DNA of 61,451 nt, counting the filler, from Bonamia ostreae (taxonomy: Eukaryota): the NCBI GenBank assembly GCA_040357525.1. It is 12 parts of 12 records of this genome, joined end to end, with 100 filler letters (N's around TTAATTAATTAA, not from the genome) between each part and the next. Parts side by side here need not be neighbours in the genome. Positions count along the whole stretch, not along the records: positions 51,370 to 56,363 come from JBDODL010000242.1; 11 more parts are not named here. One strand, 5' to 3'. Position numbers and translations under genes: made by a program. Positions 1 through 61,451 of the stretch are shown in pieces. Each line of letters begins with the position of its first letter. Within the stretch, counting starts at the first letter, position 1. Below the pieces are notes generated by a model. That model was not told the DNA's origin. It worked only from the letters and a program-made list of their open reading frames with translations, and made no database searches.

Positions 1-253
1 GAAAAATCTATTAAAAAACAGATTATTTAAAACAGATTTATTCGAAAAATTATTTTATGTTTAAATAAAACGGGAAATAGTTTTTAAGCAAAAAGAGAAT
101 TTGTTAGTTCATAAATTATTTAATGACAAAGGATGAAGAACAAAAAGTCCCATTTAGGTCAAATCGTTCTGTTTAAATAAAAATATGAAAAATATCAACA
201 AAAACGAAGCTTTTAAATTATATCAAAATAACTTAAATTATCGAGGCTTTTGA

Positions 254-626
254 ATGGTGCGAGTAAAATATCGTTACTTCGTACTTAAAATTAATTGGAA
301 AGACGGCAAAATAAAAAACGAATCGCCAGAATATATTAAAAAAGCAATCTCCGAAAGAATAAAAGAGCTTTATGGCACATTTGGATTGGCTTTAATGCCA
401 CTAAAAGGTGTTTAAATAAATGTTGTAAAAAGTTAAAATGTACAATCGGATGACCCGAATGTGTATCATCAGAACGTTTCGATCAGTTCACAAATCTGTT
501 TGGATTGCGATTTCGATGGTGCGCTTTATCGACGATCGAAACGTCTCTTTAAATTGCATTCATCTTGGGGGCACCATTCGAAAATGCAGCAAAGCTGCCG
601 AGATGTATTTGAGGAAAATGGTCTGA
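254..626 (+). CDS. POP5: RNase P/MRP subunit Pop5 (2 exons)
   Basis: Spliced product MVRVKYRYFVLKI...YGTFG...GGTIRKC matches the Pop5 motifs MVRxKxRY and GTIRxC. A 25-nt GT-AG intron at 408-432 joins the frames. Confidence 0.9.
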
Positions 627-923
627 ATTAAATTTTTCGATTAAAGTTGTTTTGTTATAAAAACGATCGATTTTTGCTAAAACTTTTTGACAATCGATTT
701 TCGATTAAAGTTGTTTTGCTATAAAAATAGGACAACAGCAATGAAAAAATTAGTTACAAAATCAATTTAGTCTCACAATATCAATTTAACATCAAATTAT
801 CACAGAATAGTCCAATTCGACTTCCTTTTTACTTTTGAATAGCGAAAAATCGTTTTTTCTTTTTCGCTTAAAAAGAGCTTCCATAATCTCTGAACTGTAA
901 AACTGATCAAGTCTTCTTCTTTC

Positions 924-1948
924 TTACACTTCAGCCTCTTCCATGTATTCATCAGTTATTTCCGGTGCCAATGGAGGAGCGATGAAGTCCACTAACAAGA
1001 CAGTAGACGCCATTATACAGACCACATACGCTGTTATCGCATATTGATAGCCTTCAAAATACTCCATTTCAACCTTCACGAGTGGTATCAACGAAAACAT
1101 CGTTAAAATCAAATTTGGGAGGACCATCAAATTGGTCAACCCGAAAAAAGAGATCAGAGACAAATTCATCACAATCAATCTCACAATTTTGTCCGTCGTT
1201 GCTGCTACAACCGATCCCACAACGATTATAAAAATGGAGGTGAAGCCCATAAAACACATCGCCAGTTTCATTACCAAATCGAACATGTCTAAGTTTTGAA
1301 AATGGGTGGTTAAGCCTAAAAGGGTGTTCACTTTGTTTATCAAATCGGAAATTGGACCGAAAATGGGTCGTAAAAAGAAGAAAATGGAGTTTCCGATTAT
1401 CTTGATGAGATTTTCGATCAAATCTAAGGGAGGGCAAGTGGAGGCGTCTTCGTTTTTTGTGTTTGAAATTTGGCCGTAGGCGACGTCTGTTTCCCCGTCG
1501 TTTAAGAAAACCTGAAATTTTTAAATTTTCATTTTATTAATTGCAAAATATGAACCGAAAAATATTTTGAAAAGCTGAATGAATATTCGATCCATTTAGT
1601 ACTGAAACTTAGATAAAAAATGTAAAGAGCTAATAAAGATAGAAGAATAGGAATCCCAAAAGTTGGAATAAGTCTCAATCCAGACGGATCAAATATATTC
1701 TTTGGCCACCATGAACACATATATGACCGAACGTGCGTCAATACTTTATGTTGTTGTGATCATTGCAAAATAAAGATATTTAAAAGACGCAACGATAAAC
1801 CAGCGATAGAATGAACTTTTCTTTCTTTAGTTGACTTCAATTCTTCAATAGCCGCATCCTTTGTCAATTCGTTGTCCCTATTTGCGGCTGTTAACGGATT
1901 TGATTTTTCATTTATCTCTAACATTATCGCTGAATCTTTTTTGTTCAT
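924..1948 (-). CDS. Four-TM membrane protein, claudin/PMP22-like topology (3 exons)
   Basis: ORFs 1760-1948, 1529-1741 and 924-1421 are joined by GT-AG introns. TM1 is followed by SFSTKW, then three more hydrophobic segments and an acidic tail. Confidence 0.55.
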
Positions 1949-2001
1949 AGTTACATGTTTATCGCTATAAAATGATTCATTGTTACAATTAGATTTTTTA
2001 T

Positions 2002-2286
2002 TTAACCGTCATATTCACGTTCAATAGACTCCATTTTTTCCAATTCGTCTTTATAAATTTTTTGACAAGGACAGATCAAAATATCTCTCCAACTGTACTT
2101 TTCTCTATCTCGATACATTCTGCAATAAGGACAAACCATTTCCGAATAAAATTGATAAACGTAAATGTTATCTTCACATTCGTCTTCTAAAAAATTATTA
2201 TTGCCTATTAAAACTTTCTGGATAAATCTTGCAACATATAAAAAGTCTTCCACAAAAAACTTCGCAAAAATTGCGTCGCCCTTCAT
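2002..2286 (-). CDS. Small hypothetical protein with CPYC and CPC motifs
   Basis: 94-aa ATG ORF with CxxC and CxC; the 3' end may be spliced; no family recognised. Confidence 0.4.
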   Translation of the reverse strand: MKGDAIFAKFFVEDFLYVARFIQKVLIGNNNFLEDECEDNIYVYQFYSEMVCPYCRMYRDREKYSWRDILICPCQKIYKDELEKMESIEREYDG

Positions 2287-2469
2287 CTTAAATTATTGTT
2301 TGACAACAAAACATTTTTTGGGGAAATCTAATAAAGGGCAGCAACATTTGACAAGTCCCGGAAAGTGAAGAGACGTTTTTTCTTTTATTTTAATTATTTT
2401 GGCGAAAAATTTTTTGAGTCGCAATAATTTTTAGACGTAGTAATAAAATCATTATTGCTGCAAAACATA

Positions 2470-3279
2470 TTAAAAACTATATTCTTTGACACCAGCTCCT
2501 TGAGGACTTATAGCAAAAGCAAAAATATAAAACAAAATGCCAAAGATACCAACCAAGTAACCCATTTCCGTCCAAATCAACCCCCAACTTCTCGTAAATC
2601 TGATTTTGAGAATTAGCAAGTTTAATGTTTGCGAAAAGAGAAAGTCGAATCCCGTTAAAAGACAGAATCCAAGCAAAAAGACTCCTAAAGAGAGTAACAT
2701 AAAGCCAAACTGCGCATACTTTCGCATCGTCGATTTTCTTTCAAAAGTCGTTAAATAAAGAAAAAAGAGACCAATGGCGACTGGTAACAGTTGGAAAAAC
2801 AGAATATAGTAAATCATGGGAGCACCGAATTGAGCAGGGATTTCTGAATTTGAAAGTACTTTTTTGAACACCTTTTTTGCTTTAAAACAATATGTTTTAA
2901 TTTCCAACAACGGTTTTTTGAAATTTTTTAGTTTCGAAGCGTGTTTTCCTATTTTGTCGAAGGCTGTTTTTAGGTTTTTTAAAGTTTCTGGGAAAATTGG
3001 TGCGCTTGAAATTTAATTACATAAATTAATTATCGTTTTTATAAAAATACTATTTTGAATTGAAACAACATACAACAATATTTTTCACAGTACATATCTT
3101 GGAAACAAAATTAATAACCCGAAACCAACAAAAATAAGAGCAAACACACTCAAAGATAAACCTAAAATAACTGCCCAACATAATAATCCGCCTACAAACT
3201 TAGACAAAATTCCAAGTATATCAATTAAAATATCAAAAACAGAAATTATCAGTTCTTCCAATCTGCTAATTATTTCCAT
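2470..3279 (-). CDS. Four-TM membrane protein of unknown function (2 exons)
   Basis: Hydrophobic ORFs 3085-3279 and 2470-2910 can be joined by one GT-AG intron. Confidence 0.5.
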
Positions 3280-3339
3280 CGTATCTTAAAATTATAGTTT
3301 CTAGATTTAATTCTACAAACAATTATTGTTACATGATAT

Positions 3340-3834
3340 CTACAAAAACGTTTTTATTGTTATGCAACCTTGGAGTATATCAGCCCATTCCAACCGCATT
3401 TCAAAAAAATTCTTGCCAAGACCCAAAGCACATAAATATCCTGCATAAATCGGAATGAGACAACCGAAGAAGGACAAAAGTAGACATATCGCATTTCTAG
3501 AAGTACCTTCTTTTATTAAGAATAGAATAAAATTGAAAGTATTCAATGGAAAGAAGAGTACCAGGTACGTTGTGTTAACTATCGTTACCAATATTAAAAG
3601 AAAATATGCTTGGTATAAAAATGGATAATTTTTGATATCAAAGTTGGTGATATCTTCAGATATGTCAAGTACAATGACAGAAAAGGAATAGTAGATAAAC
3701 CAAAGATTGAAGACAATCGAGGAAGCATTTTTGAATGAACTCACTTTTCTGTAGTTCAAATAAGTTGTGCGGACGATGAAAATCGACATTGTTATTAGAA
3801 ACATGTAAATGTTAAAATTCTCTTTTCGGTCCAA
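3340..3834 (-). CDS. Multi-TM hypothetical protein (start uncertain)
   Basis: 164-aa ORF with about 4 hydrophobic segments. Confidence 0.45.
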   Translation of the reverse strand: MDRKENFNIYMFLITMSIFIVRTTYLNYRKVSSFKNASSIVFNLWFIYYSFSVIVLDISEDITNFDIKNYPFLYQAYFLLILVTIVNTTYLVLFFPLNTFNFILFLIKEGTSRNAICLLLSFFGCLIPIYAGYLCALGLGKNFFEMRLEWADILQGCITIKTFL

Positions 3835-3945
3835 TTTCCAAAATTCGTTGTTTAATACTGTTAAATATGCCGTGTATGTCTGTTTTTATTGTTTATGTAA
3901 CATATATCAGATTGTTACAGATATTTAATAGTTTGTTTTAAGAGA

Positions 3946-4813
3946 TTATGTACATTGTAAAAAAACATAAATTACAAACAAAAGAAAGACGACGTTGAAG
4001 ATCAACAAGAATACAGAGAAAACAGAAACTCTTCTACCTTTTATCTCGATTGTTTTTGGATCAGCTTTGTAACCATCCAACCAAGGATTTGACAATTCAT
4101 AGAGTGAACATTTTTCTTTCAAATAAACGACGATCATTAAAATAGCGTATAAGCAAACAGCCAAATTTAACATATAAGGGCTTGATGCATACTCAAACAA
4201 TTTGAGTGGTACATCAGTTATTTCAGTAATAGATAATGTGAAATTTTTCGGTTTGTAAATAACCCCTTCGTAAAAAGAGTTATATTTAGCAGAACAAGCC
4301 TTATTAAAAATTTTCAATTCATTAAAATTGTCAAAATATGTACAATGAGATATTACGAAACATGTACACAAAATATTAATAAAATGGTACCAGAACACTC
4401 CAAAGCATACATCTAAATGCGAACAAGCCGATGTCACCACCCAAACCAACCCATTCCGAAATAATGTTAATTTTCATCCGCTCGACAAAATCGCCATAAC
4501 TCATTAAAACCCACCCACAACTTAAACTGTCGTACATTATCAAAACACAAACAGGTGCTTCTACGATAAATTGCACCACAACTACAAATCCCATAAATGT
4601 ATTAAAATTAAAATAATTGTCCGAAATGGCTTTAATGTAAAATGGAATTGAAAATGCAAAGTGGCGCATAGTGGGGAGCAATAACAGAACTCTGATCAGT
4701 CCTACGGCCAAATTGAGCAATATTCCGGAAAAGTTTTTGTTGTAAGTGACAACTTGGTCACGAAAAAAGTATTTGAGAATTTTATCTTTTCTTTCCGTTG
4801 ATTTTTCTTCCAT
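3946..4813 (-). CDS. Multi-TM hypothetical protein (probably one spliced gene)
   Basis: Two overlapping hydrophobic ORFs (4376-4813 and 3946-4449); a GT-AG intron can join them, but the junction is not certain. Confidence 0.4.
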
Positions 4814-5059
4814 TTTTATATCTTTTGTGCAACAATTTTTATTAGTTTGCGATATGTAGTCGCTTTTTTATCTTGCTAAAGTTAACCGTATTTTTATTTT
4901 TGATCATTATTTTTTGCAATTTTTGGCAACAACATTTTTGGTAAAGACATATCAAACCTCCTCATTTTACATTTCATGTTTGGTGAGCAAACATCGTTTT
5001 TCGAAAATAATAATTTTTACGATTTTTGTCAATACTTGAAATTGCCTCTTTTTCCAAAC

Positions 5060-5159
5060 NNNNNNNNNNNNNNNNNNNNNNNNNNNNNNNNNNNNNNNNN
5101 NNNTTAATTAATTAANNNNNNNNNNNNNNNNNNNNNNNNNNNNNNNNNNNNNNNNNNNN
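5060..5159. other. Artificial contig linker (N44-TTAATTAATTAA-N44). Also at about 10215, 15367, 20515, 25653, 30790, 35927, 41055, 46168, 51270 and 56364
   Basis: Identical 100-nt spacer with a six-frame stop cassette every ~5.1 kb; genes are truncated at these points. 7536-7635 is a plain 100-N scaffold gap. Confidence 0.98.
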
Positions 5160-5791
5160 TGCTAAAACGACATATCTTCGAAAACTAACAAAAATCGACA
5201 AATGAAAAATCGAGAGATTTAATTTAATCTTTATCGACAAAAAAATCTTAAATTCTGAAACCGACAAAATTATTAAGATAAAAAGATCAAATTAAATCGA
5301 AGAAATCGATGAAATCAAATATGATAAAAATTAACGAAAACCAGAAAACGACTGATTTTGGAGTTAAATGTTTCAACTGATCGAGATTCGGTGGATTTGA
5401 TTTGAATATCAAATCCGATTTTAAAGCGGTTTCAGAATCAGTGATTTTCGCACCGCTGAGCTCATAAAGTTTGTCTGAAAAATGAGCTGATTTTCCTGCA
5501 GACGCTTCTACGTTAATTTTGAACCCCAAATCAGTGAACAATTTGATGTTTTCTGGGTCGATGTACGGAGTGGGATCCGCTTCTTTCGTATCCTAATTTC
5601 AAAAATCAGGGATTGACCAAAATTTTTCCTCGCAACGAAAATCGATTTACAAACTTAAAAACATCTGCAATTCCGATAGTCAGAGAATCGAGCGGACGGC
5701 CATTCAAAACGCACCCGAAATTGCGCCTGAACGCCATTGGCCCACTCCGGCGGCCCTCAAATACAGCCATTCGCTTATAAAAACGCAACAT
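5160..5791 (-). CDS. NNT: NAD(P) transhydrogenase, N-terminal part with mitochondrial-type presequence (truncated by contig end)
   Basis: Arg-rich leader MLRFYKRMAVFEGRRS...RRNF, then LTIGI, GFKINVEASAGKSAHFSDKLYELSGAKI...SDLIFK (AlaDH/PNT N-terminal domain). Confidence 0.8.
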
Positions 5792-5842
5792 TATAATTTT
5801 GCCAGACTTATTAAGACATTCTTTAAAAACCAAATCTGCAGA

Positions 5843-7282
5843 ATGCCGAAGAGGATCCCACGAGAAACAGTAGCAAACATTTTGGAAATCCTGACCGACG
5901 AACCAGTTCCTCCGTCCGCCGCCTCGAAGCGCTATAAAAAGAAGTTCAAAAAGGGAGTAAACTTTGGAAGTTTGGGCTACAAGAACTTCCAAAATGTCTT
6001 AAATGTCTGTCCAGGCGTCATGAAAGTCATTTTGGACGGCGAAGAAAATTACGTGAACGAGAAGAAATATCAGAAAAGCGAATCGAACAAACCTTTCGCT
6101 TCCAAAAATGTCGTGGCATTGCCCAGAAAAGCTAAAAATTCTTTTCAAAATGGCTATAAAAATTCTTTTCAAAATGCCACTTTTGACAACTCTATAAAAT
6201 CTTTTCAGGTTGGCAGTGCTAACAATTTTTATCGGAATAGCAAAAATTTTTACGAAAATGACAATTTTGCGAAAACGAAAAATTTTGATAATTCCAAAAA
6301 TTTTTACGAAAATGACAATTTTGCGAAAACGAAAAATTTTAGTAATTCCAAAAATTTTTACGAAAATGACAATTTTGCGAAAACGAAAAATTTTAATAAT
6401 TCCAAAAATTTTTACGAAAATGACAATTTTGCGAAAACGAAAAATTTTAATAATTCCAAAAATTTTTACGAAAATGACAATTTTGTGAAAACGAAAAATT
6501 TTAATAATTCCAAAAATTTTTACGAAAATGACAATTTTGCGAAAACAAAAAATTTTAGTAATTCCAAAAATTTTTACGAAAATGACAATTCTTTTGGTTC
6601 GTCCAAAGAAAATTTTGTTTCAAAAGATAATTTGTTCCAAAGCGATTCAAAATTTGGCGATAAAACAAATTCGACCAAAATTTTTGATAACAGAGAAAAA
6701 TCTATTTTTGATAAATTTGAGTTAAATTTTGGCCAAAACGATTTTTTCCAGAATTCAAAAACGAATTTTGATCTGCCAAAATTTAAATTTGAAAGAGCAA
6801 ATTCATTTAAGAAGAATAATGGAATGGCTGAAAACCAAATTGACGAAAATAGCCAAAATTTGACTAAAAAGAACGAAAATATTTTAAAAAAGAGAATAAT
6901 CGACGAAACAGATAAACGAAACAAATTTCTTCAAAACCTTAAAAAATTAGAGCCGTTCGATGGCGACAAGAAGGAATTCTTAAACAAACAGGTGAAGAAG
7001 GGAGTAGAACTGGCGTTAGAAACAGTACGAAAAGAAAAAGAGATGAGCAAAAGTAGAGTAGAAGCTTTAATGAGTGTAATAAAGTTAACTGAGGAGGCAA
7101 TCGCGGAGATGGAAACTAGCTCTCTTGGAAGATGTCCAGCTTTTTCTTGTTTTAATTATGTCGAGGTGGTTGTTTGTCCTTGTGGCCATCTATATTGCGA
7201 TGGATGTGCTAAAAGGATCAGCTCGCGATGCTTTTTGTGTTCCAAGGAGGTGATCAAGATGCAAAAATTAAATTTTTTCTGA
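5843..7282 (+). CDS. LOTUS/OST-HTH + 17-aa repeats + coiled coil + C3HC4 RING protein
   Basis: N-terminal YKKKFKKGVNFGSLGYKNFQNVLNVCPGV fits the LOTUS consensus; C-terminal C..C..CGH..C..C..C..C is a RING. Confidence 0.7.
   Translation: MPKRIPRETVANILEILTDEPVPPSAASKRYKKKFKKGVNFGSLGYKNFQNVLNVCPGVMKVILDGEENYVNEKKYQKSESNKPFASKNVVALPRKAKNSFQNGYKNSFQNATFDNSIKSFQVGSANNFYRNSKNFYENDNFAKTKNFDNSKNFYENDNFAKTKNFSNSKNFYENDNFAKTKNFNNSKNFYENDNFAKTKNFNNSKNFYENDNFVKTKNFNNSKNFYENDNFAKTKNFSNSKNFYENDNSFGSSKENFVSKDNLFQSDSKFGDKTNSTKIFDNREKSIFDKFELNFGQNDFFQNSKTNFDLPKFKFERANSFKKNNGMAENQIDENSQNLTKKNENILKKRIIDETDKRNKFLQNLKKLEPFDGDKKEFLNKQVKKGVELALETVRKEKEMSKSRVEALMSVIKLTEEAIAEMETSSLGRCPAFSCFNYVEVVVCPCGHLYCDGCAKRISSRCFLCSKEVIKMQKLNFF
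6233..6590 (+). repeat. 51-bp tandem repeat, about 7 copies (NSKNFYENDNFAKTKNF-type)
   Basis: Unit aattccaaaaatttttacgaaaatgacaattttgcgaaaacgaaaaatttt(a/g)at is visible directly. Confidence 0.95.
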
Positions 7283-7429
7283 TTTTGTTAAATTTTATCA
7301 TTTTCCTCTTTTTATTTTTGGAATTTTGTCTGTTGTTCACGATAAATTGCAGATTTAAAAATTTTATATTCGGGAAAAATCAAAAAATGATAATAAAGAA
7401 ATAACGAAAAAAAATTAGAACAAAAAATT

Positions 7430-7795
7430 ACAAAATAAAAATCGCAACAAAAAAGAAAATATCGAAAAAGTAAAAATTAGAAAATAAAAATCGCAACAAA
7501 AAAGAAAATATCGAAAAAGTAAAAATTAGAAAATANNNNNNNNNNNNNNNNNNNNNNNNNNNNNNNNNNNNNNNNNNNNNNNNNNNNNNNNNNNNNNNNN
7601 NNNNNNNNNNNNNNNNNNNNNNNNNNNNNNNNNNNAAAATAAAAATCGCAACAAAAAAGAAAATATCGAAAAAGTAAAAATTAGAAAATAAAAATCGCAA
7701 CAAAAAAGAAAATATCGAAATAGTAAAAATTAGAAAATAAAAATTAAATCGCAACAAAAAAGAAAATATCGAAAAAGCAAAAATTAGAAAAAAAA
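7430..7795. repeat. Intergenic ~50-bp A-rich minisatellite spanning a scaffold gap
   Basis: Unit aaaataaaaatcgcaacaaaaaagaaaatatcgaaaaagtaaaaattag repeats on both sides of the N gap. Confidence 0.9.
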
Positions 7796-7871
7796 CTAAA
7801 ATAACAACAAAAAATTACAAAAAAAACTAAAATTAGAACAAAAAAACAACAAAAAATCGCAATAAAGAAAT

Positions 7872-8720
7872 TTAAATCAAAGACATTGCTTCCTCCGCGG
7901 CCACCTCTTTAACTTCCTCTTCCGTCACTTGCAGCTCGGCCACTGGAAACGCGTTCGTCGCGAGCAATATCAAATAAACGATCTGCAAAAAGAACAACTC
8001 CATCGCAGCGTGCATCCCCTCCTCGATCCGAACTTCTCCGACCAACGATATCGACCCCGCTTTTGCTACAATCGGCGCAAACAACACAAAAACTGACAAT
8101 GGCAAAACAAAGATGTTGAGACCAGCGATTACCGGCAACAACGGAACCATTTCAGGTACAAACACATGACTGATGAAAGTTATTAAAGTCAAAATTGCGA
8201 CGAGCGGAAATCCCAACAAAACGGTCGATTTGACTGAATCGTCGACAAGTTCTACAGAAGAAACTGCTGAATTTGCAGTTTCAATCAAGATTTGTCGGAA
8301 TGGTTCAACTATTAAAGGATATTCCGAGTAATCTCTGTCGCAAGTTGTTTCGCTGAGATTCAAATCGTCCATTTTGTCCTTTTTATTTTCGATAAATTTA
8401 TTTTCCGATTTTTGTTAAACTCAAAAACGTAATGATTATTGTTGTTTATGACGATATTAAGCCAATCTTCGCTGTGAGCTTTGTTGAAGAGATAAACCAT
8501 AATGGCGATGTAAAACAAAAAATAAATGAAGAGAGGTATAAAAGAGGATTTGAAGTGTTGATCTTTTTCTATTTAAGTTTCAGGTTTTAAACTTTGCAAT
8601 CTGCGGATCTCTTTATTGATGCAAACAATGTCAACCAATTCTTTGGATACTACTTCTTTTTGTGGTAGAGCTGTGAAATCGGGATTTCGTACAGGTTTAT
8701 ATGTAACTTTAAATATTGTT
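7872..8720 (-). CDS. Four-TM protein resembling the 924-1948 gene (start uncertain)
   Basis: Upstream exons encode TM1 + HSEDWL; last exon 7872-8372 has one loop Cys, 3 TMs and an acidic tail. Confidence 0.5.
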
Positions 8721-9006
8721 TGAAGCTCGAAGAATAAAATATTTAAAAAAATGTAAAATTATTTGTGTAATTAATTTGGCGACATTTGATTTTGACTAAT
8801 TTTAGAAAATTAGTCAAATTTTATAATTTACAATAGAATAATAATGAAACTGATAATGAAATTGATAATGAAATTGATAATGAAACTTAACCTGTCCTAC
8901 AACAAAAAATTTAAATTGAAAACACCAAATTGCAAAAATTTTAGATCTCAAAAACTAAACTGTAAAATCCGATAAAGCTAATTTAATGTCAGAACTATTT
9001 TTAGAT

Positions 9007-10110
9007 TTAAATAATAAAAGGTTCAAAGGTAAAACCGTTGTAGCAAGCGGGAGAATGCAAACACGCAATTACGTCCGCCACTAAAGCGATTATCAACATG
9101 ATGCAACAACTCTCGTAGTTCTCAAGATTTGCCTTTACGTAAACGATATTCGCGAATCCGTTCGCTTCCATATTATCCAATATGTCTTTTAGAAAGACTA
9201 GTCCCTGAAAAACGCAGCAATTGACTGCGCAAAGCATAAATGAAATCCAAAAATGCAATTTTCTGAAATTGATGTATTTCCGCTCAAACACGGCGAATAT
9301 AATCCCAAAGAAAATAGTGAAAAGAGTTATTATTGATAAAATGTTTTGCACGTTTAAAAGTAACTTTTCCGGTGCTATCCTTGACAGTTTTGGTAACATT
9401 GTTAGTCCTTTATTTGTTGTCCCTTCAAAAATCATAAAAGAAACCTTGACAAAATTTGTACTCAAAAACGAACCAGTTTTCCGAATAAACAGTAATAATA
9501 TTGACGAAAGCCATCATCAAACAAACGCAGTAACAAAGAGATAAGAAGAAAGAATGCATTCTTCTGTCGACAATCATTTCCAACAAAAACTCGATTTCCA
9601 TTTTTATCGTTTGGAAAAATTGCGATATGTGCAAATACAGAAAATTTATCAGCCAAATCGATATCAGAAGATAGAACAAAATGTTCTTGAAATATTTGCT
9701 ATTTTAAACTTGAATTAATTCGTTTTGGGAATTTTCAAGACCACAAACGCTGACGGCGAACACAATGAACGGGGTGTAGACCATGAAGAACCAGGAGATA
9801 TTGCTATTTTCTCTTCTGGAAATGGTTGCGAAAGCGTACTTGTAACCGATCAGAAGAGTGAAGAGGTACATAGCAATGTGCAATTGGGATTTTTGTACAT
9901 CAAAAGATATTCCGCTTGCGTCCCAATTGATCATGTTCAATGTTGATTTGAGAAATAGCTAAATTGGGATTTTAAGTAAAAACCGCAAGACAAAGGCAAA
10001 TGAGAATGGTGTTGATGGTTAAAATGAAAATGGCAAGTTTGCTAAGTTTTCCTACATCTTCTTTTGGATCAGATGCTTTCTTTTTTGATTCTAATGAGTC
10101 AAAGAGCATT
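9007..10110 (-). CDS. Polytopic membrane protein (4 exons)
   Basis: Hydrophobic ORFs are joined in frame by 25-, 24- and 22-nt GT-AG introns. Confidence 0.6.
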
Positions 10111-10798
10111 TTTGTGAACGGGTGTTCAATGCAGCTACCTTTAAAGTTAACGGGATTAATTAATTTTATTTTCTGAATTTATTAAAAAGTAATTAAATTT
10201 GATTTGCGAAAAAANNNNNNNNNNNNNNNNNNNNNNNNNNNNNNNNNNNNNNNNNNNNTTAATTAATTAANNNNNNNNNNNNNNNNNNNNNNNNNNNNNN
10301 NNNNNNNNNNNNNNTCCAATGTCTTTAAGTGGTCACTTTAACCAATAAAGTTAAAAACTTTAACTTCAAATTGCATATTTTTATTTCGTCATCCAAACTT
10401 TTTGGATTGTTTAATTTTTCAAACTACATTTAATTTTATGTTCCAGAATTATTTTTAGTCTAATTTTTTAGATTAAGTTGTAAATCCACACACTTTTTGT
10501 CAGAGTGTACAATTTTTTAACGCAAATCATTTAACTGCATCGAGAAAACATTAACTTTAAGCGACAAGTCAAGTTCTAGAGCTCCCGCATTCAAATCTCT
10601 GGACCATTTGAGATTTCAATTGCAAAATTTTCTGTCCATCATTAAATGTAATTAAATTCAATATCAAATTCGACCAATCGAAGCTACTAAAAAAGAAAAA
10701 ATTTCTTTAGAAATGTCAGAAAACGAAGAAAGCACTCCATTTCAAAAACATTTTAGAAATGGAAACCAGAAAATAATTTAAATAAAAAATGTATTTAT

Positions 10799-13700
10799 TC
10801 ATTCCAACACGATGACATCAAGGCCATCGTCAATTTCCACAACTTTTTCTTCCAAACCATTTTCTTCACTGCTTTTTTCGGATTCCGGCGCTTTCTCTTC
10901 AGCCATTTCAGTCAAATCAATAATTTCCAGCGCGCGCATCGGGACCATTAATGGCCTTATTTTGGGCACTTTCTTGTCTCTGTAAACTTCTTCGTATTCA
11001 GATTCTTCTTCGAAGTGTTCGCTGATTGAAATCTCGTTGTCGAAATCTTCGGGATGTGTTAAGCGATAGCGTTTAAGGGCGACGAGTTTTTTGCGCCGCT
11101 TGGAGCGGCTTTTTTTCCGGACGCTGAGGTCGACAATGTGAGTTGTTTCAGGGGATTTTTTGTTTGTGCCGAGCGGGTTGGAATTGTAGAGAGATTTCCA
11201 ATACACTCTTTGGCTAATTTTAGCAATTTTTTAAAGTCGAATTTGTTGTTTGGCCAGTTTAAGTTGTAAATAGAAACGCTCTTATTATGTTGTCGAGACT
11301 GAATAAGAAATCGGATTCTATCGACGGCTTCGGGTCCTTTGAATTAAATTGAAGAACAAATATAATTAAAAAATCGAATTAAAAAATTAACAAAAATTGA
11401 ATTAAAAAATCGAATTACAAAAATTGAACTAAAAAATTAGTAAAAATTGAATTAAAAAAATCGAATTAAGAAATGAATTATAATAATCAAAAAAATTGAA
11501 GAACAAAAATAATAAAAAAATCGAATTAAAAAAATGAATAAAAATAATAAAAAAATCTAATTAAAAAATGAATAAAAATGATTAAAAAATTGAATTTAAA
11601 AAAATCGAATTAAAATGATTAAAAAATTGAAGAATAAAAATGATTAAAAAATCGAATTACAAAAATTAAAAAAATGAACAAAATCACTAAAATCGCCCAA
11701 AAGCCCCGAAATGCAATGAGCGGCGCATTGCGCGACAACTTTCGCATTGTAGCCGCCTTCGAGAAACAAAAGGACTTTTCCATTGCTCTGTTCTCTGATC
11801 AAACGCTCCGTCATGTAATGGAACATTCTCGGAGTCACTTCCAACAGCCCCAACAAATCGCCTCCCGCCGAATCGAACCCGGAAGAGACGAACACCGCGT
11901 CCGGAGCAAATTCCTTCAGAATCGGCGAAACGACGTGGTCGAAGATGGATCTGAATTCGCCGTCGCCAGAGCCGATCGCGACGGGGATGTTGACGTTGCG
12001 CCCGCGAGCGCTGCGACCTCCGACATCGGAAATGCCGCCGGTGCCGGGGAACATTTCCTTTCCGGTGATATCTTTGATTGAAATTTAGTTCAACCGAATT
12101 CTTGATGGACGGAAATGTAAACGATTTTGTCGTCGTCGTAGAAGATGTCTTCTGTTCCGTTTCCGTGGTGCAGGTCCCAGTCGAAAACCAAAATCTTTAT
12201 TTCCGGATTTTTGGCTTGCAAGTTTTTTATAGCGATTCTTTATTGCCATTTTTGGATTTAGCAATTTTAAATAGGCCATTTTAAGTTAAAACGCGATGTT
12301 GTTGACGTGGCAGAACCCGTATTTTCTGTCCAAATCGCAATGGTGTCCTGGCGGTCTCACCATACAAAAGCCTTTTTGCAAAATCGATTTATTTTGTTTT
12401 TTACAGAATTTGCAAAAATTTATTTATTTTGTTTTTTAGAGAATTTGTGCAAAAATCGATTTATTTTGTTTTTTTTACAGAATTTGTGCAAAATTTATTT
12501 ATTTTGTTTTTTTTACAGAATTTGTGAAAAAATCGATTTATTTTGTTTTTTACAGAGTTTGTGCAAAAATCGATTTATTTTGTTTTTTACATAATTTGTG
12601 CAAAAATCGATTTATTTTGTTTTTTGCAGAATTTGTGCAAAAATCGATTTATTTTGTTTTTTGCAGAATTTGTGCAAAAATTTGTTTATTTTGTTTTTTT
12701 ACAGAATTTGTGCAAAAATTTATTTATTTTGTTTTTTACATAATTTGTGCAAAAATTTATTTATTTTGTTTTTTACATAATTTGTGCAAAAATCGATTTA
12801 TTTTGTTTTTTACAGAATTTGTACAAAAATCGATTTATTTTGTTTATATTGAGATTGAAACTAAAACTTAGCCAAACCGTTATTTAACTTTCCTTCAATT
12901 ACAAGTTCTGAAAGAGCGACGCATTGCGCCACACTTTGTTTGACCGAATTTATAGTGAAAACCGATTCGTAATACGAATCGTTGTTGTTGGAATCACAGA
13001 TCGCTTCTCCGATTCTTTCGTTCAGGATAAATAAATCTTCCATGTGATCTTTTGTGTGCGCCAGTTTTATCAACTTTTACGTTAAATTTATTTATTTTGA
13101 CAATTTTTTAGTCAAACCTCTTTAACGCTAAAAATACTTGAATTAGCGATAATTGGGAAACATCTTTTTTTCAAACCGGACAACGTCAAGACGTCCAAAC
13201 AAGCGTCGTAACGTTCTGGGCTATTAGAAAAGTTTAGCAAAGTCGATTTTTTCAAAATTTGAAAATTAAATAAAAAATTTAAATTTGAAAACTAAAAACT
13301 TCAAAATTTGAAAATAAAAACTTCAAAATTTGATAATAAAATAATTGAAATTTGATATTAAAAAGTTAATTTGAAAACAAAAAAATAAAAACTTCAAAAT
13401 TTGATAATAAAAATAACTGAAATTTGAAAATATTTGAAAATAAAAATTCGAAACTCAAAAAAATTAAATAAAATGTCTTCAAAACTTTTCCGGCTCTTCC
13501 GAATTCCCGAAATGGAAAAGACATTCTTCGTCAAAAGCTAAACCAGTTCTATTTCCACAATTTTTCTTTCTTTCGAAACCGTTCTCAGAGCCATTTTGCA
13601 AAACTTTTCGTTTTCCGTTTTTAGCCAATTTTTTCGTTTTCAGAGATTCCGCAAATTCTTCGTCGGAATGAAAAATGTTTTTGACCGGAAAATACCAATT

Positions 13701-14106
13701 TTTATGTTTTATCATTTTGTTTCTTTTCTTCAGAGTCTTTTTTATGTTCTCGCATTCGCCGTCCGATTCGATTTTTTCTCCGTTTTTGGATTGCTTTAAA
13801 ATCAGTTTAGCTTGTTTTAAGCTCTTTTTAATGCCATTTCTGTTCAGTTTTCTGCGTTTTCCTTTAAAATACGCGTTTTCCGCTTTTTCCAAAGTTTTTC
13901 TTTCTTTGAGCTTAAAATTTTATTGGATTATAAGAACTATTAGATGACCGCGGCTAAGCCATTGATATTTCTCGTCGCCTTTTAACTTAAAACTGAAAAC
14001 CAGCGAGCTTTACTTTTTATTCCAAATGTCCGGAAAGTCGTTTATTGAGGTTTTTGCCCATATCGACGGAATTGGCAGTTAGAGGTTTTTTAGTGATTGG
14101 AGCCAT
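10799..14106 (-). CDS. Class II histone deacetylase (HDA1/HDAC6-like), multi-exon, start uncertain
   Basis: Motifs across exons: TGLAFDEECLFH, PERY, VRPPGHH, GFCHVNNIA, DWDLHHGNGT, FPGTG, SSGFDSAGGDLLG, LEGGY, YWKSL. Confidence 0.92.
12372..12877 (-). repeat. ~40-bp minisatellite filling a 506-nt HDAC intron
   Basis: About 12 copies of cagaatttgtgcaaaaatcgatttattttgttttt lie between the donor at 12877 and the acceptor at 12372; splicing gives NNGFCMVRPPGHH. Confidence 0.9.
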
Positions 14107-14421
14107 TTTGCTAAATTTTGTTTAAAATTTACTATTTAAATTTGACTAATTTTTTTTAACTTTTTGAACGATTTTGACTGATTTGATTTTCCGTATCTTG
14201 GATTATTGTTTATTTGACTTTATAATTTTTCGTTCGGATACAAATTTTTGTTTTAGTAATCTAAGATTTGCTATTTGGCAAATGAGCAAACGTTAATTTT
14301 TGATGATTGTGATTAATTGTTATTCACGATAAATTTTTGATGAACAAACATTAAATTAATTGTCTCAAGTTCCTGGGGTCGCTATGACGTTCCCCTAAAC
14401 TTAAATAAAAAAATATAAAAA

Positions 14422-14655
14422 AGACAGATTTTGCACTTATTTCAAACAGCCATATTTTACAAATGGCTCCTCCGAATTTAAAAGATTACATTGCGTCGGC
14501 TTCGCATACGCCTTTGTCAGAAAAATAATGATAAACGAAAATTGTATTGATATTTATTAAAGATTCTCGGTTGTGGAAATGCCAAATAAAGGACGCGAAC
14601 GCACAGTACACGAGAAAGATAACCAAGCGCTAACCACTAGGCCGACAACTCATTT
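14422..14655 (-). ncRNA. Candidate structured ncRNA or tRNA-derived Pol III element (unidentified)
   Basis: GC-richer intergenic island with A-box-like CGGCCTAGTGG (14644-14634) and B-box-like GTTCGCGTCC (14600-14591) at tRNA spacing. Helices TTCTCG/CGAGAA, GTCGGC/GCCGAC and AGCCAT/ATGGCT; T-runs downstream. Confidence 0.4.
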
Positions 14656-14752
14656 GCAACCAGAAAAAAATATTTAAATAAAAACATAAAATTTTTAAAG
14701 CTGAGATAAGCTTAAAAATTAAAATCATAACAAAATTACATACTTTTCGATA

Positions 14753-15366
14753 ATGCATTCTTTTTATACTGTGCGAAACGGCAGAACATTTAACAGAGAA
14801 AACCCAAACGAAGCTCTCAGTCGAGCTCTAGTTCGGGTTCTAAGACACGAAGCTCTCAGATTGAGGCTTCCGTTGCGCAAAGACGGATTTGTTCCGCTTA
14901 ACAAAGTGATGCAAGTCGGACGAGTAAGAAGACTCAATCCGACGATTCCGTCAATCATAGAAGTCGTAAAAAACTGCCCCAAACAAAGACTAAGTCTAAA
15001 AAGCATCGACGGGGTTCTAATGATTCGAGCAAATCAAGCTCACACAATAAAAAATATTGCGACCGAAAAGCTTTTGACACCGATCCAAAATTGTAAAGCT
15101 TTTCCGGTGGTTGTCCATGGAACTTATTACACGCCATGGCAGACGATCAAGTCTCAGGGATTGAGTCGGATGGAAAGAAACCACATCCATTTTACTAAAG
15201 GAGGTTTTAGCTTTCGGGCTTTAATTTTAATTTGATATTATTGTAAATCGTTAATGTGAATCGAATTTTATATCGCCAAAAAAAGACAATCTCAATGAAA
15301 CGAAAAGTGGGTTCAGGTCAAGAAGTGAGGTGCTAATATATTTGGATCTGCAAAAGGCGATGTCAG
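14753..15366 (+). CDS. TPT1: tRNA 2'-phosphotransferase Tpt1/KptA (3' truncated)
   Basis: LSRALVRVLRH, DGFV, KQR, IRANQAHT, HGT, GLSRMERNHIHF and a spliced SGFR..SEVLIYLD. Confidence 0.95.
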
Positions 15367-15466
15367 NNNNNNNNNNNNNNNNNNNNNNNNNNNNNNNNNN
15401 NNNNNNNNNNTTAATTAATTAANNNNNNNNNNNNNNNNNNNNNNNNNNNNNNNNNNNNNNNNNNNN

Positions 15467-18400
15467 CAATTGATAAAAACTAAATTTATGTTATAAAAAC
15501 AATTTTGTCAAACGAATCTGGATAAACATCTTCCGAACATAAAACGGCAAAAGCAAATTTTTTAATAATCAAAGACTTAGTTTCCGAACTTTCACCAAAT
15601 ATCGATTTTGAAAACTTAAATTTTAAAATTTTTATAAAACATTTAAAATTTTCTGTTTATAAAATGACATCCTTTTTGTCTTTCTAATTACATTCGTCCA
15701 AAATGAAAGACAGAAACTATTATTCTCAAAAAAGTGCTGTCCATCAAAAATCGATGTGACTAAATTTTAAAATTTAGAAAACTTTCTTTGTTGATTTGGC
15801 TGTCAAAACTTTCCGGAAAAGTCAAAATTGTGTAAAGAGCAAACTCTTTTTGTTTTTGAATTTTTTCGTCGTTTAATGTTTTTTTAAGAATCGACGTCTT
15901 TTTAAAATAAAATTTTTCAAAAATCAAATTTTTTAAAATTTCTATCTTAAAATATTTCTAATTTAATAAAAATTGTTGAATTTGCCAAAACATATTTGCT
16001 GATAATTTGATTTCCAATTTTATTGTCAGAATCTTTGAAGACGGAAACGAACAAGAAACCAATTATATTAGCAAAAAATTGCAAAATTATATTTTCAATA
16101 TTTTCTCCGCCAAATTTTAGCAAAACCAAATTTGGAAGTTTATCAAAATCTTAAAATTGCCATTTTTAAAAATTTTTCAAAATAGTAAAATTTAGACCTT
16201 TATTTCTATCTTCGATCCAATTGGCCAAATTTAACATTTTTTGTTGCCCGTTTTCGGATCGAATAAATGATGGAGGTGCAATTATCAGCTAAAATTAAAT
16301 TTTAAGAATTAAAATTTAAAACTTGTTCAATTTGGCTAAAGTCCTTAAAATTTAGAAATAGGGAGATTTTTGAATACAATTCATTTTGGATATCCTCTTT
16401 ATGCAATCCGCCATCGACGTTTACTCCGCATCGATAAATAAAAACAAAAATAATATTCTTAAAATTTGCAATTAAACAATTGTCCAAAGATTTAAGACGA
16501 CTTTGTCGATGTTTTTTTCAATTTTGTTTTCAAAGTGCAAAAGGTTTTTAAGCGTTCCCCAACAAAAAACTAGTTGTTCTTTTTTACAAAATTTTGTTTT
16601 ACGGGATAAAATGGCGAAAACAAATATTAATAAAATTTAAAATCGAAAAAAACAATATTTTTTAAAATTTAAAAATCAATAAAAAACAAAATTTTGTAAT
16701 ATTTAAAAATCAATTAAAAACAAAATTTTGTAAAATTTAAAAATCGAAAAAAACATAATTTTGCAAAATTTAAAAATGGGAAAACAAAATTTAATAAATT
16801 ATAAAAAAAATTTGAAATAAAAAACGCAAATCGCATTTTCTGATGAACGAATCAATAAAATGCAAAATAAAAAATGGATTTGGATTATCTCCTTTTTGCT
16901 CTAATAATTTGACTGCGCCGTGAAGAACAAATGACGGATTGGCCAGTTGCAGTGAATTCAATGTTTCCAATAACGGAATCGTCGTTTTTGTTTTTATACT
17001 TTTTGTAACAAAAAACGCATTTTTGTTTGTCCTTTTTGGGCTTAAATTTGATCTGATTGTCAAAATAGCAACCTTTTTTATTTTTCAGCAAAATTTAAAT
17101 TTTGAAGAAAATTTTTGTTGTAAAATTTTAGAATAATTATTCAAAAACAGTTTGCCAACAGACGATGAAACTGCCGATAACTTGAGAAGGACAAACAGAG
17201 AGAAAAAAGTTCATCGTTTCAAAAATCAAATTTTCGATTTTTAAAATTATTTCATTTTTTTCTCCGTTATTTTTTAAAAAAGCTAAATTTTACAAATTGT
17301 AAAAACATTTTATTTTACGATTAATGTTTCCGAACAAAAACCAAATTTCAGGAAGTTTGGATAAAAATTCATTTTTATCTAAATTTTTAGCCGAAATAAA
17401 TTTTAGAAAAAGCTAAGTTTGTTTTAAAAAGCTAAATTTTTTAACCAGAATTATCATTCAAACAATCAGAATAAATACAACAAAATGTTTTTAGGACCAA
17501 AAAGTAATTTTGGATTCCTTCAAAAACAAATAATTGGCGGATAAGCGCATCTAAAATTTCCAGAACGATTTTTGGCGAATCTGATTTTAACACTTTAAAT
17601 TGGACAATCAATTCTGTCCAATTTTGTAAACAAAAATTTGATTTTTTGTACTTTTCGATTTTAAGCAAATTTTTGAAAATTTTGCACTTTTCGTCTTCTT
17701 CAAATGCGCTTTCCGGGATGTTTTCCTTGTTTTCTGACAAATTTTCCTATTTTTGGTAATTGATTAAAAATTGATTTTTCGACAATTTTAGAAAAAGACA
17801 AAAATTTGTAATTAAAAATAGTTTTGCTAAAATTGCCGATTTACAAAATTTAATATTTCATTTAAAAATACAATTGTAATAATAAAATTTTGCACTTAAA
17901 AACATCAAAAAGATTTTCCTTTTTGTCAAAATATTTTGTATTCAAAATTGTCGACGTTTTTATAGCGACTTTTAATAAAAATTAAAAAAAAAACGGAAAA
18001 CTGTGTCCAAAAACATTTCGTTTTGAAATATTTTTGTTTTGACAATTTCTGGAAACGAAATCATTATTTTAACCATTTTCAAAATCTCTGTCTTTACAGC
18101 AAAATTTGATCAAAAATTTTTTATATTAATTTTTTCAAATTGAATCAAAATATTTTAAAACAAAAATATTCAAAACAAAATATTTATATAAAAATTAGCC
18201 AAATTAAAGCAAAAACTTGTAATCTAGAGTCCGTTTCGAAAAGAGCAAATCGCAATGATTGAAAACTTTGCTCTCCCAAATCAATTATCGTTTTTTCTGC
18301 CAAAATTTTGAATTTTTCTTTATAAAAATGACAAAAAATTTTCCTCAAAAAGCGATTTATGTGCACTAAAAAATTTTTTGTTTCTTCTTTTTCGCAATTT

Positions 18401-20514
18401 TTCTCAGCACTTTTGGAACAAATTGAAGCTAAATCAATCGATTTTTCTACAACATTTTTAGTTTTTATCAAATTTGAATTTTTTTCATCGATTTTCTTCA
18501 AAATAATTAAAATTTGGCTAAATCTCAAAATAATCTTTTTAAGATTTTGCGGAGTGTTCAAATCTGTAAAATTGTTTTCTGTTATTTGAAAGTTCAAAAT
18601 ATCGTCTAAAATGGATTTGACGGATTTGTCGAATAAGTTTTTGTCTTTTCTTTTTTTATTAAAAATTTTTTTGTTTTGTACAAATTTATCGTTTTGGAAA
18701 AATTTTGTACTTGTTTTGGACAAATTTTTTGTTTTGTACAAATTTATCGTTTTTGGACAAATTATAAAAACATTATCCAATTAGCAAAATCTTCGAAATA
18801 AAATTTTGTGTTTTCGTTAAAATTCAATTTATCAACAAAAAAATCGATTATCCGATCTTCCAAATTGTTAAATTTCAAATCGACTTTTGCTATCGAACCG
18901 ATTTGAAGCATCGCGTTAAAGTTTCCAATTTTTATCAATTTATCAAAAAATTTCTTGATTTTATCGCGTTAAATAAAATTTAACAAATTGTTAAAGTTTT
19001 CCAAAAAATTATGAACAAAATTAAATTAAAAATTAGAATTAGCAAAAATAAAAATTTAGACAAATATTAAAAATTAGCAAAAATAATTTTTAGTCAAAAA
19101 CATCCGATAATTTGGAATTTAGAATTTTAACAAATGTTTTTTCTGTCAATGAAAATTCGTCAAATTTTAATATTTTTGCGAAAGCTTCAAAAATCACATT
19201 TTCATTGTTACCAAAATCATTTTCATTGTCACAACACTCAAAATTGTTGTAAATATCGACGAATTGGTCAACCGCCAAACAAGTTAACTCAATCTTTGAC
19301 GACGATTGTTTGTCAGCCATTTTTAGACATTTCAAAACTGTTTTATCGAAAAGATTTTTTACGTGAAAATTGTTTAATCCGGAACCGCTTTCGAGAGCCA
19401 TTTTTAAATCAACCTTCATTTCGCTTTGTAGCAATTTGAGCTCTGTTTCGCTGTTCATAAAATTTTGTCGATTGTGATAATTTTTCGTTTTTCGGAATTT
19501 GTTAATGACGTTTTTCGGAATTGAAAAGTTATTTTTCGAATTTGATAAAAATTTGGCCAAAAAATTTGTGGCTTGTGAATATTCTTTGTCGGGAAGAGAA
19601 TTGACGTTTTGTAATGTGAATAATAACAAATTAGACATTTCCTTCAAATCTTCTTCGTCATTTAATTTTTCCTCGATATCGAAAATTCTTAAAATGACTT
19701 TGTCTAAAATTCCAAAAACGCCATTTTTCGTGAAAAATAATCGTTTTGTAAATTTTTGAAGCAATTTCCAGCGATTGCTTCTTTCGATTTTTCCCAAAAT
19801 TTTAGTTATTTTATCAAAATTTTTGTTTTGGCCGTTTTTGTCGAAAATGATTAAAATCGATTTTGTGAAAAAATCAGTTAAATCAATTTTTTCGCAAATC
19901 GTGGAATGATTTTTTAAAATATAAATTGTCACAGCGTACTCATTTTCGTCAACAATACCGTTATTTTCGCTATCAAATGTTTGATAGAGGCGGTCGAAAA
20001 ACGATTTTATTGCAATTGAAAATGAAGTTTTGACTTGACCGTCCGATAAATAAGAATAATCTTTTAAAAAGTTGTTCGACTTTACATTATTTTCTTCCTA
20101 AAAATTGACTATAAAAACAGATGACATTTTAAGAAAACAGCTGAAAAAAATATCTTCAATTTCTTTCAAGCTAAAAATAGAAAATGAAGAAGGAAAGAAT
20201 TTCGATAAAAGACTGATTGTTCTGTCACTGACTTCTTTGTCGATATCTTTAATTCCGGAAATCAGGGCGAGTACAAATTCTGAATGGTTGTTTTCTGGTA
20301 ACAGCTTAAAGCTGTTTGTCAAATTTACACTTTCGAAAGAGCGTTGAATGTAGTTCAGAATGCAGATTCTGGACTAAATTTGGAAAATGTTATTTTTAAA
20401 TTTGACCTTGGGCGATAAGTAGAAGCAACGCCATAAAGAATTGATGAATTTGTCTTTGCTGAGATTAGTCCAAATCTTATTGAGCAATGTTTTGGTCCTT
20501 TGAAATAAAGAGGA
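15467..20514 (-). CDS. Dopey/Dop1-like large scaffold protein, internal fragment, many introns
   Basis: FINSLWRCFYLSP..RICILNYI...ALISGIKDIDKEVSDRTISLLSKFFP resembles Dopey_N; IFDGQHFF..LSFWTNVI resembles the Dopey C-terminal region. Recognised by eye only. Confidence 0.55.
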
Positions 20515-20840
20515 NNNNNNNNNNNNNNNNNNNNNNNNNNNNNNNNNNNNNNNNNNNNTTAATTAATTAANNNNNNNNNNNNNNNNNNNNNNNNNNNNNN
20601 NNNNNNNNNNNNNNTGTTTAATGACAAAATAATAACCGAAATTTGTTATTTTTTGTTATTTTTGGTGAAAACCAATAAAAATTAGAGAAAGAAGTTGAAT
20701 CAGATATATCAATCGATGCCAGAAGACATTTGTTGAAGCGTTACAAAGTTCGATCGAGTTTTCACGACACATTTATTTAAATGGGAATATTTGATTTTTT
20801 TATATTTTGATTTTTACAAACAATAAAATTTGTAAAATAT

Positions 20841-23158
20841 TTACTCATCGTGTGGAATAGTACTCCCTGAAATTAGTCTTCTTTCGGGACAGCAACATCT
20901 TATGCAACAAGAAAACGCGAACAGAAAACCAAAAAATATTAATGTTCGTAACCAGGCCGGAATTTTGCCCTCCAATTTTCCAGAATTTCTGTCATCCTGT
21001 GGCGCGTTTTCATCTTAAGATTAATAAAATGTCAAAATGTAACAAAAATTATATTTCTCCAAAATACCACAAAATTTAATGGCGCAGATTTTTTCAGCCA
21101 AAAATATTTTTCGTCGATACAAAAAACAAGATTTTTAAAATTTAAAGGCGATAAAATAAAACCAAAACAGAGAGCATTGACGCACTTCAAAGTGCAACAA
21201 TCGCTATCGATTGAACAAGGATAATTCAGTGGAAAACAATCTTTGTCGACACAGCAAACTTGACCTGTGTTTCTAACGAAGTGAACCTTTCCATTCGTTG
21301 CAATAATGTGTCGAGGGTATTCCGACAATTTGACTAAGCAAAAAGTATTCAATTCCAATCCATATTCCACAACGTTTACTTGTAATTCCGCAAATGTCGC
21401 CATGCGCTTTCTGATGTTGTAGGTTATCTCTTTTCCTCTCACCAAAAAGGTAGTTTTGTAACTCTGCGATTCGCATTCTTTTTCTGCTTTGTCGATCGAG
21501 ACTATTCTTCTCGGTATCGTTATGTTTTCTTTTTGTTACATTGTTACCAACAATTCGTTTACTGTTATAGAAAATTTTCGCTATTGATTGCTACAACATT
21601 ACAAAAACTGTTTTCGCAACACCACGATCCTTTTAATTTTGAAGAAGATTGCATCCCATAAGAATATTCCATGAACAGTTTTCCATGTTTTGTGAACACA
21701 TTAGTTCGTCCAACGCGATCTTTGGATTCGTCTTTGATCTCGTTTGCTGCTTCGTCGACTTGGGCAGGAGTGCAAAGGGTGTAATATTGGTCATGATTGT
21801 TAATGTAGTCAAAAAAAGAATTGTATCGTTTTAGCAGCACTTGTGCGCTTGTGTCATACAAAACAAATCCTTTTAAGACCGTTGGTCGGAAATTTTCAAT
21901 CGCTTTATTCTTCACCATTTGAGCGTAGTTGCTTATGTGGCCGATGCAAAATTGTCCTTTGAGCTCGATTGATTTCACTACTACATTATGTAAGCAATTT
22001 TTCCCGTCAATAGAAAAAAGCTTGAATTCAGCCCTGCCAACTGAAAAATCGCATCGTTTTCCTCTAAAATACTTTTCACTGAAAAAAGATATTTTGCAAT
22101 AGTCAAAATTCCCATCTAATTTTTTAATGTGAAAAACATGGTTTGCAATTCAAGTCACAATAATCCCACTTTTCTTTGGCTTTATCGTCGTCAACAAGAC
22201 AAAACTTGTATTATTATTCAGTGATTAATTTTCAAAAAAGATAAATCAATTCTGAAAATTTTGGCTGAAAATATTAAATTTTGGTTTATCGAAAAACTGG
22301 TTTACTACGTTCGTCGGGATTTCTACAGAAATTTTGATCGAATGCAGCAAGCTTAAATGTATGTTTTTGTGGATACAGTTTGTCCCAATTTTGGCATTTG
22401 TACCCTTTTGCAGTTTTGCTCAAAGTACCTTTGTATTCTTTTCCAGTGCCTTCACAATCTTTACAAATTGGTAAATACAAATCTAAACCGTCATAGGGAC
22501 CACGCTCTATGGCGCAATAATAGACGTAGCCAGAATAATAAACGTGTTGAAACATTGGCACAATTCCTGTGTAATCAAACGTTTTAAGGCATTTGTTATT
22601 CTTGTTCAGAATTGCAGTTGATAAGACCATGGATAGATCGGGATGGTAAGCCCAGAAATGTTTGCAGCCATATCGACCAGTTTTGTAATATCTTTCCAAT
22701 TCTGGTTTGTGACATAGCCTTTTCCTGTATCTTTGACATGTTTGAAATGCTTTTGAAGCCGAATCGGGTTGTCCATACATATAAGGAAATGCTTTTGTTC
22801 AATAAGTTGCAATTTTAATACATTTTTTATAAAAATAAACAATCGAAATCTTTCAAAGTGTACTGTGGTCTTGCTTGGAATGGACGCATCATTCCAAAAA
22901 TTAAAAATATAAGAAATATATCCATTCTTAAAACGCTTCGGTTTAGATTTTTTTAGATTTTTCAACTTTATTTTTCTTTCGTTTCTGAGTTAAATATCTC
23001 CAAAAATGAACATTTTTGTTTAGGTTGCGATAATTTAAAAACAATGTTACTTCAGATTTTTGATTTATATATATTACCGATAACGTCTTTATGTGTATTT
23101 CGAATTCAATGGCGAAAATAACTCCAACGAGGAGAGCAAAGATTATTTCATATTTCAT
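20841..23158 (-). CDS. Type I membrane protein: signal peptide, Link/CTL-like module, kringle, beta/gamma-crystallin-like segment, Cys modules, knottin, TM, Cys-rich tail (paralog 1)
   Basis: MKYEIIFALLVGVIFA; kringle YKGTLSKTAKGYKCQNW...NFCRNPD...WDYC; CFPLNYPCSIDSDCCTLKCVNALC; TM followed by CCIRCCCP. Confidence 0.8.
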
Positions 23159-23222
23159 ATGGATTAATATCTTTCTTTTGCTGGTAACACAATAAAAAAA
23201 TTAGATTCTATCTGTTCTATCA

Positions 23223-23694
23223 ATGGTTGCGAAGATTTATCGATCTCTTAGCAACATTTTTTTAATTGTTATCGGATCCTGCGCTATCGTTGGAAGGGAT
23301 TTCAATATTATTTGTGTTTTATTTTTATTCATCCTATCTGTTGTTTCTTTTTTGTCGTCATGGGATACAATAATAAGGATAATGCTTCAAAGCTCGTTAA
23401 ACAAAAACAAACTGTTCGGGTGCATCATCGGATTTTTTTCTATGTTTACATATGTAAATTTTTGATAACATCGCTTCAAAGGGATCAAATATATATTTTT
23501 CTAAGGTGCTCTACGATGAATTACGAAAATCAAGTTTATAAACAATTTTTTTGTATTTAGACATAAGAACCGAAGACGTACGTCACGGGGATACAAGATT
23601 TTTAAACATGTTTAGAAACAGAGATAGAAGAAACCAGGAAGAACAAAGTACTTTTCAACCGTTTGAGGGATCTGGGCGTAAAATTAATGAATAA
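23223..23694 (+). CDS. Small multi-TM protein with C-terminal SHP box (Cdc48/p97-binding)
   Basis: Hydrophobic first exon; last exon ends FQPFEGSGRKINE* (FxGxGxxh). Confidence 0.55.
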
Positions 23695-23743
23695 CGTTTG
23701 CATTTTTGTGATTTAGGTCTACAAAAGGATATTAATAAGATAT

Positions 23744-25652
23744 TTATTCTTCATGAATTCGCACATTATTAGAAATTCTTCTTTTCTCTGGGAAGCAACA
23801 TCTGAGACAGCACGCGAATACATACAAGAACATAAATAATGTAGCACCTTTCACAACTTTTGGAAACTTCATTGGTTCTGTTTCTCCAATGTCTTCTTCA
23901 ATTATGTAACCTGCCTCTATTTACTTAATAATGACAAAACCAGTACAGATGTTTTTGACACAATTTAAAGTGCAACAAAATTCATTTTTCGAGCATGGGT
24001 AATTGAGTGGAAGACATTCTTTAAATTTAAATTTAAAAAACCTTCGTCGCAACAACAAACGTTCGAAACAGCTAAATCAGATTTGTCAATCCCATTGAAA
24101 GCACTGATTGGCCCGTTTTTGGATTCTTTCACAAAACAAAAAGTTGACAGTTTTGCGTCAAAGTTACCAAAATGATAATGCAAATCAGCCAACGTGCATA
24201 TTCTTTTCTTTATATTGTATGTTATCGTTTTGCCCTTATGGTCAAAACTTATCATTTTTGTCAGTTTCGAACACGCTTTTTCAGCATTTTTTCGTTCGAC
24301 ATATTCTTCTGAGATTTCGATATTTTCTTTATTTATACATTGATGTACACGTTAAAAGTTCAATTAGTAAAATTTTTATCAGTTCAAACCGTCTTGACAA
24401 CACCAACTACCTTTAAAATCGCTGTTTTTTTCGACTCCATAAGAATAAACAATTTCAACATCGCCAGCAGCGGTTGGCTGCAAGGCAATACCAACACGCG
24501 AAGATGTAAAATCTTCGATGTTTTCGGCGGTATCTATTTCATTGGGGGTGCAAATGTGATAATTTCCAAAGGTTTCGTAAAGTTTTGAACTAATAAGTGC
24601 CCCTTTTGCCAAAATCAACTGAGGTGAAGAGTCGTGCAGAACAATTTTTTTAACATATCCTTTTCCCCAAAAAAGATTTGAATTCGTTGTTTCAACGTCA
24701 ATGAACATGTCGTTTATTTTTGCTTTACAAAATTTTCCGTGGATTTTAAAAGAATCAACTTTCAAATTATATAAGCAGTCGCCATCTTTTATTTCAATCA
24801 TTATGAATTCGCCTCTTTTCACATTGAAAGAACAGAAGTTGCCTTTATAATCTGTTTTCTCGTAAATGGATAATTGGCAAACATCTTTGTTTTTAAACTT
24901 ATAAAACCAAAATTTCCAAATGGCTTACACCTCAGATCGCAATAATCCCATTCTATTTTCTCTGAATTCACGTAACACCACTAATTGAGTATAAATAATA
25001 AATGTTACTAGTAACAATAATTACGAGTTTATACAGTAACAGAGAAAAGGAAATGACAAAGTTGCAATTAAACCGGACGGTTTCGTTTCCCAGAAGGATT
25101 ACGACAAAAATTCCAATCTTGGGCACTAACGTTTTCTTTGATTTTACGAGGTTTTTGCTTTGTCCAAATTTGACAAACATATCCCTTTTCAGTCGTAGAC
25201 TTCGTACCTTTGTAATCTCGTCCATCCCCTTCACAATCTTAGTATAAAATCTATCGTTACCGTCATATTCACCTTCAAGATTTTTACAAAGATAGGTGTT
25301 TTCGGAAATAGGATTATCAATTAACGTAGTTGGGATAACGCCAAAATAGTTCAGATCAGTGAAACAATTGTTTTCTTTCGAAAATATTGTTGTTCCAAGT
25401 ACTGCTTTGAAGTCGTTAAAATAAGCCCACGAATTAGTGCACCCAAAACGACCATTTTCAACGTAACTTTTGAGATCGCTGTCACTGCAAAGACGTCTTT
25501 TGTACATTTTGCACGTTTTGAACGCGTTTGTATATTCGTCTGGTTGTCCAAACACATAAGGATGAGCTACATATCAAAAAAATAAACCGTCGTAGCTGTC
25601 GATGTCGTATTGCGGTGCGCCGGAAAGAATTTTACCGAACAAGAGCATGAGA
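23744..25652 (-). CDS. Kringle/knottin type I membrane protein (paralog 2, 5' truncated)
   Basis: Same module order and shared intron position as paralog 1: YKGTKSTTEKGYVCQIW...NFCRNP, CLPLNYPCSKNEFCCTLNCVKNIC, TM, CCLRCCFP. Confidence 0.8.
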
Positions 25653-25752
25653 NNNNNNNNNNNNNNNNNNNNNNNNNNNNNNNNNNNNNNNNNNNNTTAA
25701 TTAATTAANNNNNNNNNNNNNNNNNNNNNNNNNNNNNNNNNNNNNNNNNNNN

Positions 25753-26506
25753 GTCAACAAAGAATCCTTGAACAGTGCATATAACAAACCCACAAAGTCC
25801 GAAGAAAGCCAAATATTCGTAAAATTGGATTTCTTTTTTTACAATGTCTTCTTGAGTGACGTTTTCGATGGAGTAAAAAAAGCAGCCGAGGACGACCAGT
25901 CCATCTCCCAACAAGATCTGCTGCCAAGGCTTCCCTTCTGTGAAGCTTTTTTCCGAGAAAATGACATCGGTTAGAATGAGCAAAGTCATCCCGATTACGG
26001 TGATCACGATGAAAACAAGATGGTAAATCCTGAATTTGAATTTGAGGAACTGCCAACTAAAGATAGCAACAAATATTGTGGTGGAAACGTTAAGAAGAGA
26101 GACGGAAGTTATCGAAGTATAACGGAATGCCAGAATGATCATAAAATTGCCTTCTACGTCGAGTAGCCCGATCAACATAAATTTCCAGAGGGGTTCTTTG
26201 GGGAGGCGAAAGCCTTCTTTAACAAAAAAAGCAGGCAAGAATATGATTGTTACTAATAAGTAGGCAAAAGTCGATTGGAGAGATGGCAAGCTTGTGTGGC
26301 TTTATTTTTGATATTTTCGTATTAAGAAAATTGCAAAATAAATAAATTTTTGATAATTTATATTTTTGATGGTAACAATAAAACTTTTTTTTCAGAAGAT
26401 CAGTGAAAACTAATGTTCCGGCTAACAAAAAAGTGACGAATTGCCAACCTGAGATTATTTTGAACGCTTTCCCAAATTTTATTGAATCCGGTTTTGCTGA
26501 ACCCAT
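25753..26506 (-). CDS. SLC35F1/F2-family (DUF914) transporter, 3' truncated
   Basis: PSLQS..Y, LLDVEGNFMIILAFRYTSITSVSLL, LGDGLVVLGCFFYSIENVTQE. Confidence 0.88.
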
Positions 26507-27313
26507 TTTCGGACTTTTCTATATACTATAATTATATAAATGAAATAATTGAGCACTCAATTTCGCAAAATCCTAAATTTCTGTTCTTTTTCAGAAAGCA
26601 TTAAATTTTTAAAATTCAAATTTTTTGTTTTTAAATGATAACAAAATTGTTAATAAGATTTGCCATTAATTGTTTTAAATTTACAAAAAATCCAATAAAA
26701 CTTAAAAATGTCAATTTTTAAAAGAAATAAAAGATTTTCCGTTTAAAAGATTCAAAAAGCAAATTTTCGCTGCGTTTCTTTTATCGGTTCTTGTCGTTAT
26801 TTTTCTCAACTTTGTGCTTTATTTGATAAAATATTTTTTCAAAACTTTAAAAATCCCAAAAAAAGAAATTTCGAAATGTTTTTTAATATTTTTATTTTGA
26901 TCGATTTTTAAACTCGAAATGATTTAGATAACAAGATAGAAAAGATAAATTGTTTTGTTGGCGAAAAAAACATTGGACCCGAAGATGAAATTTTAATCGT
27001 TTCAGATAATGAGATAAGGAACATTTTAAACCTTTTAAATTTACAGAATAAACATCTTTAAAAAAATTTTTGTTTTTAGCGATTTTTGTTATTTTTCGAC
27101 AAAAATTTTACTTTTGCGATTTTTATTATTTTTTGACATTTTTCGACACTTTTTGCAAAATTTTTATTAATTTTCGACAATTTTTAGCAATTTTTTATTA
27201 TTTTTGTCCATTTTTTTTAATTTGGAAAAGGTCCATTATTTTATTGCAAAATATTTATTGCAAAATATTTATTTACAAAAAGTCAAAATAGTAAAATGAT
27301 GTTGATTTTGAAT

Positions 27314-27796
27314 TTATATCATCAATTGCTCGATTTTGCGTTTCGTCGAATTGAGCTGATTTTGTAAATTTCCGTCCTCGTCTTTTAAAATAGCACAAGC
27401 GATGAGTGATCTGCTAAGTCCACAAGCGCGCCCAAGCGCCATTTTTGAAGAAACGAACACGTATGGAACGTTCTTTAGCACGTGACAATACGATTAAAAG
27501 CAAATTGCAATTTATCTAACAATATCCGAATAAAAATGGCGATAAACAAACTTTGTCTTCACAGAGTAGTGGCAAATGCATGACAATCTCAATGGGGTCA
27601 GTGTCCGCCGCCATTACTATAATTTCAGCTTGGCCTCTGTTTAAGGCTTTTGTAGCTAAATTGGATTAAAGTTAGAACATTCGTTTGCTCCTCTTTTGAC
27701 TTGTTTGTATTGGTGAGAACTTTGCACTAATTCCAAAAGTTTCTTTTTGAGCTCTTCGTCCGCTAATGGAAAAGCTCTGGAATTTACTTCGGACAT
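27314..27796 (-). CDS. SNU13: Snu13/15.5K k-turn-binding protein (3 exons)
   Basis: AFPLAD...KRGANESTKALNRG...[39 protein letters not shown] after removing a 23-nt and a ~77-nt intron. Confidence 0.97.
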
Positions 27797-27841
27797 ACAA
27801 ATATACTGTATATTGTGGATTGAACTGTAAAATTTAGCCAC

Positions 27842-28744
27842 ATGCCATTAGTCATTTTGTGTGGACTGCCGTGTGCCGGAAAGACATATTGGGCTAATGT
27901 TCTAGTCGAAAAGCTTAAAAATGTATCAAAAAATCCTATACTTTTGATTAACAAAGAAAAGCTCTCTTTAAGCGCTGACGAGCTTTATCGATGTTTTATA
28001 AATTTGTTTCGTACATACAACGATTTGATTATTACGCCAAAAGCGACCATTTCAGAGAAAAACCACCGATCCAGAATAAGAGCAAACGTGGAGAGGAACT
28101 TAAACGCGGAAAAAATTGTCATCGCCGATTTCCTCTGCCACATTAAAGGACTGCGCTACGAACTGTACACGCGCTCAAAAGAAGCGAACACCACAAATTG
28201 CGTTCTCTTCTGCGACGAATCCGTCGAAGTCTGTCGAGACAGAAACAGCGCAGAAAACGTCTACAGCCAAAAGATGTTTGTAATAAGACGATTTAGTTTT
28301 TGCGATTTGGCGAAGCGGTTTGAACCGCCTGAAACTAAAAGCCGCTGGGAAAGTCCCATGTTCGTAATCAAAGTTCGATTGCCATTAATTTAAAATTAAT
28401 TTCCAAAAGGGCGGAAAACCGCAATTCTGTTGGGAAGAACTCACCGATTATGTTTTAAGCGGGAAACGGCTTCGGCCGTCGTTTTCCACTCACAAAGTTT
28501 TGTAAATCGAAAAAAGGCTGAAAACAAAACGTCAACGCCAATAAACACGGGGAAAGTCCTAAAAGCAGTCGAAAACGAATTTAGGATTTTGCTCGAAAAC
28601 GACTTTTTGGGAGCTTCCAAACTTTCGCAAATGAGGCAGATCAGACAGCGATTCATCAAAATGCTCGAATTGCAGCCGATCGCTTCCGAACAAAACTTAT
28701 TCGACTCTTACGCGAGGTTTTTGAAGGAGAATCTTCAACTTTAA
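27842..28744 (+). CDS. KTI12: Elongator cofactor Kti12 (4 exons)
   Basis: MPLVILCGLPCAGKT, IKGLRYELY, RFEPPETKSRWESPMF; introns at 27993-28043, 28276-28296 and ~28373-28409. Confidence 0.95.
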
Positions 28745-29058
28745 ATTTTAATGTTATTGCGCGTCTTCTATATCATTTTACGATGTTTCTATTCTATTTC
28801 AAATAAAAATCCTCTTTAAACTAACAATGGACAAAATCTTCAAAAATCTTCTTTAAAACTAATAATTGACAAAATCTTCAAAAATCTTCGTTATTTAAAA
28901 ATCTAAGCGTAAAATGTTTATCGAAATAATTAAAGAAAAGGCAAAAACTCTAATTAAAAAAACTCTGATTAAAACTGCGAACTAAACAAATTGATTCTAC
29001 GACAAACGAAAATCAAAAATAGAAGATAAACGCAAAAACAAACAATAATTTGATTTGT

Positions 29059-30107
29059 TTACTTATCATTTTCCTTAGAAGCAACATTATCAATTTTGTC
29101 ATCAGTTTTGTCATCAGTTTTTTCCTCAATTTTGTCATCAGTTTTTTCCTCAATTTTTTCATTGGTTTTTTTGGTCTCCGAAACTTCTCCTGCTTCCTTT
29201 TTGCCGTTTTCTACACAAGTTTTGGTTCCATCTTCGTTATTGTTGCTTTCTGCTCCTTTATCCTTTCTATTTGGGCTGACACTTTTGCTGCGACTTCTTT
29301 TGTTGGATCGACTTGGACTTTTTTTGCTGTCTCTCTCGCGACTTTTGGATCGACTTGGACTTTTTTTGCTGTCTCTCTCGCGACTTTTGGATCGACTTTT
29401 GCTGTATGAGCTGGAAGACCCACTGCGCGAACTCCTGCTGTGATGGCGATCTCGGGACCTGCTCCGAGAGCGCCCACTCGAACTGTAGCTCCTGCTGCGG
29501 CGCCTTCTGTTCTTTGACCGACTTCGACTGCGACTGCGGGAACGCGAACGGCTCGAGTAGCTTCTTCGGCGAGGGCGGTCGCGGGAATCGAAGCGTCTCC
29601 GCTTTCTCGAGAGTTCTACTCTGACTCGTTTCCCGAACAGACGTTGTCCGTCTTTCCGAGCGATGGCGTCATCCGCGTCTGAAAACCAATTCGTTTAAAT
29701 GTTTATATAACGAAAAGCGGTGTAAAGTAATTGATCGAGTGCGCAGATGACAAAAGTGACGGTGAAAGACGGTTTTATATAACAAATGCGATGGTGAAAG
29801 TGATCGAGTGAGCAGACCAATCATTTAAATCGCGATGGAGGGAAACCACGCGAAGGCGCGAATTTAGAAACGATTTTTTGCAAGCAATTTAGTGAAAAAT
29901 AACTACGTTCGAGCGATAAAACACAATTTGCCAAAAACCTCGAACATGTTTGAATTCGACGAAAGCGAATCCGTGTGGCCGACGAGCGACCCAAACACTG
30001 AGAATGGGCCCGTAATTTCGGAAGAAGTCTTTGATGTCTTCTTTCGTCGTCTTCGGATCCAGATTCCCGACGTAAACTCTGCTTCTGTTAGGAGATTCTC
30101 GAGACAT
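29059..30107 (-). CDS. SR splicing factor of SRSF3/SRSF7/RSZ type (RRM + RS domain)
   Basis: RVYVGNL, VWVARRPHGFAFVEF, spliced DADDAI...RVRVELS, long RS tract; 260-nt intron at 29679-29938. Confidence 0.92.
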
Positions 30108-30341
30108 TAAAATTTTAGGGTTCGCTTTAAATTGGTATTATTATAGCTGTTTCTCATAAAATAAGTGTTGCGTCGATTTTGTTAATTTTTAGCTTTTTAG
30201 TTTGTTGGCGAATTGATATTGCGTTGCTGTTAAGTAGTTTGCGATTACTCGGAAATTGAAAAAAGTTTTTCTCGAGATTTCGAAGGGAATAGTCGATGTT
30301 CATAGATTAAAGATTTTAGCATTTAATAACAGTAACCCTAA

Positions 30342-30746
30342 ATGGCTGAAGAATCGGAAAAGGTTGCGGCGTCGCAGCAAAGCACTATAAACGAGGCCGT
30401 GGAAAAGGCCATTCTAATCGCTCTTCAATACGGAGACGTTTCTAGAGGGCTCAAAGAATCCATCAAAGCTCTGGAAAGCGAGGACGGACTCGTTCTGATT
30501 CTGGCCAAAGACAATGACGAGCCCTTGTACGTACAAACTCTCACTGCTTTGGCCAATGAGAAAGATGTGCCGATCCTCAAAGTGGATTCAAAGATGGAAC
30601 TCGGCCGAGCTTCCCGATTCTGCAAGTACGACATCGAAGGGAAGCCCAGGAAAATAGTGAAGTGCTCCAGTGTCGTAATCAAAAGTTGGGGGCGCGAAAG
30701 CAACGCTCGTGAAATGATTATGCAAGAAATTGAAAAAACGAATTAA
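30342..30746 (+). CDS. RPS12: 40S ribosomal protein eS12
   Basis: RGLKESIKAL, DEPLYVQ, LG..FCKYDIEGKPRKIVKCSSVVIKSWG. Confidence 0.95.
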   Translation: MAEESEKVAASQQSTINEAVEKAILIALQYGDVSRGLKESIKALESEDGLVLILAKDNDEPLYVQTLTALANEKDVPILKVDSKMELGRASRFCKYDIEGKPRKIVKCSSVVIKSWGRESNAREMIMQEIEKTN

Positions 30747-30889
30747 AAATAGCATTCGCTTTTTATTCGCCATTTTTACAATTTTTGCCNNNNNNNNNNN
30801 NNNNNNNNNNNNNNNNNNNNNNNNNNNNNNNNNTTAATTAATTAANNNNNNNNNNNNNNNNNNNNNNNNNNNNNNNNNNNNNNNNNNNN

Positions 30890-31485
30890 TAAGGAAAGCA
30901 TAAAATTTCTTAAAGATGTTATTTTGGATAATTGTAAAAATCAAATGTTAAAAATTTTAATTTTTGTTTTTGGACTGCCAAAATTGTTCATCATTAAAAT
31001 GTTGATCTATTTTAATTACTTCAAAAGAGTTGGCTTCCTGCAAGAAGAATCGTCTTGAAAGCCATTTCTGAACGATTTGAATTCGACAAATCTGGAAAAA
31101 TAATTGTGCTTGATAAATTTTGTCCTTGGAGAGGAATCGTCGACGAAGAAAATAAAGACATTCTTTATGTCGTTTATAAACAGAACGCTTGGTAATTACG
31201 AATAATAATTTTAAATCTTTGTTACAAATTTTTCAAAATAATTTCCAAAATAAAAGGAGAATAATGGCTGTATCAGAATATTCATTCAAAAGTAAAAAGC
31301 CTTTAAAATCGGAATGGCGAGGTTTAACAAATGAAAAGCTAGAAAAAGTCTCTGGAATAAAAGGCGCTATTTTCGTACGTTTTTATTTTAAATTTCAATA
31401 ATGTTTAGATGCAACTGGGTTTACAGGAGGTTCTAAGACTATAGAAGGAGTTTTAGAAATGGCGAAGAAGAGTATGATCGATTAA
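30890..31485 (+). CDS. MYG1: MYG1 exonuclease, C-terminal fragment
   Basis: SWLPARRIV, FCPW, SFKSKKPLKSEWRGL, SGIKGAIFVHATGFTGG. Confidence 0.92.
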
Positions 31486-31574
31486 AAATCGTCACGTATT
31501 GAAATATTTTCTAATTTTAAAAAATATCGAAAAAAAATTAATTTGTCGAAAAAAAAATAGAAAAAATAAAATTT

Positions 31575-32139
31575 CTAAAATTTATCAAAAACAGTTCTAA
31601 ATCTCTTAGAAATAAAATTCAAATCAATATCTGCAACAAAATCACATTTTTCCAAATCATCGTTTTTATCGAAAGAAACCCATCCGTAGAAGTTTTGTCC
31701 TCGCGATAATAAAGGATACCAATATTTGTCATCTGGCCACATTTCATTAAACGGCAAATTGTTTTGGTAAAACCACTTCGGTCTCATTTCTTCGCTTTCT
31801 TTTATAATTCCGTTGAAATCCGTGGCCTTAAAAACATGCGATTCGTAGTAAATATTTTGATGTTTGAACAAAAAATGCAGAATTCCGATCTTTTCTATGT
31901 TTTTCGGGACGATTCCGCATTCCTCTTCAGTTTCTATGTTTTAAATTTTGAGATTTGATGATTATTAAAGTACCTCTGATGGCAGCATCCAAGACAGTTT
32001 CGTTAATTTTGACCTTTCCTCCAAAGCCATTCCATTTATTAACTCCCATTCCACGTTTTTTGAAACCGAGCAAAATTTGTTTTTCGCCATTTTTCTGTTT
32101 ATGTACTAACATTATTGTCATCTTATCTTCAAGTTTCAT
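31575..32139 (-). CDS. NUDT1: 8-oxo-dGTPase MTH1-like Nudix hydrolase (2 exons)
   Basis: [21 protein letters not shown]...[26 protein letters not shown]. Confidence 0.95.
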
Positions 32140-32302
32140 TTCAATCAAATCTTACTTTATAAATATTGTAAAAGCGAAATTGGGATTGTCGTTTTATAGC
32201 AATTAGATAAAAACTTGGCAAAATAACATAATATGAAGTTCATGTTGGAAAATTTAATAATTTTGAGTTAAAAACATTTTTTGTTAAAAAAATAATAAAA
32301 AA

Positions 32303-32376
32303 TGCAACCGGAGGGATTCGAACCCCCGAAAACTACGACCTGAACGCAGCGCCTTAGACCACTCGGCCACGGGTGC
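32303..32376 (-). tRNA. tRNA-Leu(CAG), 74 nt, short variable loop
   Basis: GCACCCG TG GCCGAGTGGTCTAAGGC G CTGCG TTCAGGT CGTAG TTTTC GGGGG TTCGAAT CCCTC CGGTTGC A, followed by a T-run terminator. Confidence 0.9.
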
Positions 32377-32430
32377 TATCGTTATTTCGTAATATAAAGT
32401 TTATATGTAAAAATTTAAAAAAATTTAATG

Positions 32431-32895
32431 TCATTCTGTGATGAAAGGAGTAGCGCCAGCAACGTCTTTTATAGAATTGGAATTTTCCATCTGCGACAAC
32501 TCATTTGTCATTCTTGTCAATTCGCTTTCGAACGAATTTTCGAGAGAAGTCACTTTTTTCTGAATGCTTTTCAGAGCCCACAGAAAAGCTTTTTCAGGGG
32601 CGAAATTTGTTTTTGTTCTAATTTTGATTAATATTTCGTTTTTGAGGGGGTGAGGCACTTTGTAGCCGACGAAGACTACGTTTTTTTCGTTTAAAAGTTC
32701 CTTATTTTTTATATGTTTATTACGGTGGTTATTAAATTTCCGAATGTGTGGCCTTCTTTCATTACTCTGAAACATCCCGTGTTGGGCAACTTTGTGTCTT
32801 TTGTGTAAAAAATTCTAAAATTTTTAGAACAACTTTTGGTCGCCTTCCTTCAAATAAACATGTTCGTACAGTTCAGGTTTATTGATATAGCTCAT
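32431..32895 (-). CDS. RPB11: RNA polymerase II subunit RPB11 (3 exons)
   Basis: DTKLPN, KEGHTFGNLI, VVFVGYKVPHPL; 19-nt (32815-32833) and 23-nt introns. Confidence 0.93.
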
Positions 32896-33029
32896 TCTTA
32901 CACTTACAACAACTATTTTATGTAAATTCTTATAAGTTAAAACTAAATTGCACAAAAAATAACTAAAAGTTTTGAATATAAATTTTAACTAAATTTTATA
33001 TTTTTATCGAAACCTAACCTTCGGAACTA

Positions 33030-35910
33030 ATGGTCAAACCCAAAAAGGATAAAACAGTCAAAAAGAAGACAGAGAAAAAATTGGTTGATATTTTTGATTA
33101 TTATCAGCTCTAATTTTTAAAATGTCCGAGATATTTTTTAAAAGTCGATTTTTCGATAAAAATCAATTTTGTCTTATAAAATTTCGGTAAAACAAGTTAA
33201 CTCCACCGCCGCTAATAAAATCTTTTATTAGTTACTAAAGGTGTTTGCACATTTTTGCACTTTTCAAAAATTCTCAATTAATTCAAAACCAATTTCTAAT
33301 AAATAAATTGGAACAATAAACTGGTACTAACACCGCTTATACAATTTTTTGTATTTGTGACAAAGTTATCAAACATTCGAAAATATTTTTTACAAAAATT
33401 TTTAATTCTTTAAAAAAGCCAAAAAAGAAAATTACTAAAAACACGACGAAAAAACAGGTTTTGCAATTTATATGTAAAAAATTTTAAAAATGCCATTTTG
33501 CCACGAAAAAATTGATACAATTTTTTTGCCTAAAAAATGGCTAAATTAACGCTTTTATAAGGAAGCAGTTTTGTTTATAACAAGATTGTGCCAAACGAAC
33601 GCCACATTTCATTAATTTGTAAATTTTTTGACTTTTTAATGTTTTACATTTTTTTCAAAAATTTGTAAAAAACAATAAACATCAAAATTAAGACACAGCC
33701 CAAAAAAGCCATCAAAAAGAACAATGCAAAAACGTCCAAAAAGATAGAACAAACAAAAAAGAAAATAATCGAAAAAAGTTCTTCAGATGTTTCCAGTTCG
33801 AATTCAAGTGACGATTCGAGCTCTTCGTCTCAACAAGAATCGAAAAAACAGTCCAAAAACCAAATCGATTTGAAACTTGATTCTGATGATTCCAATTCAG
33901 ACGATTCATCTTCAACTTCAGACGATTCATCGGATAGTCCAAAAAACAACAAGAAAGTTAAGACAAACCCAAAAAAAACCAAAACCGAGAACAAACAATC
34001 TACAAAAACAAACAAAAAGTCCGAAAAAACAAAACGCAAAATTGGCGATGCAAAAAAAGTCGAAAAAAAGAAAATGAAAGACGATTCCTCTGATTCAGAT
34101 GACAGCTCCTCCGATTCCGAAGAAAGCCCTCAAAACGACAAAATTGCAAAAGGCGCCAAGAACAGCAACGACCAAGAGGAAAAATCATCTTCTGAAAGCA
34201 GCAGCAATTCTGAAGAATCGTCTTCGGAAGAGTCAGAAACCGAAAAGAAATCAATCGAAACAAAAGTTGAACCGAAAAAGAACACAAAAGAGTCGAAAAA
34301 AAGTTCAAGCTCCGAAAGTAGCGAAAACTCTGAAAGCAGCGAATCTGAAAACTCTGAAAGTTCGCAAATTTCTGAAAAAGCTAAAAAGGAAAAATCGGTC
34401 AAAAAAGAGGAAACTGGAAAAAAAGAAAATTTGAACGGAGAAAGTGAAGAAATGGTAAACAAAAAACGTCTTTTCATTAAAAATTTGTCTTTCGAAACAG
34501 ATGAACAGGGTCTTAAGGACTTTTTTAAGGATTGTGGCGAAATTGAGTTTTTTTTTGTTTGTTAAATTTTTTTGTTTGTTAAAATTTTTTGTTTGTTAAA
34601 ATTTTTTTGTTTATTAAAATTTTTTCGTTTGTTAAAATTTTTTCGTTTGTTAAAATTTTTTTGTTTGTTAAAATTTTTTCGTTTGTTAAAATTTTTTCGT
34701 TTGTTATTTTTTTTAATTTTTTTTGTTTGTTAAATTTTTTTTTAAAATTTTTTTGTTTATTAAAATTTTTTCGTTTGTTAAAATTTTTTTGTTTGTTAAA
34801 TTTTTTTAATTTTTTTTCGTTTGTTAAAATTTTTTTGTTTGTTAAAATTTTTTCGTTTGTTAAAATTTTTTTGTTTGTTAAATTTTTTTTAAATTTTTTC
34901 GTTTGTTATAATTTTTTTGTTTGTTAAATTTTTTTAATTTTTTTTCGTTTGTTAAATTTTTTTGTTTGTTAAAATTTTTTTTTTTTTTAATTTTTTTTGT
35001 TTGTTAAATCTTTTTTGTTTGTGAAATCTCTTGTAAAATGTTATATAATAAAAAGAGAAGTAAACATACTGACAAGAAACGGAAAATCGAGAGGAATAGC
35101 ATTTGTCGTTTTCAAAACTGAAGAGTCCTCCGCGAAAGCAGTAAAACTGGATGGCGAAGAATTGAATGACAGATCACTCAAAATCGAATATTCTAAAGGG
35201 AAACCTAGAACCAATAATAGCAGAGACGCTAATACCCCCTTCAAAAGTTTTTTCAAATTTACATTTAAATTTTTATTTTGTCAAATTTTTTAAATTTTAA
35301 TTTTCTATTTCAACTAATTTTTTGTCAATTTTAATTTTGTCAAATTTTGTTTTTCGCTATCCAAATAAATATGCGAAATGATGATCTTTACGTCCGTGTT
35401 ATTGAATAAAATTTATGAAACTTACGATTTCTGATCGCATTAAATAAAAATAATCCAAATTTGCCAAAACTCCAAAAAATTTTATAAAAATTTGGTTTAT
35501 AAAAAGGAAAACAACCCGAAGACTGCAAAACGGTTTTCGTCGGAAATCTGAGCTACGACGCACAAGAAGATCAATTAAACGACTTCTTCTCCAAATGCGG
35601 AGAGATTTCGAGTATTCGAATCGTCACCGACAGAGAAACGGGGAATTCACGCGGCTTCGGCTACGTCGAATTTTCTGAAACCGAATCGGCCAAAAAAGCG
35701 ATTGAATTGAACGGAAAACAAATAATGTCGCGTAGCGTCAAAATCGACTTTGCTGCGCCCCGACGAAGCGGTAATGACGGCCGCAGATCTTTTAACGGCG
35801 ACAGAAGAGGTTTCCGAGGAGGAAGACGCGGTGGCTTCAACAAAAGGGGAAGAGGGTTTGGCAGAAAAGAGGGGATCACAAAGTTTGAAGGTAAAAAGAC
35901 GGTGTTTTAA
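33030..35910 (+). CDS. Nucleolin/Nsr1/Gar2-like protein (acidic-Ser tracts, 2 RRMs, GAR)
   Basis: MVKPK start, S/D/E tracts, RLFIKNLSF/SRGIAFVVF, TVFVGNLSY/SRGFGYVEF, RGG tail, FEGKKTVF. Confidence 0.88.
34548..35012 (+). repeat. ~23-bp T-rich minisatellite inside a nucleolin intron
   Basis: Unit ttttt(c/t)gtttgttaaaa is repeated many times inside RRM1. Confidence 0.9.
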
Positions 35911-36026
35911 TAAACAGTCAATTTGTNNNNNNNNNNNNNNNNNNNNNNNNNNNNNNNNNNNNNNNNNNNNTTAATTAATTAANNNNNNNNNNNNNNNNNN
36001 NNNNNNNNNNNNNNNNNNNNNNNNNN

Positions 36027-36741
36027 ACAAAAAAGACTAAATCTGTTGAACATTTTCCAAAACAGAATGAAAGGCGCTTTGATCACAACCGACATGTGTT
36101 CAAGAGGTTTGGACATAAAAGGGATAAACTGGGTTATCAATTTCGATTGCCCGGACGGCGTCAAATCGTATATTCACAGAGTTGGCAGAACAGCGCGCTA
36201 CAAATCAGACGGATTCGCGTTGCTGTTCCTGTTGCCGCCTGAAATAAAAATGGTGTCGATTATCAAAGAAGCGAAAATCCCAATCGTCAAAGTGAAAACA
36301 AAATTCGCTTCTGAGCAAATTTTGGAAAAGCGATTCGCTTCGTTTCTGGCGGAGGACGAAGCCTTGAAATATTTGGCGCAGAAAGCAGTGGTCTGTTATA
36401 TAAGATCTTTAACCAAAACGAAAAATGGGCGTCAAATATTAGACAAAATCGATTTTGAGAAAATGTGCAAGTCGATGGGATTGCCAAATGCTCCGAGTGT
36501 GAGCTTTAAGCGTAAAAAAGTATTTTCGAACGAAATGGAATCATCTTTAAAACGATTATTGGAAGACAACAATAGCAATGCAGAACTAAATCTTGATGAC
36601 GATACGAAGCAGAATGTCGGAAGGTCGAAAATAGAGCGATTATTGAAGAGAGAAAACAAGACTGTTTATTCGAAAGAGAAAAATGATTTGCGAAAGGATT
36701 CTGAAGACGATTCTGATTTTTTTAGTGCGAGTGCAGAATAA
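36027..36741 (+). CDS. DDX10: DEAD-box helicase Dbp4/DDX10, C-terminal fragment
   Basis: SRGLD...WVINFDCP...YIHRVGRTARY; LKYLAQKAVVCYIRS; SMGLPNAP. Confidence 0.88.
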
Positions 36742-36910
36742 ACATTTTATTTTAATCTTTAACTTTTTAGCTGAAAAAAATAATAGAAAGATAGTTTTTT
36801 GTAATAATAGAAACAAAAATAGATTTTCCTTGGTGCAAAAATAGATTTTTAGTTATTTTTTGTAACAATAAAGAAACAAAATTTGGTAAAAAGGGATCAA
36901 AAATAAGGAG

Positions 36911-37089
36911 AGACCTGTCAGAACGAAAATAGCGCATTAAAAGACAAATTTTAGCGATCATCTGGCCGAAGCTATTCACGCTCAACGCTACTTCCATCCG
37001 TCATCATCCAGGGCTGTTGTTTGTCAATTTAGAAAAGACTAGGAACAGTGAAATGTACTAAAGAAATGATCCTGTACAAGTATACTCCT
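36911..37089 (-). ncRNA. U3 snoRNA (~179 nt)
   Basis: In order: box A'/A TATACTTGTACAGGATCATTTCTTTAG, box C' GGATGATGA, box B GAGCGTGA, box C GATGATCG, box D CTGA; terminal stem CCTG/CAGG. Confidence 0.95.
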
Positions 37090-37110
37090 AAAAAAACACC
37101 TCTTTGTTTG

Positions 37111-37148
37111 TATATATAATTTTTATTTTAATATCAAATTTATGGGAT
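37111..37148 (-). promoter_or_regulatory. snRNA-type (type 3) promoter of U3: USE-like ATCCCATA + TATA box
   Basis: TATATATA about 25 nt and ATCCCATAAA about 55 nt upstream of the U3 5' end; T5 run just after the 3' end. Confidence 0.65.
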
Positions 37149-37452
37149 TTTTTGTTTTTAATATCAAATTTGTGCTTCTTTGAAAGTCAAGATGAATATG
37201 TTTAATCCAGTTGGGGAAAATCAAATTATTTCATTACTTTAATTTTTCTAAACCTATTCTGAAATTCTGGAATCCATTTGGTGTTTAATCAGTTTGTAAT
37301 GATTTTTCAATTTTTTTACTGACTGTTAAAATGCAAATGTCGAATATTTCATTTTTTCAAAAACAAAATTTATATTTTATATTATCTAAATTACTTAGAA
37401 TGACAGACCTCAAAAAATTGTGCGCTAAAATATTGTCAAAATAATAAAATTT

Positions 37453-38167
37453 TTATTCGGCTTCGTTAAATTTTGCGACAGTCTCACTCGCTAAAATGTG
37501 GTTTGTTTGATAAAAAAAAACAAATCGGGAGCGGATTTCGAAGAATAAAATCTATTTTTTCCGGTTGAGCACGCTCTTCCTTTTTATATTTGTTTTTAAT
37601 GTCTTTGCGATTTCTTTCTGGAAAAAGTCGCGCAATCGCACTAAAGTTTGTTCCGAGAAGACGTAAAGACTTTTTATTGTTAAAAACAACATTGAAAAAT
37701 TTTTCGGTGTCGTTTTCTGTCCACCGAACGCGTTTTTTTCGTTTCCTCGGATTGGATATTTTGTCTTGGGAGACATTGTATTCGCTTCGTTCTTTCGGAG
37801 TGCTCTTCAAATACAAACTTTCTTCATCGATGACGATTTGGCCTTCGACTATTTTCATTCGAGGACCCTTAAAGTAAAGATTGGAAACGTCGATTTTTTC
37901 TTTAAAAATGTCGTCGTCTGAAAAGTCGTCTAAGAAATTATCCTCTTTTTTGTTGTTTCTATCTGCATCCGACTCTGTATCCTTGTTTGCGTTGTCGTCT
38001 TGTTTTGGCTGCTCTTTTTTTCCGAACTTGGGCATTTGCGTTTTTCCGTCTTTCTTGTTTTCTTTTGCGGTCTTTATTCTTTTCGCCTCCGTCTCGTTGA
38101 GGTAAACACCTTTTCGATCATTGATTATATCGATGATCGAAGTGTAGTTTAGTTCATCTTGATTCAT
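37453..38167 (-). CDS. BDP1: TFIIIB subunit Bdp1 (B''), compact SANT-domain form
   Basis: GPRMKIVEGQIVIDEESL; WTENDTEKFF..LRLLGTNFSAIARLFPERNRKDIKNKYKKEER. Confidence 0.92.
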
Positions 38168-38378
38168 TATTATAACGGCGTTCACTAATTGAATTTGACA
38201 ATTTTAACGAGTTGTTATTGGTTTTGATTTCAAATAATGTGCCAAGACTTTTTATAAAAATTAAAGCTCAATCATGAGTAAAAGTTTATGGAGCCGCGAT
38301 AAAAATGTTCGCATATATTGTCTACTTTAAAAAATTAGCAGCAGAACAAGAACCTAAAGATTTTAAAATTCAGCAAAA

Positions 38379-40145
38379 ATGTCAAGATCTGTGCGGAGAG
38401 GTAGCGTTTCACCGGGAAGCAAAGAACTGTTCGCGATGAAAATGAAAGGTCTGCAAGATTTTAAGGTGCGCGTTTCGCGGATCGTCAAGGATTATCTCAT
38501 CGCTAACGATTATGAAGATTTTGTCTCCAGAATTAAGTTTTTCTATTTATTGTATAGTGAATTAGAGCCGAAAAAGTCCGAAATCGAGCAAATTCCTAAA
38601 ATTCTGATGTCAATCAGTTTTGACCGCAATGACAATGAACGGAAAGTCGTTTCGGACTTAATTGTAAAGCTTGTCATGAATAAAGTTATCAAAGAAAAAG
38701 ATGTTTTTTTCAGATAGTTAAAGCTTGGAATGGGCTTTTCATTGCTGTTAAGCCAAGTCCCGGATTTGCGACTCGACGTGCCAAATGTTGTGCAATATTT
38801 GGAATATTTTGTGGACAGTTTCGTCAACAACAAAGTGCTCAAATACGGCGATTCGAGCAAGTTCGTTGAAGTTTTGTCGATCTATTCCGGATCGGTTATT
38901 TATTTAAATAAAAGAATCCCCGAAAAACGATAAAGAAAATCGTCGAAAAAATAATCAAAAACTATTTTGTTTCGGGCGAATTGGAGGAATGCCAAAGAGC
39001 GATAGAAGAAATCAACGACACGAATCTCTATCCTCTCGTGGTCAAGTACGTCGTTTCGCTTTCTTTTGATTTTGGTGCGAGTCAGAGAGAATTGGTTTCG
39101 CAGCTTTTCGCGAAGGTCGTTGACGATCATGTCGAAACCAAATTTATCCAGTTTTTTTTTAATTCGGATAACATCGATTTTTGGATTTTAAAATAGCTTA
39201 TATTATTATAGTTTTGTAATATATTCAGCACTAATTGAATCAATGGCTCATGTAGCAATTCTTCTAATCAAACATAAACTAATTGTTAAAATTGCATTAA
39301 ACCCTCCAAAAAATTTTCGACATTATTAAAACGACAAACATTCTAAAACGTAACAATTGAAATTTTCGATGACACAAAAAAAGCGTTACTAAGACACAAA
39401 AAACGATTTAAACATTCACTACAAACACATCCATTAAGATTCCAAAAATATAGCTCAAAACAAGCTATAGTAAATCCGAAAGTAAATGACTTGTAAAAAT
39501 AAAGGCAAAAACACCTCGGCGAAGGGTTCATTCTGTTGCTGAACAACGCAGAGGACCTCAGCAAAGACGTTCCGGAAGTGTTCGATTACCTCTCGTTCTT
39601 CATCGCCAGAGCGATTTCGGACGAAAGTCTTCCGCGGTCTTTCGTCAAAAACTCCGCCGAAAAAACGACCAACGACGCGCTCATCGTTGCGACATTCACC
39701 ATTCAAGGTACTCGAAAACGTCGACCAGCTCATCCACATGGAAAACAGCACGGAGAAACTGCTCTACGTCTGGGAAACCAACATCGAAGAAGTGGACGAG
39801 ATCAAGTTGGTCGTTAAAGAAAACGTCGAAGAGTTTTTCGATCGCGATTGCGACTTGGCCACAATCCAGCGATTCCTGAACAAGCTGGAACACCCGCATT
39901 TCCATTATCAAGTCGTCTACCAGCTCTTCGCGACGCTGCTGGAACGCGACGAAAAGCACATCGACCAGGTCGGGCGCACAATCAAAGCGATCTACAATCT
40001 CGGAGTGACGTCCCTCGACGAAATCGAAAAAGGGTTCAGAAAGATTTTCGCCTTGTTGCCGGAACTGAAGAAGATGGCACCGTCCGCGGAAGAAATTTAC
40101 GGGAAACTGCGCCACAGCGTGATGACCGACAAAAAGACAAAATAA
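38379..40145 (+). CDS. MA3-domain (PDCD4/MRF-like) translation regulator with about 3 MA3 repeats
   Basis: Three repeats of I..(D/N/E)YF...D/E..E and GF..LL...DL.LDVP; FFIARAISDESLP; HPHFHYQVV. Confidence 0.85.
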
Positions 40146-40146
40146 A

Positions 40147-40541
40147 TTATATGTACTTTATCGTCCCGTAGAAGTATAAGAATATAAACATGACGCACAT
40201 CGACGCTATTCCGGCGACCATGGGCGATATTGCTAAACTTTAGTTTTGAAACCCATTTCGCAGATGGGCGGATGTACCCAAATGCCGTTGATGCACACCG
40301 AGTAAGACGTGTGGTTGTTCGGCAGCCCGAAATAGTAGAATGGCAAGAAGAGAACGTTGCATCTGTATTTGCAGATTTCAGACGACTCTGCGTCGTCGCA
40401 GTCGGACAGCAGGGAGCCGAACTCGATCTGCGGCGAGAACGAGCAGGTGTCCAGAACGCCTTGGATGTTGGGGGAAACCAGGTATTGCGAGTCTGCGCTT
40501 GAAAAGAAAAGGATGAGCGCTGATAGTATGAAATTAGACAT
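40147..40541 (-). CDS. Small sushi/CCP-like single-pass membrane protein (2 exons)
   Basis: Signal peptide, C..P.IEFG...C.YRC...C.NG.W..PP.C, a 20-nt intron, then a C-terminal TM. Confidence 0.65.
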
Positions 40542-41161
40542 TTTGTATAAGCTTTGAACTTTTGTTGGTTTAAACATGTATACTAAGTTTGGTTAATAAG
40601 TTAATAAGAGACTATTTTTCTTGTACGAACGTCTGAGATTGTAGAATAATGTTTTGATCATTATTTTGAGCGGTATCGTTGACATGTTCATGTTTAGTTA
40701 ATCGCAACTAGAGCAATCTGACAATAAAAATTCGGTTGCAACTCACGAAAACATTATTTATCGAATGAAACAACTAGAACAACTACCGAATCCCGTAAAC
40801 TGGAGAACAAATAAATAAACTAAATAATGCCATTTGCAAAGTGGTTAAATAACTTCCGACAACTAATAAAACAATTCATGAAATAACATGATTAATTGAA
40901 CTCACGACGACTAAAAAAGTTAATTCCAGAATCACTTGATTAAATGAACTTCCAGAATTTATTAAACGAACGAGTAATTTCCGATCACTGAACATGTCTA
41001 GGTTTATGTAACTTTTATAAGATTTGAAAAGGTAGAAAGCAGGTTTCTATAAAGNNNNNNNNNNNNNNNNNNNNNNNNNNNNNNNNNNNNNNNNNNNNTT
41101 AATTAATTAANNNNNNNNNNNNNNNNNNNNNNNNNNNNNNNNNNNNNNNNNNNNAGGCATT

Positions 41162-44100
41162 TTACTGAAATGCAGCACTTAAAACAATTTCGGGTTCTTC
41201 AATCTGAACCATGGAGTCCTCTTTCTCGCTGTCATTGATCATATGACTCTCTTCTATTTCAGGTTTAATTTCTTTCACAGATTTCCCCAATATTAAAAGA
41301 ACAATCGCAGCGATAAAATAAACTGAACCAATCGCTGAAGCAACTACCGCTGCTCTCATCTTATTGTCTATAAAAAATAAAATTTATCTCAGTTTTTATT
41401 TGCAAATTTATCTTACTGTTTCCATATTCGCCATTGTTGCTACTTTATGCAATTATTACCATTGTTACTATTCACATGTATTTCTACATATTTTAAATTA
41501 CAAATTTATATACAAACATGTTTATTGTTACAACGCATGAACATATTGTTTAATATACCATGAACAAACATATAGATTATAAAAATTAATGACCTCCATT
41601 GTACATCTCAATGGCAATACATTCATTTTCTCCACTCCAATATTCAAATAAGTCATTCATTTTTACACAAACGGCGATTTTGTCGGGTAAGTCAAATCCA
41701 TATGCACACTTTATATAAACTTGGTCTCCTACGATTGCGTTATTTGCATAAGAATGGCCGAAAAGAGCTCTCTTCTCAAAATTTTTACAGCCTTTTATCA
41801 TCTGACATTCTGTGCCGTTACTAGGATACCAGCTGCCACCATTGACATCTTCTCTGCAAGTGACGGGTTGATTAAAAGGTTTGTTATAACCTTCGCAGCA
41901 AGAGTACTTTAAGTTTGTACCAATTGATCTATCTCCAACGTCAACACTTCCCCAATCACCTTCAGGAATCGAAGGGCAATATTCGTTTATGGCTAATTTA
42001 AATTTTTACATTTATAAAATAAGTTTGACAACAATAAAAATAATTTTCGAATATTGGAAATAAAATTTAAACTTTCGCATTTTGTGACACCAACAAATAT
42101 CAAATCAAATTTTGTAGAACCCGTCCGATTACAGACAGCTGGGTCTCCTTTGATAATGTATCCATTTCTGCAATTTAGAACAATGACCATATTTTCAGTA
42201 TATATTTTTTCCTCGACTGTTCCCCAACTACCGTTCTCCGGTAATGGACAAGTTGGCACAGTTTCTTGTTTTTAAAATATGGAACCTGTACAATTCGTCT
42301 CCCCATTCCATTCTAATTTCTGCTTAACTTCATTGAAAACACAAACGGTTTCTTTGGAAGGAGGGACGAAATGTTCTATGCAGTCAAAAATAAGTACTGA
42401 GTTTATTTCATAATTTGGTTTTCCTTTTGCTGACCCCCAATCCCCATTCACAACAGGACAATCGACTTTAATCAAATTAAAAAACGGTAGCACTGAACAG
42501 CTCCATTCGCCCATTGACCCTTGCCTTCTATTATGGCACATTCAGCGCTTTCTTTTACATGAGAAAAATTTTTCTTACAATCGATCTTCAAAATAGTTCC
42601 CAATGACGCATCTCCAACATCAACGGTTCCCCAATCACCATTAGATAATGGTGGACAAAAGTTCTCCATTACTTTTATTAATTAATTATGTTTTGTTAAA
42701 ACGAGAGCATTGAAGCGCATCTTCCGGTACCCAAATGCCTTTGTTTTGACCACTATCTTCACACTTTGCGGGAGCCCCACTTGGCAATTTATAACCAATA
42801 GTGCAATTGTACTGCAAAAATGTATCGATTGTTCTGTTACCAGTTATTACAATTCCCCATTTTCCGTTTTCAAGTGAAGGGCAAAAATTAACAATTTCTT
42901 TTTTACAAAATAATGATCGAATTTGTTTAATATTGAAATTGGACAATTTTCAATTTCGAAATTAAAACTTTTACAGCTCAAATCCCCAACCCAAATTAAT
43001 TTGTTACCAGATATTTGACAAACAGTTTTATCTTCTGGTTCTTCATAACCATCGCTGCAATAAAACATCAAAATAGCTCCAACCTCCGAACCTGGATTAG
43101 CTTTTGCGCTGCCCCAAACAGTTTTCTCTATATCTACACAACCTTTTATCACTATAATTAATAGAGATGATTAAACGTTTGCAATATGTCCCTTCTTCTG
43201 GATACCATACTCCTTTGTTATTCTGACTGATGCATACCGCCGGAACAATGTCTATGTAATAACCTTCTTTGCAGATTAATGACAATTTTGTATCTATTTT
43301 GCGATCTCCACTCGTAACATTCCCCCATGTACCGTTCAATAAATGAGGGCAAAAATCAACAATTTCTTTTATTAAAAAAATGGTTACTGGAGCAATCAGT
43401 CCGCCCGTTCCAATACAAATCTCGATTTTTTAAATTCAGTTTACATTTTGGAATATTTTCAGGAGGTTGATAACCAACTTCGCAATCAAAATATAACTCT
43501 GCATCGAGTTCATTGTTTGGATACCCGTAAGAATTTCCCCAAGTACTAGAGTGATTTAAGCAATTTTCTTTTTGTATTGAATATTTATGTTATTGTTGAA
43601 TATTGTTTTATTTGAATACTGAGTTTATTGTTTGTATCTTTAATAATGTATTTGTTTTACTGCTAAATGCGAAAACTTGAGCAAATAGACGCTTTGTCCG
43701 GATTCCATATTGCATTGTTCTCTAAATTTAGAATACAATCAGCGGGCTCTAAAGTTAAAGAATACCCTTTGTTACAACTCAATTCTAGAACTGATCCCAA
43801 CGAATAACTTTTTATCTTAACCGAACCCCAAAAACCATCTTCCAACTCAGGACATTCGTCTTCAATTAATTCACATTCCGATTTTCCAACCCACTCTAAA
43901 AAATCCCCATTCATTAGACATTTCGCAGAAGTACCTGGAGGGCGGTAATATCCAGCGCATTTGTAAACTAAGACGGAATTTATTATATTTCCGTTTGTTC
44001 CATACGCGTAACCCCAGTTCCCCGTAACATTGACGCATTTAAGTGCTTAAAGTTAACAAATGTATTAAAAATATGAAAAACTATGATTTTTTTGTGTAAA

Positions 44101-46076
44101 AAATTAATTTTTAGATTGAAAGTAAACGGAAGCATTTGATGCCATCTGAAGGTAACCAAACGCCCTTTGTACTATCATCCCTACATATCGCATTTTCAGT
44201 AACCATTTTATATCCTTTGTTGCAAACAATATCTACTTCCACGTTTATTGTTCTGTCTTTTGTATCAACTTGTCCCCAATTTCCGTTTTCCAAAACCGGG
44301 CAGAAATTTGAAATGACTTTTAATTTTATTAAAAAAACGTTGACATTCTATGTCCCCTTCCCAATCTAAAGAATCAGATTCGTTTTTATAGATACATGTA
44401 GCTGCATCGGAGGGTTTTTTGTATCCATTCTTACATTCATAAACTAGTTTGGAGTTTATTTTGTTATTAGGGTAACCGTGCGAGTTACCCCAAAGTCCAG
44501 TATTGTTTTTGCAATTCTCTTTTCAATGATTTTTTTGAATGTTTAAAAATTGAAGAATTTAAGTTAATATTAGTAACCAACACATTTCTTTGCACCGTTA
44601 TTCCAGTCAAGATGATCTGATTCTGGGGCACAGATGGCCGGATCATCAAAAATTGAATATCCTTCTTTGCAATGTATTTTCAAAATAGTATCTTTTTTTC
44701 TATTTCCGACATCAACAATTCCCCACTCTCCATTTTCAATTTCAGGACATTTTTGTTCTGTTTCAATGCATTCTGTAACTCCATTCCATTCGACAGAAGA
44801 TGAGCCTACTCGATTACAAACGGCTGGAATTTCTGGTTTCTCATAGCCTGGTTTACAAGAATAAGCCAGAACTGACCCCCTTTTGTTGTCTGGATCGCCT
44901 TTTGCTGTTCCCCAATCGCCGGTAAGGATTTCACATTCTTTTTCGACGCAACTAATGGCGTCACTTGGAACCCACATAGCTTCTTCTTGGATTTTTATAC
45001 ATTGAGCCGGACCGTTAAGGGGCTCCGTGTAATAATTCGAGCAATGGTATTTTAAAACTGCTCCCAAGTATTTGTTACCTGTATTTACATAGCCCCATCC
45101 GCCGTGGGGTATATCGGGGCATTTTTCTTTATCTTTTTAACAATATTTTTATTTTTTCGCAAAAATGAAATTACAAAATTTATAAAGAAAGGATACAACA
45201 TAAGAATTTCACAAAAGAATAAAATCAACCAATTTTCGTGCACTTTATTTCGCCGTTCCATTCCACAACTTTTTGATAATTGTCCTCCACACAAATAGTT
45301 TTTTTCTCGGGCTCTTTATACCCGTCCGCGCATTCGAACACTAGTTCTGCTCCGGCCATATTATCTGGATTGCCATAAGCAAATCCCCATTTTCCAGTGA
45401 CATTGGGACAAATCGCAGTATTCTGATTGCAAAGAGATTTGATATAACGATATGTCATTGACGCGCTTTTCCAGTAATTTTCTTTGAACGCTAAATTAGC
45501 CACCGGTTCAGAAAACGACTTTGTGAGATCAATCAATTGTTGTTCCAAACTTTTATCTGCCTGTCTGACGACAGTGCTCATTATACTCGAAATAATGACA
45601 TTTTCGTCATACAAATAGGTTTTTTCTTCATTAATATTGCCAGAAACGTACATTATTAATGCATTCGCCGATCTCACATCTTGCATCACGAGTTTATTGG
45701 TTTTGAAATCGGCTTCATTGAGACATGTAGATGGTTTAAGACCAGCACATTTGCAGTTTAAGTCCTTCGTTGTCGCATATTTAAGAGTTTTCGGAATGCC
45801 GTTATTGTATTCTAGAGCACTTTTAATATAAAAGTTGATGTCTTTATCAGCTTCAAGAAAATTTTGCAAAGTTTCGAAGTACATTAATTCCTTAAAATAG
45901 GAATCACCACAAGTACGCTCATCCGAACATATATTGTACGATTGGGAAACACAAAAAATCAAATTGACATAACAAAACTGATCTCTATTCATCGGATCTA
46001 TTTTCTAATTATAATTACCAATAATTGTATACGCACACAAGAACGATAAAAAGATGATGGATTTATAACTCCACAT
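41162..46076 (-). CDS. Large type I surface protein: signal peptide, vWA-like domain, 17 sushi/CCP-like repeats, TM, acidic tail
   Basis: 17 modules C-x(5-8)-WG...C..GY...C...W...C counted across exons; N-terminal CYVNLIFCVSQSYNI / ALIMYVSG is vWA-like; TM AAVVASAIGSVYFIAAIVLLILG. Confidence 0.85.
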
Positions 46077-46267
46077 TTTGGAATATAATTGTGGCTATAT
46101 TGTTACCGTTTTCCAGATTAATTATTGTGGTGTTGTTATTTATCAAATTTGGTTTCTAATGATTTTTNNNNNNNNNNNNNNNNNNNNNNNNNNNNNNNNN
46201 NNNNNNNNNNNTTAATTAATTAANNNNNNNNNNNNNNNNNNNNNNNNNNNNNNNNNNNNNNNNNNNN

Positions 46268-47955
46268 TTTTTCATTTTTTTAATTTGCAAAAATTAAAAA
46301 CAGAACATTTTCAAGCGCTTTAGTGTCAAAACTGTTAAATGGGTTTTTAGTACTGAAACTGCAAATTTTCGAATTATCAAATTTAAAAAATTGAGCAAAC
46401 CAATTTAATATTCATGAACCGTACTGTATTCAAACAATGAATAGTTTGAACTTTCTTTACTTAGATTCTCGCAAAAAGCATTTATGAAGTCTTGAAAGAA
46501 TCCGTGAGGCAATTTATTTTCCATTAATTGGAGAAGAAAATAGTTTAGATTTGTCGATATTTTCAATAATTTAACAGCTGTAATTCTTATCTGTTTGAAA
46601 ATAATTTGGATCAAAGTGGAAAATTATTTAAAAAATTGGCAAAAACATAATCATTTTCGAATTTGTTTGTTTTGTTGTGCAAAGAAATAGCCATTCTTAA
46701 AATTTTGTTGTAATATTGTTCGTATTTATCAAATTTGTTTGGTTCGTGATCAAATTGAGTGTTAATTTTCAAATCGTTTTCCAGCTTTAAGTTGTTGTTT
46801 AAACATCGTATGCAATGTCTCTTAGATATAAAAAGTTTTCTGCAATTATTTTCGGATTGCTGGACGAGAGACTTTTGATTTGTGGCATCGCGTTTCCCAT
46901 TTCGGTTATTATTCGTCGGGGGATTTTTTTATTTCCGTCAAAAACAGCCGTGGACCAAAAACACATTTTGACTATTTTTATAATAGTTCTTCTATCAACC
47001 AATTTGAATCTTTTTGCTTTCCAGTAATAGAACACATCATAATTTGGGACGGTACTAATAACTGAAATTTAGTTTAAGTCGGAAAATGGTGTCTGCAAAT
47101 AAATTACTTTGACCTTAAAAACAGATAAAAAAAAATAGATCACAAATTTTCGATAAAAAAAGTTGCCAAAATTAATGTTGCAAGTCGCAAAAAATTGTCC
47201 TAATTGTTGTAAATAGAATTTTTACAGAAAAATTTTCGCTTGTTTCTTTATTTTACAAAAAATTACGGCAAATCGCAATTAGAAATGTGAACTTATTCAA
47301 CAAAAATTTAAAAATCGGTTAAAGAAACGATTTTTGCGAAAAAAAATCAAATTTCAAAAAAATATGATTTTTTCTAAAAAAGATAATAAATAATAAAAAA
47401 GATAATAAATATTGATGGTTGAACAATTTTCTATTTAAGTAATCAAAATCCATTCTTTTTTAAATTCAGCTAATTTCTTTTTGTTCAAATAATGGATACT
47501 GATAAATCCATCTATCGGGGACTATTTGTAAAAACGAAATCAACTTTTATAAGATCTGGATTCCTAAGACATTTCCTATTGATCTCGATCAAACCAGATA
47601 TAAATGGTGTGTAAATTTTAAATTTTTGTCCATTTTGGCATTCGACATCAAAAATAGCACGATTTTTTGTGGGAAGATATCTTCGTCTTTTTGTGGGAAT
47701 GCGTTTTTTAAAAACTTAAAACTGTTGATTTTTCTATTTGGATTCTTTTCGATAACAGTTGAAATCGATTTTATTTCAAAATTATTGAAAATAAGGGGGT
47801 GATTTTTGTGGAGACTGACCACCAAAATGCTGATTCGATCAAATTAGAAACTTGTTAGGATAACAACTGACAACGTAATTTTGGGCCGCAACAGGTGGAT
47901 TTTTTAAATCGGGATTCGTAAATACTTTATCTACAAATCTGTAATTTTCCGCCAT
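46268..47955 (-). CDS. Hypothetical multi-exon protein, 3' truncated
   Basis: ATG at 47955 (MAENYRFVDKVF) and several co-oriented ORF fragments separated by short introns; family not recognised. Confidence 0.5.
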
Positions 47956-48021
47956 TTTATCTTTTCTTGTATTTTAAATGATCTGAAATTTAGAGCATTT
48001 TCTATAATAAAAATTAGAAAA

Positions 48022-50173
<2,152 letters not shown>

Positions 50174-50252
50174 TAAATCATTTTAAGGCGTTATCCGATT
50201 TAGCCATCCCAGATCCGTTAATTAAACAAAATCAATATAATCAAAACCTTTA

Positions 50253-51269
50253 ATGTCGCCTAACCTTATTAAACACGAGTATGTCGATCCGAAGACAAAG
50301 CGTTCGAAAATCAAAAAATATGAACGCGGAGAAATGCTCGGAAGAGTTTAATTTGTTCACGTTTCAGGGCGGCTTTGCGTATTGCTACGCGATAGAAAGT
50401 TTCGACACACAGAAAAAGTACGCTTGCAAGATCATATCGAAGTCTAAACTCAAAAAGAAGACGACTCGTCTTAAAGTTTTATTGCATTGTTTAAACTGTT
50501 TTTCCAGAACAATTCCATTTCACCCATTCTATTAAGCTTTTTCGGATTAATTTTTTTTAGTTATTAAAATTTTCGATGTATTCAACTTTTAGTTATTAAA
50601 ATGGCATTTCGTCGTCTTTTAATTTGTTTAAATAGTATTGCTAAACGTGGATTTTAATTTTTAATTTTGTGTGTTTTGAGCTGTTTAATGTAAATTGTGC
50701 GCACTAATTTAAGTTAATAAATGCGATCATAAAATTTTAATTTAATGTAAAATAGAATATTATAAACACAAAATCTTTTAAAATTTTGTAAAGCAGAAAA
50801 ACTTTGTGTGCTTGAACAAAACTGATATTAATTCGATTACGTTAAAATCATCGTATTAAATTCTTAAACAAATAAAGCTGATCACAGAAATAAAAGTGCA
50901 CAAATTAGTTTCCGGGCACAAAAACATTGTCCGCTTTGTAAAATGGTTTGAAGATAAAGAAAGAGTTTACATCGTCTTGGAACTATGCAAAAACAAAGTT
51001 TTGTTTTTGTAAAATTAGAGCCTTTTAGATTTGGTTAAAACCAGAGGAAAACTAACAGAAAGCGAAGTGCGCTATTTCATGGCTCAAATTCTCTCTGCTC
51101 TACGCCACATCCATTCAAACAATGTGATCCACAGAGACCTCAAACTGGGAAACATCTTTGTCTGCTCAAACTATATGCTCAAATTGGGCGATTTTGGGCT
51201 CGCCACAAAACTTGAATGGCGTTCTCAACGAAAAACGTTTTTATAATTAAAATTCTCTTTTTGCGATAA
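50253..51269 (+). CDS. Polo-like kinase, N-terminal kinase fragment
   Basis: LGRGGFAYCY, YACKII, LTESEVRYF, IHRDLKLGN, KLGDFGLATKLE. Confidence 0.92.
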
Positions 51270-51369
51270 NNNNNNNNNNNNNNNNNNNNNNNNNNNNNNN
51301 NNNNNNNNNNNNNTTAATTAATTAANNNNNNNNNNNNNNNNNNNNNNNNNNNNNNNNNNNNNNNNNNNN

Positions 51370-51742
51370 CATTAATTAATTGTAATAACAAAAGCGACTT
51401 TTTATAGTCGTTCTCGTTAAAAACATTTATTTCGACTGATTTTACAATAAGATGCGTTTCTGCTCTGTACTGAAATTGCCACCAAAAGTGGCCAACAAAG
51501 CCACAGCTCTGAGCAAAGAAGCCGAAAATCACTCATTTGCGTCCGGTAAAGCCCCCGCGTCGATCGCGGCCGCCAGCATCTTGGCCGCGGCGGACATGGA
51601 ACACGATTCCAATCTGCACAAGTCGGTCGAAGAAGTGGCAGAAGCGACGCACATTTCCGCTTCGACGCTCAAACAAATGTACAAAGCGATGCAGTCCAAC
51701 GCGAACGTCCTTCTCGCCGCATTGGAAAAAACAAAAATTTAA
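51370..51742 (+). CDS. Transcription factor IIB, C-terminal cyclin repeat (5' truncated)
   Basis: RFCSVLKLP, GKAPASIAAASI, KSVEEVAEATHISASTLKQMYK. Confidence 0.88.
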
Positions 51743-51745
51743 AAT

Positions 51746-52187
51746 TCATTTAATTTTCTTTTCGGAGCGCTTCTTTTTCTTCTTTTCTGCTTTTTTGATT
51801 TTTTTGTGCTTTTTCTCTTTTTTGCGCTTCTTTTTCAGTTTTTTATGCAATTTGAGGAGACGGTCTTCCGAAGCAATCAATGACGACTTTTCCGCTTTAT
51901 CCCAGATGTCTTCCTTCCGTTTTTCGGCCGCGCTCTGTTTTCTTTTCAAGTCGGAGTTGGCGCGAAGGTCTTGCAGTTTGTTCTTCTGTTTGTCTTTTTC
52001 GATGAGCTCGTTGATGTAGCTCTGGTTCTTGCTGACGATCTCGTTTATCTTCTGCATCTTCCTCAACCCGTCTGCGGAACTTTCGAACTGGTGGCCCATT
52101 ATGTCTAAAAATTACGGTTTAAAGTTTTCGATCTTTACCTTCTTCCGCGTCCTCCAAGTCTAACATGTTGTTTGAAGAGTTGAGCAT
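51746..52187 (-). CDS. Small Lys-rich coiled-coil protein (2 exons)
   Basis: ATG at 52187, one GT-AG intron, poly-Lys C-terminus; family not recognised. Confidence 0.6.
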
Positions 52188-52287
52188 TTTCTGTTTATTA
52201 TCTGATTATAAGCAAATTTAGCTATTGCTAAAGAAAGCAAATTTGACAATTGCTAAAGTTGCAAAATTTGCTCAAATTTTGGTTAGA

Positions 52288-54632
52288 ATGTCAAAACTGG
52301 CGAATCTCAGACAAACTCTTCGAAACCTCAAAATCGACGCGTTCATTATTCCGACCAAAGACGCGCACAACGTTCAAATCGTTATTTCCGTAGAGCGAAT
52401 ACATTGCGAGCAGAGACAAGCGCCGCGAGTTCATTTCCGGGTTCAGCGGGTCCGCGGGGACTGCTGTCGTGACCATGGAGCGCGCTTTGCTGTGGGTCGA
52501 CCCCCGCTACTGGTTGGCCGCCGAACTCCAAACCGACAGAAAATTTTGGGAAATCGTCAGAATGGGCCAGAAAAACGCGCCTTCGCTTACTGAATGGCTG
52601 TCTGAGAACTTGTCTGAAGACTCTGTGCTTGGTTTCGACCCGTTTCTGACATCTGCCCGAGAACACAAAACGTGGAAACACAAATTGCGCAAAATAAGAG
52701 TTCGAGCTGTGCCGAAAAATCCCGTCGATTTGATCTGGGACGAACAGCCAAAATATCCCGTCGAAAAAATATTCGTCCACACCTTAAAGTTTTCTGGGAA
52801 TTTTAAGGTATTCCGGAAAAGACGCCAAAACCAAAATAAGAGAATTGAAGCTTCAACTCGCGAAGAGCGGATGTTTTGCCTGTGCGGTGACTTCTTTGGA
52901 TGAAATCGCTTGTAAGCCATTTCACGTCTCAACTCGCTAACATTAAAGGGCTCTTGAATCTGAGAGGAAACGACATTGAGTTCAATCCTGTTTTCATCTC
53001 ATATTGCATCGTCAGTTCGTCGAAAACAACGCTCTTCGTGGATCCTGAAAAACTGGACGAGAAAACGAAGCAGTATTTGCAGACGGAGCTCGAAATCGAG
53101 ATAAAAAATTACGAAGACATCGAAAAGGAATTGCGTTCTGTCGGCGAAATCGCGCGGACCAAAAAGTTGAAAATCTCCGTGTCTCCGGACCAATGCAACC
53201 AAGCGCTGTGCGCAATTTTGTCTGGGATCGACAGCAACCTCATCTTCGAGCAAAGGTCGCCCGTGGAATTGAGCAAAGCTGTCAAAAACGACGTCGAAAT
53301 CGACGGGATGATAAACAGCCATATCAGAGACGGCGCGGCGAAAGTTGTTTTTGCTATTTCCACAGACTGCTTGGATGGCGTGGCTGGAAGAAGCAATGGC
53401 CGAAAAGGATTTGAAATTGACTGAAATTGATGTGGCGGACAAATTGGAATTCTTCCGAAGGTCGATTAGAAAATTTTTATTTTTTGCAAACTTTTTTTTA
53501 ATTATTTTTTTCTGGAAATTTTTATTTTTTTGAAATCGATAAAAAAAATTTTCATTTTTCTGGAAATTTTTATTTTGTGGAAACTTTTATTTTTTTAATT
53601 TTTTTCTGGAAATTTTTATTTTTTGAAAACTTTTATTTTTTTAATTATTTTTTTCTGGAAATTTTTATTTTTTGGAAACTTTTATTTTTTAATTATTTTT
53701 TTCTGGAAATTTTTATTTTTTGAAATCGATAAAAAATTTTCATTTTTCTAGAAATTTTTATTTTTTGAAAACTTTTATTTTTTAATAATTTTTTCTGGAA
53801 ATTTTTGTTTTTAGTAATTTTCCGAAGATCGATTAGAAAATTTTAATTTTTAGCCGACAAAAAGATTTCAAGGGATTGTCGTTCAACTCAATTTCAGCCG
53901 TCGGAAAAAACGGAGCGATTATCCATTATCAACCGACTCCACAAAACAACTCAGAAATGGACCGTTCTAAGCTTTACCTCATCGATTCCGGCGCGCAATA
54001 TTTGTTTTGCGTCGATAAAATTTAGAGACGGCACAACAGACGTCACCCGCACGATGCATTTCGAGCGCCCAACAGAGGAAGAAGTGCGCCAGTTCACGTT
54101 GGTTTTGAAGGGGCACATTGCCCTCGCGCGAGCTGTGTTTCCGGAGGGGCTGTCCGGTTCGATGCTCGACGTGCTCGCGCGGCAACATCTGTGGAAAAGA
54201 GGGCAGAACTACGGCCACGGGACAGGCCACGGCGTCGGGTCTTTCCTCAACGTGCATGAAGGCCCCCAATCCATATCGGTTTCCAAGAAGCCTTCGATCG
54301 GGCTGAAAGCCGGAATGGTCTTGTCGAACGGTAATATTTTCGAGTAATCAATCGTCGCAGAGCCGGGATTTTACAAGAAAGACTGCTTCGGAATAAGGAT
54401 AGAAAGCGTCATCGTCGTCAAGAAAGCAACATTCGAAGGATTCTTGGAGTTCGAAACCGTCACGATGGTCCCGATACAGACGAAAATGGTTGACGTCTCT
54501 CTGTTGGACGACGGGGAGAAGGAATGGCTGAACGCTTATCACCAAAAATGTCTTGCAAAGTTGAGGCCTTTGCTTGAAGACGACGAAAGAGCTCTCAGAT
54601 TTTTGGAGAGCTCTTGTGCTCTGATTGAATAG
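52288..54632 (+). CDS. XPNPEP1: Xaa-Pro aminopeptidase (aminopeptidase P, M24B), multi-exon
   Basis: DAHNSEY, ISGFSGSAG, DEIAWLLNLRGNDI, DSGAQYLDGTTDVTRT, HGTGHGVGSFLNVHEGP, NEPGFY, GIRIES. Confidence 0.96.
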
Positions 54633-54742
54633 ATAATAAAATCAGCGTAAATTTAAAATATTGCAAATTTTGCAATCCAAAAAAGACAAATTTAAAATGG
54701 TGAAAACGTAAATGTAAAGTGGAGAGATTTGATTAAATTTGT

Positions 54743-54951
54743 GCACTCAAAAATCGGCGATCTTTTTGCATTTCGCCTTTGAGTGCTAAATGTGCTATGA
54801 GGTGCAAGCCAAAGGGACGGTTGGCGGTATCATTATTGTTAGAGCAAATATGATCTTACTTTGAAAATAAGATTGCTTTAAAAGCACGACCGTTCCCTTC
54901 ATAGCACTGTCTTTTTAAAGAGACGAAAAATAAAAATGCAGATCAGCATTT
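54743..54951. ncRNA. Unidentified highly structured intergenic RNA candidate
   Basis: Helices GCACTCAAA/TTTGAGTGC, GGCGA/TCGCC, GTGCTATGA/TCATAGCAC and AGGGACGGTTG/CGACCGTTCCCT enclosing a multibranch loop, plus two small hairpins. Confidence 0.6.
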
Positions 54952-55021
54952 AACAGACAATTTTGACAGTCAATTTTAACAGTCAATTTTAAAATCGAAA
55001 AAAATGTTTTGATAATTTAAG

Positions 55022-55432
55022 TCAACTTATCTTTTCTGTATATTTCATTTTAAGATTTCTTTTGAACTCGTTATGTTTCGTTCTGCATTGAATAAAATTA
55101 AAGAATTGTGTTCTTATTGCGCCAGATAAATAAACATCGCCGTTTTTTAAAAAAGCGATTTTATTTTTTGTATCTTTATCTTCTCTTCTAACGTTGGGAT
55201 ATTTGTTTTGCAAATATCTCAACAATTTCAACTCAAAACAGACAAATTTTTCTTTAGAGAAAGTAAAAATCGTTTTTGTCAAATCTAATAAATCTTTTAC
55301 GGCCGAACCTACAATTGTCGTGACAAAGACTAAAAGGATAGGAAGATATTTTTGTTTTGCGTTTTTTATTTTTATCAGCGAAAAATGTTTTTTTGCCATA
55401 ATTGGCAATTTCTTTAGTTTTGGTAATGCCAT
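55022..55432 (-). CDS. Hypothetical basic protein (exon structure uncertain)
   Basis: 136-aa ORF, no recognised motif. Confidence 0.35.
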   Translation of the reverse strand: MALPKLKKLPIMAKKHFSLIKIKNAKQKYLPILLVFVTTIVGSAVKDLLDLTKTIFTFSKEKFVCFELKLLRYLQNKYPNVRREDKDTKNKIAFLKNGDVYLSGAIRTQFFNFIQCRTKHNEFKRNLKMKYTEKIS

Positions 55433-55832
55433 TTGAAAAATGATTTTTGTTGGAATGATTATTATCTTAAAATCTTGATAATTTAATTCACGGTTGTTTT
55501 TAAATTAAAAAAATTGTCTTTTGGTAAAAATTTTGTGAATTGTTGTAATTGGATTTAAGTCAACCATTTTATTGCTTTTCGCAATTTTTTGTTCGCGTGT
55601 ATAAGAAAATAATCAGAAAACAATGAATTGAAAATCAATTTAACTGAAAAAAAGTTAATTTTTCGGTTGTAACATTAAAACTGCTTTTACAGCCAATTTC
55701 TTTAAATTTGACGATAAATTTAAATTTGTTATTTTGCAATTCCAAAATTTCTCCAATTCAGCAAAATTTTAGATAAAAAATTTGGCAAAATTTTAATTAA
55801 AACTTAAAAGCTAAATTTTAATGTTAGCTGAA

Positions 55833-56363
55833 ATGTTGAATAAAAACGGAAACGAATTGATTGAACAAATAAAAGAGAGCAGTTGGATTCCTAAATACAA
55901 CGTTTGCTAAATACAAAAATTAGACAAAACTAATTGCCAAAATCCAGAACGATTTAAATTCAGACCATTCAAAGCTAAAAAAGCAATTTGAAAAAATGTT
56001 TCGATTTAACAAAATAGAAAGCGGTTAGAAAAAGAAGGAGAAAACGTGGAAGAGTACAAAGCGACGTTATCTGCAAAATATTGTGCCATGAAGCAGAGCA
56101 TTCGCTGCGTCGTCTCATATCTGTTTCATTCAATTGCATTTAACCGTGAAGAGATTTTCGCCGCGACGCGCTCGAAGACGTGTTTTGGGAAGTCGGGAAT
56201 TATCTGCCAAACGAGTCAGAGCAAAAACTGTCAACAACTGAAAGAGAATATTTTTCAAAGTACTCAGCGTTGATCTCTGAATATTCTTCCGAGGTTGGAT
56301 CAGAAGTGACCAAAGACGTTGAGCCTCCAACGGATTTGTTTTTGGAGATACGCGTTGTAAGGG
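55833..56363 (+). CDS. PSF1: GINS subunit Psf1, 3' truncated
   Basis: NELIEQI, IPKYN, RCVVSYL, LSTTEREYFSKY, PPTDLFLEIRVV. Confidence 0.88.
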
Positions 56364-57062
56364 NNNNNNNNNNNNNNNNNNNNNNNNNNNNNNNNNNNNN
56401 NNNNNNNTTAATTAATTAANNNNNNNNNNNNNNNNNNNNNNNNNNNNNNNNNNNNNNNNNNNNGATCACCGGGTCCTCAACCAAAACCTCTCGCGAGGAT
56501 GGCAATAACGGTTTTTAATAATTGACCTGCCCGATTGTATTTTTAAAATGGCGCATCTTCCGTTAATTTCGAAATGGTTGTCATTGGCTGGAGAACAATT
56601 GACAGGAACTGTTTTTTTATTGGCATTGCCGTAAATCCCTTTAATTTTTTGTTTACACTAAATTCATTTTGATTTTTATTATTTTATTTTTATATTATTC
56701 TTTTGATCGTGGCCCATAGATAATAACTTTAAACAACAGTCAATTTATTTAAATAACTGGCCATTAGTTTAAAAAAAAAGAAATGTCAAGAGAGCGTTTG
56801 TTTAAGACATCAAAATCTTTTAGATTATAGATATTTCGAATCTGAATTTTCAAATTGAATGTACATAAGAAACATTAAGAGTCCATTTTCAGAGATAGAT
56901 TTCTAAAATCTGTAATCCTTTTCTGATTTAATCTACCATCAGATTGAGCAATAGGAATAGTCCGTTAGGTGTATAAAATCGAAAATAACGATTTGCAACT
57001 TTTCAGTCAAAAGGATTTAATTCTCGTTGGGCATAAATTAACAAGGCTGCAAAGCAAATCCG

Positions 57063-58036
57063 ATGATGTCGATGAAACTAATAATATTAAATTTATGCGT
57101 CATTGGTAGTCAATTGTATGGCCCGCCTAGCAAAGCATGTGAGATGATACCGGTTAGAGCTACTGAAAAGAAATGTCGCGGCACAGAGAATTACTGCGCC
57201 ATTTTCGCAGAAACTGAAGGGAGGACCTGCAAAGAATATTGTGAGGCCAAAAACACGATGTGCATAGCATCGTTTAACGAGATCAACGATTCTTGTAGAG
57301 AGAAAGGGGAGGACACGAAGTGCGCCAGCAAAACCGACGACCAAATCTGCTTCTGTCATCTTGACTTCCTGACTTTGTTCCCGAGGAAAAAGGAAGTTCT
57401 GAAAGAAAAAATGATTGACAAAATCATAGACAAAATATTCGCAAGTTTAGCTTTGACCGATAGAAAATAAAATCAAAGAGATCGCCGCAGAAACAGCGAA
57501 CGATATGAATCCCACTGCCGAAGACGATGAATCGGAAGCAGCAAAAGAGACGATTGCCCAAAACGCCACGAAAAAGCCCTATAAGTGCAAAAGGCCGAGT
57601 TACAACTTGCCATGGCGCTGCAAAAGTTTGATTGCATTAAACAAAGGCTGCTCTCCGTGCACGAGAAGCCTGACGAGTCTGAAACTGGAAAACGTCGGAG
57701 GCTACGACGGCCCGATCACGTTACTGCAGCAGTCGGTCGGCGGGAAGATGGTTCCGCGCAACGAGTCCGGGCGCCATCTCGAAATCGAAGGAAAGCTCGG
57801 GGACGGCGTGATAGGCGAGAAGGTGTTCCTGTTCAAAGGCGAGTGCCTAGGTTTGCTTGGTCACCTTAGACGCGACGATCTTCACCGACTGCGACCATCG
57901 CGTGGCGGAGGGCGACGAGGTCGGCGATTGGCGGGTCGCCGGCGGCGAGAGCCTCTTCGGTGGGACCGACCACAGAGACTGCTCTCCGTTCGAGAGCCGC
58001 GTCTTCGCGCGAGCCGACTGCGAAAGTAAATCGTAA
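57063..58036 (+). CDS. Secreted Cys-rich protein (3 exons)
   Basis: Signal-like N-terminus and Cys-rich module (TCKEYC..C..C..C..ICFC); 34- and 19-nt introns join to a second domain ending IFTDC...GD.VG.WRVAGGESLFG...SKS*. Confidence 0.65.
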
Positions 58037-58039
58037 ACA

Positions 58040-59571
58040 TTAGCTTTTAATCTTCTCGAGCCGCTTCTCGAGCTTGTCATTCTGTTTCAGCGGGAACACA
58101 AAGTAGAGGATGGCCTTAGATCGGAGTAGATCAAAATAAGTTTTGGAATACAAAATAAGTTTTGTAAGTTTTTGAATACAAAATAAGTTTTGTCAACAGT
58201 AAAGCAGCTTTAAAATAAAACAGTGATAGCCGACGCTGCGAACACGGCGTAGTAGAAGACGTTGGCCGCAAAGAACTGCTTGAAGGGGGTGCTCGCCTCC
58301 ATGTCGCGGTAGAAGCGGGTCACGTAGCAGTCCCCGAGCTGCGTCGCCGAGACTCGCGCGAGGAGGTGCGAGACCGGGAGACTCAGCGCCAGCAGCAGCA
58401 CCGCGTTCACCAGAAACGCGTCGGCGTAGGTGTTCCGCGACTCCATTTTGTAGCCGACGAAGATGAAGGGGACGATGACGCTGAGCCGCAGGAGCCCGAA
58501 GACGGCCGCCGCCAGAAGGTAGAGCGCGAAGAAGATTGTCACCGCGAGCGAAACGAAGTAGAAGCCGTCTTCGGTGAGAAAGGAAACCTGTTGTCACGCC
58601 GGAGACGATGATCCCGATCAAGTCCACGCGGTGCTGCTCGGAGACCAACACGCCCAGAACGATGGCCGCGACCCAGAACGCGCTCATCAGAGCACTTAAT
58701 GTTAGCGAGCGAACCAGAAGACGGAGAGGGCGAGGTGCGCCCACGGCCAGATCGGGTTGCCGCCTTTGAACTGGTAGGACACCTGCAGGTTCAAGTAGTC
58801 CTCCTTGACGACTTTGACCGCTTCCACGAAGGTGTTGACCGAACTTCGCCGCGAGAAGAAGTTCATGGCGTCGAGGCTGCTTTGGCGAACAAAACCTTTT
58901 GAGGACCTCTTGGCCCGACGCGTAGAGTTGCCGGGCGCGCGCGCCGAGGGCCTTTCTGCAGGCGTCGTAGTCTTCGCGCTGCATCGGGGAGGGCCGGTAC
59001 TTCCAGTAGCAGAACAGAGTTGCCGGAAGAGCCACGAGCCCAATGCCGAGCAGCACGCAGAACGGGAACCACGCGATGAAGTCCATCACCGCGATGGCGT
59101 ACTCGAGCAGGCTGAGGCTCCTGTCGGAGGCGGAGAAGAAAATCGGCAACAGGACAACGAGGTAGACGGCCAGACAGACGCTCGTCCCGACCAGAGACTT
59201 GACGATCCGCTTGCTCAGGTTGTCTCCGCCGTACTTGACGAAAATCGCGTTGAAGAAGAAGATCGAGAACGGCGCGACGAGCACGACGAGCGCGACGGTG
59301 ACGCCGCTGAAAGTCTGGAACAGCACGTCGTCGCTGATGTCCGTCGCCCCGGAGCCGTTGGCGCCGCTCGCCGGGACCGCGATCGTGGTCGTGAAGGCGA
59401 AGGCCATGAGAACGATCTGGCAGTTGGCGTCAAAACCGCTATGAGCTTGGGCGCGATGCCGGTGTCGTCGTCGGGGTGGGAAAAGCGAGTGACGAAGAGA
59501 GCGGCGCAGACGAGAAGCAAAAACGGAAACACGCAGATGGTTATGATCAGAGAAATGTCGTTGCCATTCAT
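58040..59571 (-). CDS. LMBR1/LIMR-family polytopic membrane protein (6 exons)
   Basis: FSHPDD...PKLI, PFSIFF, GIGLVALP..L...RP, FLVNAVLLL; four 19-20-nt introns and one longer last intron. Confidence 0.85.
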
Positions 59572-59674
59572 CGTCCACTTTATCGGATGTTGTTAATGTT
59601 TTAATCGTAGCCAAAAGTTTATTTGGTCTTGATCTGTTCGTTTCCCGAAGAGTCAACTTTTTCTCACAAAATCA

Positions 59675-59790
59675 ATTACAACGATAAATTTGTACAAAGT
59701 CGATAACAACGATAAATTTCTACAAAGTCGATAACAACGATATTTCTACAAAGTCGATAAGAACGATAATTCTGAACAAAGTAAGACAAA
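59675..59790. repeat. ~29-bp tandem repeat, about 4 copies
   Basis: Unit acaacgataaatttctacaaagtcgata. Confidence 0.85.
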
Positions 59791-59803
59791 AAAAATTTAC
59801 TGT

Positions 59804-60853
59804 TTACGCTGCTTTGACCAACATGAAAACGTTCCGGGTCTTAAAGCTAACCGAAATTAAAGCGTTTTTGTCATCCAACTGCTTCATCCCGTTAGAGTCG
59901 ATCAATTTGAACTTTTTAAAGGGCAGATTCTTCTTCTTAATTTCGTCCGCCACTTTCGAGTAAATAAACGCCACTTTTTGCGCCGAATATGCGACAAAGT
60001 TAAAAGTGGATCCGTCTGGAAATCGGACGCGCACTTCGATTCCATCCTCTTTGTCCCTCTCTTGGGAAACTGACTCGAACCCCCTTTCTCGCTCCGCGTC
60101 TTGGTTCGCCGCTAGCGCGAACGCTTCGTCTTGGCTCCGCATTAAGTTGAGACGTTCTCTCTCTGCGACCCTCTGTCTTTCCTGCTCTTCCGCCCTTCTC
60201 TGCTCGGCAATTCTTCTTCTCTCTTGCTCTGCAGTTCTCCGGGACTCGTTTTGGTTCAAGTTGTCTGCGTGCGTTTCACTGCTTTCTAACCGTCTCCCTC
60301 CGAAGTAATGGCCGATCCTGTTGCGGCTTCCTTCGACTCTGTGCCCGGCCTCCGAGTTGGCCGGAGGCCTGATGTCCACCTCGGCGTTCACTTCCTTCCG
60401 CGCAACGAGGAGGAGCAGAATCGGAAGCGAAACGATAAAGTGGAAGATGACGCAGAACCCGGCAACCAGATAGAGAGCTTCGTTTCTGCAAAATTAAACA
60501 AGTTTTAACGCTTTCAAGTCGTCCTTCTGCGAGATTAAGGCGGCGTAGACCGGGAAGCCGACTACGCACATTACTGCACCGAGCACATGTCAGATGAAGA
60601 GCGTCGCTGGCCGAATCCTTTTCTCCTTGTCGTAGAGCCACAAGAGCCGCCAAAGACGTATCACAACGACTCGGATGTCGTCGATCAACGGCCACCAGAG
60701 CAGGACAGCGTTTTTGTTCGCGGAGACAAAATAAGTGAGGGAGGTGATGATGAGCTGGACCGAAGTCGTCGCCGCGATTACGATCGTCAGAACATAGTCT
60801 TCTCCAAACAGTCCCTGGTCCGTCCAAAGTCTTTTGTCGAAAAAGATTTGCAT
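59804..60853 (-). CDS. Multi-TM protein with coiled coil and C-terminal UBX domain; apparent in-frame TGA at 60590-60592
   Basis: LMRSQDEAF and IEVRVRFPDGS..F (UBX); hydrophobic N-terminal half; 24-nt intron near 60488-60511. Confidence 0.75.
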
Positions 60854-61219
60854 TTTAATAAAATCGATATAATCGTCGATTGTGTTATTATCTCAGTTTT
60901 GTTAATTGTTTTTGCGACGTTTTTGTTGTTAACTATTTTGCAATTTTACTGCAAATTTGGACGGTTTTGTTTATACAACAAATTATTAAACAATATCATT
61001 TTTCGAATATTTAACTCAGTTTTGCAAAATTTATTTGTAACAATTCGCAAAAAGAATTTTAGATTTTACAAAAATTCCAACTTCGATAATAAAATTTGGT
61101 GCGATCAAATTGCAAAACGATCTTTAACTGTTAATTTTTTTATAAAAACAAAAACTTTCATTTCTCTTTAATGTGATATCATAACTTTTGAAACAGTTAT
61201 TGCGATTTCGATAATTTTG

Positions 61220-61451
61220 ATGACAAATCGAGTCGATGCGAACGATGTCGAAAACAACAGAGGAAACGTTTCTGTTGAACCCATCGACCTCCGCAAATTA
61301 ACAGAAAGCGAGAAAAAGGGAATCTTGGAACGCGTGATTTCTGCGATTTTGTACATTCTCTTCCTAACTTGGTACTATGCGTTGGGATTCGGAATCACTA
61401 TTTTGATGTACGTCGGAATCCTCGTTACCAAAGAGTACGGATTGTGTTTTA
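61220..61451 (+). CDS. 5' end of a membrane protein (runs off the window)
   Basis: Open frame MTNRVDANDVENN...ISAILYILFLTWYYALGFGITILMYVGILV continues to the window end. Confidence 0.6.
   Translation, partial: MTNRVDANDVENNRGNVSVEPIDLRKLTESEKKGILERVISAILYILFLTWYYALGFGITILMYVGILVTKEYGLCF

Follow-up and report, generated by a model that had tools for sequence, protein, structure and literature searches.

A nuclear tRNA-Leu(CAG) gene with a class I variable loop and its candidate role in reading CUG codons

In nuclear DNA of a eukaryote we found a tRNA-Leu(CAG) gene that carries a 5-nt variable loop where cytosolic tRNA-Leu genes carry a long variable arm. The gene lies in a window of 61,451 bases, by which we mean the whole stretch of DNA that was analysed. 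The body of the tRNA retains the features of a class II tRNA-Leu, and the overall shape is that of a class I tRNA. The reading that we favour, tentatively, is that this is a functional armless tRNA-Leu(CAG) that works as a decoder of CUG codons; we infer that it is transcribed, leucylated and used in translation. If the tRNA works, it would be the first armless cytosolic tRNA-Leu in eukaryotes.

With default settings, ARAGORN calls tRNA-Leu(cag) at this locus and makes no other call in the window. The Rfam tRNA model RF00005 matches the gene over its full length (model positions 1-71 of 71) with a score of 51.8 bits, above the gathering score of 29 (E = 3.1e-8). The gathering score is reached by no other tRNA in the 61 kb, and the gene, as a full cloverleaf above that threshold, belongs to the family. 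The acceptor stem has 7 bp, including the C4.U69 mismatch, and its 3:70 pair is A:U. The D stem consists of 3 bp plus a G13.A22 pair and closes a D loop of 11 nt. The anticodon stem has 5 bp, with an extra G26.U44 pair in the ARAGORN drawing, and a T stem of 5 bp carries a standard T loop. Inspection by eye found the standard bases at the universal positions U8, A14, G18, G19, A21, U33, G53, U54, U55, C56, A58 and C61. The five nucleotides between the anticodon and T stems fall short of the long variable arm of a class II tRNA-Leu (more than 10 nt, forming a stem-loop) and agree with the short loop of about 5 nt, keeping nucleotide 48, of a type I tRNA-Leu; C48 is able to pair with G15. The folding energy of the tRNA was no better than that of shuffled sequences (z = -0.23) and was treated as uninformative. 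The initial annotation had described a 74-nt cloverleaf with anticodon CAG, G37, A73, a TTTTC loop and a C4:U69 mismatch, all of which ARAGORN, Rfam and the sequence itself confirm; it had left out the strand, which is the minus strand. The coordinates are collected in Table 1.

Table 1. Features of the tRNA-Leu(CAG) locus. Positions count along the window.
Feature	Position	Strand	Evidence
tRNA-Leu(CAG) gene, 74 nt, class I shape, A73	32303..32376	minus	ARAGORN; Rfam RF00005
Anticodon CAG, between U33 and G37	32340..32342	minus	ARAGORN (anticodon at position 35) and sequence
Variable loop of 5 nt, made up of four U and a final C48, instead of a long arm	32328..32332	minus	sequence, Rfam, ARAGORN
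C4, 5' side of the sole acceptor-stem mismatch	32373	minus	Rfam and ARAGORN drawing
U69, 3' side of the C4.U69 mismatch	32307	minus	Rfam and ARAGORN drawing
A box, 11/11 fit to TRGYNNARNNG, holds C11-C12-G13	32359..32369	minus	tRNA positions 8-18; consensus PMC11028032, motif PMC11109946
B box, 11/11 fit to RGTTCRANTCC	32314..32324	minus	tRNA positions 52-62; consensus PMC11028032
T-rich Pol III terminator (T6, A, TT, A, T7), from the first base past A73	32286..32302	minus	sequence
32-nt imperfect direct repeat, left copy	32229..32260	.	repeat search, family D1
32-nt imperfect direct repeat, right copy, with TATA-like motifs, 14-45 nt upstream of the tRNA on the tRNA's strand	32390..32421	.	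repeat search, family D1
U3 snoRNA	36913-37089		Rfam, 69.9 bits

The fit of the two internal promoter boxes was judged by eye against the consensus quoted in PMC11028032. A T6 run that begins within 0-3 nt, as the terminator does, occurs at 1.4% of the minus-strand positions of the window and at 2.4% of those nearby. The 29-mer at the 3' end of the tRNA has a single copy in the window, even when 3 mismatches are allowed, and was recovered in 0 of 100 shuffles. By the Rfam E value of 3e-8, the 29-mer shuffles and the adjoining T6, the match to a tRNA is beyond chance. The gene has 62% GC, and the DNA around it about 29-33%. It takes up 74 bp of a spacer of about 280 bp between two ORFs, 55 bp away from a gene with an RNA_pol_L_2 domain, in a gene-dense region with introns of about 30 nt.

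The two copies of a direct repeat bracket the tRNA gene at a spacing of 161, with an identity of 78% (25/32). This identity exceeded that of all 300 first-order Markov simulations (maximum 24), a simple null model. The repeat may have been left when the segment was inserted or duplicated long ago, or it may be a shared promoter-like element. It bears on the main rival reading, which we rate somewhat below the favoured one. In this reading a normal tRNA-Leu(CAG) gene gave rise to a young crippled copy, a pseudogene or nearly so, that lost its arm in one deletion, while long-arm copies, or a wobbling tRNA-Leu(UAG), do the decoding. The bracketing repeat hints at such an inserted or duplicated segment, and three blemishes occur together: the arm is missing, C4 and U69 are mismatched, and the DNA of the variable loop has an internal T4 run. 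In some eukaryotes a T4 run can stop Pol III, and the U4 run of the loop is a possible weak internal stop. Since 61 kb of the genome are visible, long-arm genes for tRNA-Leu(CAG) or tRNA-Leu(UAG) may exist elsewhere. Armless look-alikes of class II tRNAs are described in PMC8450103 as non-functional or mis-typed, and one dicyemid genome consists of repeats to 49% (PMC6736024), so that decayed copies could persist if the present organism is similar.

The state of the gene speaks against decay. The universal positions and both promoter boxes are intact, the base composition is GC-rich within AT-rich DNA, and a terminator adjoins the 3' end. The length of the variable loop is exactly that of class I, and C48 is retained, which corresponds to the charging minimum in Streptomyces, where 5 nt including nucleotide 48 is the shortest loop that supports high charging and the identity of the bases matters little (PMC6614811). 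In addition, the window contains one copy of the 3' part and the intergenic spacer is tight. The traits that would mark a pseudogene or a repeat are divided: on one side the gene occurs once in the window, and its boxes and terminator are intact; on the other stand a stem mismatch, an internal T4 and a bracketing repeat. Were the gene a dead copy, it would be an ordinary footnote.

A second way to lose an arm is on paper, by an assembly or consensus error that dropped a real long arm from the assembled sequence. The window is drawn from an assembly of ungraded quality. However, between 60 and 97% of the 31-mers sampled from the surrounding 2.8 kb, words that need not cover the tRNA itself, are present in sequencing runs of two studies, and a random collapse is unlikely to yield a clean 5-nt loop with C48 in an otherwise perfect cloverleaf. 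We consider such an error very unlikely. As separate observations on the same words, many runs that carry the same species label contain almost none of them, and an RNA run labelled 'mollusc metagenome' contains a fraction of 0.19, which was not counted as evidence.

The DNA of the window is eukaryotic and nuclear, as seen from GT..AG introns, a U3 snoRNA and nuclear protein genes. These include a gene for eS12, whose best match is to solved eS12 chains of 132 residues (94 bits), the top-scoring chains being mammalian and the lower-scoring ones apicomplexan, kinetoplastid, microsporidian and ciliate, and one for KTI12 (PF08433, E = 5.5e-39); the window also encodes DDX41, an M24 Xaa-Pro aminopeptidase, a Myb_DNA-bind_7 gene and Sushi repeats. 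A GT..AG intron of only 30 nt at 54331-54360 is set by 115 homologue alignments that span it. A stop codon at 54345-54347 was considered as a case of recoding and rejected, as it falls within this intron. Tandem repeats fill another intron, of about 390 nt. Myxobolid myxozoans and dicyemids are the only animals for which ultra-short introns are reported (PMC13644364), and in Dicyema japonicum the mean intron is 38 bp with a GC content of 36.7% (PMC6736024). With moderate confidence we place the organism as a dicyemid-like animal parasite or one reduced to a similar degree, a placement on which the main argument does not depend.

Relaxed ARAGORN settings gave 42 calls, many of them within coding sequence. 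One, a 95-nt 'Leu(cag)' at 23742-23836, was rejected as a tRNA: it has no Rfam tRNA match at E values up to 10, and its drawing lacks G18G19 and a T-loop and leaves the 'arm' unpaired.

Spliceosomal introns and the U3 snoRNA uphold the earlier view that the tRNA gene is nuclear rather than organellar. Known type I tRNA-Leu genes are encoded by organelles or bacteria, and neither origin fits DNA with GT..AG introns, a U3 snoRNA and genes for eS12, DDX41 and KTI12. The product of a nuclear gene could still act for an organelle, charged by a LeuRS of the mitochondrial type, imported into mitochondria, or both. The human mitochondrial LeuRS does charge type I tRNA-Leu, including the one of Streptomyces (PMC6614811), and a Dicyema species has an incomplete mitochondrial tRNA set, with 11 predicted (PMC6543705), which would count if the present organism is similar. 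The placement among dicyemids is itself inferred, however, and the tRNA does not suit the role. A CAG anticodon reads CUG only, whereas organelles use UAG or UAA anticodons for leucine, and the body is that of a typical GC-rich cytosolic tRNA with C11-C12-G13. An organellar function is in our view highly improbable.

Whereas the variable loop is of class I, the remainder of the tRNA points to leucine and to class II. The motif C11-C12-G13 is present together with the C11-G24 pair and A22, and the D loop holds C20a. In eukaryotic cytosolic tRNAs, ac4C12 on C11-C12-G13 is described as exclusive to tRNA-Ser and tRNA-Leu, and among all S. cerevisiae cytosolic tRNAs surveyed the full motif occurs in no class I tRNA (PMC11109946). 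A73 is the discriminator of tRNA-Leu and an antideterminant against SerRS, as tRNA-Ser has G73 (PMC9976931), and the leucine elements also include G37 (PMC9976931) and C20a (PMC6614811). The present gene thus combines a leucine anticodon with G37 and A73, and C11-C12-G13/C11-G24 with C20a, as a cytosolic tRNA-Leu does. Because the C11-C12-G13 motif is kept, the sequence indicates that the gene derives from a class II tRNA-Leu(CAG) that lost its arm, not from a mutated class I tRNA, and A73 assigns it to leucine over serine. It is not a Ser-type CAG tRNA, having neither the arm nor G73. Nor is it of the Ala type, because G3:U70 is absent; here the initial annotation, which had pointed to the A:U pair at 3:70, was right. 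Its central proposal, a nuclear gene of tRNA-Leu(CAG) type without the long arm, is likewise supported by the Leu-type body and the 5-nt loop.

The same features bear on the suggestion that a class I tRNA of another isotype acquired a CAG anticodon by mutation. This is the documented cause of an armless human 'tRNA-Leu': human Leu-CAA-5-1 is really a tRNA-Met, and armless 'tRNA-Ser' genes of Serpula are repeats (PMC8450103). The anticodons of Met, Val, Gln, Arg and Pro are each one change away from CAG. In the present tRNA, however, the Leu/Ser-exclusive C11-C12-G13 with C11-G24 lies in the body, and the 11-nt D loop with C20a, G37 and A73 also speak for leucine, these being sequence features and not a formal isotype-model score. 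We give a change of isotype next to no weight.

To see how CUG is read, CTG codons were compared with their homologues in four conserved genes. The homologues carry leucine at 16 of the 20 CTG codons evaluated, a set that leaves out two more in a later DDX41 exon. In eS12 the CTG codons L44, L52 and L54 face L, C and L in the best solved eS12 (2/3 Leu). Those of the KTI12 exon, L9, L104 and L108, face L, W and L in chain 6qp0 (2/3 Leu), and both CTG codons of the DDX41 exon at 49307-49615, L25 and L63, face L in chain 8c6j (2/2). The conserved leucine positions named earlier in DDX41 (SALV and ECLKK) and KTI12 (YELY) do align with leucine in the solved homologues.

The largest comparison was made for the aminopeptidase, for which 119 of 150 representatives (those with 400-800 residues; 31 were dropped) were aligned to the window with tblastn, and codons covered by at least 30 homologues were scored. 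At 10 of 12 CTG sites the homologues have leucine most often; at the two exceptions the commonest residue is Ile in one (53 against 43 Leu, of 108) and Thr in the other (109/119, codon 54150). At the other leucine codons, by our own count, leucine is the commonest residue at 33 of 42 sites. When the internally repetitive P0003 was also removed, leucine made up a mean fraction of 0.57 of the homologue residues at CTG sites, compared with 0.54 for the 42 other leucine-codon sites. At codons for other amino acids the fraction was much lower: 0.03 (Ser), 0.04 (Ala), 0.08 (Thr), 0.14 (Val) and 0.17 (Ile). Because CTG sites behave like other leucine codons, these alignments show that CUG is read as leucine in this organism. 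CTG makes up 12 of the 54 leucine codons aligned in the aminopeptidase and 3 of the 12 in eS12. It is not rare, and a competent CUG decoder must therefore exist.

These data leave little room for a change of identity, in which the armless tRNA would accept another amino acid, in part or altogether, and CUG would become ambiguous or take on a new meaning, as it did in CUG-clade yeasts. The long arm is an antideterminant against non-cognate synthetases (PMC11028032), so its loss could open the tRNA to them, and codon 54150 is a CTG where nearly all homologues have Thr. Similar single outliers occur at other leucine codons, however, and the CTG sites as a whole match these codons in their leucine fraction. 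The tRNA offers no G3:U70 to AlaRS and neither arm nor G73 to SerRS. The marks of the reassigned yeast CUG tRNAs (arm and G73 for Ser, G3:U70 for Ala, avoidance of CTG at conserved leucines) are all missing. We regard a change of identity as remote.

Then, how would a tRNA-Leu without the arm be charged? The initial annotation stated that the arm is contacted by archaeal and eukaryal LeuRS, a premise that is weaker than stated there. In PMC9976931 the arm is described as dispensable in E. coli and its sequence-specific recognition as unique to Archaea, which goes against the claim for eukaryotes. A minimal arm-less tRNA-Leu with A73 and intact D/T-loop contacts is leucylated in E. coli and H. 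sapiens according to the same source. On the other side, the human identity elements listed in PMC11028032 and PMC6614811 include the variable region, together with C3-G70, A4-U69, G5-C68 and C20a, which agrees with the claim. Compared with this human set, the present tRNA has A3-U70, C4.U69 and C5-G68 and no arm, and shares only C20a and U69. It thus lacks the human-type acceptor pairs C3-G70, A4-U69 and G5-C68, which have been reported in human alone. [quoted passage not shown] The literature on arm-less charging is mixed but permissive.

The most instructive case is that of Streptomyces coelicolor, in which a type I tRNA-Leu(CAA), whose variable loop has 5 nt with C48 as the last, shares its compartment with four long-arm isoacceptors, and a single LeuRS charges all of them (PMC6614811). 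Since one LeuRS can serve short-loop and long-arm tRNA-Leu together, there is no need here for a family-wide conversion or for a new enzyme. By analogy, the armless tRNA may coexist with long-arm leucine isoacceptors, and a co-evolved LeuRS, as proposed at first for this tRNA, would not be required for it.

Based on these considerations, a functional armless tRNA-Leu(CAG) might work as follows. TFIIIC would bind the intact A and B boxes, and Pol III would stop at the T6/T7 run. The transcript would take the class I L-shape through U8:A14, G15:C48 and the contacts between G18G19 and the T-loop. The cytosolic LeuRS would add leucine by way of A73, the elbow and the D-loop instead of the arm, and the charged tRNA would read CUG codons as leucine. 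Several points count against this functional reading: the C4.U69 mismatch weakens the acceptor stem, the DNA of the variable loop contains the internal T4 run, the human identity pairs and the variable region are absent, the E. coli LeuRS does not tolerate the Streptomyces short loop, and armless 'Leu' or 'Ser' predictions elsewhere turned out to be mutated other isotypes or repeats (PMC8450103).

A broader proposal is that in this lineage, seen as one of fast-evolving, animal-like parasites, the whole cytosolic leucine system has shifted to class I-shaped tRNAs, with LeuRS recognition relaxed or re-tooled. In that case tRNA-Leu(CAG) would be the normal CUG decoder, and the other leucine isoacceptors would have lost their arms too or be on the way to losing them. 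The data do not call for a conversion of the whole lineage with a co-evolved LeuRS, and we consider the shift unlikely. If true, a eukaryote would have repeated the switch from class II to class I that is otherwise seen in organelles and in one Streptomyces isoacceptor only. Searches for related loci returned little. The 3' 29-mer of the tRNA had 0 exact matches in metagenome contigs, prokaryote genome contigs and viral contigs. A route through eS12 to related loci in metagenome contigs gave 136 pattern matches, of which 0 were confirmed, and among 24 candidates from an index of 5.8 billion proteins eS12 found itself and one fragment of 73% identity only; close relatives of the organism are nearly absent from that index.

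Our literature search, which ran outside subscription journals and supplements, found no report of a eukaryotic cytosolic tRNA-Leu without the long arm; in the available portions of the dicyemid and orthonectid literature, mitochondrial tRNAs are the only ones mentioned, or none are. If the favoured reading of a functional armless tRNA-Leu(CAG) is true, the eukaryotic LeuRS, which is of the archaeal type, can dispense with the arm in vivo, and the gene is a natural experiment on the conversion of a class II into a class I tRNA. It would also bear on how SerRS, LeuRS and modification enzymes separate the tRNAs for serine from those for leucine. The gene would matter for annotation as well, because tRNA finders and isotype models may call such genes pseudogenes in reduced parasite genomes.

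Among known systems, the tRNA-Leu(CAA) of S. coelicolor resembles the present tRNA in being non-organellar and in having a loop of 5 nt whose last base is C48. It differs in being bacterial, in being served by a bacterial-type LeuRS that uses its leucine-specific domain, in its anticodon CAA and in leaving A73 unused, and its function is established by experiment whereas the tRNA-Leu(CAG) described here is known from its sequence. The type I tRNA-Leu of animal mitochondria shares the short variable loop and A73, and the mitochondrial LeuRS does not need the arm. Animal mitochondrial tRNA-Leu has UAG or UAA as its anticodon and is organelle-encoded, AT-rich and structurally loose; in contrast, the present gene is nuclear and GC-rich, with canonical D and T loops and C11-C12-G13. 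With the canonical class II cytosolic tRNA-Leu(CAG) it has in common the anticodon arm with G37, the 11-nt D loop with C20a, C11-C12-G13, A73 and the Pol III boxes; unlike it, the tRNA has no long arm, and its 3:70, 4:69 and 5:68 pairs differ from the human set. The armless predictions of PMC8450103 also combine a leucine or serine anticodon with the lack of a long arm. The bodies of those predictions belong to other isotypes (Met, Thr), or the predictions are repeats in high copy number whose flanks are identical, whereas the body here is of the Leu type and its 3' part occurs once in the window. In the nev-tRNAs of nematodes (PMC3333845, PMC4033280), likewise, tRNA class and anticodon do not match; this case too is specific to one lineage, belongs to the nuclear genome of an animal and involves LeuRS. 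They are the converse of the present case: there a long arm has been added to tRNAs with Gly or Ile anticodons, which are charged with leucine, and here the arm has been removed from a tRNA with a leucine anticodon.

A full-length match to the U3 snoRNA lies in the window and shows that this DNA is eukaryotic nuclear DNA. The features located are collected in the table below.

Features located in the window
Feature	Position	Strand	Evidence or remark
Asparagine- and phenylalanine-rich peptide repeat (low-complexity tandem) in a RING-finger ORF	5597-7279	+	
KTI12 (PF08433)	27842-28390		Pfam match
RNA_pol_L_2-domain protein gene	32431-32814		55 bp from the tRNA
Lysine/asparagine-type low-complexity tandem repeat tract	34560-35000		Separates exons of a nucleolin-like RRM gene
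U3 snoRNA	36913-37089	-	Rfam RF00012, 69.9 bits, full length
Myb_DNA-bind_7 protein gene	37484-38203		Pfam match
Multi-exon gene with repeated Sushi/CCP-like modules	41500-46000	-	PF00084, E 3.7e-6 for one ORF; similar ORFs present
Aminopeptidase gene, intron of ~390 nt	about 53462-53854	+	Full of T-rich tandem repeats
Aminopeptidase gene, 30-nt GT..AG intron	54331-54360	+	115 spanning alignments

The CTG codon at 54150-54152 (+) of the M24 Xaa-Pro aminopeptidase gene stands at a site occupied by Thr in 109 of the 119 homologues. We take this codon for an ordinary substitution, because comparable lone outliers are found also at other Leu codons. The best representative match to the aminopeptidase exon, the library protein P0003, has 708 residues and consists of 14 near-identical repeats of one segment of about 48 residues. 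We regard this library protein as a probable artefact of assembly or prediction, and it was left out of the homologue Leu-fraction means.

The tRNA gene is surrounded by a group of genes related to tRNA or Pol III, namely those encoding KTI12, the RNA_pol_L_2-domain protein and the Myb_DNA-bind_7 protein, the last of which we take to resemble TFIIIB B''. This grouping is probably a coincidence. For the two ORFs immediately downstream of the tRNA, at 31575-32151 (-), no Pfam match was obtained at E values up to 0.001; judged by eye, they may be Nudix hydrolase-like.

The composition of the window is not uniform. The GC content is 0.47 at 56000-61000 as compared with about 0.30 before it, a sharp contrast with the remaining window, and the same segment contains long ORFs that overlap on both strands. 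One of these, carrying 16 CTG codons, gave a sub-threshold match to LMBR1 (29.3 bits, where the cut-off is 31.9). Between 5060 and 56463, paired blocks of 44 N, separated by 12 bases within each pair, recur regularly every ~5.1 kb, and a single block of 100 N is located at 7536-7635. Several ORFs are interrupted by these N blocks, which seem to reflect masking and not gaps in the assembly.

The gene with repeated Sushi/CCP-like modules is consistent with an animal origin. The shorter of the two aminopeptidase introns contains an in-frame stop; ultra-short introns are described as uncommon among animals (PMC13644364).

Follow-up and report, generated by a model that had tools for sequence, protein, structure and literature searches.

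Plasmodium falciparum possesses orphan structured RNAs, listed as 'RNAs of unknown function', which lie as GC-rich islands within an AT-rich genome and are backed by both expression and conservation across related species. The telomerase RNA of plants and ciliates is, according to the part of the source consulted here, transcribed by RNA polymerase III (pol III) from a type-3 promoter, and the same part records that a dedicated search for telomerase RNA in Rhizaria failed (PMC8287931). The oyster parasite Bonamia ostreae is of economic importance, and its published assembly is fragmentary (12.24 Mb, N50 1417 bp), with 33.3% GC and 5253 genes separated by a median of 218 bp (PMC11069148, Table 1). 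The accessible text of that genome paper has no mention of snRNA, ncRNA or telomer*. A search for ncRNA of this species in print found nothing beyond a passing mention in the accessible text of PMC9329632.

The whole stretch of DNA analysed here, hereafter the window (61,451 nucleotides, filler included), is by its sequence nuclear DNA of B. ostreae, a haplosporidian (Ascetosporea, Rhizaria), with approximately 33% GC, short introns, one U3 snoRNA and one tRNA. Its composition reaches 0.53 GC over an LMBR1-like gene at 58000-60000; over 48% of its length, a 492-aa open reading frame (ORF) at 58193-59671 matches the hypothetical protein MHBO_001130 [Bonamia ostreae] with 100% identity. A run of N lies near 56370-56415. 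The candidate sits, as the initial annotation had stated, between two convergent genes: the fold occupies the 389-nt spacer separating an aminopeptidase-P-like gene (+ strand) from an ORF of 136 aa (- strand), of which about 337 nt are free by our reading of the gene ends. The features of this locus are as follows.

54348-54632, + strand: final exon of the aminopeptidase-P-like gene (Peptidase_M24, E = 6e-22), with its TAG stop codon at 54630-54632
54709-54741, no strand assigned: module of some 30 nt that abuts the fold on the left, from contig comparison
54743-54786, + strand: hairpin 1, with a 9-bp lower stem, a one-sided 4-nt bulge, a 5-bp upper stem and a 12-nt loop
54787-54791, + strand: single-stranded linker, from pair probabilities
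54792-54907, + strand: domain 2, in which helix A is stacked on helix B, closing the distal part 54826-54883
54801-54810, + strand: mini-hairpin GGU-GCAA-GCC between helices A and B (P ~0.83)
54908-54925, + strand: hairpin of 7 bp, two of them G-U, whose 5' arm is the T5 at 54912-54916
54934-54951, + strand: A/U-rich hairpin of 6 bp, from pair probabilities
54949-54992, no strand assigned: 13-nt tandem repeat of 3.4 copies directly right of the fold, one copy of which holds AAUUUUGA
55022-55432, - strand: lysine-rich orphan ORF of 136 aa, the convergent neighbour

An AATAAA is found on the + strand at 54635-54640, three bases past the aminopeptidase-P-like stop codon. The 136-aa ORF has no Pfam domain, and its sole database match is the window's own protein; part of it is covered by contigs of the sequencing runs X3, X4 and X5. 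Between these neighbours the candidate stands out in composition, as GC is 0.41 in the core against 0.23 in the left flank, and 0.27 then 0.17 in the right, with sharp edges. No reading frame in the core is open beyond 45 aa, and ARAGORN finds no tRNA genes in 54500-55200; a tRNA or tRNA-derived element was rejected on the lack of any cloverleaf in that interval. The earlier failure to place the sequence in a known RNA family is borne out by Rfam 15, whose top-scoring matches reach 13-21 bits where the families require 43-90 (E at least 0.69). These searches used gathering thresholds, and covered the whole window at E <=1, and 701 nt and 291 nt at E <=10.

The strong folding described for these approximately 210 nt holds against 200 dinucleotide shuffles, with 54743-54951 reaching z = -6.29 on the + strand and -4.45 on the - strand, and the core, 54743-54907, reaching -6.18 and -5.05 respectively. 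None of the 200 shuffles folds as well as the + strand core, and the longer stretch 54707-54980 still has z = -4.51. When 234 random 165-nt windows were each compared with 20 shuffles, their z averaged -0.37 (sd 1.27) and none reached the -5.45 of the candidate under the same estimate, the candidate's frame having been chosen and those of the controls not. The lowest of these random windows were a tandem array (z = -5.22) and a second window at -5.06, which rose to -2.97 after 200 shuffles. Once GC is regressed out, the + strand frame nearest the candidate ranks 7th of 1454 on a 170-nt grid, and five of the six frames above it fall within a 37-nt minisatellite at 12373-12845, an array that itself folds with z = -4.9 and is a source of false structure calls. 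Other strongly folding windows are either one tandem array or ordinary (z = -2.9, -2.7 and -3.0). The fold is real and exceptional for the window: a single-copy, non-coding GC island outside the described families.

Much of the secondary structure originally drawn by eye is recovered by the partition function. The 9 + 5 bp hairpin at 54743-54786 has pair probabilities of 0.93-1.0, helix A (54792-54800 / 54899-54907, 9 bp) is formed with P ~1 except for its last pair at 0.75, and the two further hairpins at 54908-54925 and 54934-54951 are well supported. The second helix, B, exists and is stacked on helix A as proposed, and only its size changes: it consists of 13 pairs rather than 11 (54813-54825 / 54884-54898), with two single-base bulges and P ~0.7. 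The distal region was originally seen as a junction with three short hairpins. This is the optimum of the - strand; on the + strand it is disfavoured, since forcing it there yields -45.7 kcal/mol against -58.9 kcal/mol for one long irregular distal hairpin. Hence the distal 58 nt (54826-54883) are ambiguous in fold.

The proposal of a two-state switch did not survive. It relied on a 12-nt unpaired bulge between helices A and B, which could pair instead with 54821-54831. This segment is instead predicted to fold on itself (P ~0.83) into the mini-hairpin at 54801-54810, three pairs capped by GCAA, a loop that is of GNRA type on the + strand only. The competing pairing amounts to five Watson-Crick pairs, 54808-54812 / 54821-54825, with a probability of 0.000 against 0.7 for helix B. 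Hence there is no sign of a switch.

Three properties lean towards the + strand as the one that would be read, and are a lean rather than proof. The + strand fold is 6.6-9.8 kcal/mol more stable than that of the - strand; it contains five G-U pairs against one, a weak difference (~0.1 by sign test); and it bears the GCAA tetraloop, where the same site read from the - strand is UUGC. On this strand the T5 reported to follow the domain is present at 54912-54916. Another T5, overlooked by the initial annotation, precedes it at 54763-54767 in the 12-nt loop of hairpin 1; it makes the later run less convincing as a pol III stop and, provided that T5 does stop pol III in this organism, counts against transcription by that polymerase.

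Copies of the locus were sought in a comparison set of 13 records, the contigs of four runs at a likeness of at least 80%, in which contigs show presence and not absence, and in which the assignment of run X3 as RNA is a guess. The body of the fold occurs once per run in X3, X4 and X5, with 0-1 differences, and no second copy is found among the 13 records. In X3, record 1 (274 nt) spans 54707-54980 with a single difference, a T>A change in the linker (54787); in X4, records 9 and 10 agree fully over 54717-55150; and in X5, record 11 does so over 54849-55116. The contig cover of X3, which has no record on 54450-54689 or 54981-55002, and the contig depths were not counted as evidence. A single copy per run speaks against a dispersed element, and a MITE or foldback transposon was rejected, the candidate having one copy in the window and several separate helices without a terminal inverted repeat. 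Scans of JGI metagenomes with the flank module and the RNA core returned no relatives, as did those of IMG/VR, and a 17-nt piece of the flank module was found in no papers by full-text search.

The module directly left of the fold recurs. In records 2, 3 and 4 of X3, and records 7 and 8 of X4, the match is confined to 54702/54709-54738/54741 and flanked on either side by unrelated sequence. Its right-hand limit is 54738 in records 2 and 3, 54740 in record 4 and 54741 in record 7. As the likeness breaks off 2-5 nt short of where pairing begins, approximately position 54742 is a real segment boundary. The X3 records with the module have a mean word depth much larger than that of the fold-bearing record, though contig depth cannot rank them. 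AT-rich minisatellites fill the non-coding DNA of the window (69 TRF rows), for example a 37-nt unit repeated 12.8 times (12373-12845), a 54-nt unit repeated 6.5 times (6241-6590) and an 18-nt unit repeated 28 times (34550-35026). Derivation of the flank module from the 37-nt minisatellite was rejected, as the likeness is not significant, and so was derivation of hairpin 1 from it, since 264 of 730 windows score as well, although one gapped pattern was unique.

The window also contains other small RNA genes with which the candidate can be compared.

36913-37089, - strand: U3 snoRNA gene (Rfam RF00012, 69.9 bits)
32303-32376, - strand: tRNA-Leu(CAG), with T6 directly after it and a T4 inside the gene
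35373-35438, + strand: likely box C/D snoRNA, SNORD18-like (37.1 bits against a gathering threshold of 41, E = 0.0026); the C box ATGATGA is clear, and a D box CTGA and terminal 4-bp stem are present

Upstream of the U3 gene (36913-37190, - strand) are TCCCATAA at -58..-51, TATATATA at -29..-22 and two occurrences of an AAATTTGATAT motif, and a T5 follows closely on its 3' end. This arrangement resembles the type-3 promoter, with an upstream sequence element (USE) and TATA box, and the T-run termination of plants and ciliates, as set out in the consulted part of PMC8287931. Both the U3 and the tRNA gene tolerate an internal T4, and end with T5 and T6 respectively, a guide to which T-runs act as pol III stops here. 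With U3 as the one reference gene for a type-3 (USE + TATA) check, the likeness of the upstream regions is not significant; the T5 at 54912-54916 fits, whereas that at 54763-54767 does not. The flank module was rejected as a U3-type promoter: the MAFFT alignment looked colinear, but 443 of 1744 AT-rich windows equal its local score of 22. Individual motifs are similarly common: the 13-nt upstream motif of U3 has 43 matches when two mismatches are permitted, TCCCATAA with one mismatch is found 40 times against 47 expected, which is chance level, and the counts of the motif CAAAA..AYAAATTT are inflated by tandem arrays. Motifs like the 13-nt repeat on the right of the fold, GTCAATTTT / GTCAAATTTT, also occur upstream of the C/D snoRNA candidate, at 35280-35350.

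No reading of the sequence by itself improves on the overall suggestion of a divergent or new ncRNA, which is carried by the fold, the single copy, the non-coding core and the position outside Rfam, whereas the specific identities that accompanied it have fallen away. We tentatively propose, as quite possible though short of probable, that the locus is a lineage-specific, single-copy gene for a small structured non-coding RNA of B. ostreae on the + strand. Its transcription, strand, ends and any function are what we infer. The RNA would start near 54741-54743, and end either at the T5 at 54912-54916, giving a length of about 172 nt, or further right. It would have two domains: a 44-nt hairpin, and a long coaxial stem, formed by helices A and B, that carries an irregular distal arm and from which a GNRA-capped mini-hairpin branches. 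By analogy with U3, and other small nuclear and nucleolar RNAs, it might serve as the protein-binding scaffold of a ribonucleoprotein (RNP).

Two other explanations, both serious rivals, deny the locus an RNA gene of its own. It is somewhat unlikely to be a non-functional palindromic relic, in which imperfect inverted repeats from repeat-rich, AT-rich intergenic DNA fold on paper only. Both strands do lie far below their shuffles in folding energy, which is what any inverted repeat in the DNA would produce, and AT-rich repeats, which provide the 69 tandem-repeat rows and the one array at z = -4.9, can yield functionless palindromes; yet the local repeats are AT-rich, whereas this is an island of 0.41 GC in flanks of 0.17-0.27, composed of several separate helices rather than one foldback, present as a single copy, and without significant likeness to the 37-nt minisatellite. 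The position in a 389-nt spacer between convergent genes instead suggests a cis-acting structure, either within the transcript of the - strand orphan ORF, in an extended 3' UTR or a read-through tail, or as a structured barrier or terminator between the two genes, and the - strand fold is significant in itself (z = -5.05) with a tidy four-way junction. This is nevertheless unlikely, as it is the + strand that is more stable and bears the G-U pairs and GNRA loop, and no AATAAA is found on the - strand between 55021 and 54707. Short UTRs are moreover expected given the median intergenic distance of 218 bp (PMC11069148, Table 1), which counts against a cis-element.

The remaining alternatives give the candidate RNA a named identity. 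A much-diverged universal RNP RNA beyond recognition by Rfam, whether telomerase RNA, RNase P/MRP RNA or SRP RNA, would be consistent with a size of 170-275 nt and with the T-run after the domain. It would also be consistent with the succession of a 5' hairpin and a long helix enclosing a multi-helix domain, which we take to resemble P3 plus P4 and the S-domain. That no telomerase RNA is known for Rhizaria, according to the consulted part of PMC8287931, leaves room for one. However, none of these families has an Rfam match at E <=10 in the 291-nt or 701-nt searches, and the CR-I/CR-V and SRP helix-8 motifs could not be placed by eye. No template was found in 54650-55000, on either strand, for nine common telomere units plus one base, from which the Bonamia motif may differ, and no telomeric array is present within the window. 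Such an identity is therefore very unlikely, and the fuller version, a telomerase or other universal RNP RNA too diverged for Rfam and with the template for a still unknown telomere motif, is a faint prospect. A spliced-leader RNA gene would have an exon at 54707-54740 (about 34 nt), a donor GT at 54741-54742 and an Sm-like site at 54959-54966, where AAUUUUGA on the + strand fits the Sm-site motif RAU4-6GR. The short shared module that recurs with other flanks, the GT directly after it and the Sm-like site downstream are all features in common with spliced-leader RNAs, such as that of Paulinella micropora. Spliced-leader trans-splicing is known in one rhizarian, Paulinella, and the leader of that species, in the consulted part of PMC6053224, has no likeness to the Bonamia module. 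The module differs from a leader in having upstream flanks elsewhere, as in the + orientation 85 and 426 letters precede it in two X3 records, which is impossible for a 5' leader (from contigs only, with the kind of X3 guessed), and a DNA-like paralogue in X4 shares sequence upstream of the module too. In two records the shared part also stops at 54738, short of the proposed donor GT, with which its end does not coincide. With no GT after the shared part on the - strand, a spliced leader was rejected in both orientations, and we regard it as highly improbable. Barely credible, finally, are an atypical H/ACA snoRNA on the - strand and a two-state, riboswitch-like element on the + strand. The ACA that had prompted the former is indeed present directly after hairpin 1, the last hairpin on the - strand, at 54742-54740, and the large 5' domain, short hinge and 3' hairpin before it are likewise features of box H/ACA snoRNAs. 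Other features of the class are lacking: within 54775-54805 the single ANANNA belongs to helix A, and the hinge reads AUUUA; hairpin 1 has only its one-sided 4-nt bulge rather than the two-sided internal loop of a pseudouridylation pocket; and the 5' domain is a multi-helix junction. The riboswitch-like element has in its favour that a 5-bp alternative pairing exists, and was rejected because that alternative, at P = 0.000, is not comparable to the fold with which it would be exclusive. No riboswitch or H/ACA family scores in Rfam at E <=10 (291 nt, 701 nt).

The stretch is a sound candidate in a poorly known parasite, rather than a demonstrated new RNA. Transcription would make it the first orphan structured RNA of Ascetosporea, and a handle on the architecture of small-RNA genes in that lineage; if it were instead a telomerase or other universal RNP RNA, no such RNA would have been identified in Rhizaria before. 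If not transcribed, it would indicate that fold statistics, used by themselves, over-call in protist DNA that is rich in AT and in repeats.

Among known systems, the U3 gene of the same window offers the nearest comparison in setting, being likewise a compact non-coding GC island (0.40 in flanks of 0.21) of similar length that is followed by T5. The two differ in that U3 has recognisable boxes and an Rfam match with an unexceptional fold (MFE z = +0.67), whereas the candidate has an extreme fold and no family, and the DNA upstream of the candidate is not significantly like that of U3. The telomerase RNA of plants and ciliates shares with it the small size, the T-run end and a stem-loop-rich body, and would occupy a slot that is unfilled in Rhizaria; the candidate differs in its lack of a template for the nine motifs, its lack of significant USE/TATA likeness and the T5 in its first hairpin. 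The orphan RNAs of P. falciparum are expressed and conserved, whereas the Bonamia candidate is known from sequence alone. In every other respect compared they are alike: each is a GC-rich, strongly folding, single-copy intergenic island in the AT-rich genome of a parasite, and belongs to no family.
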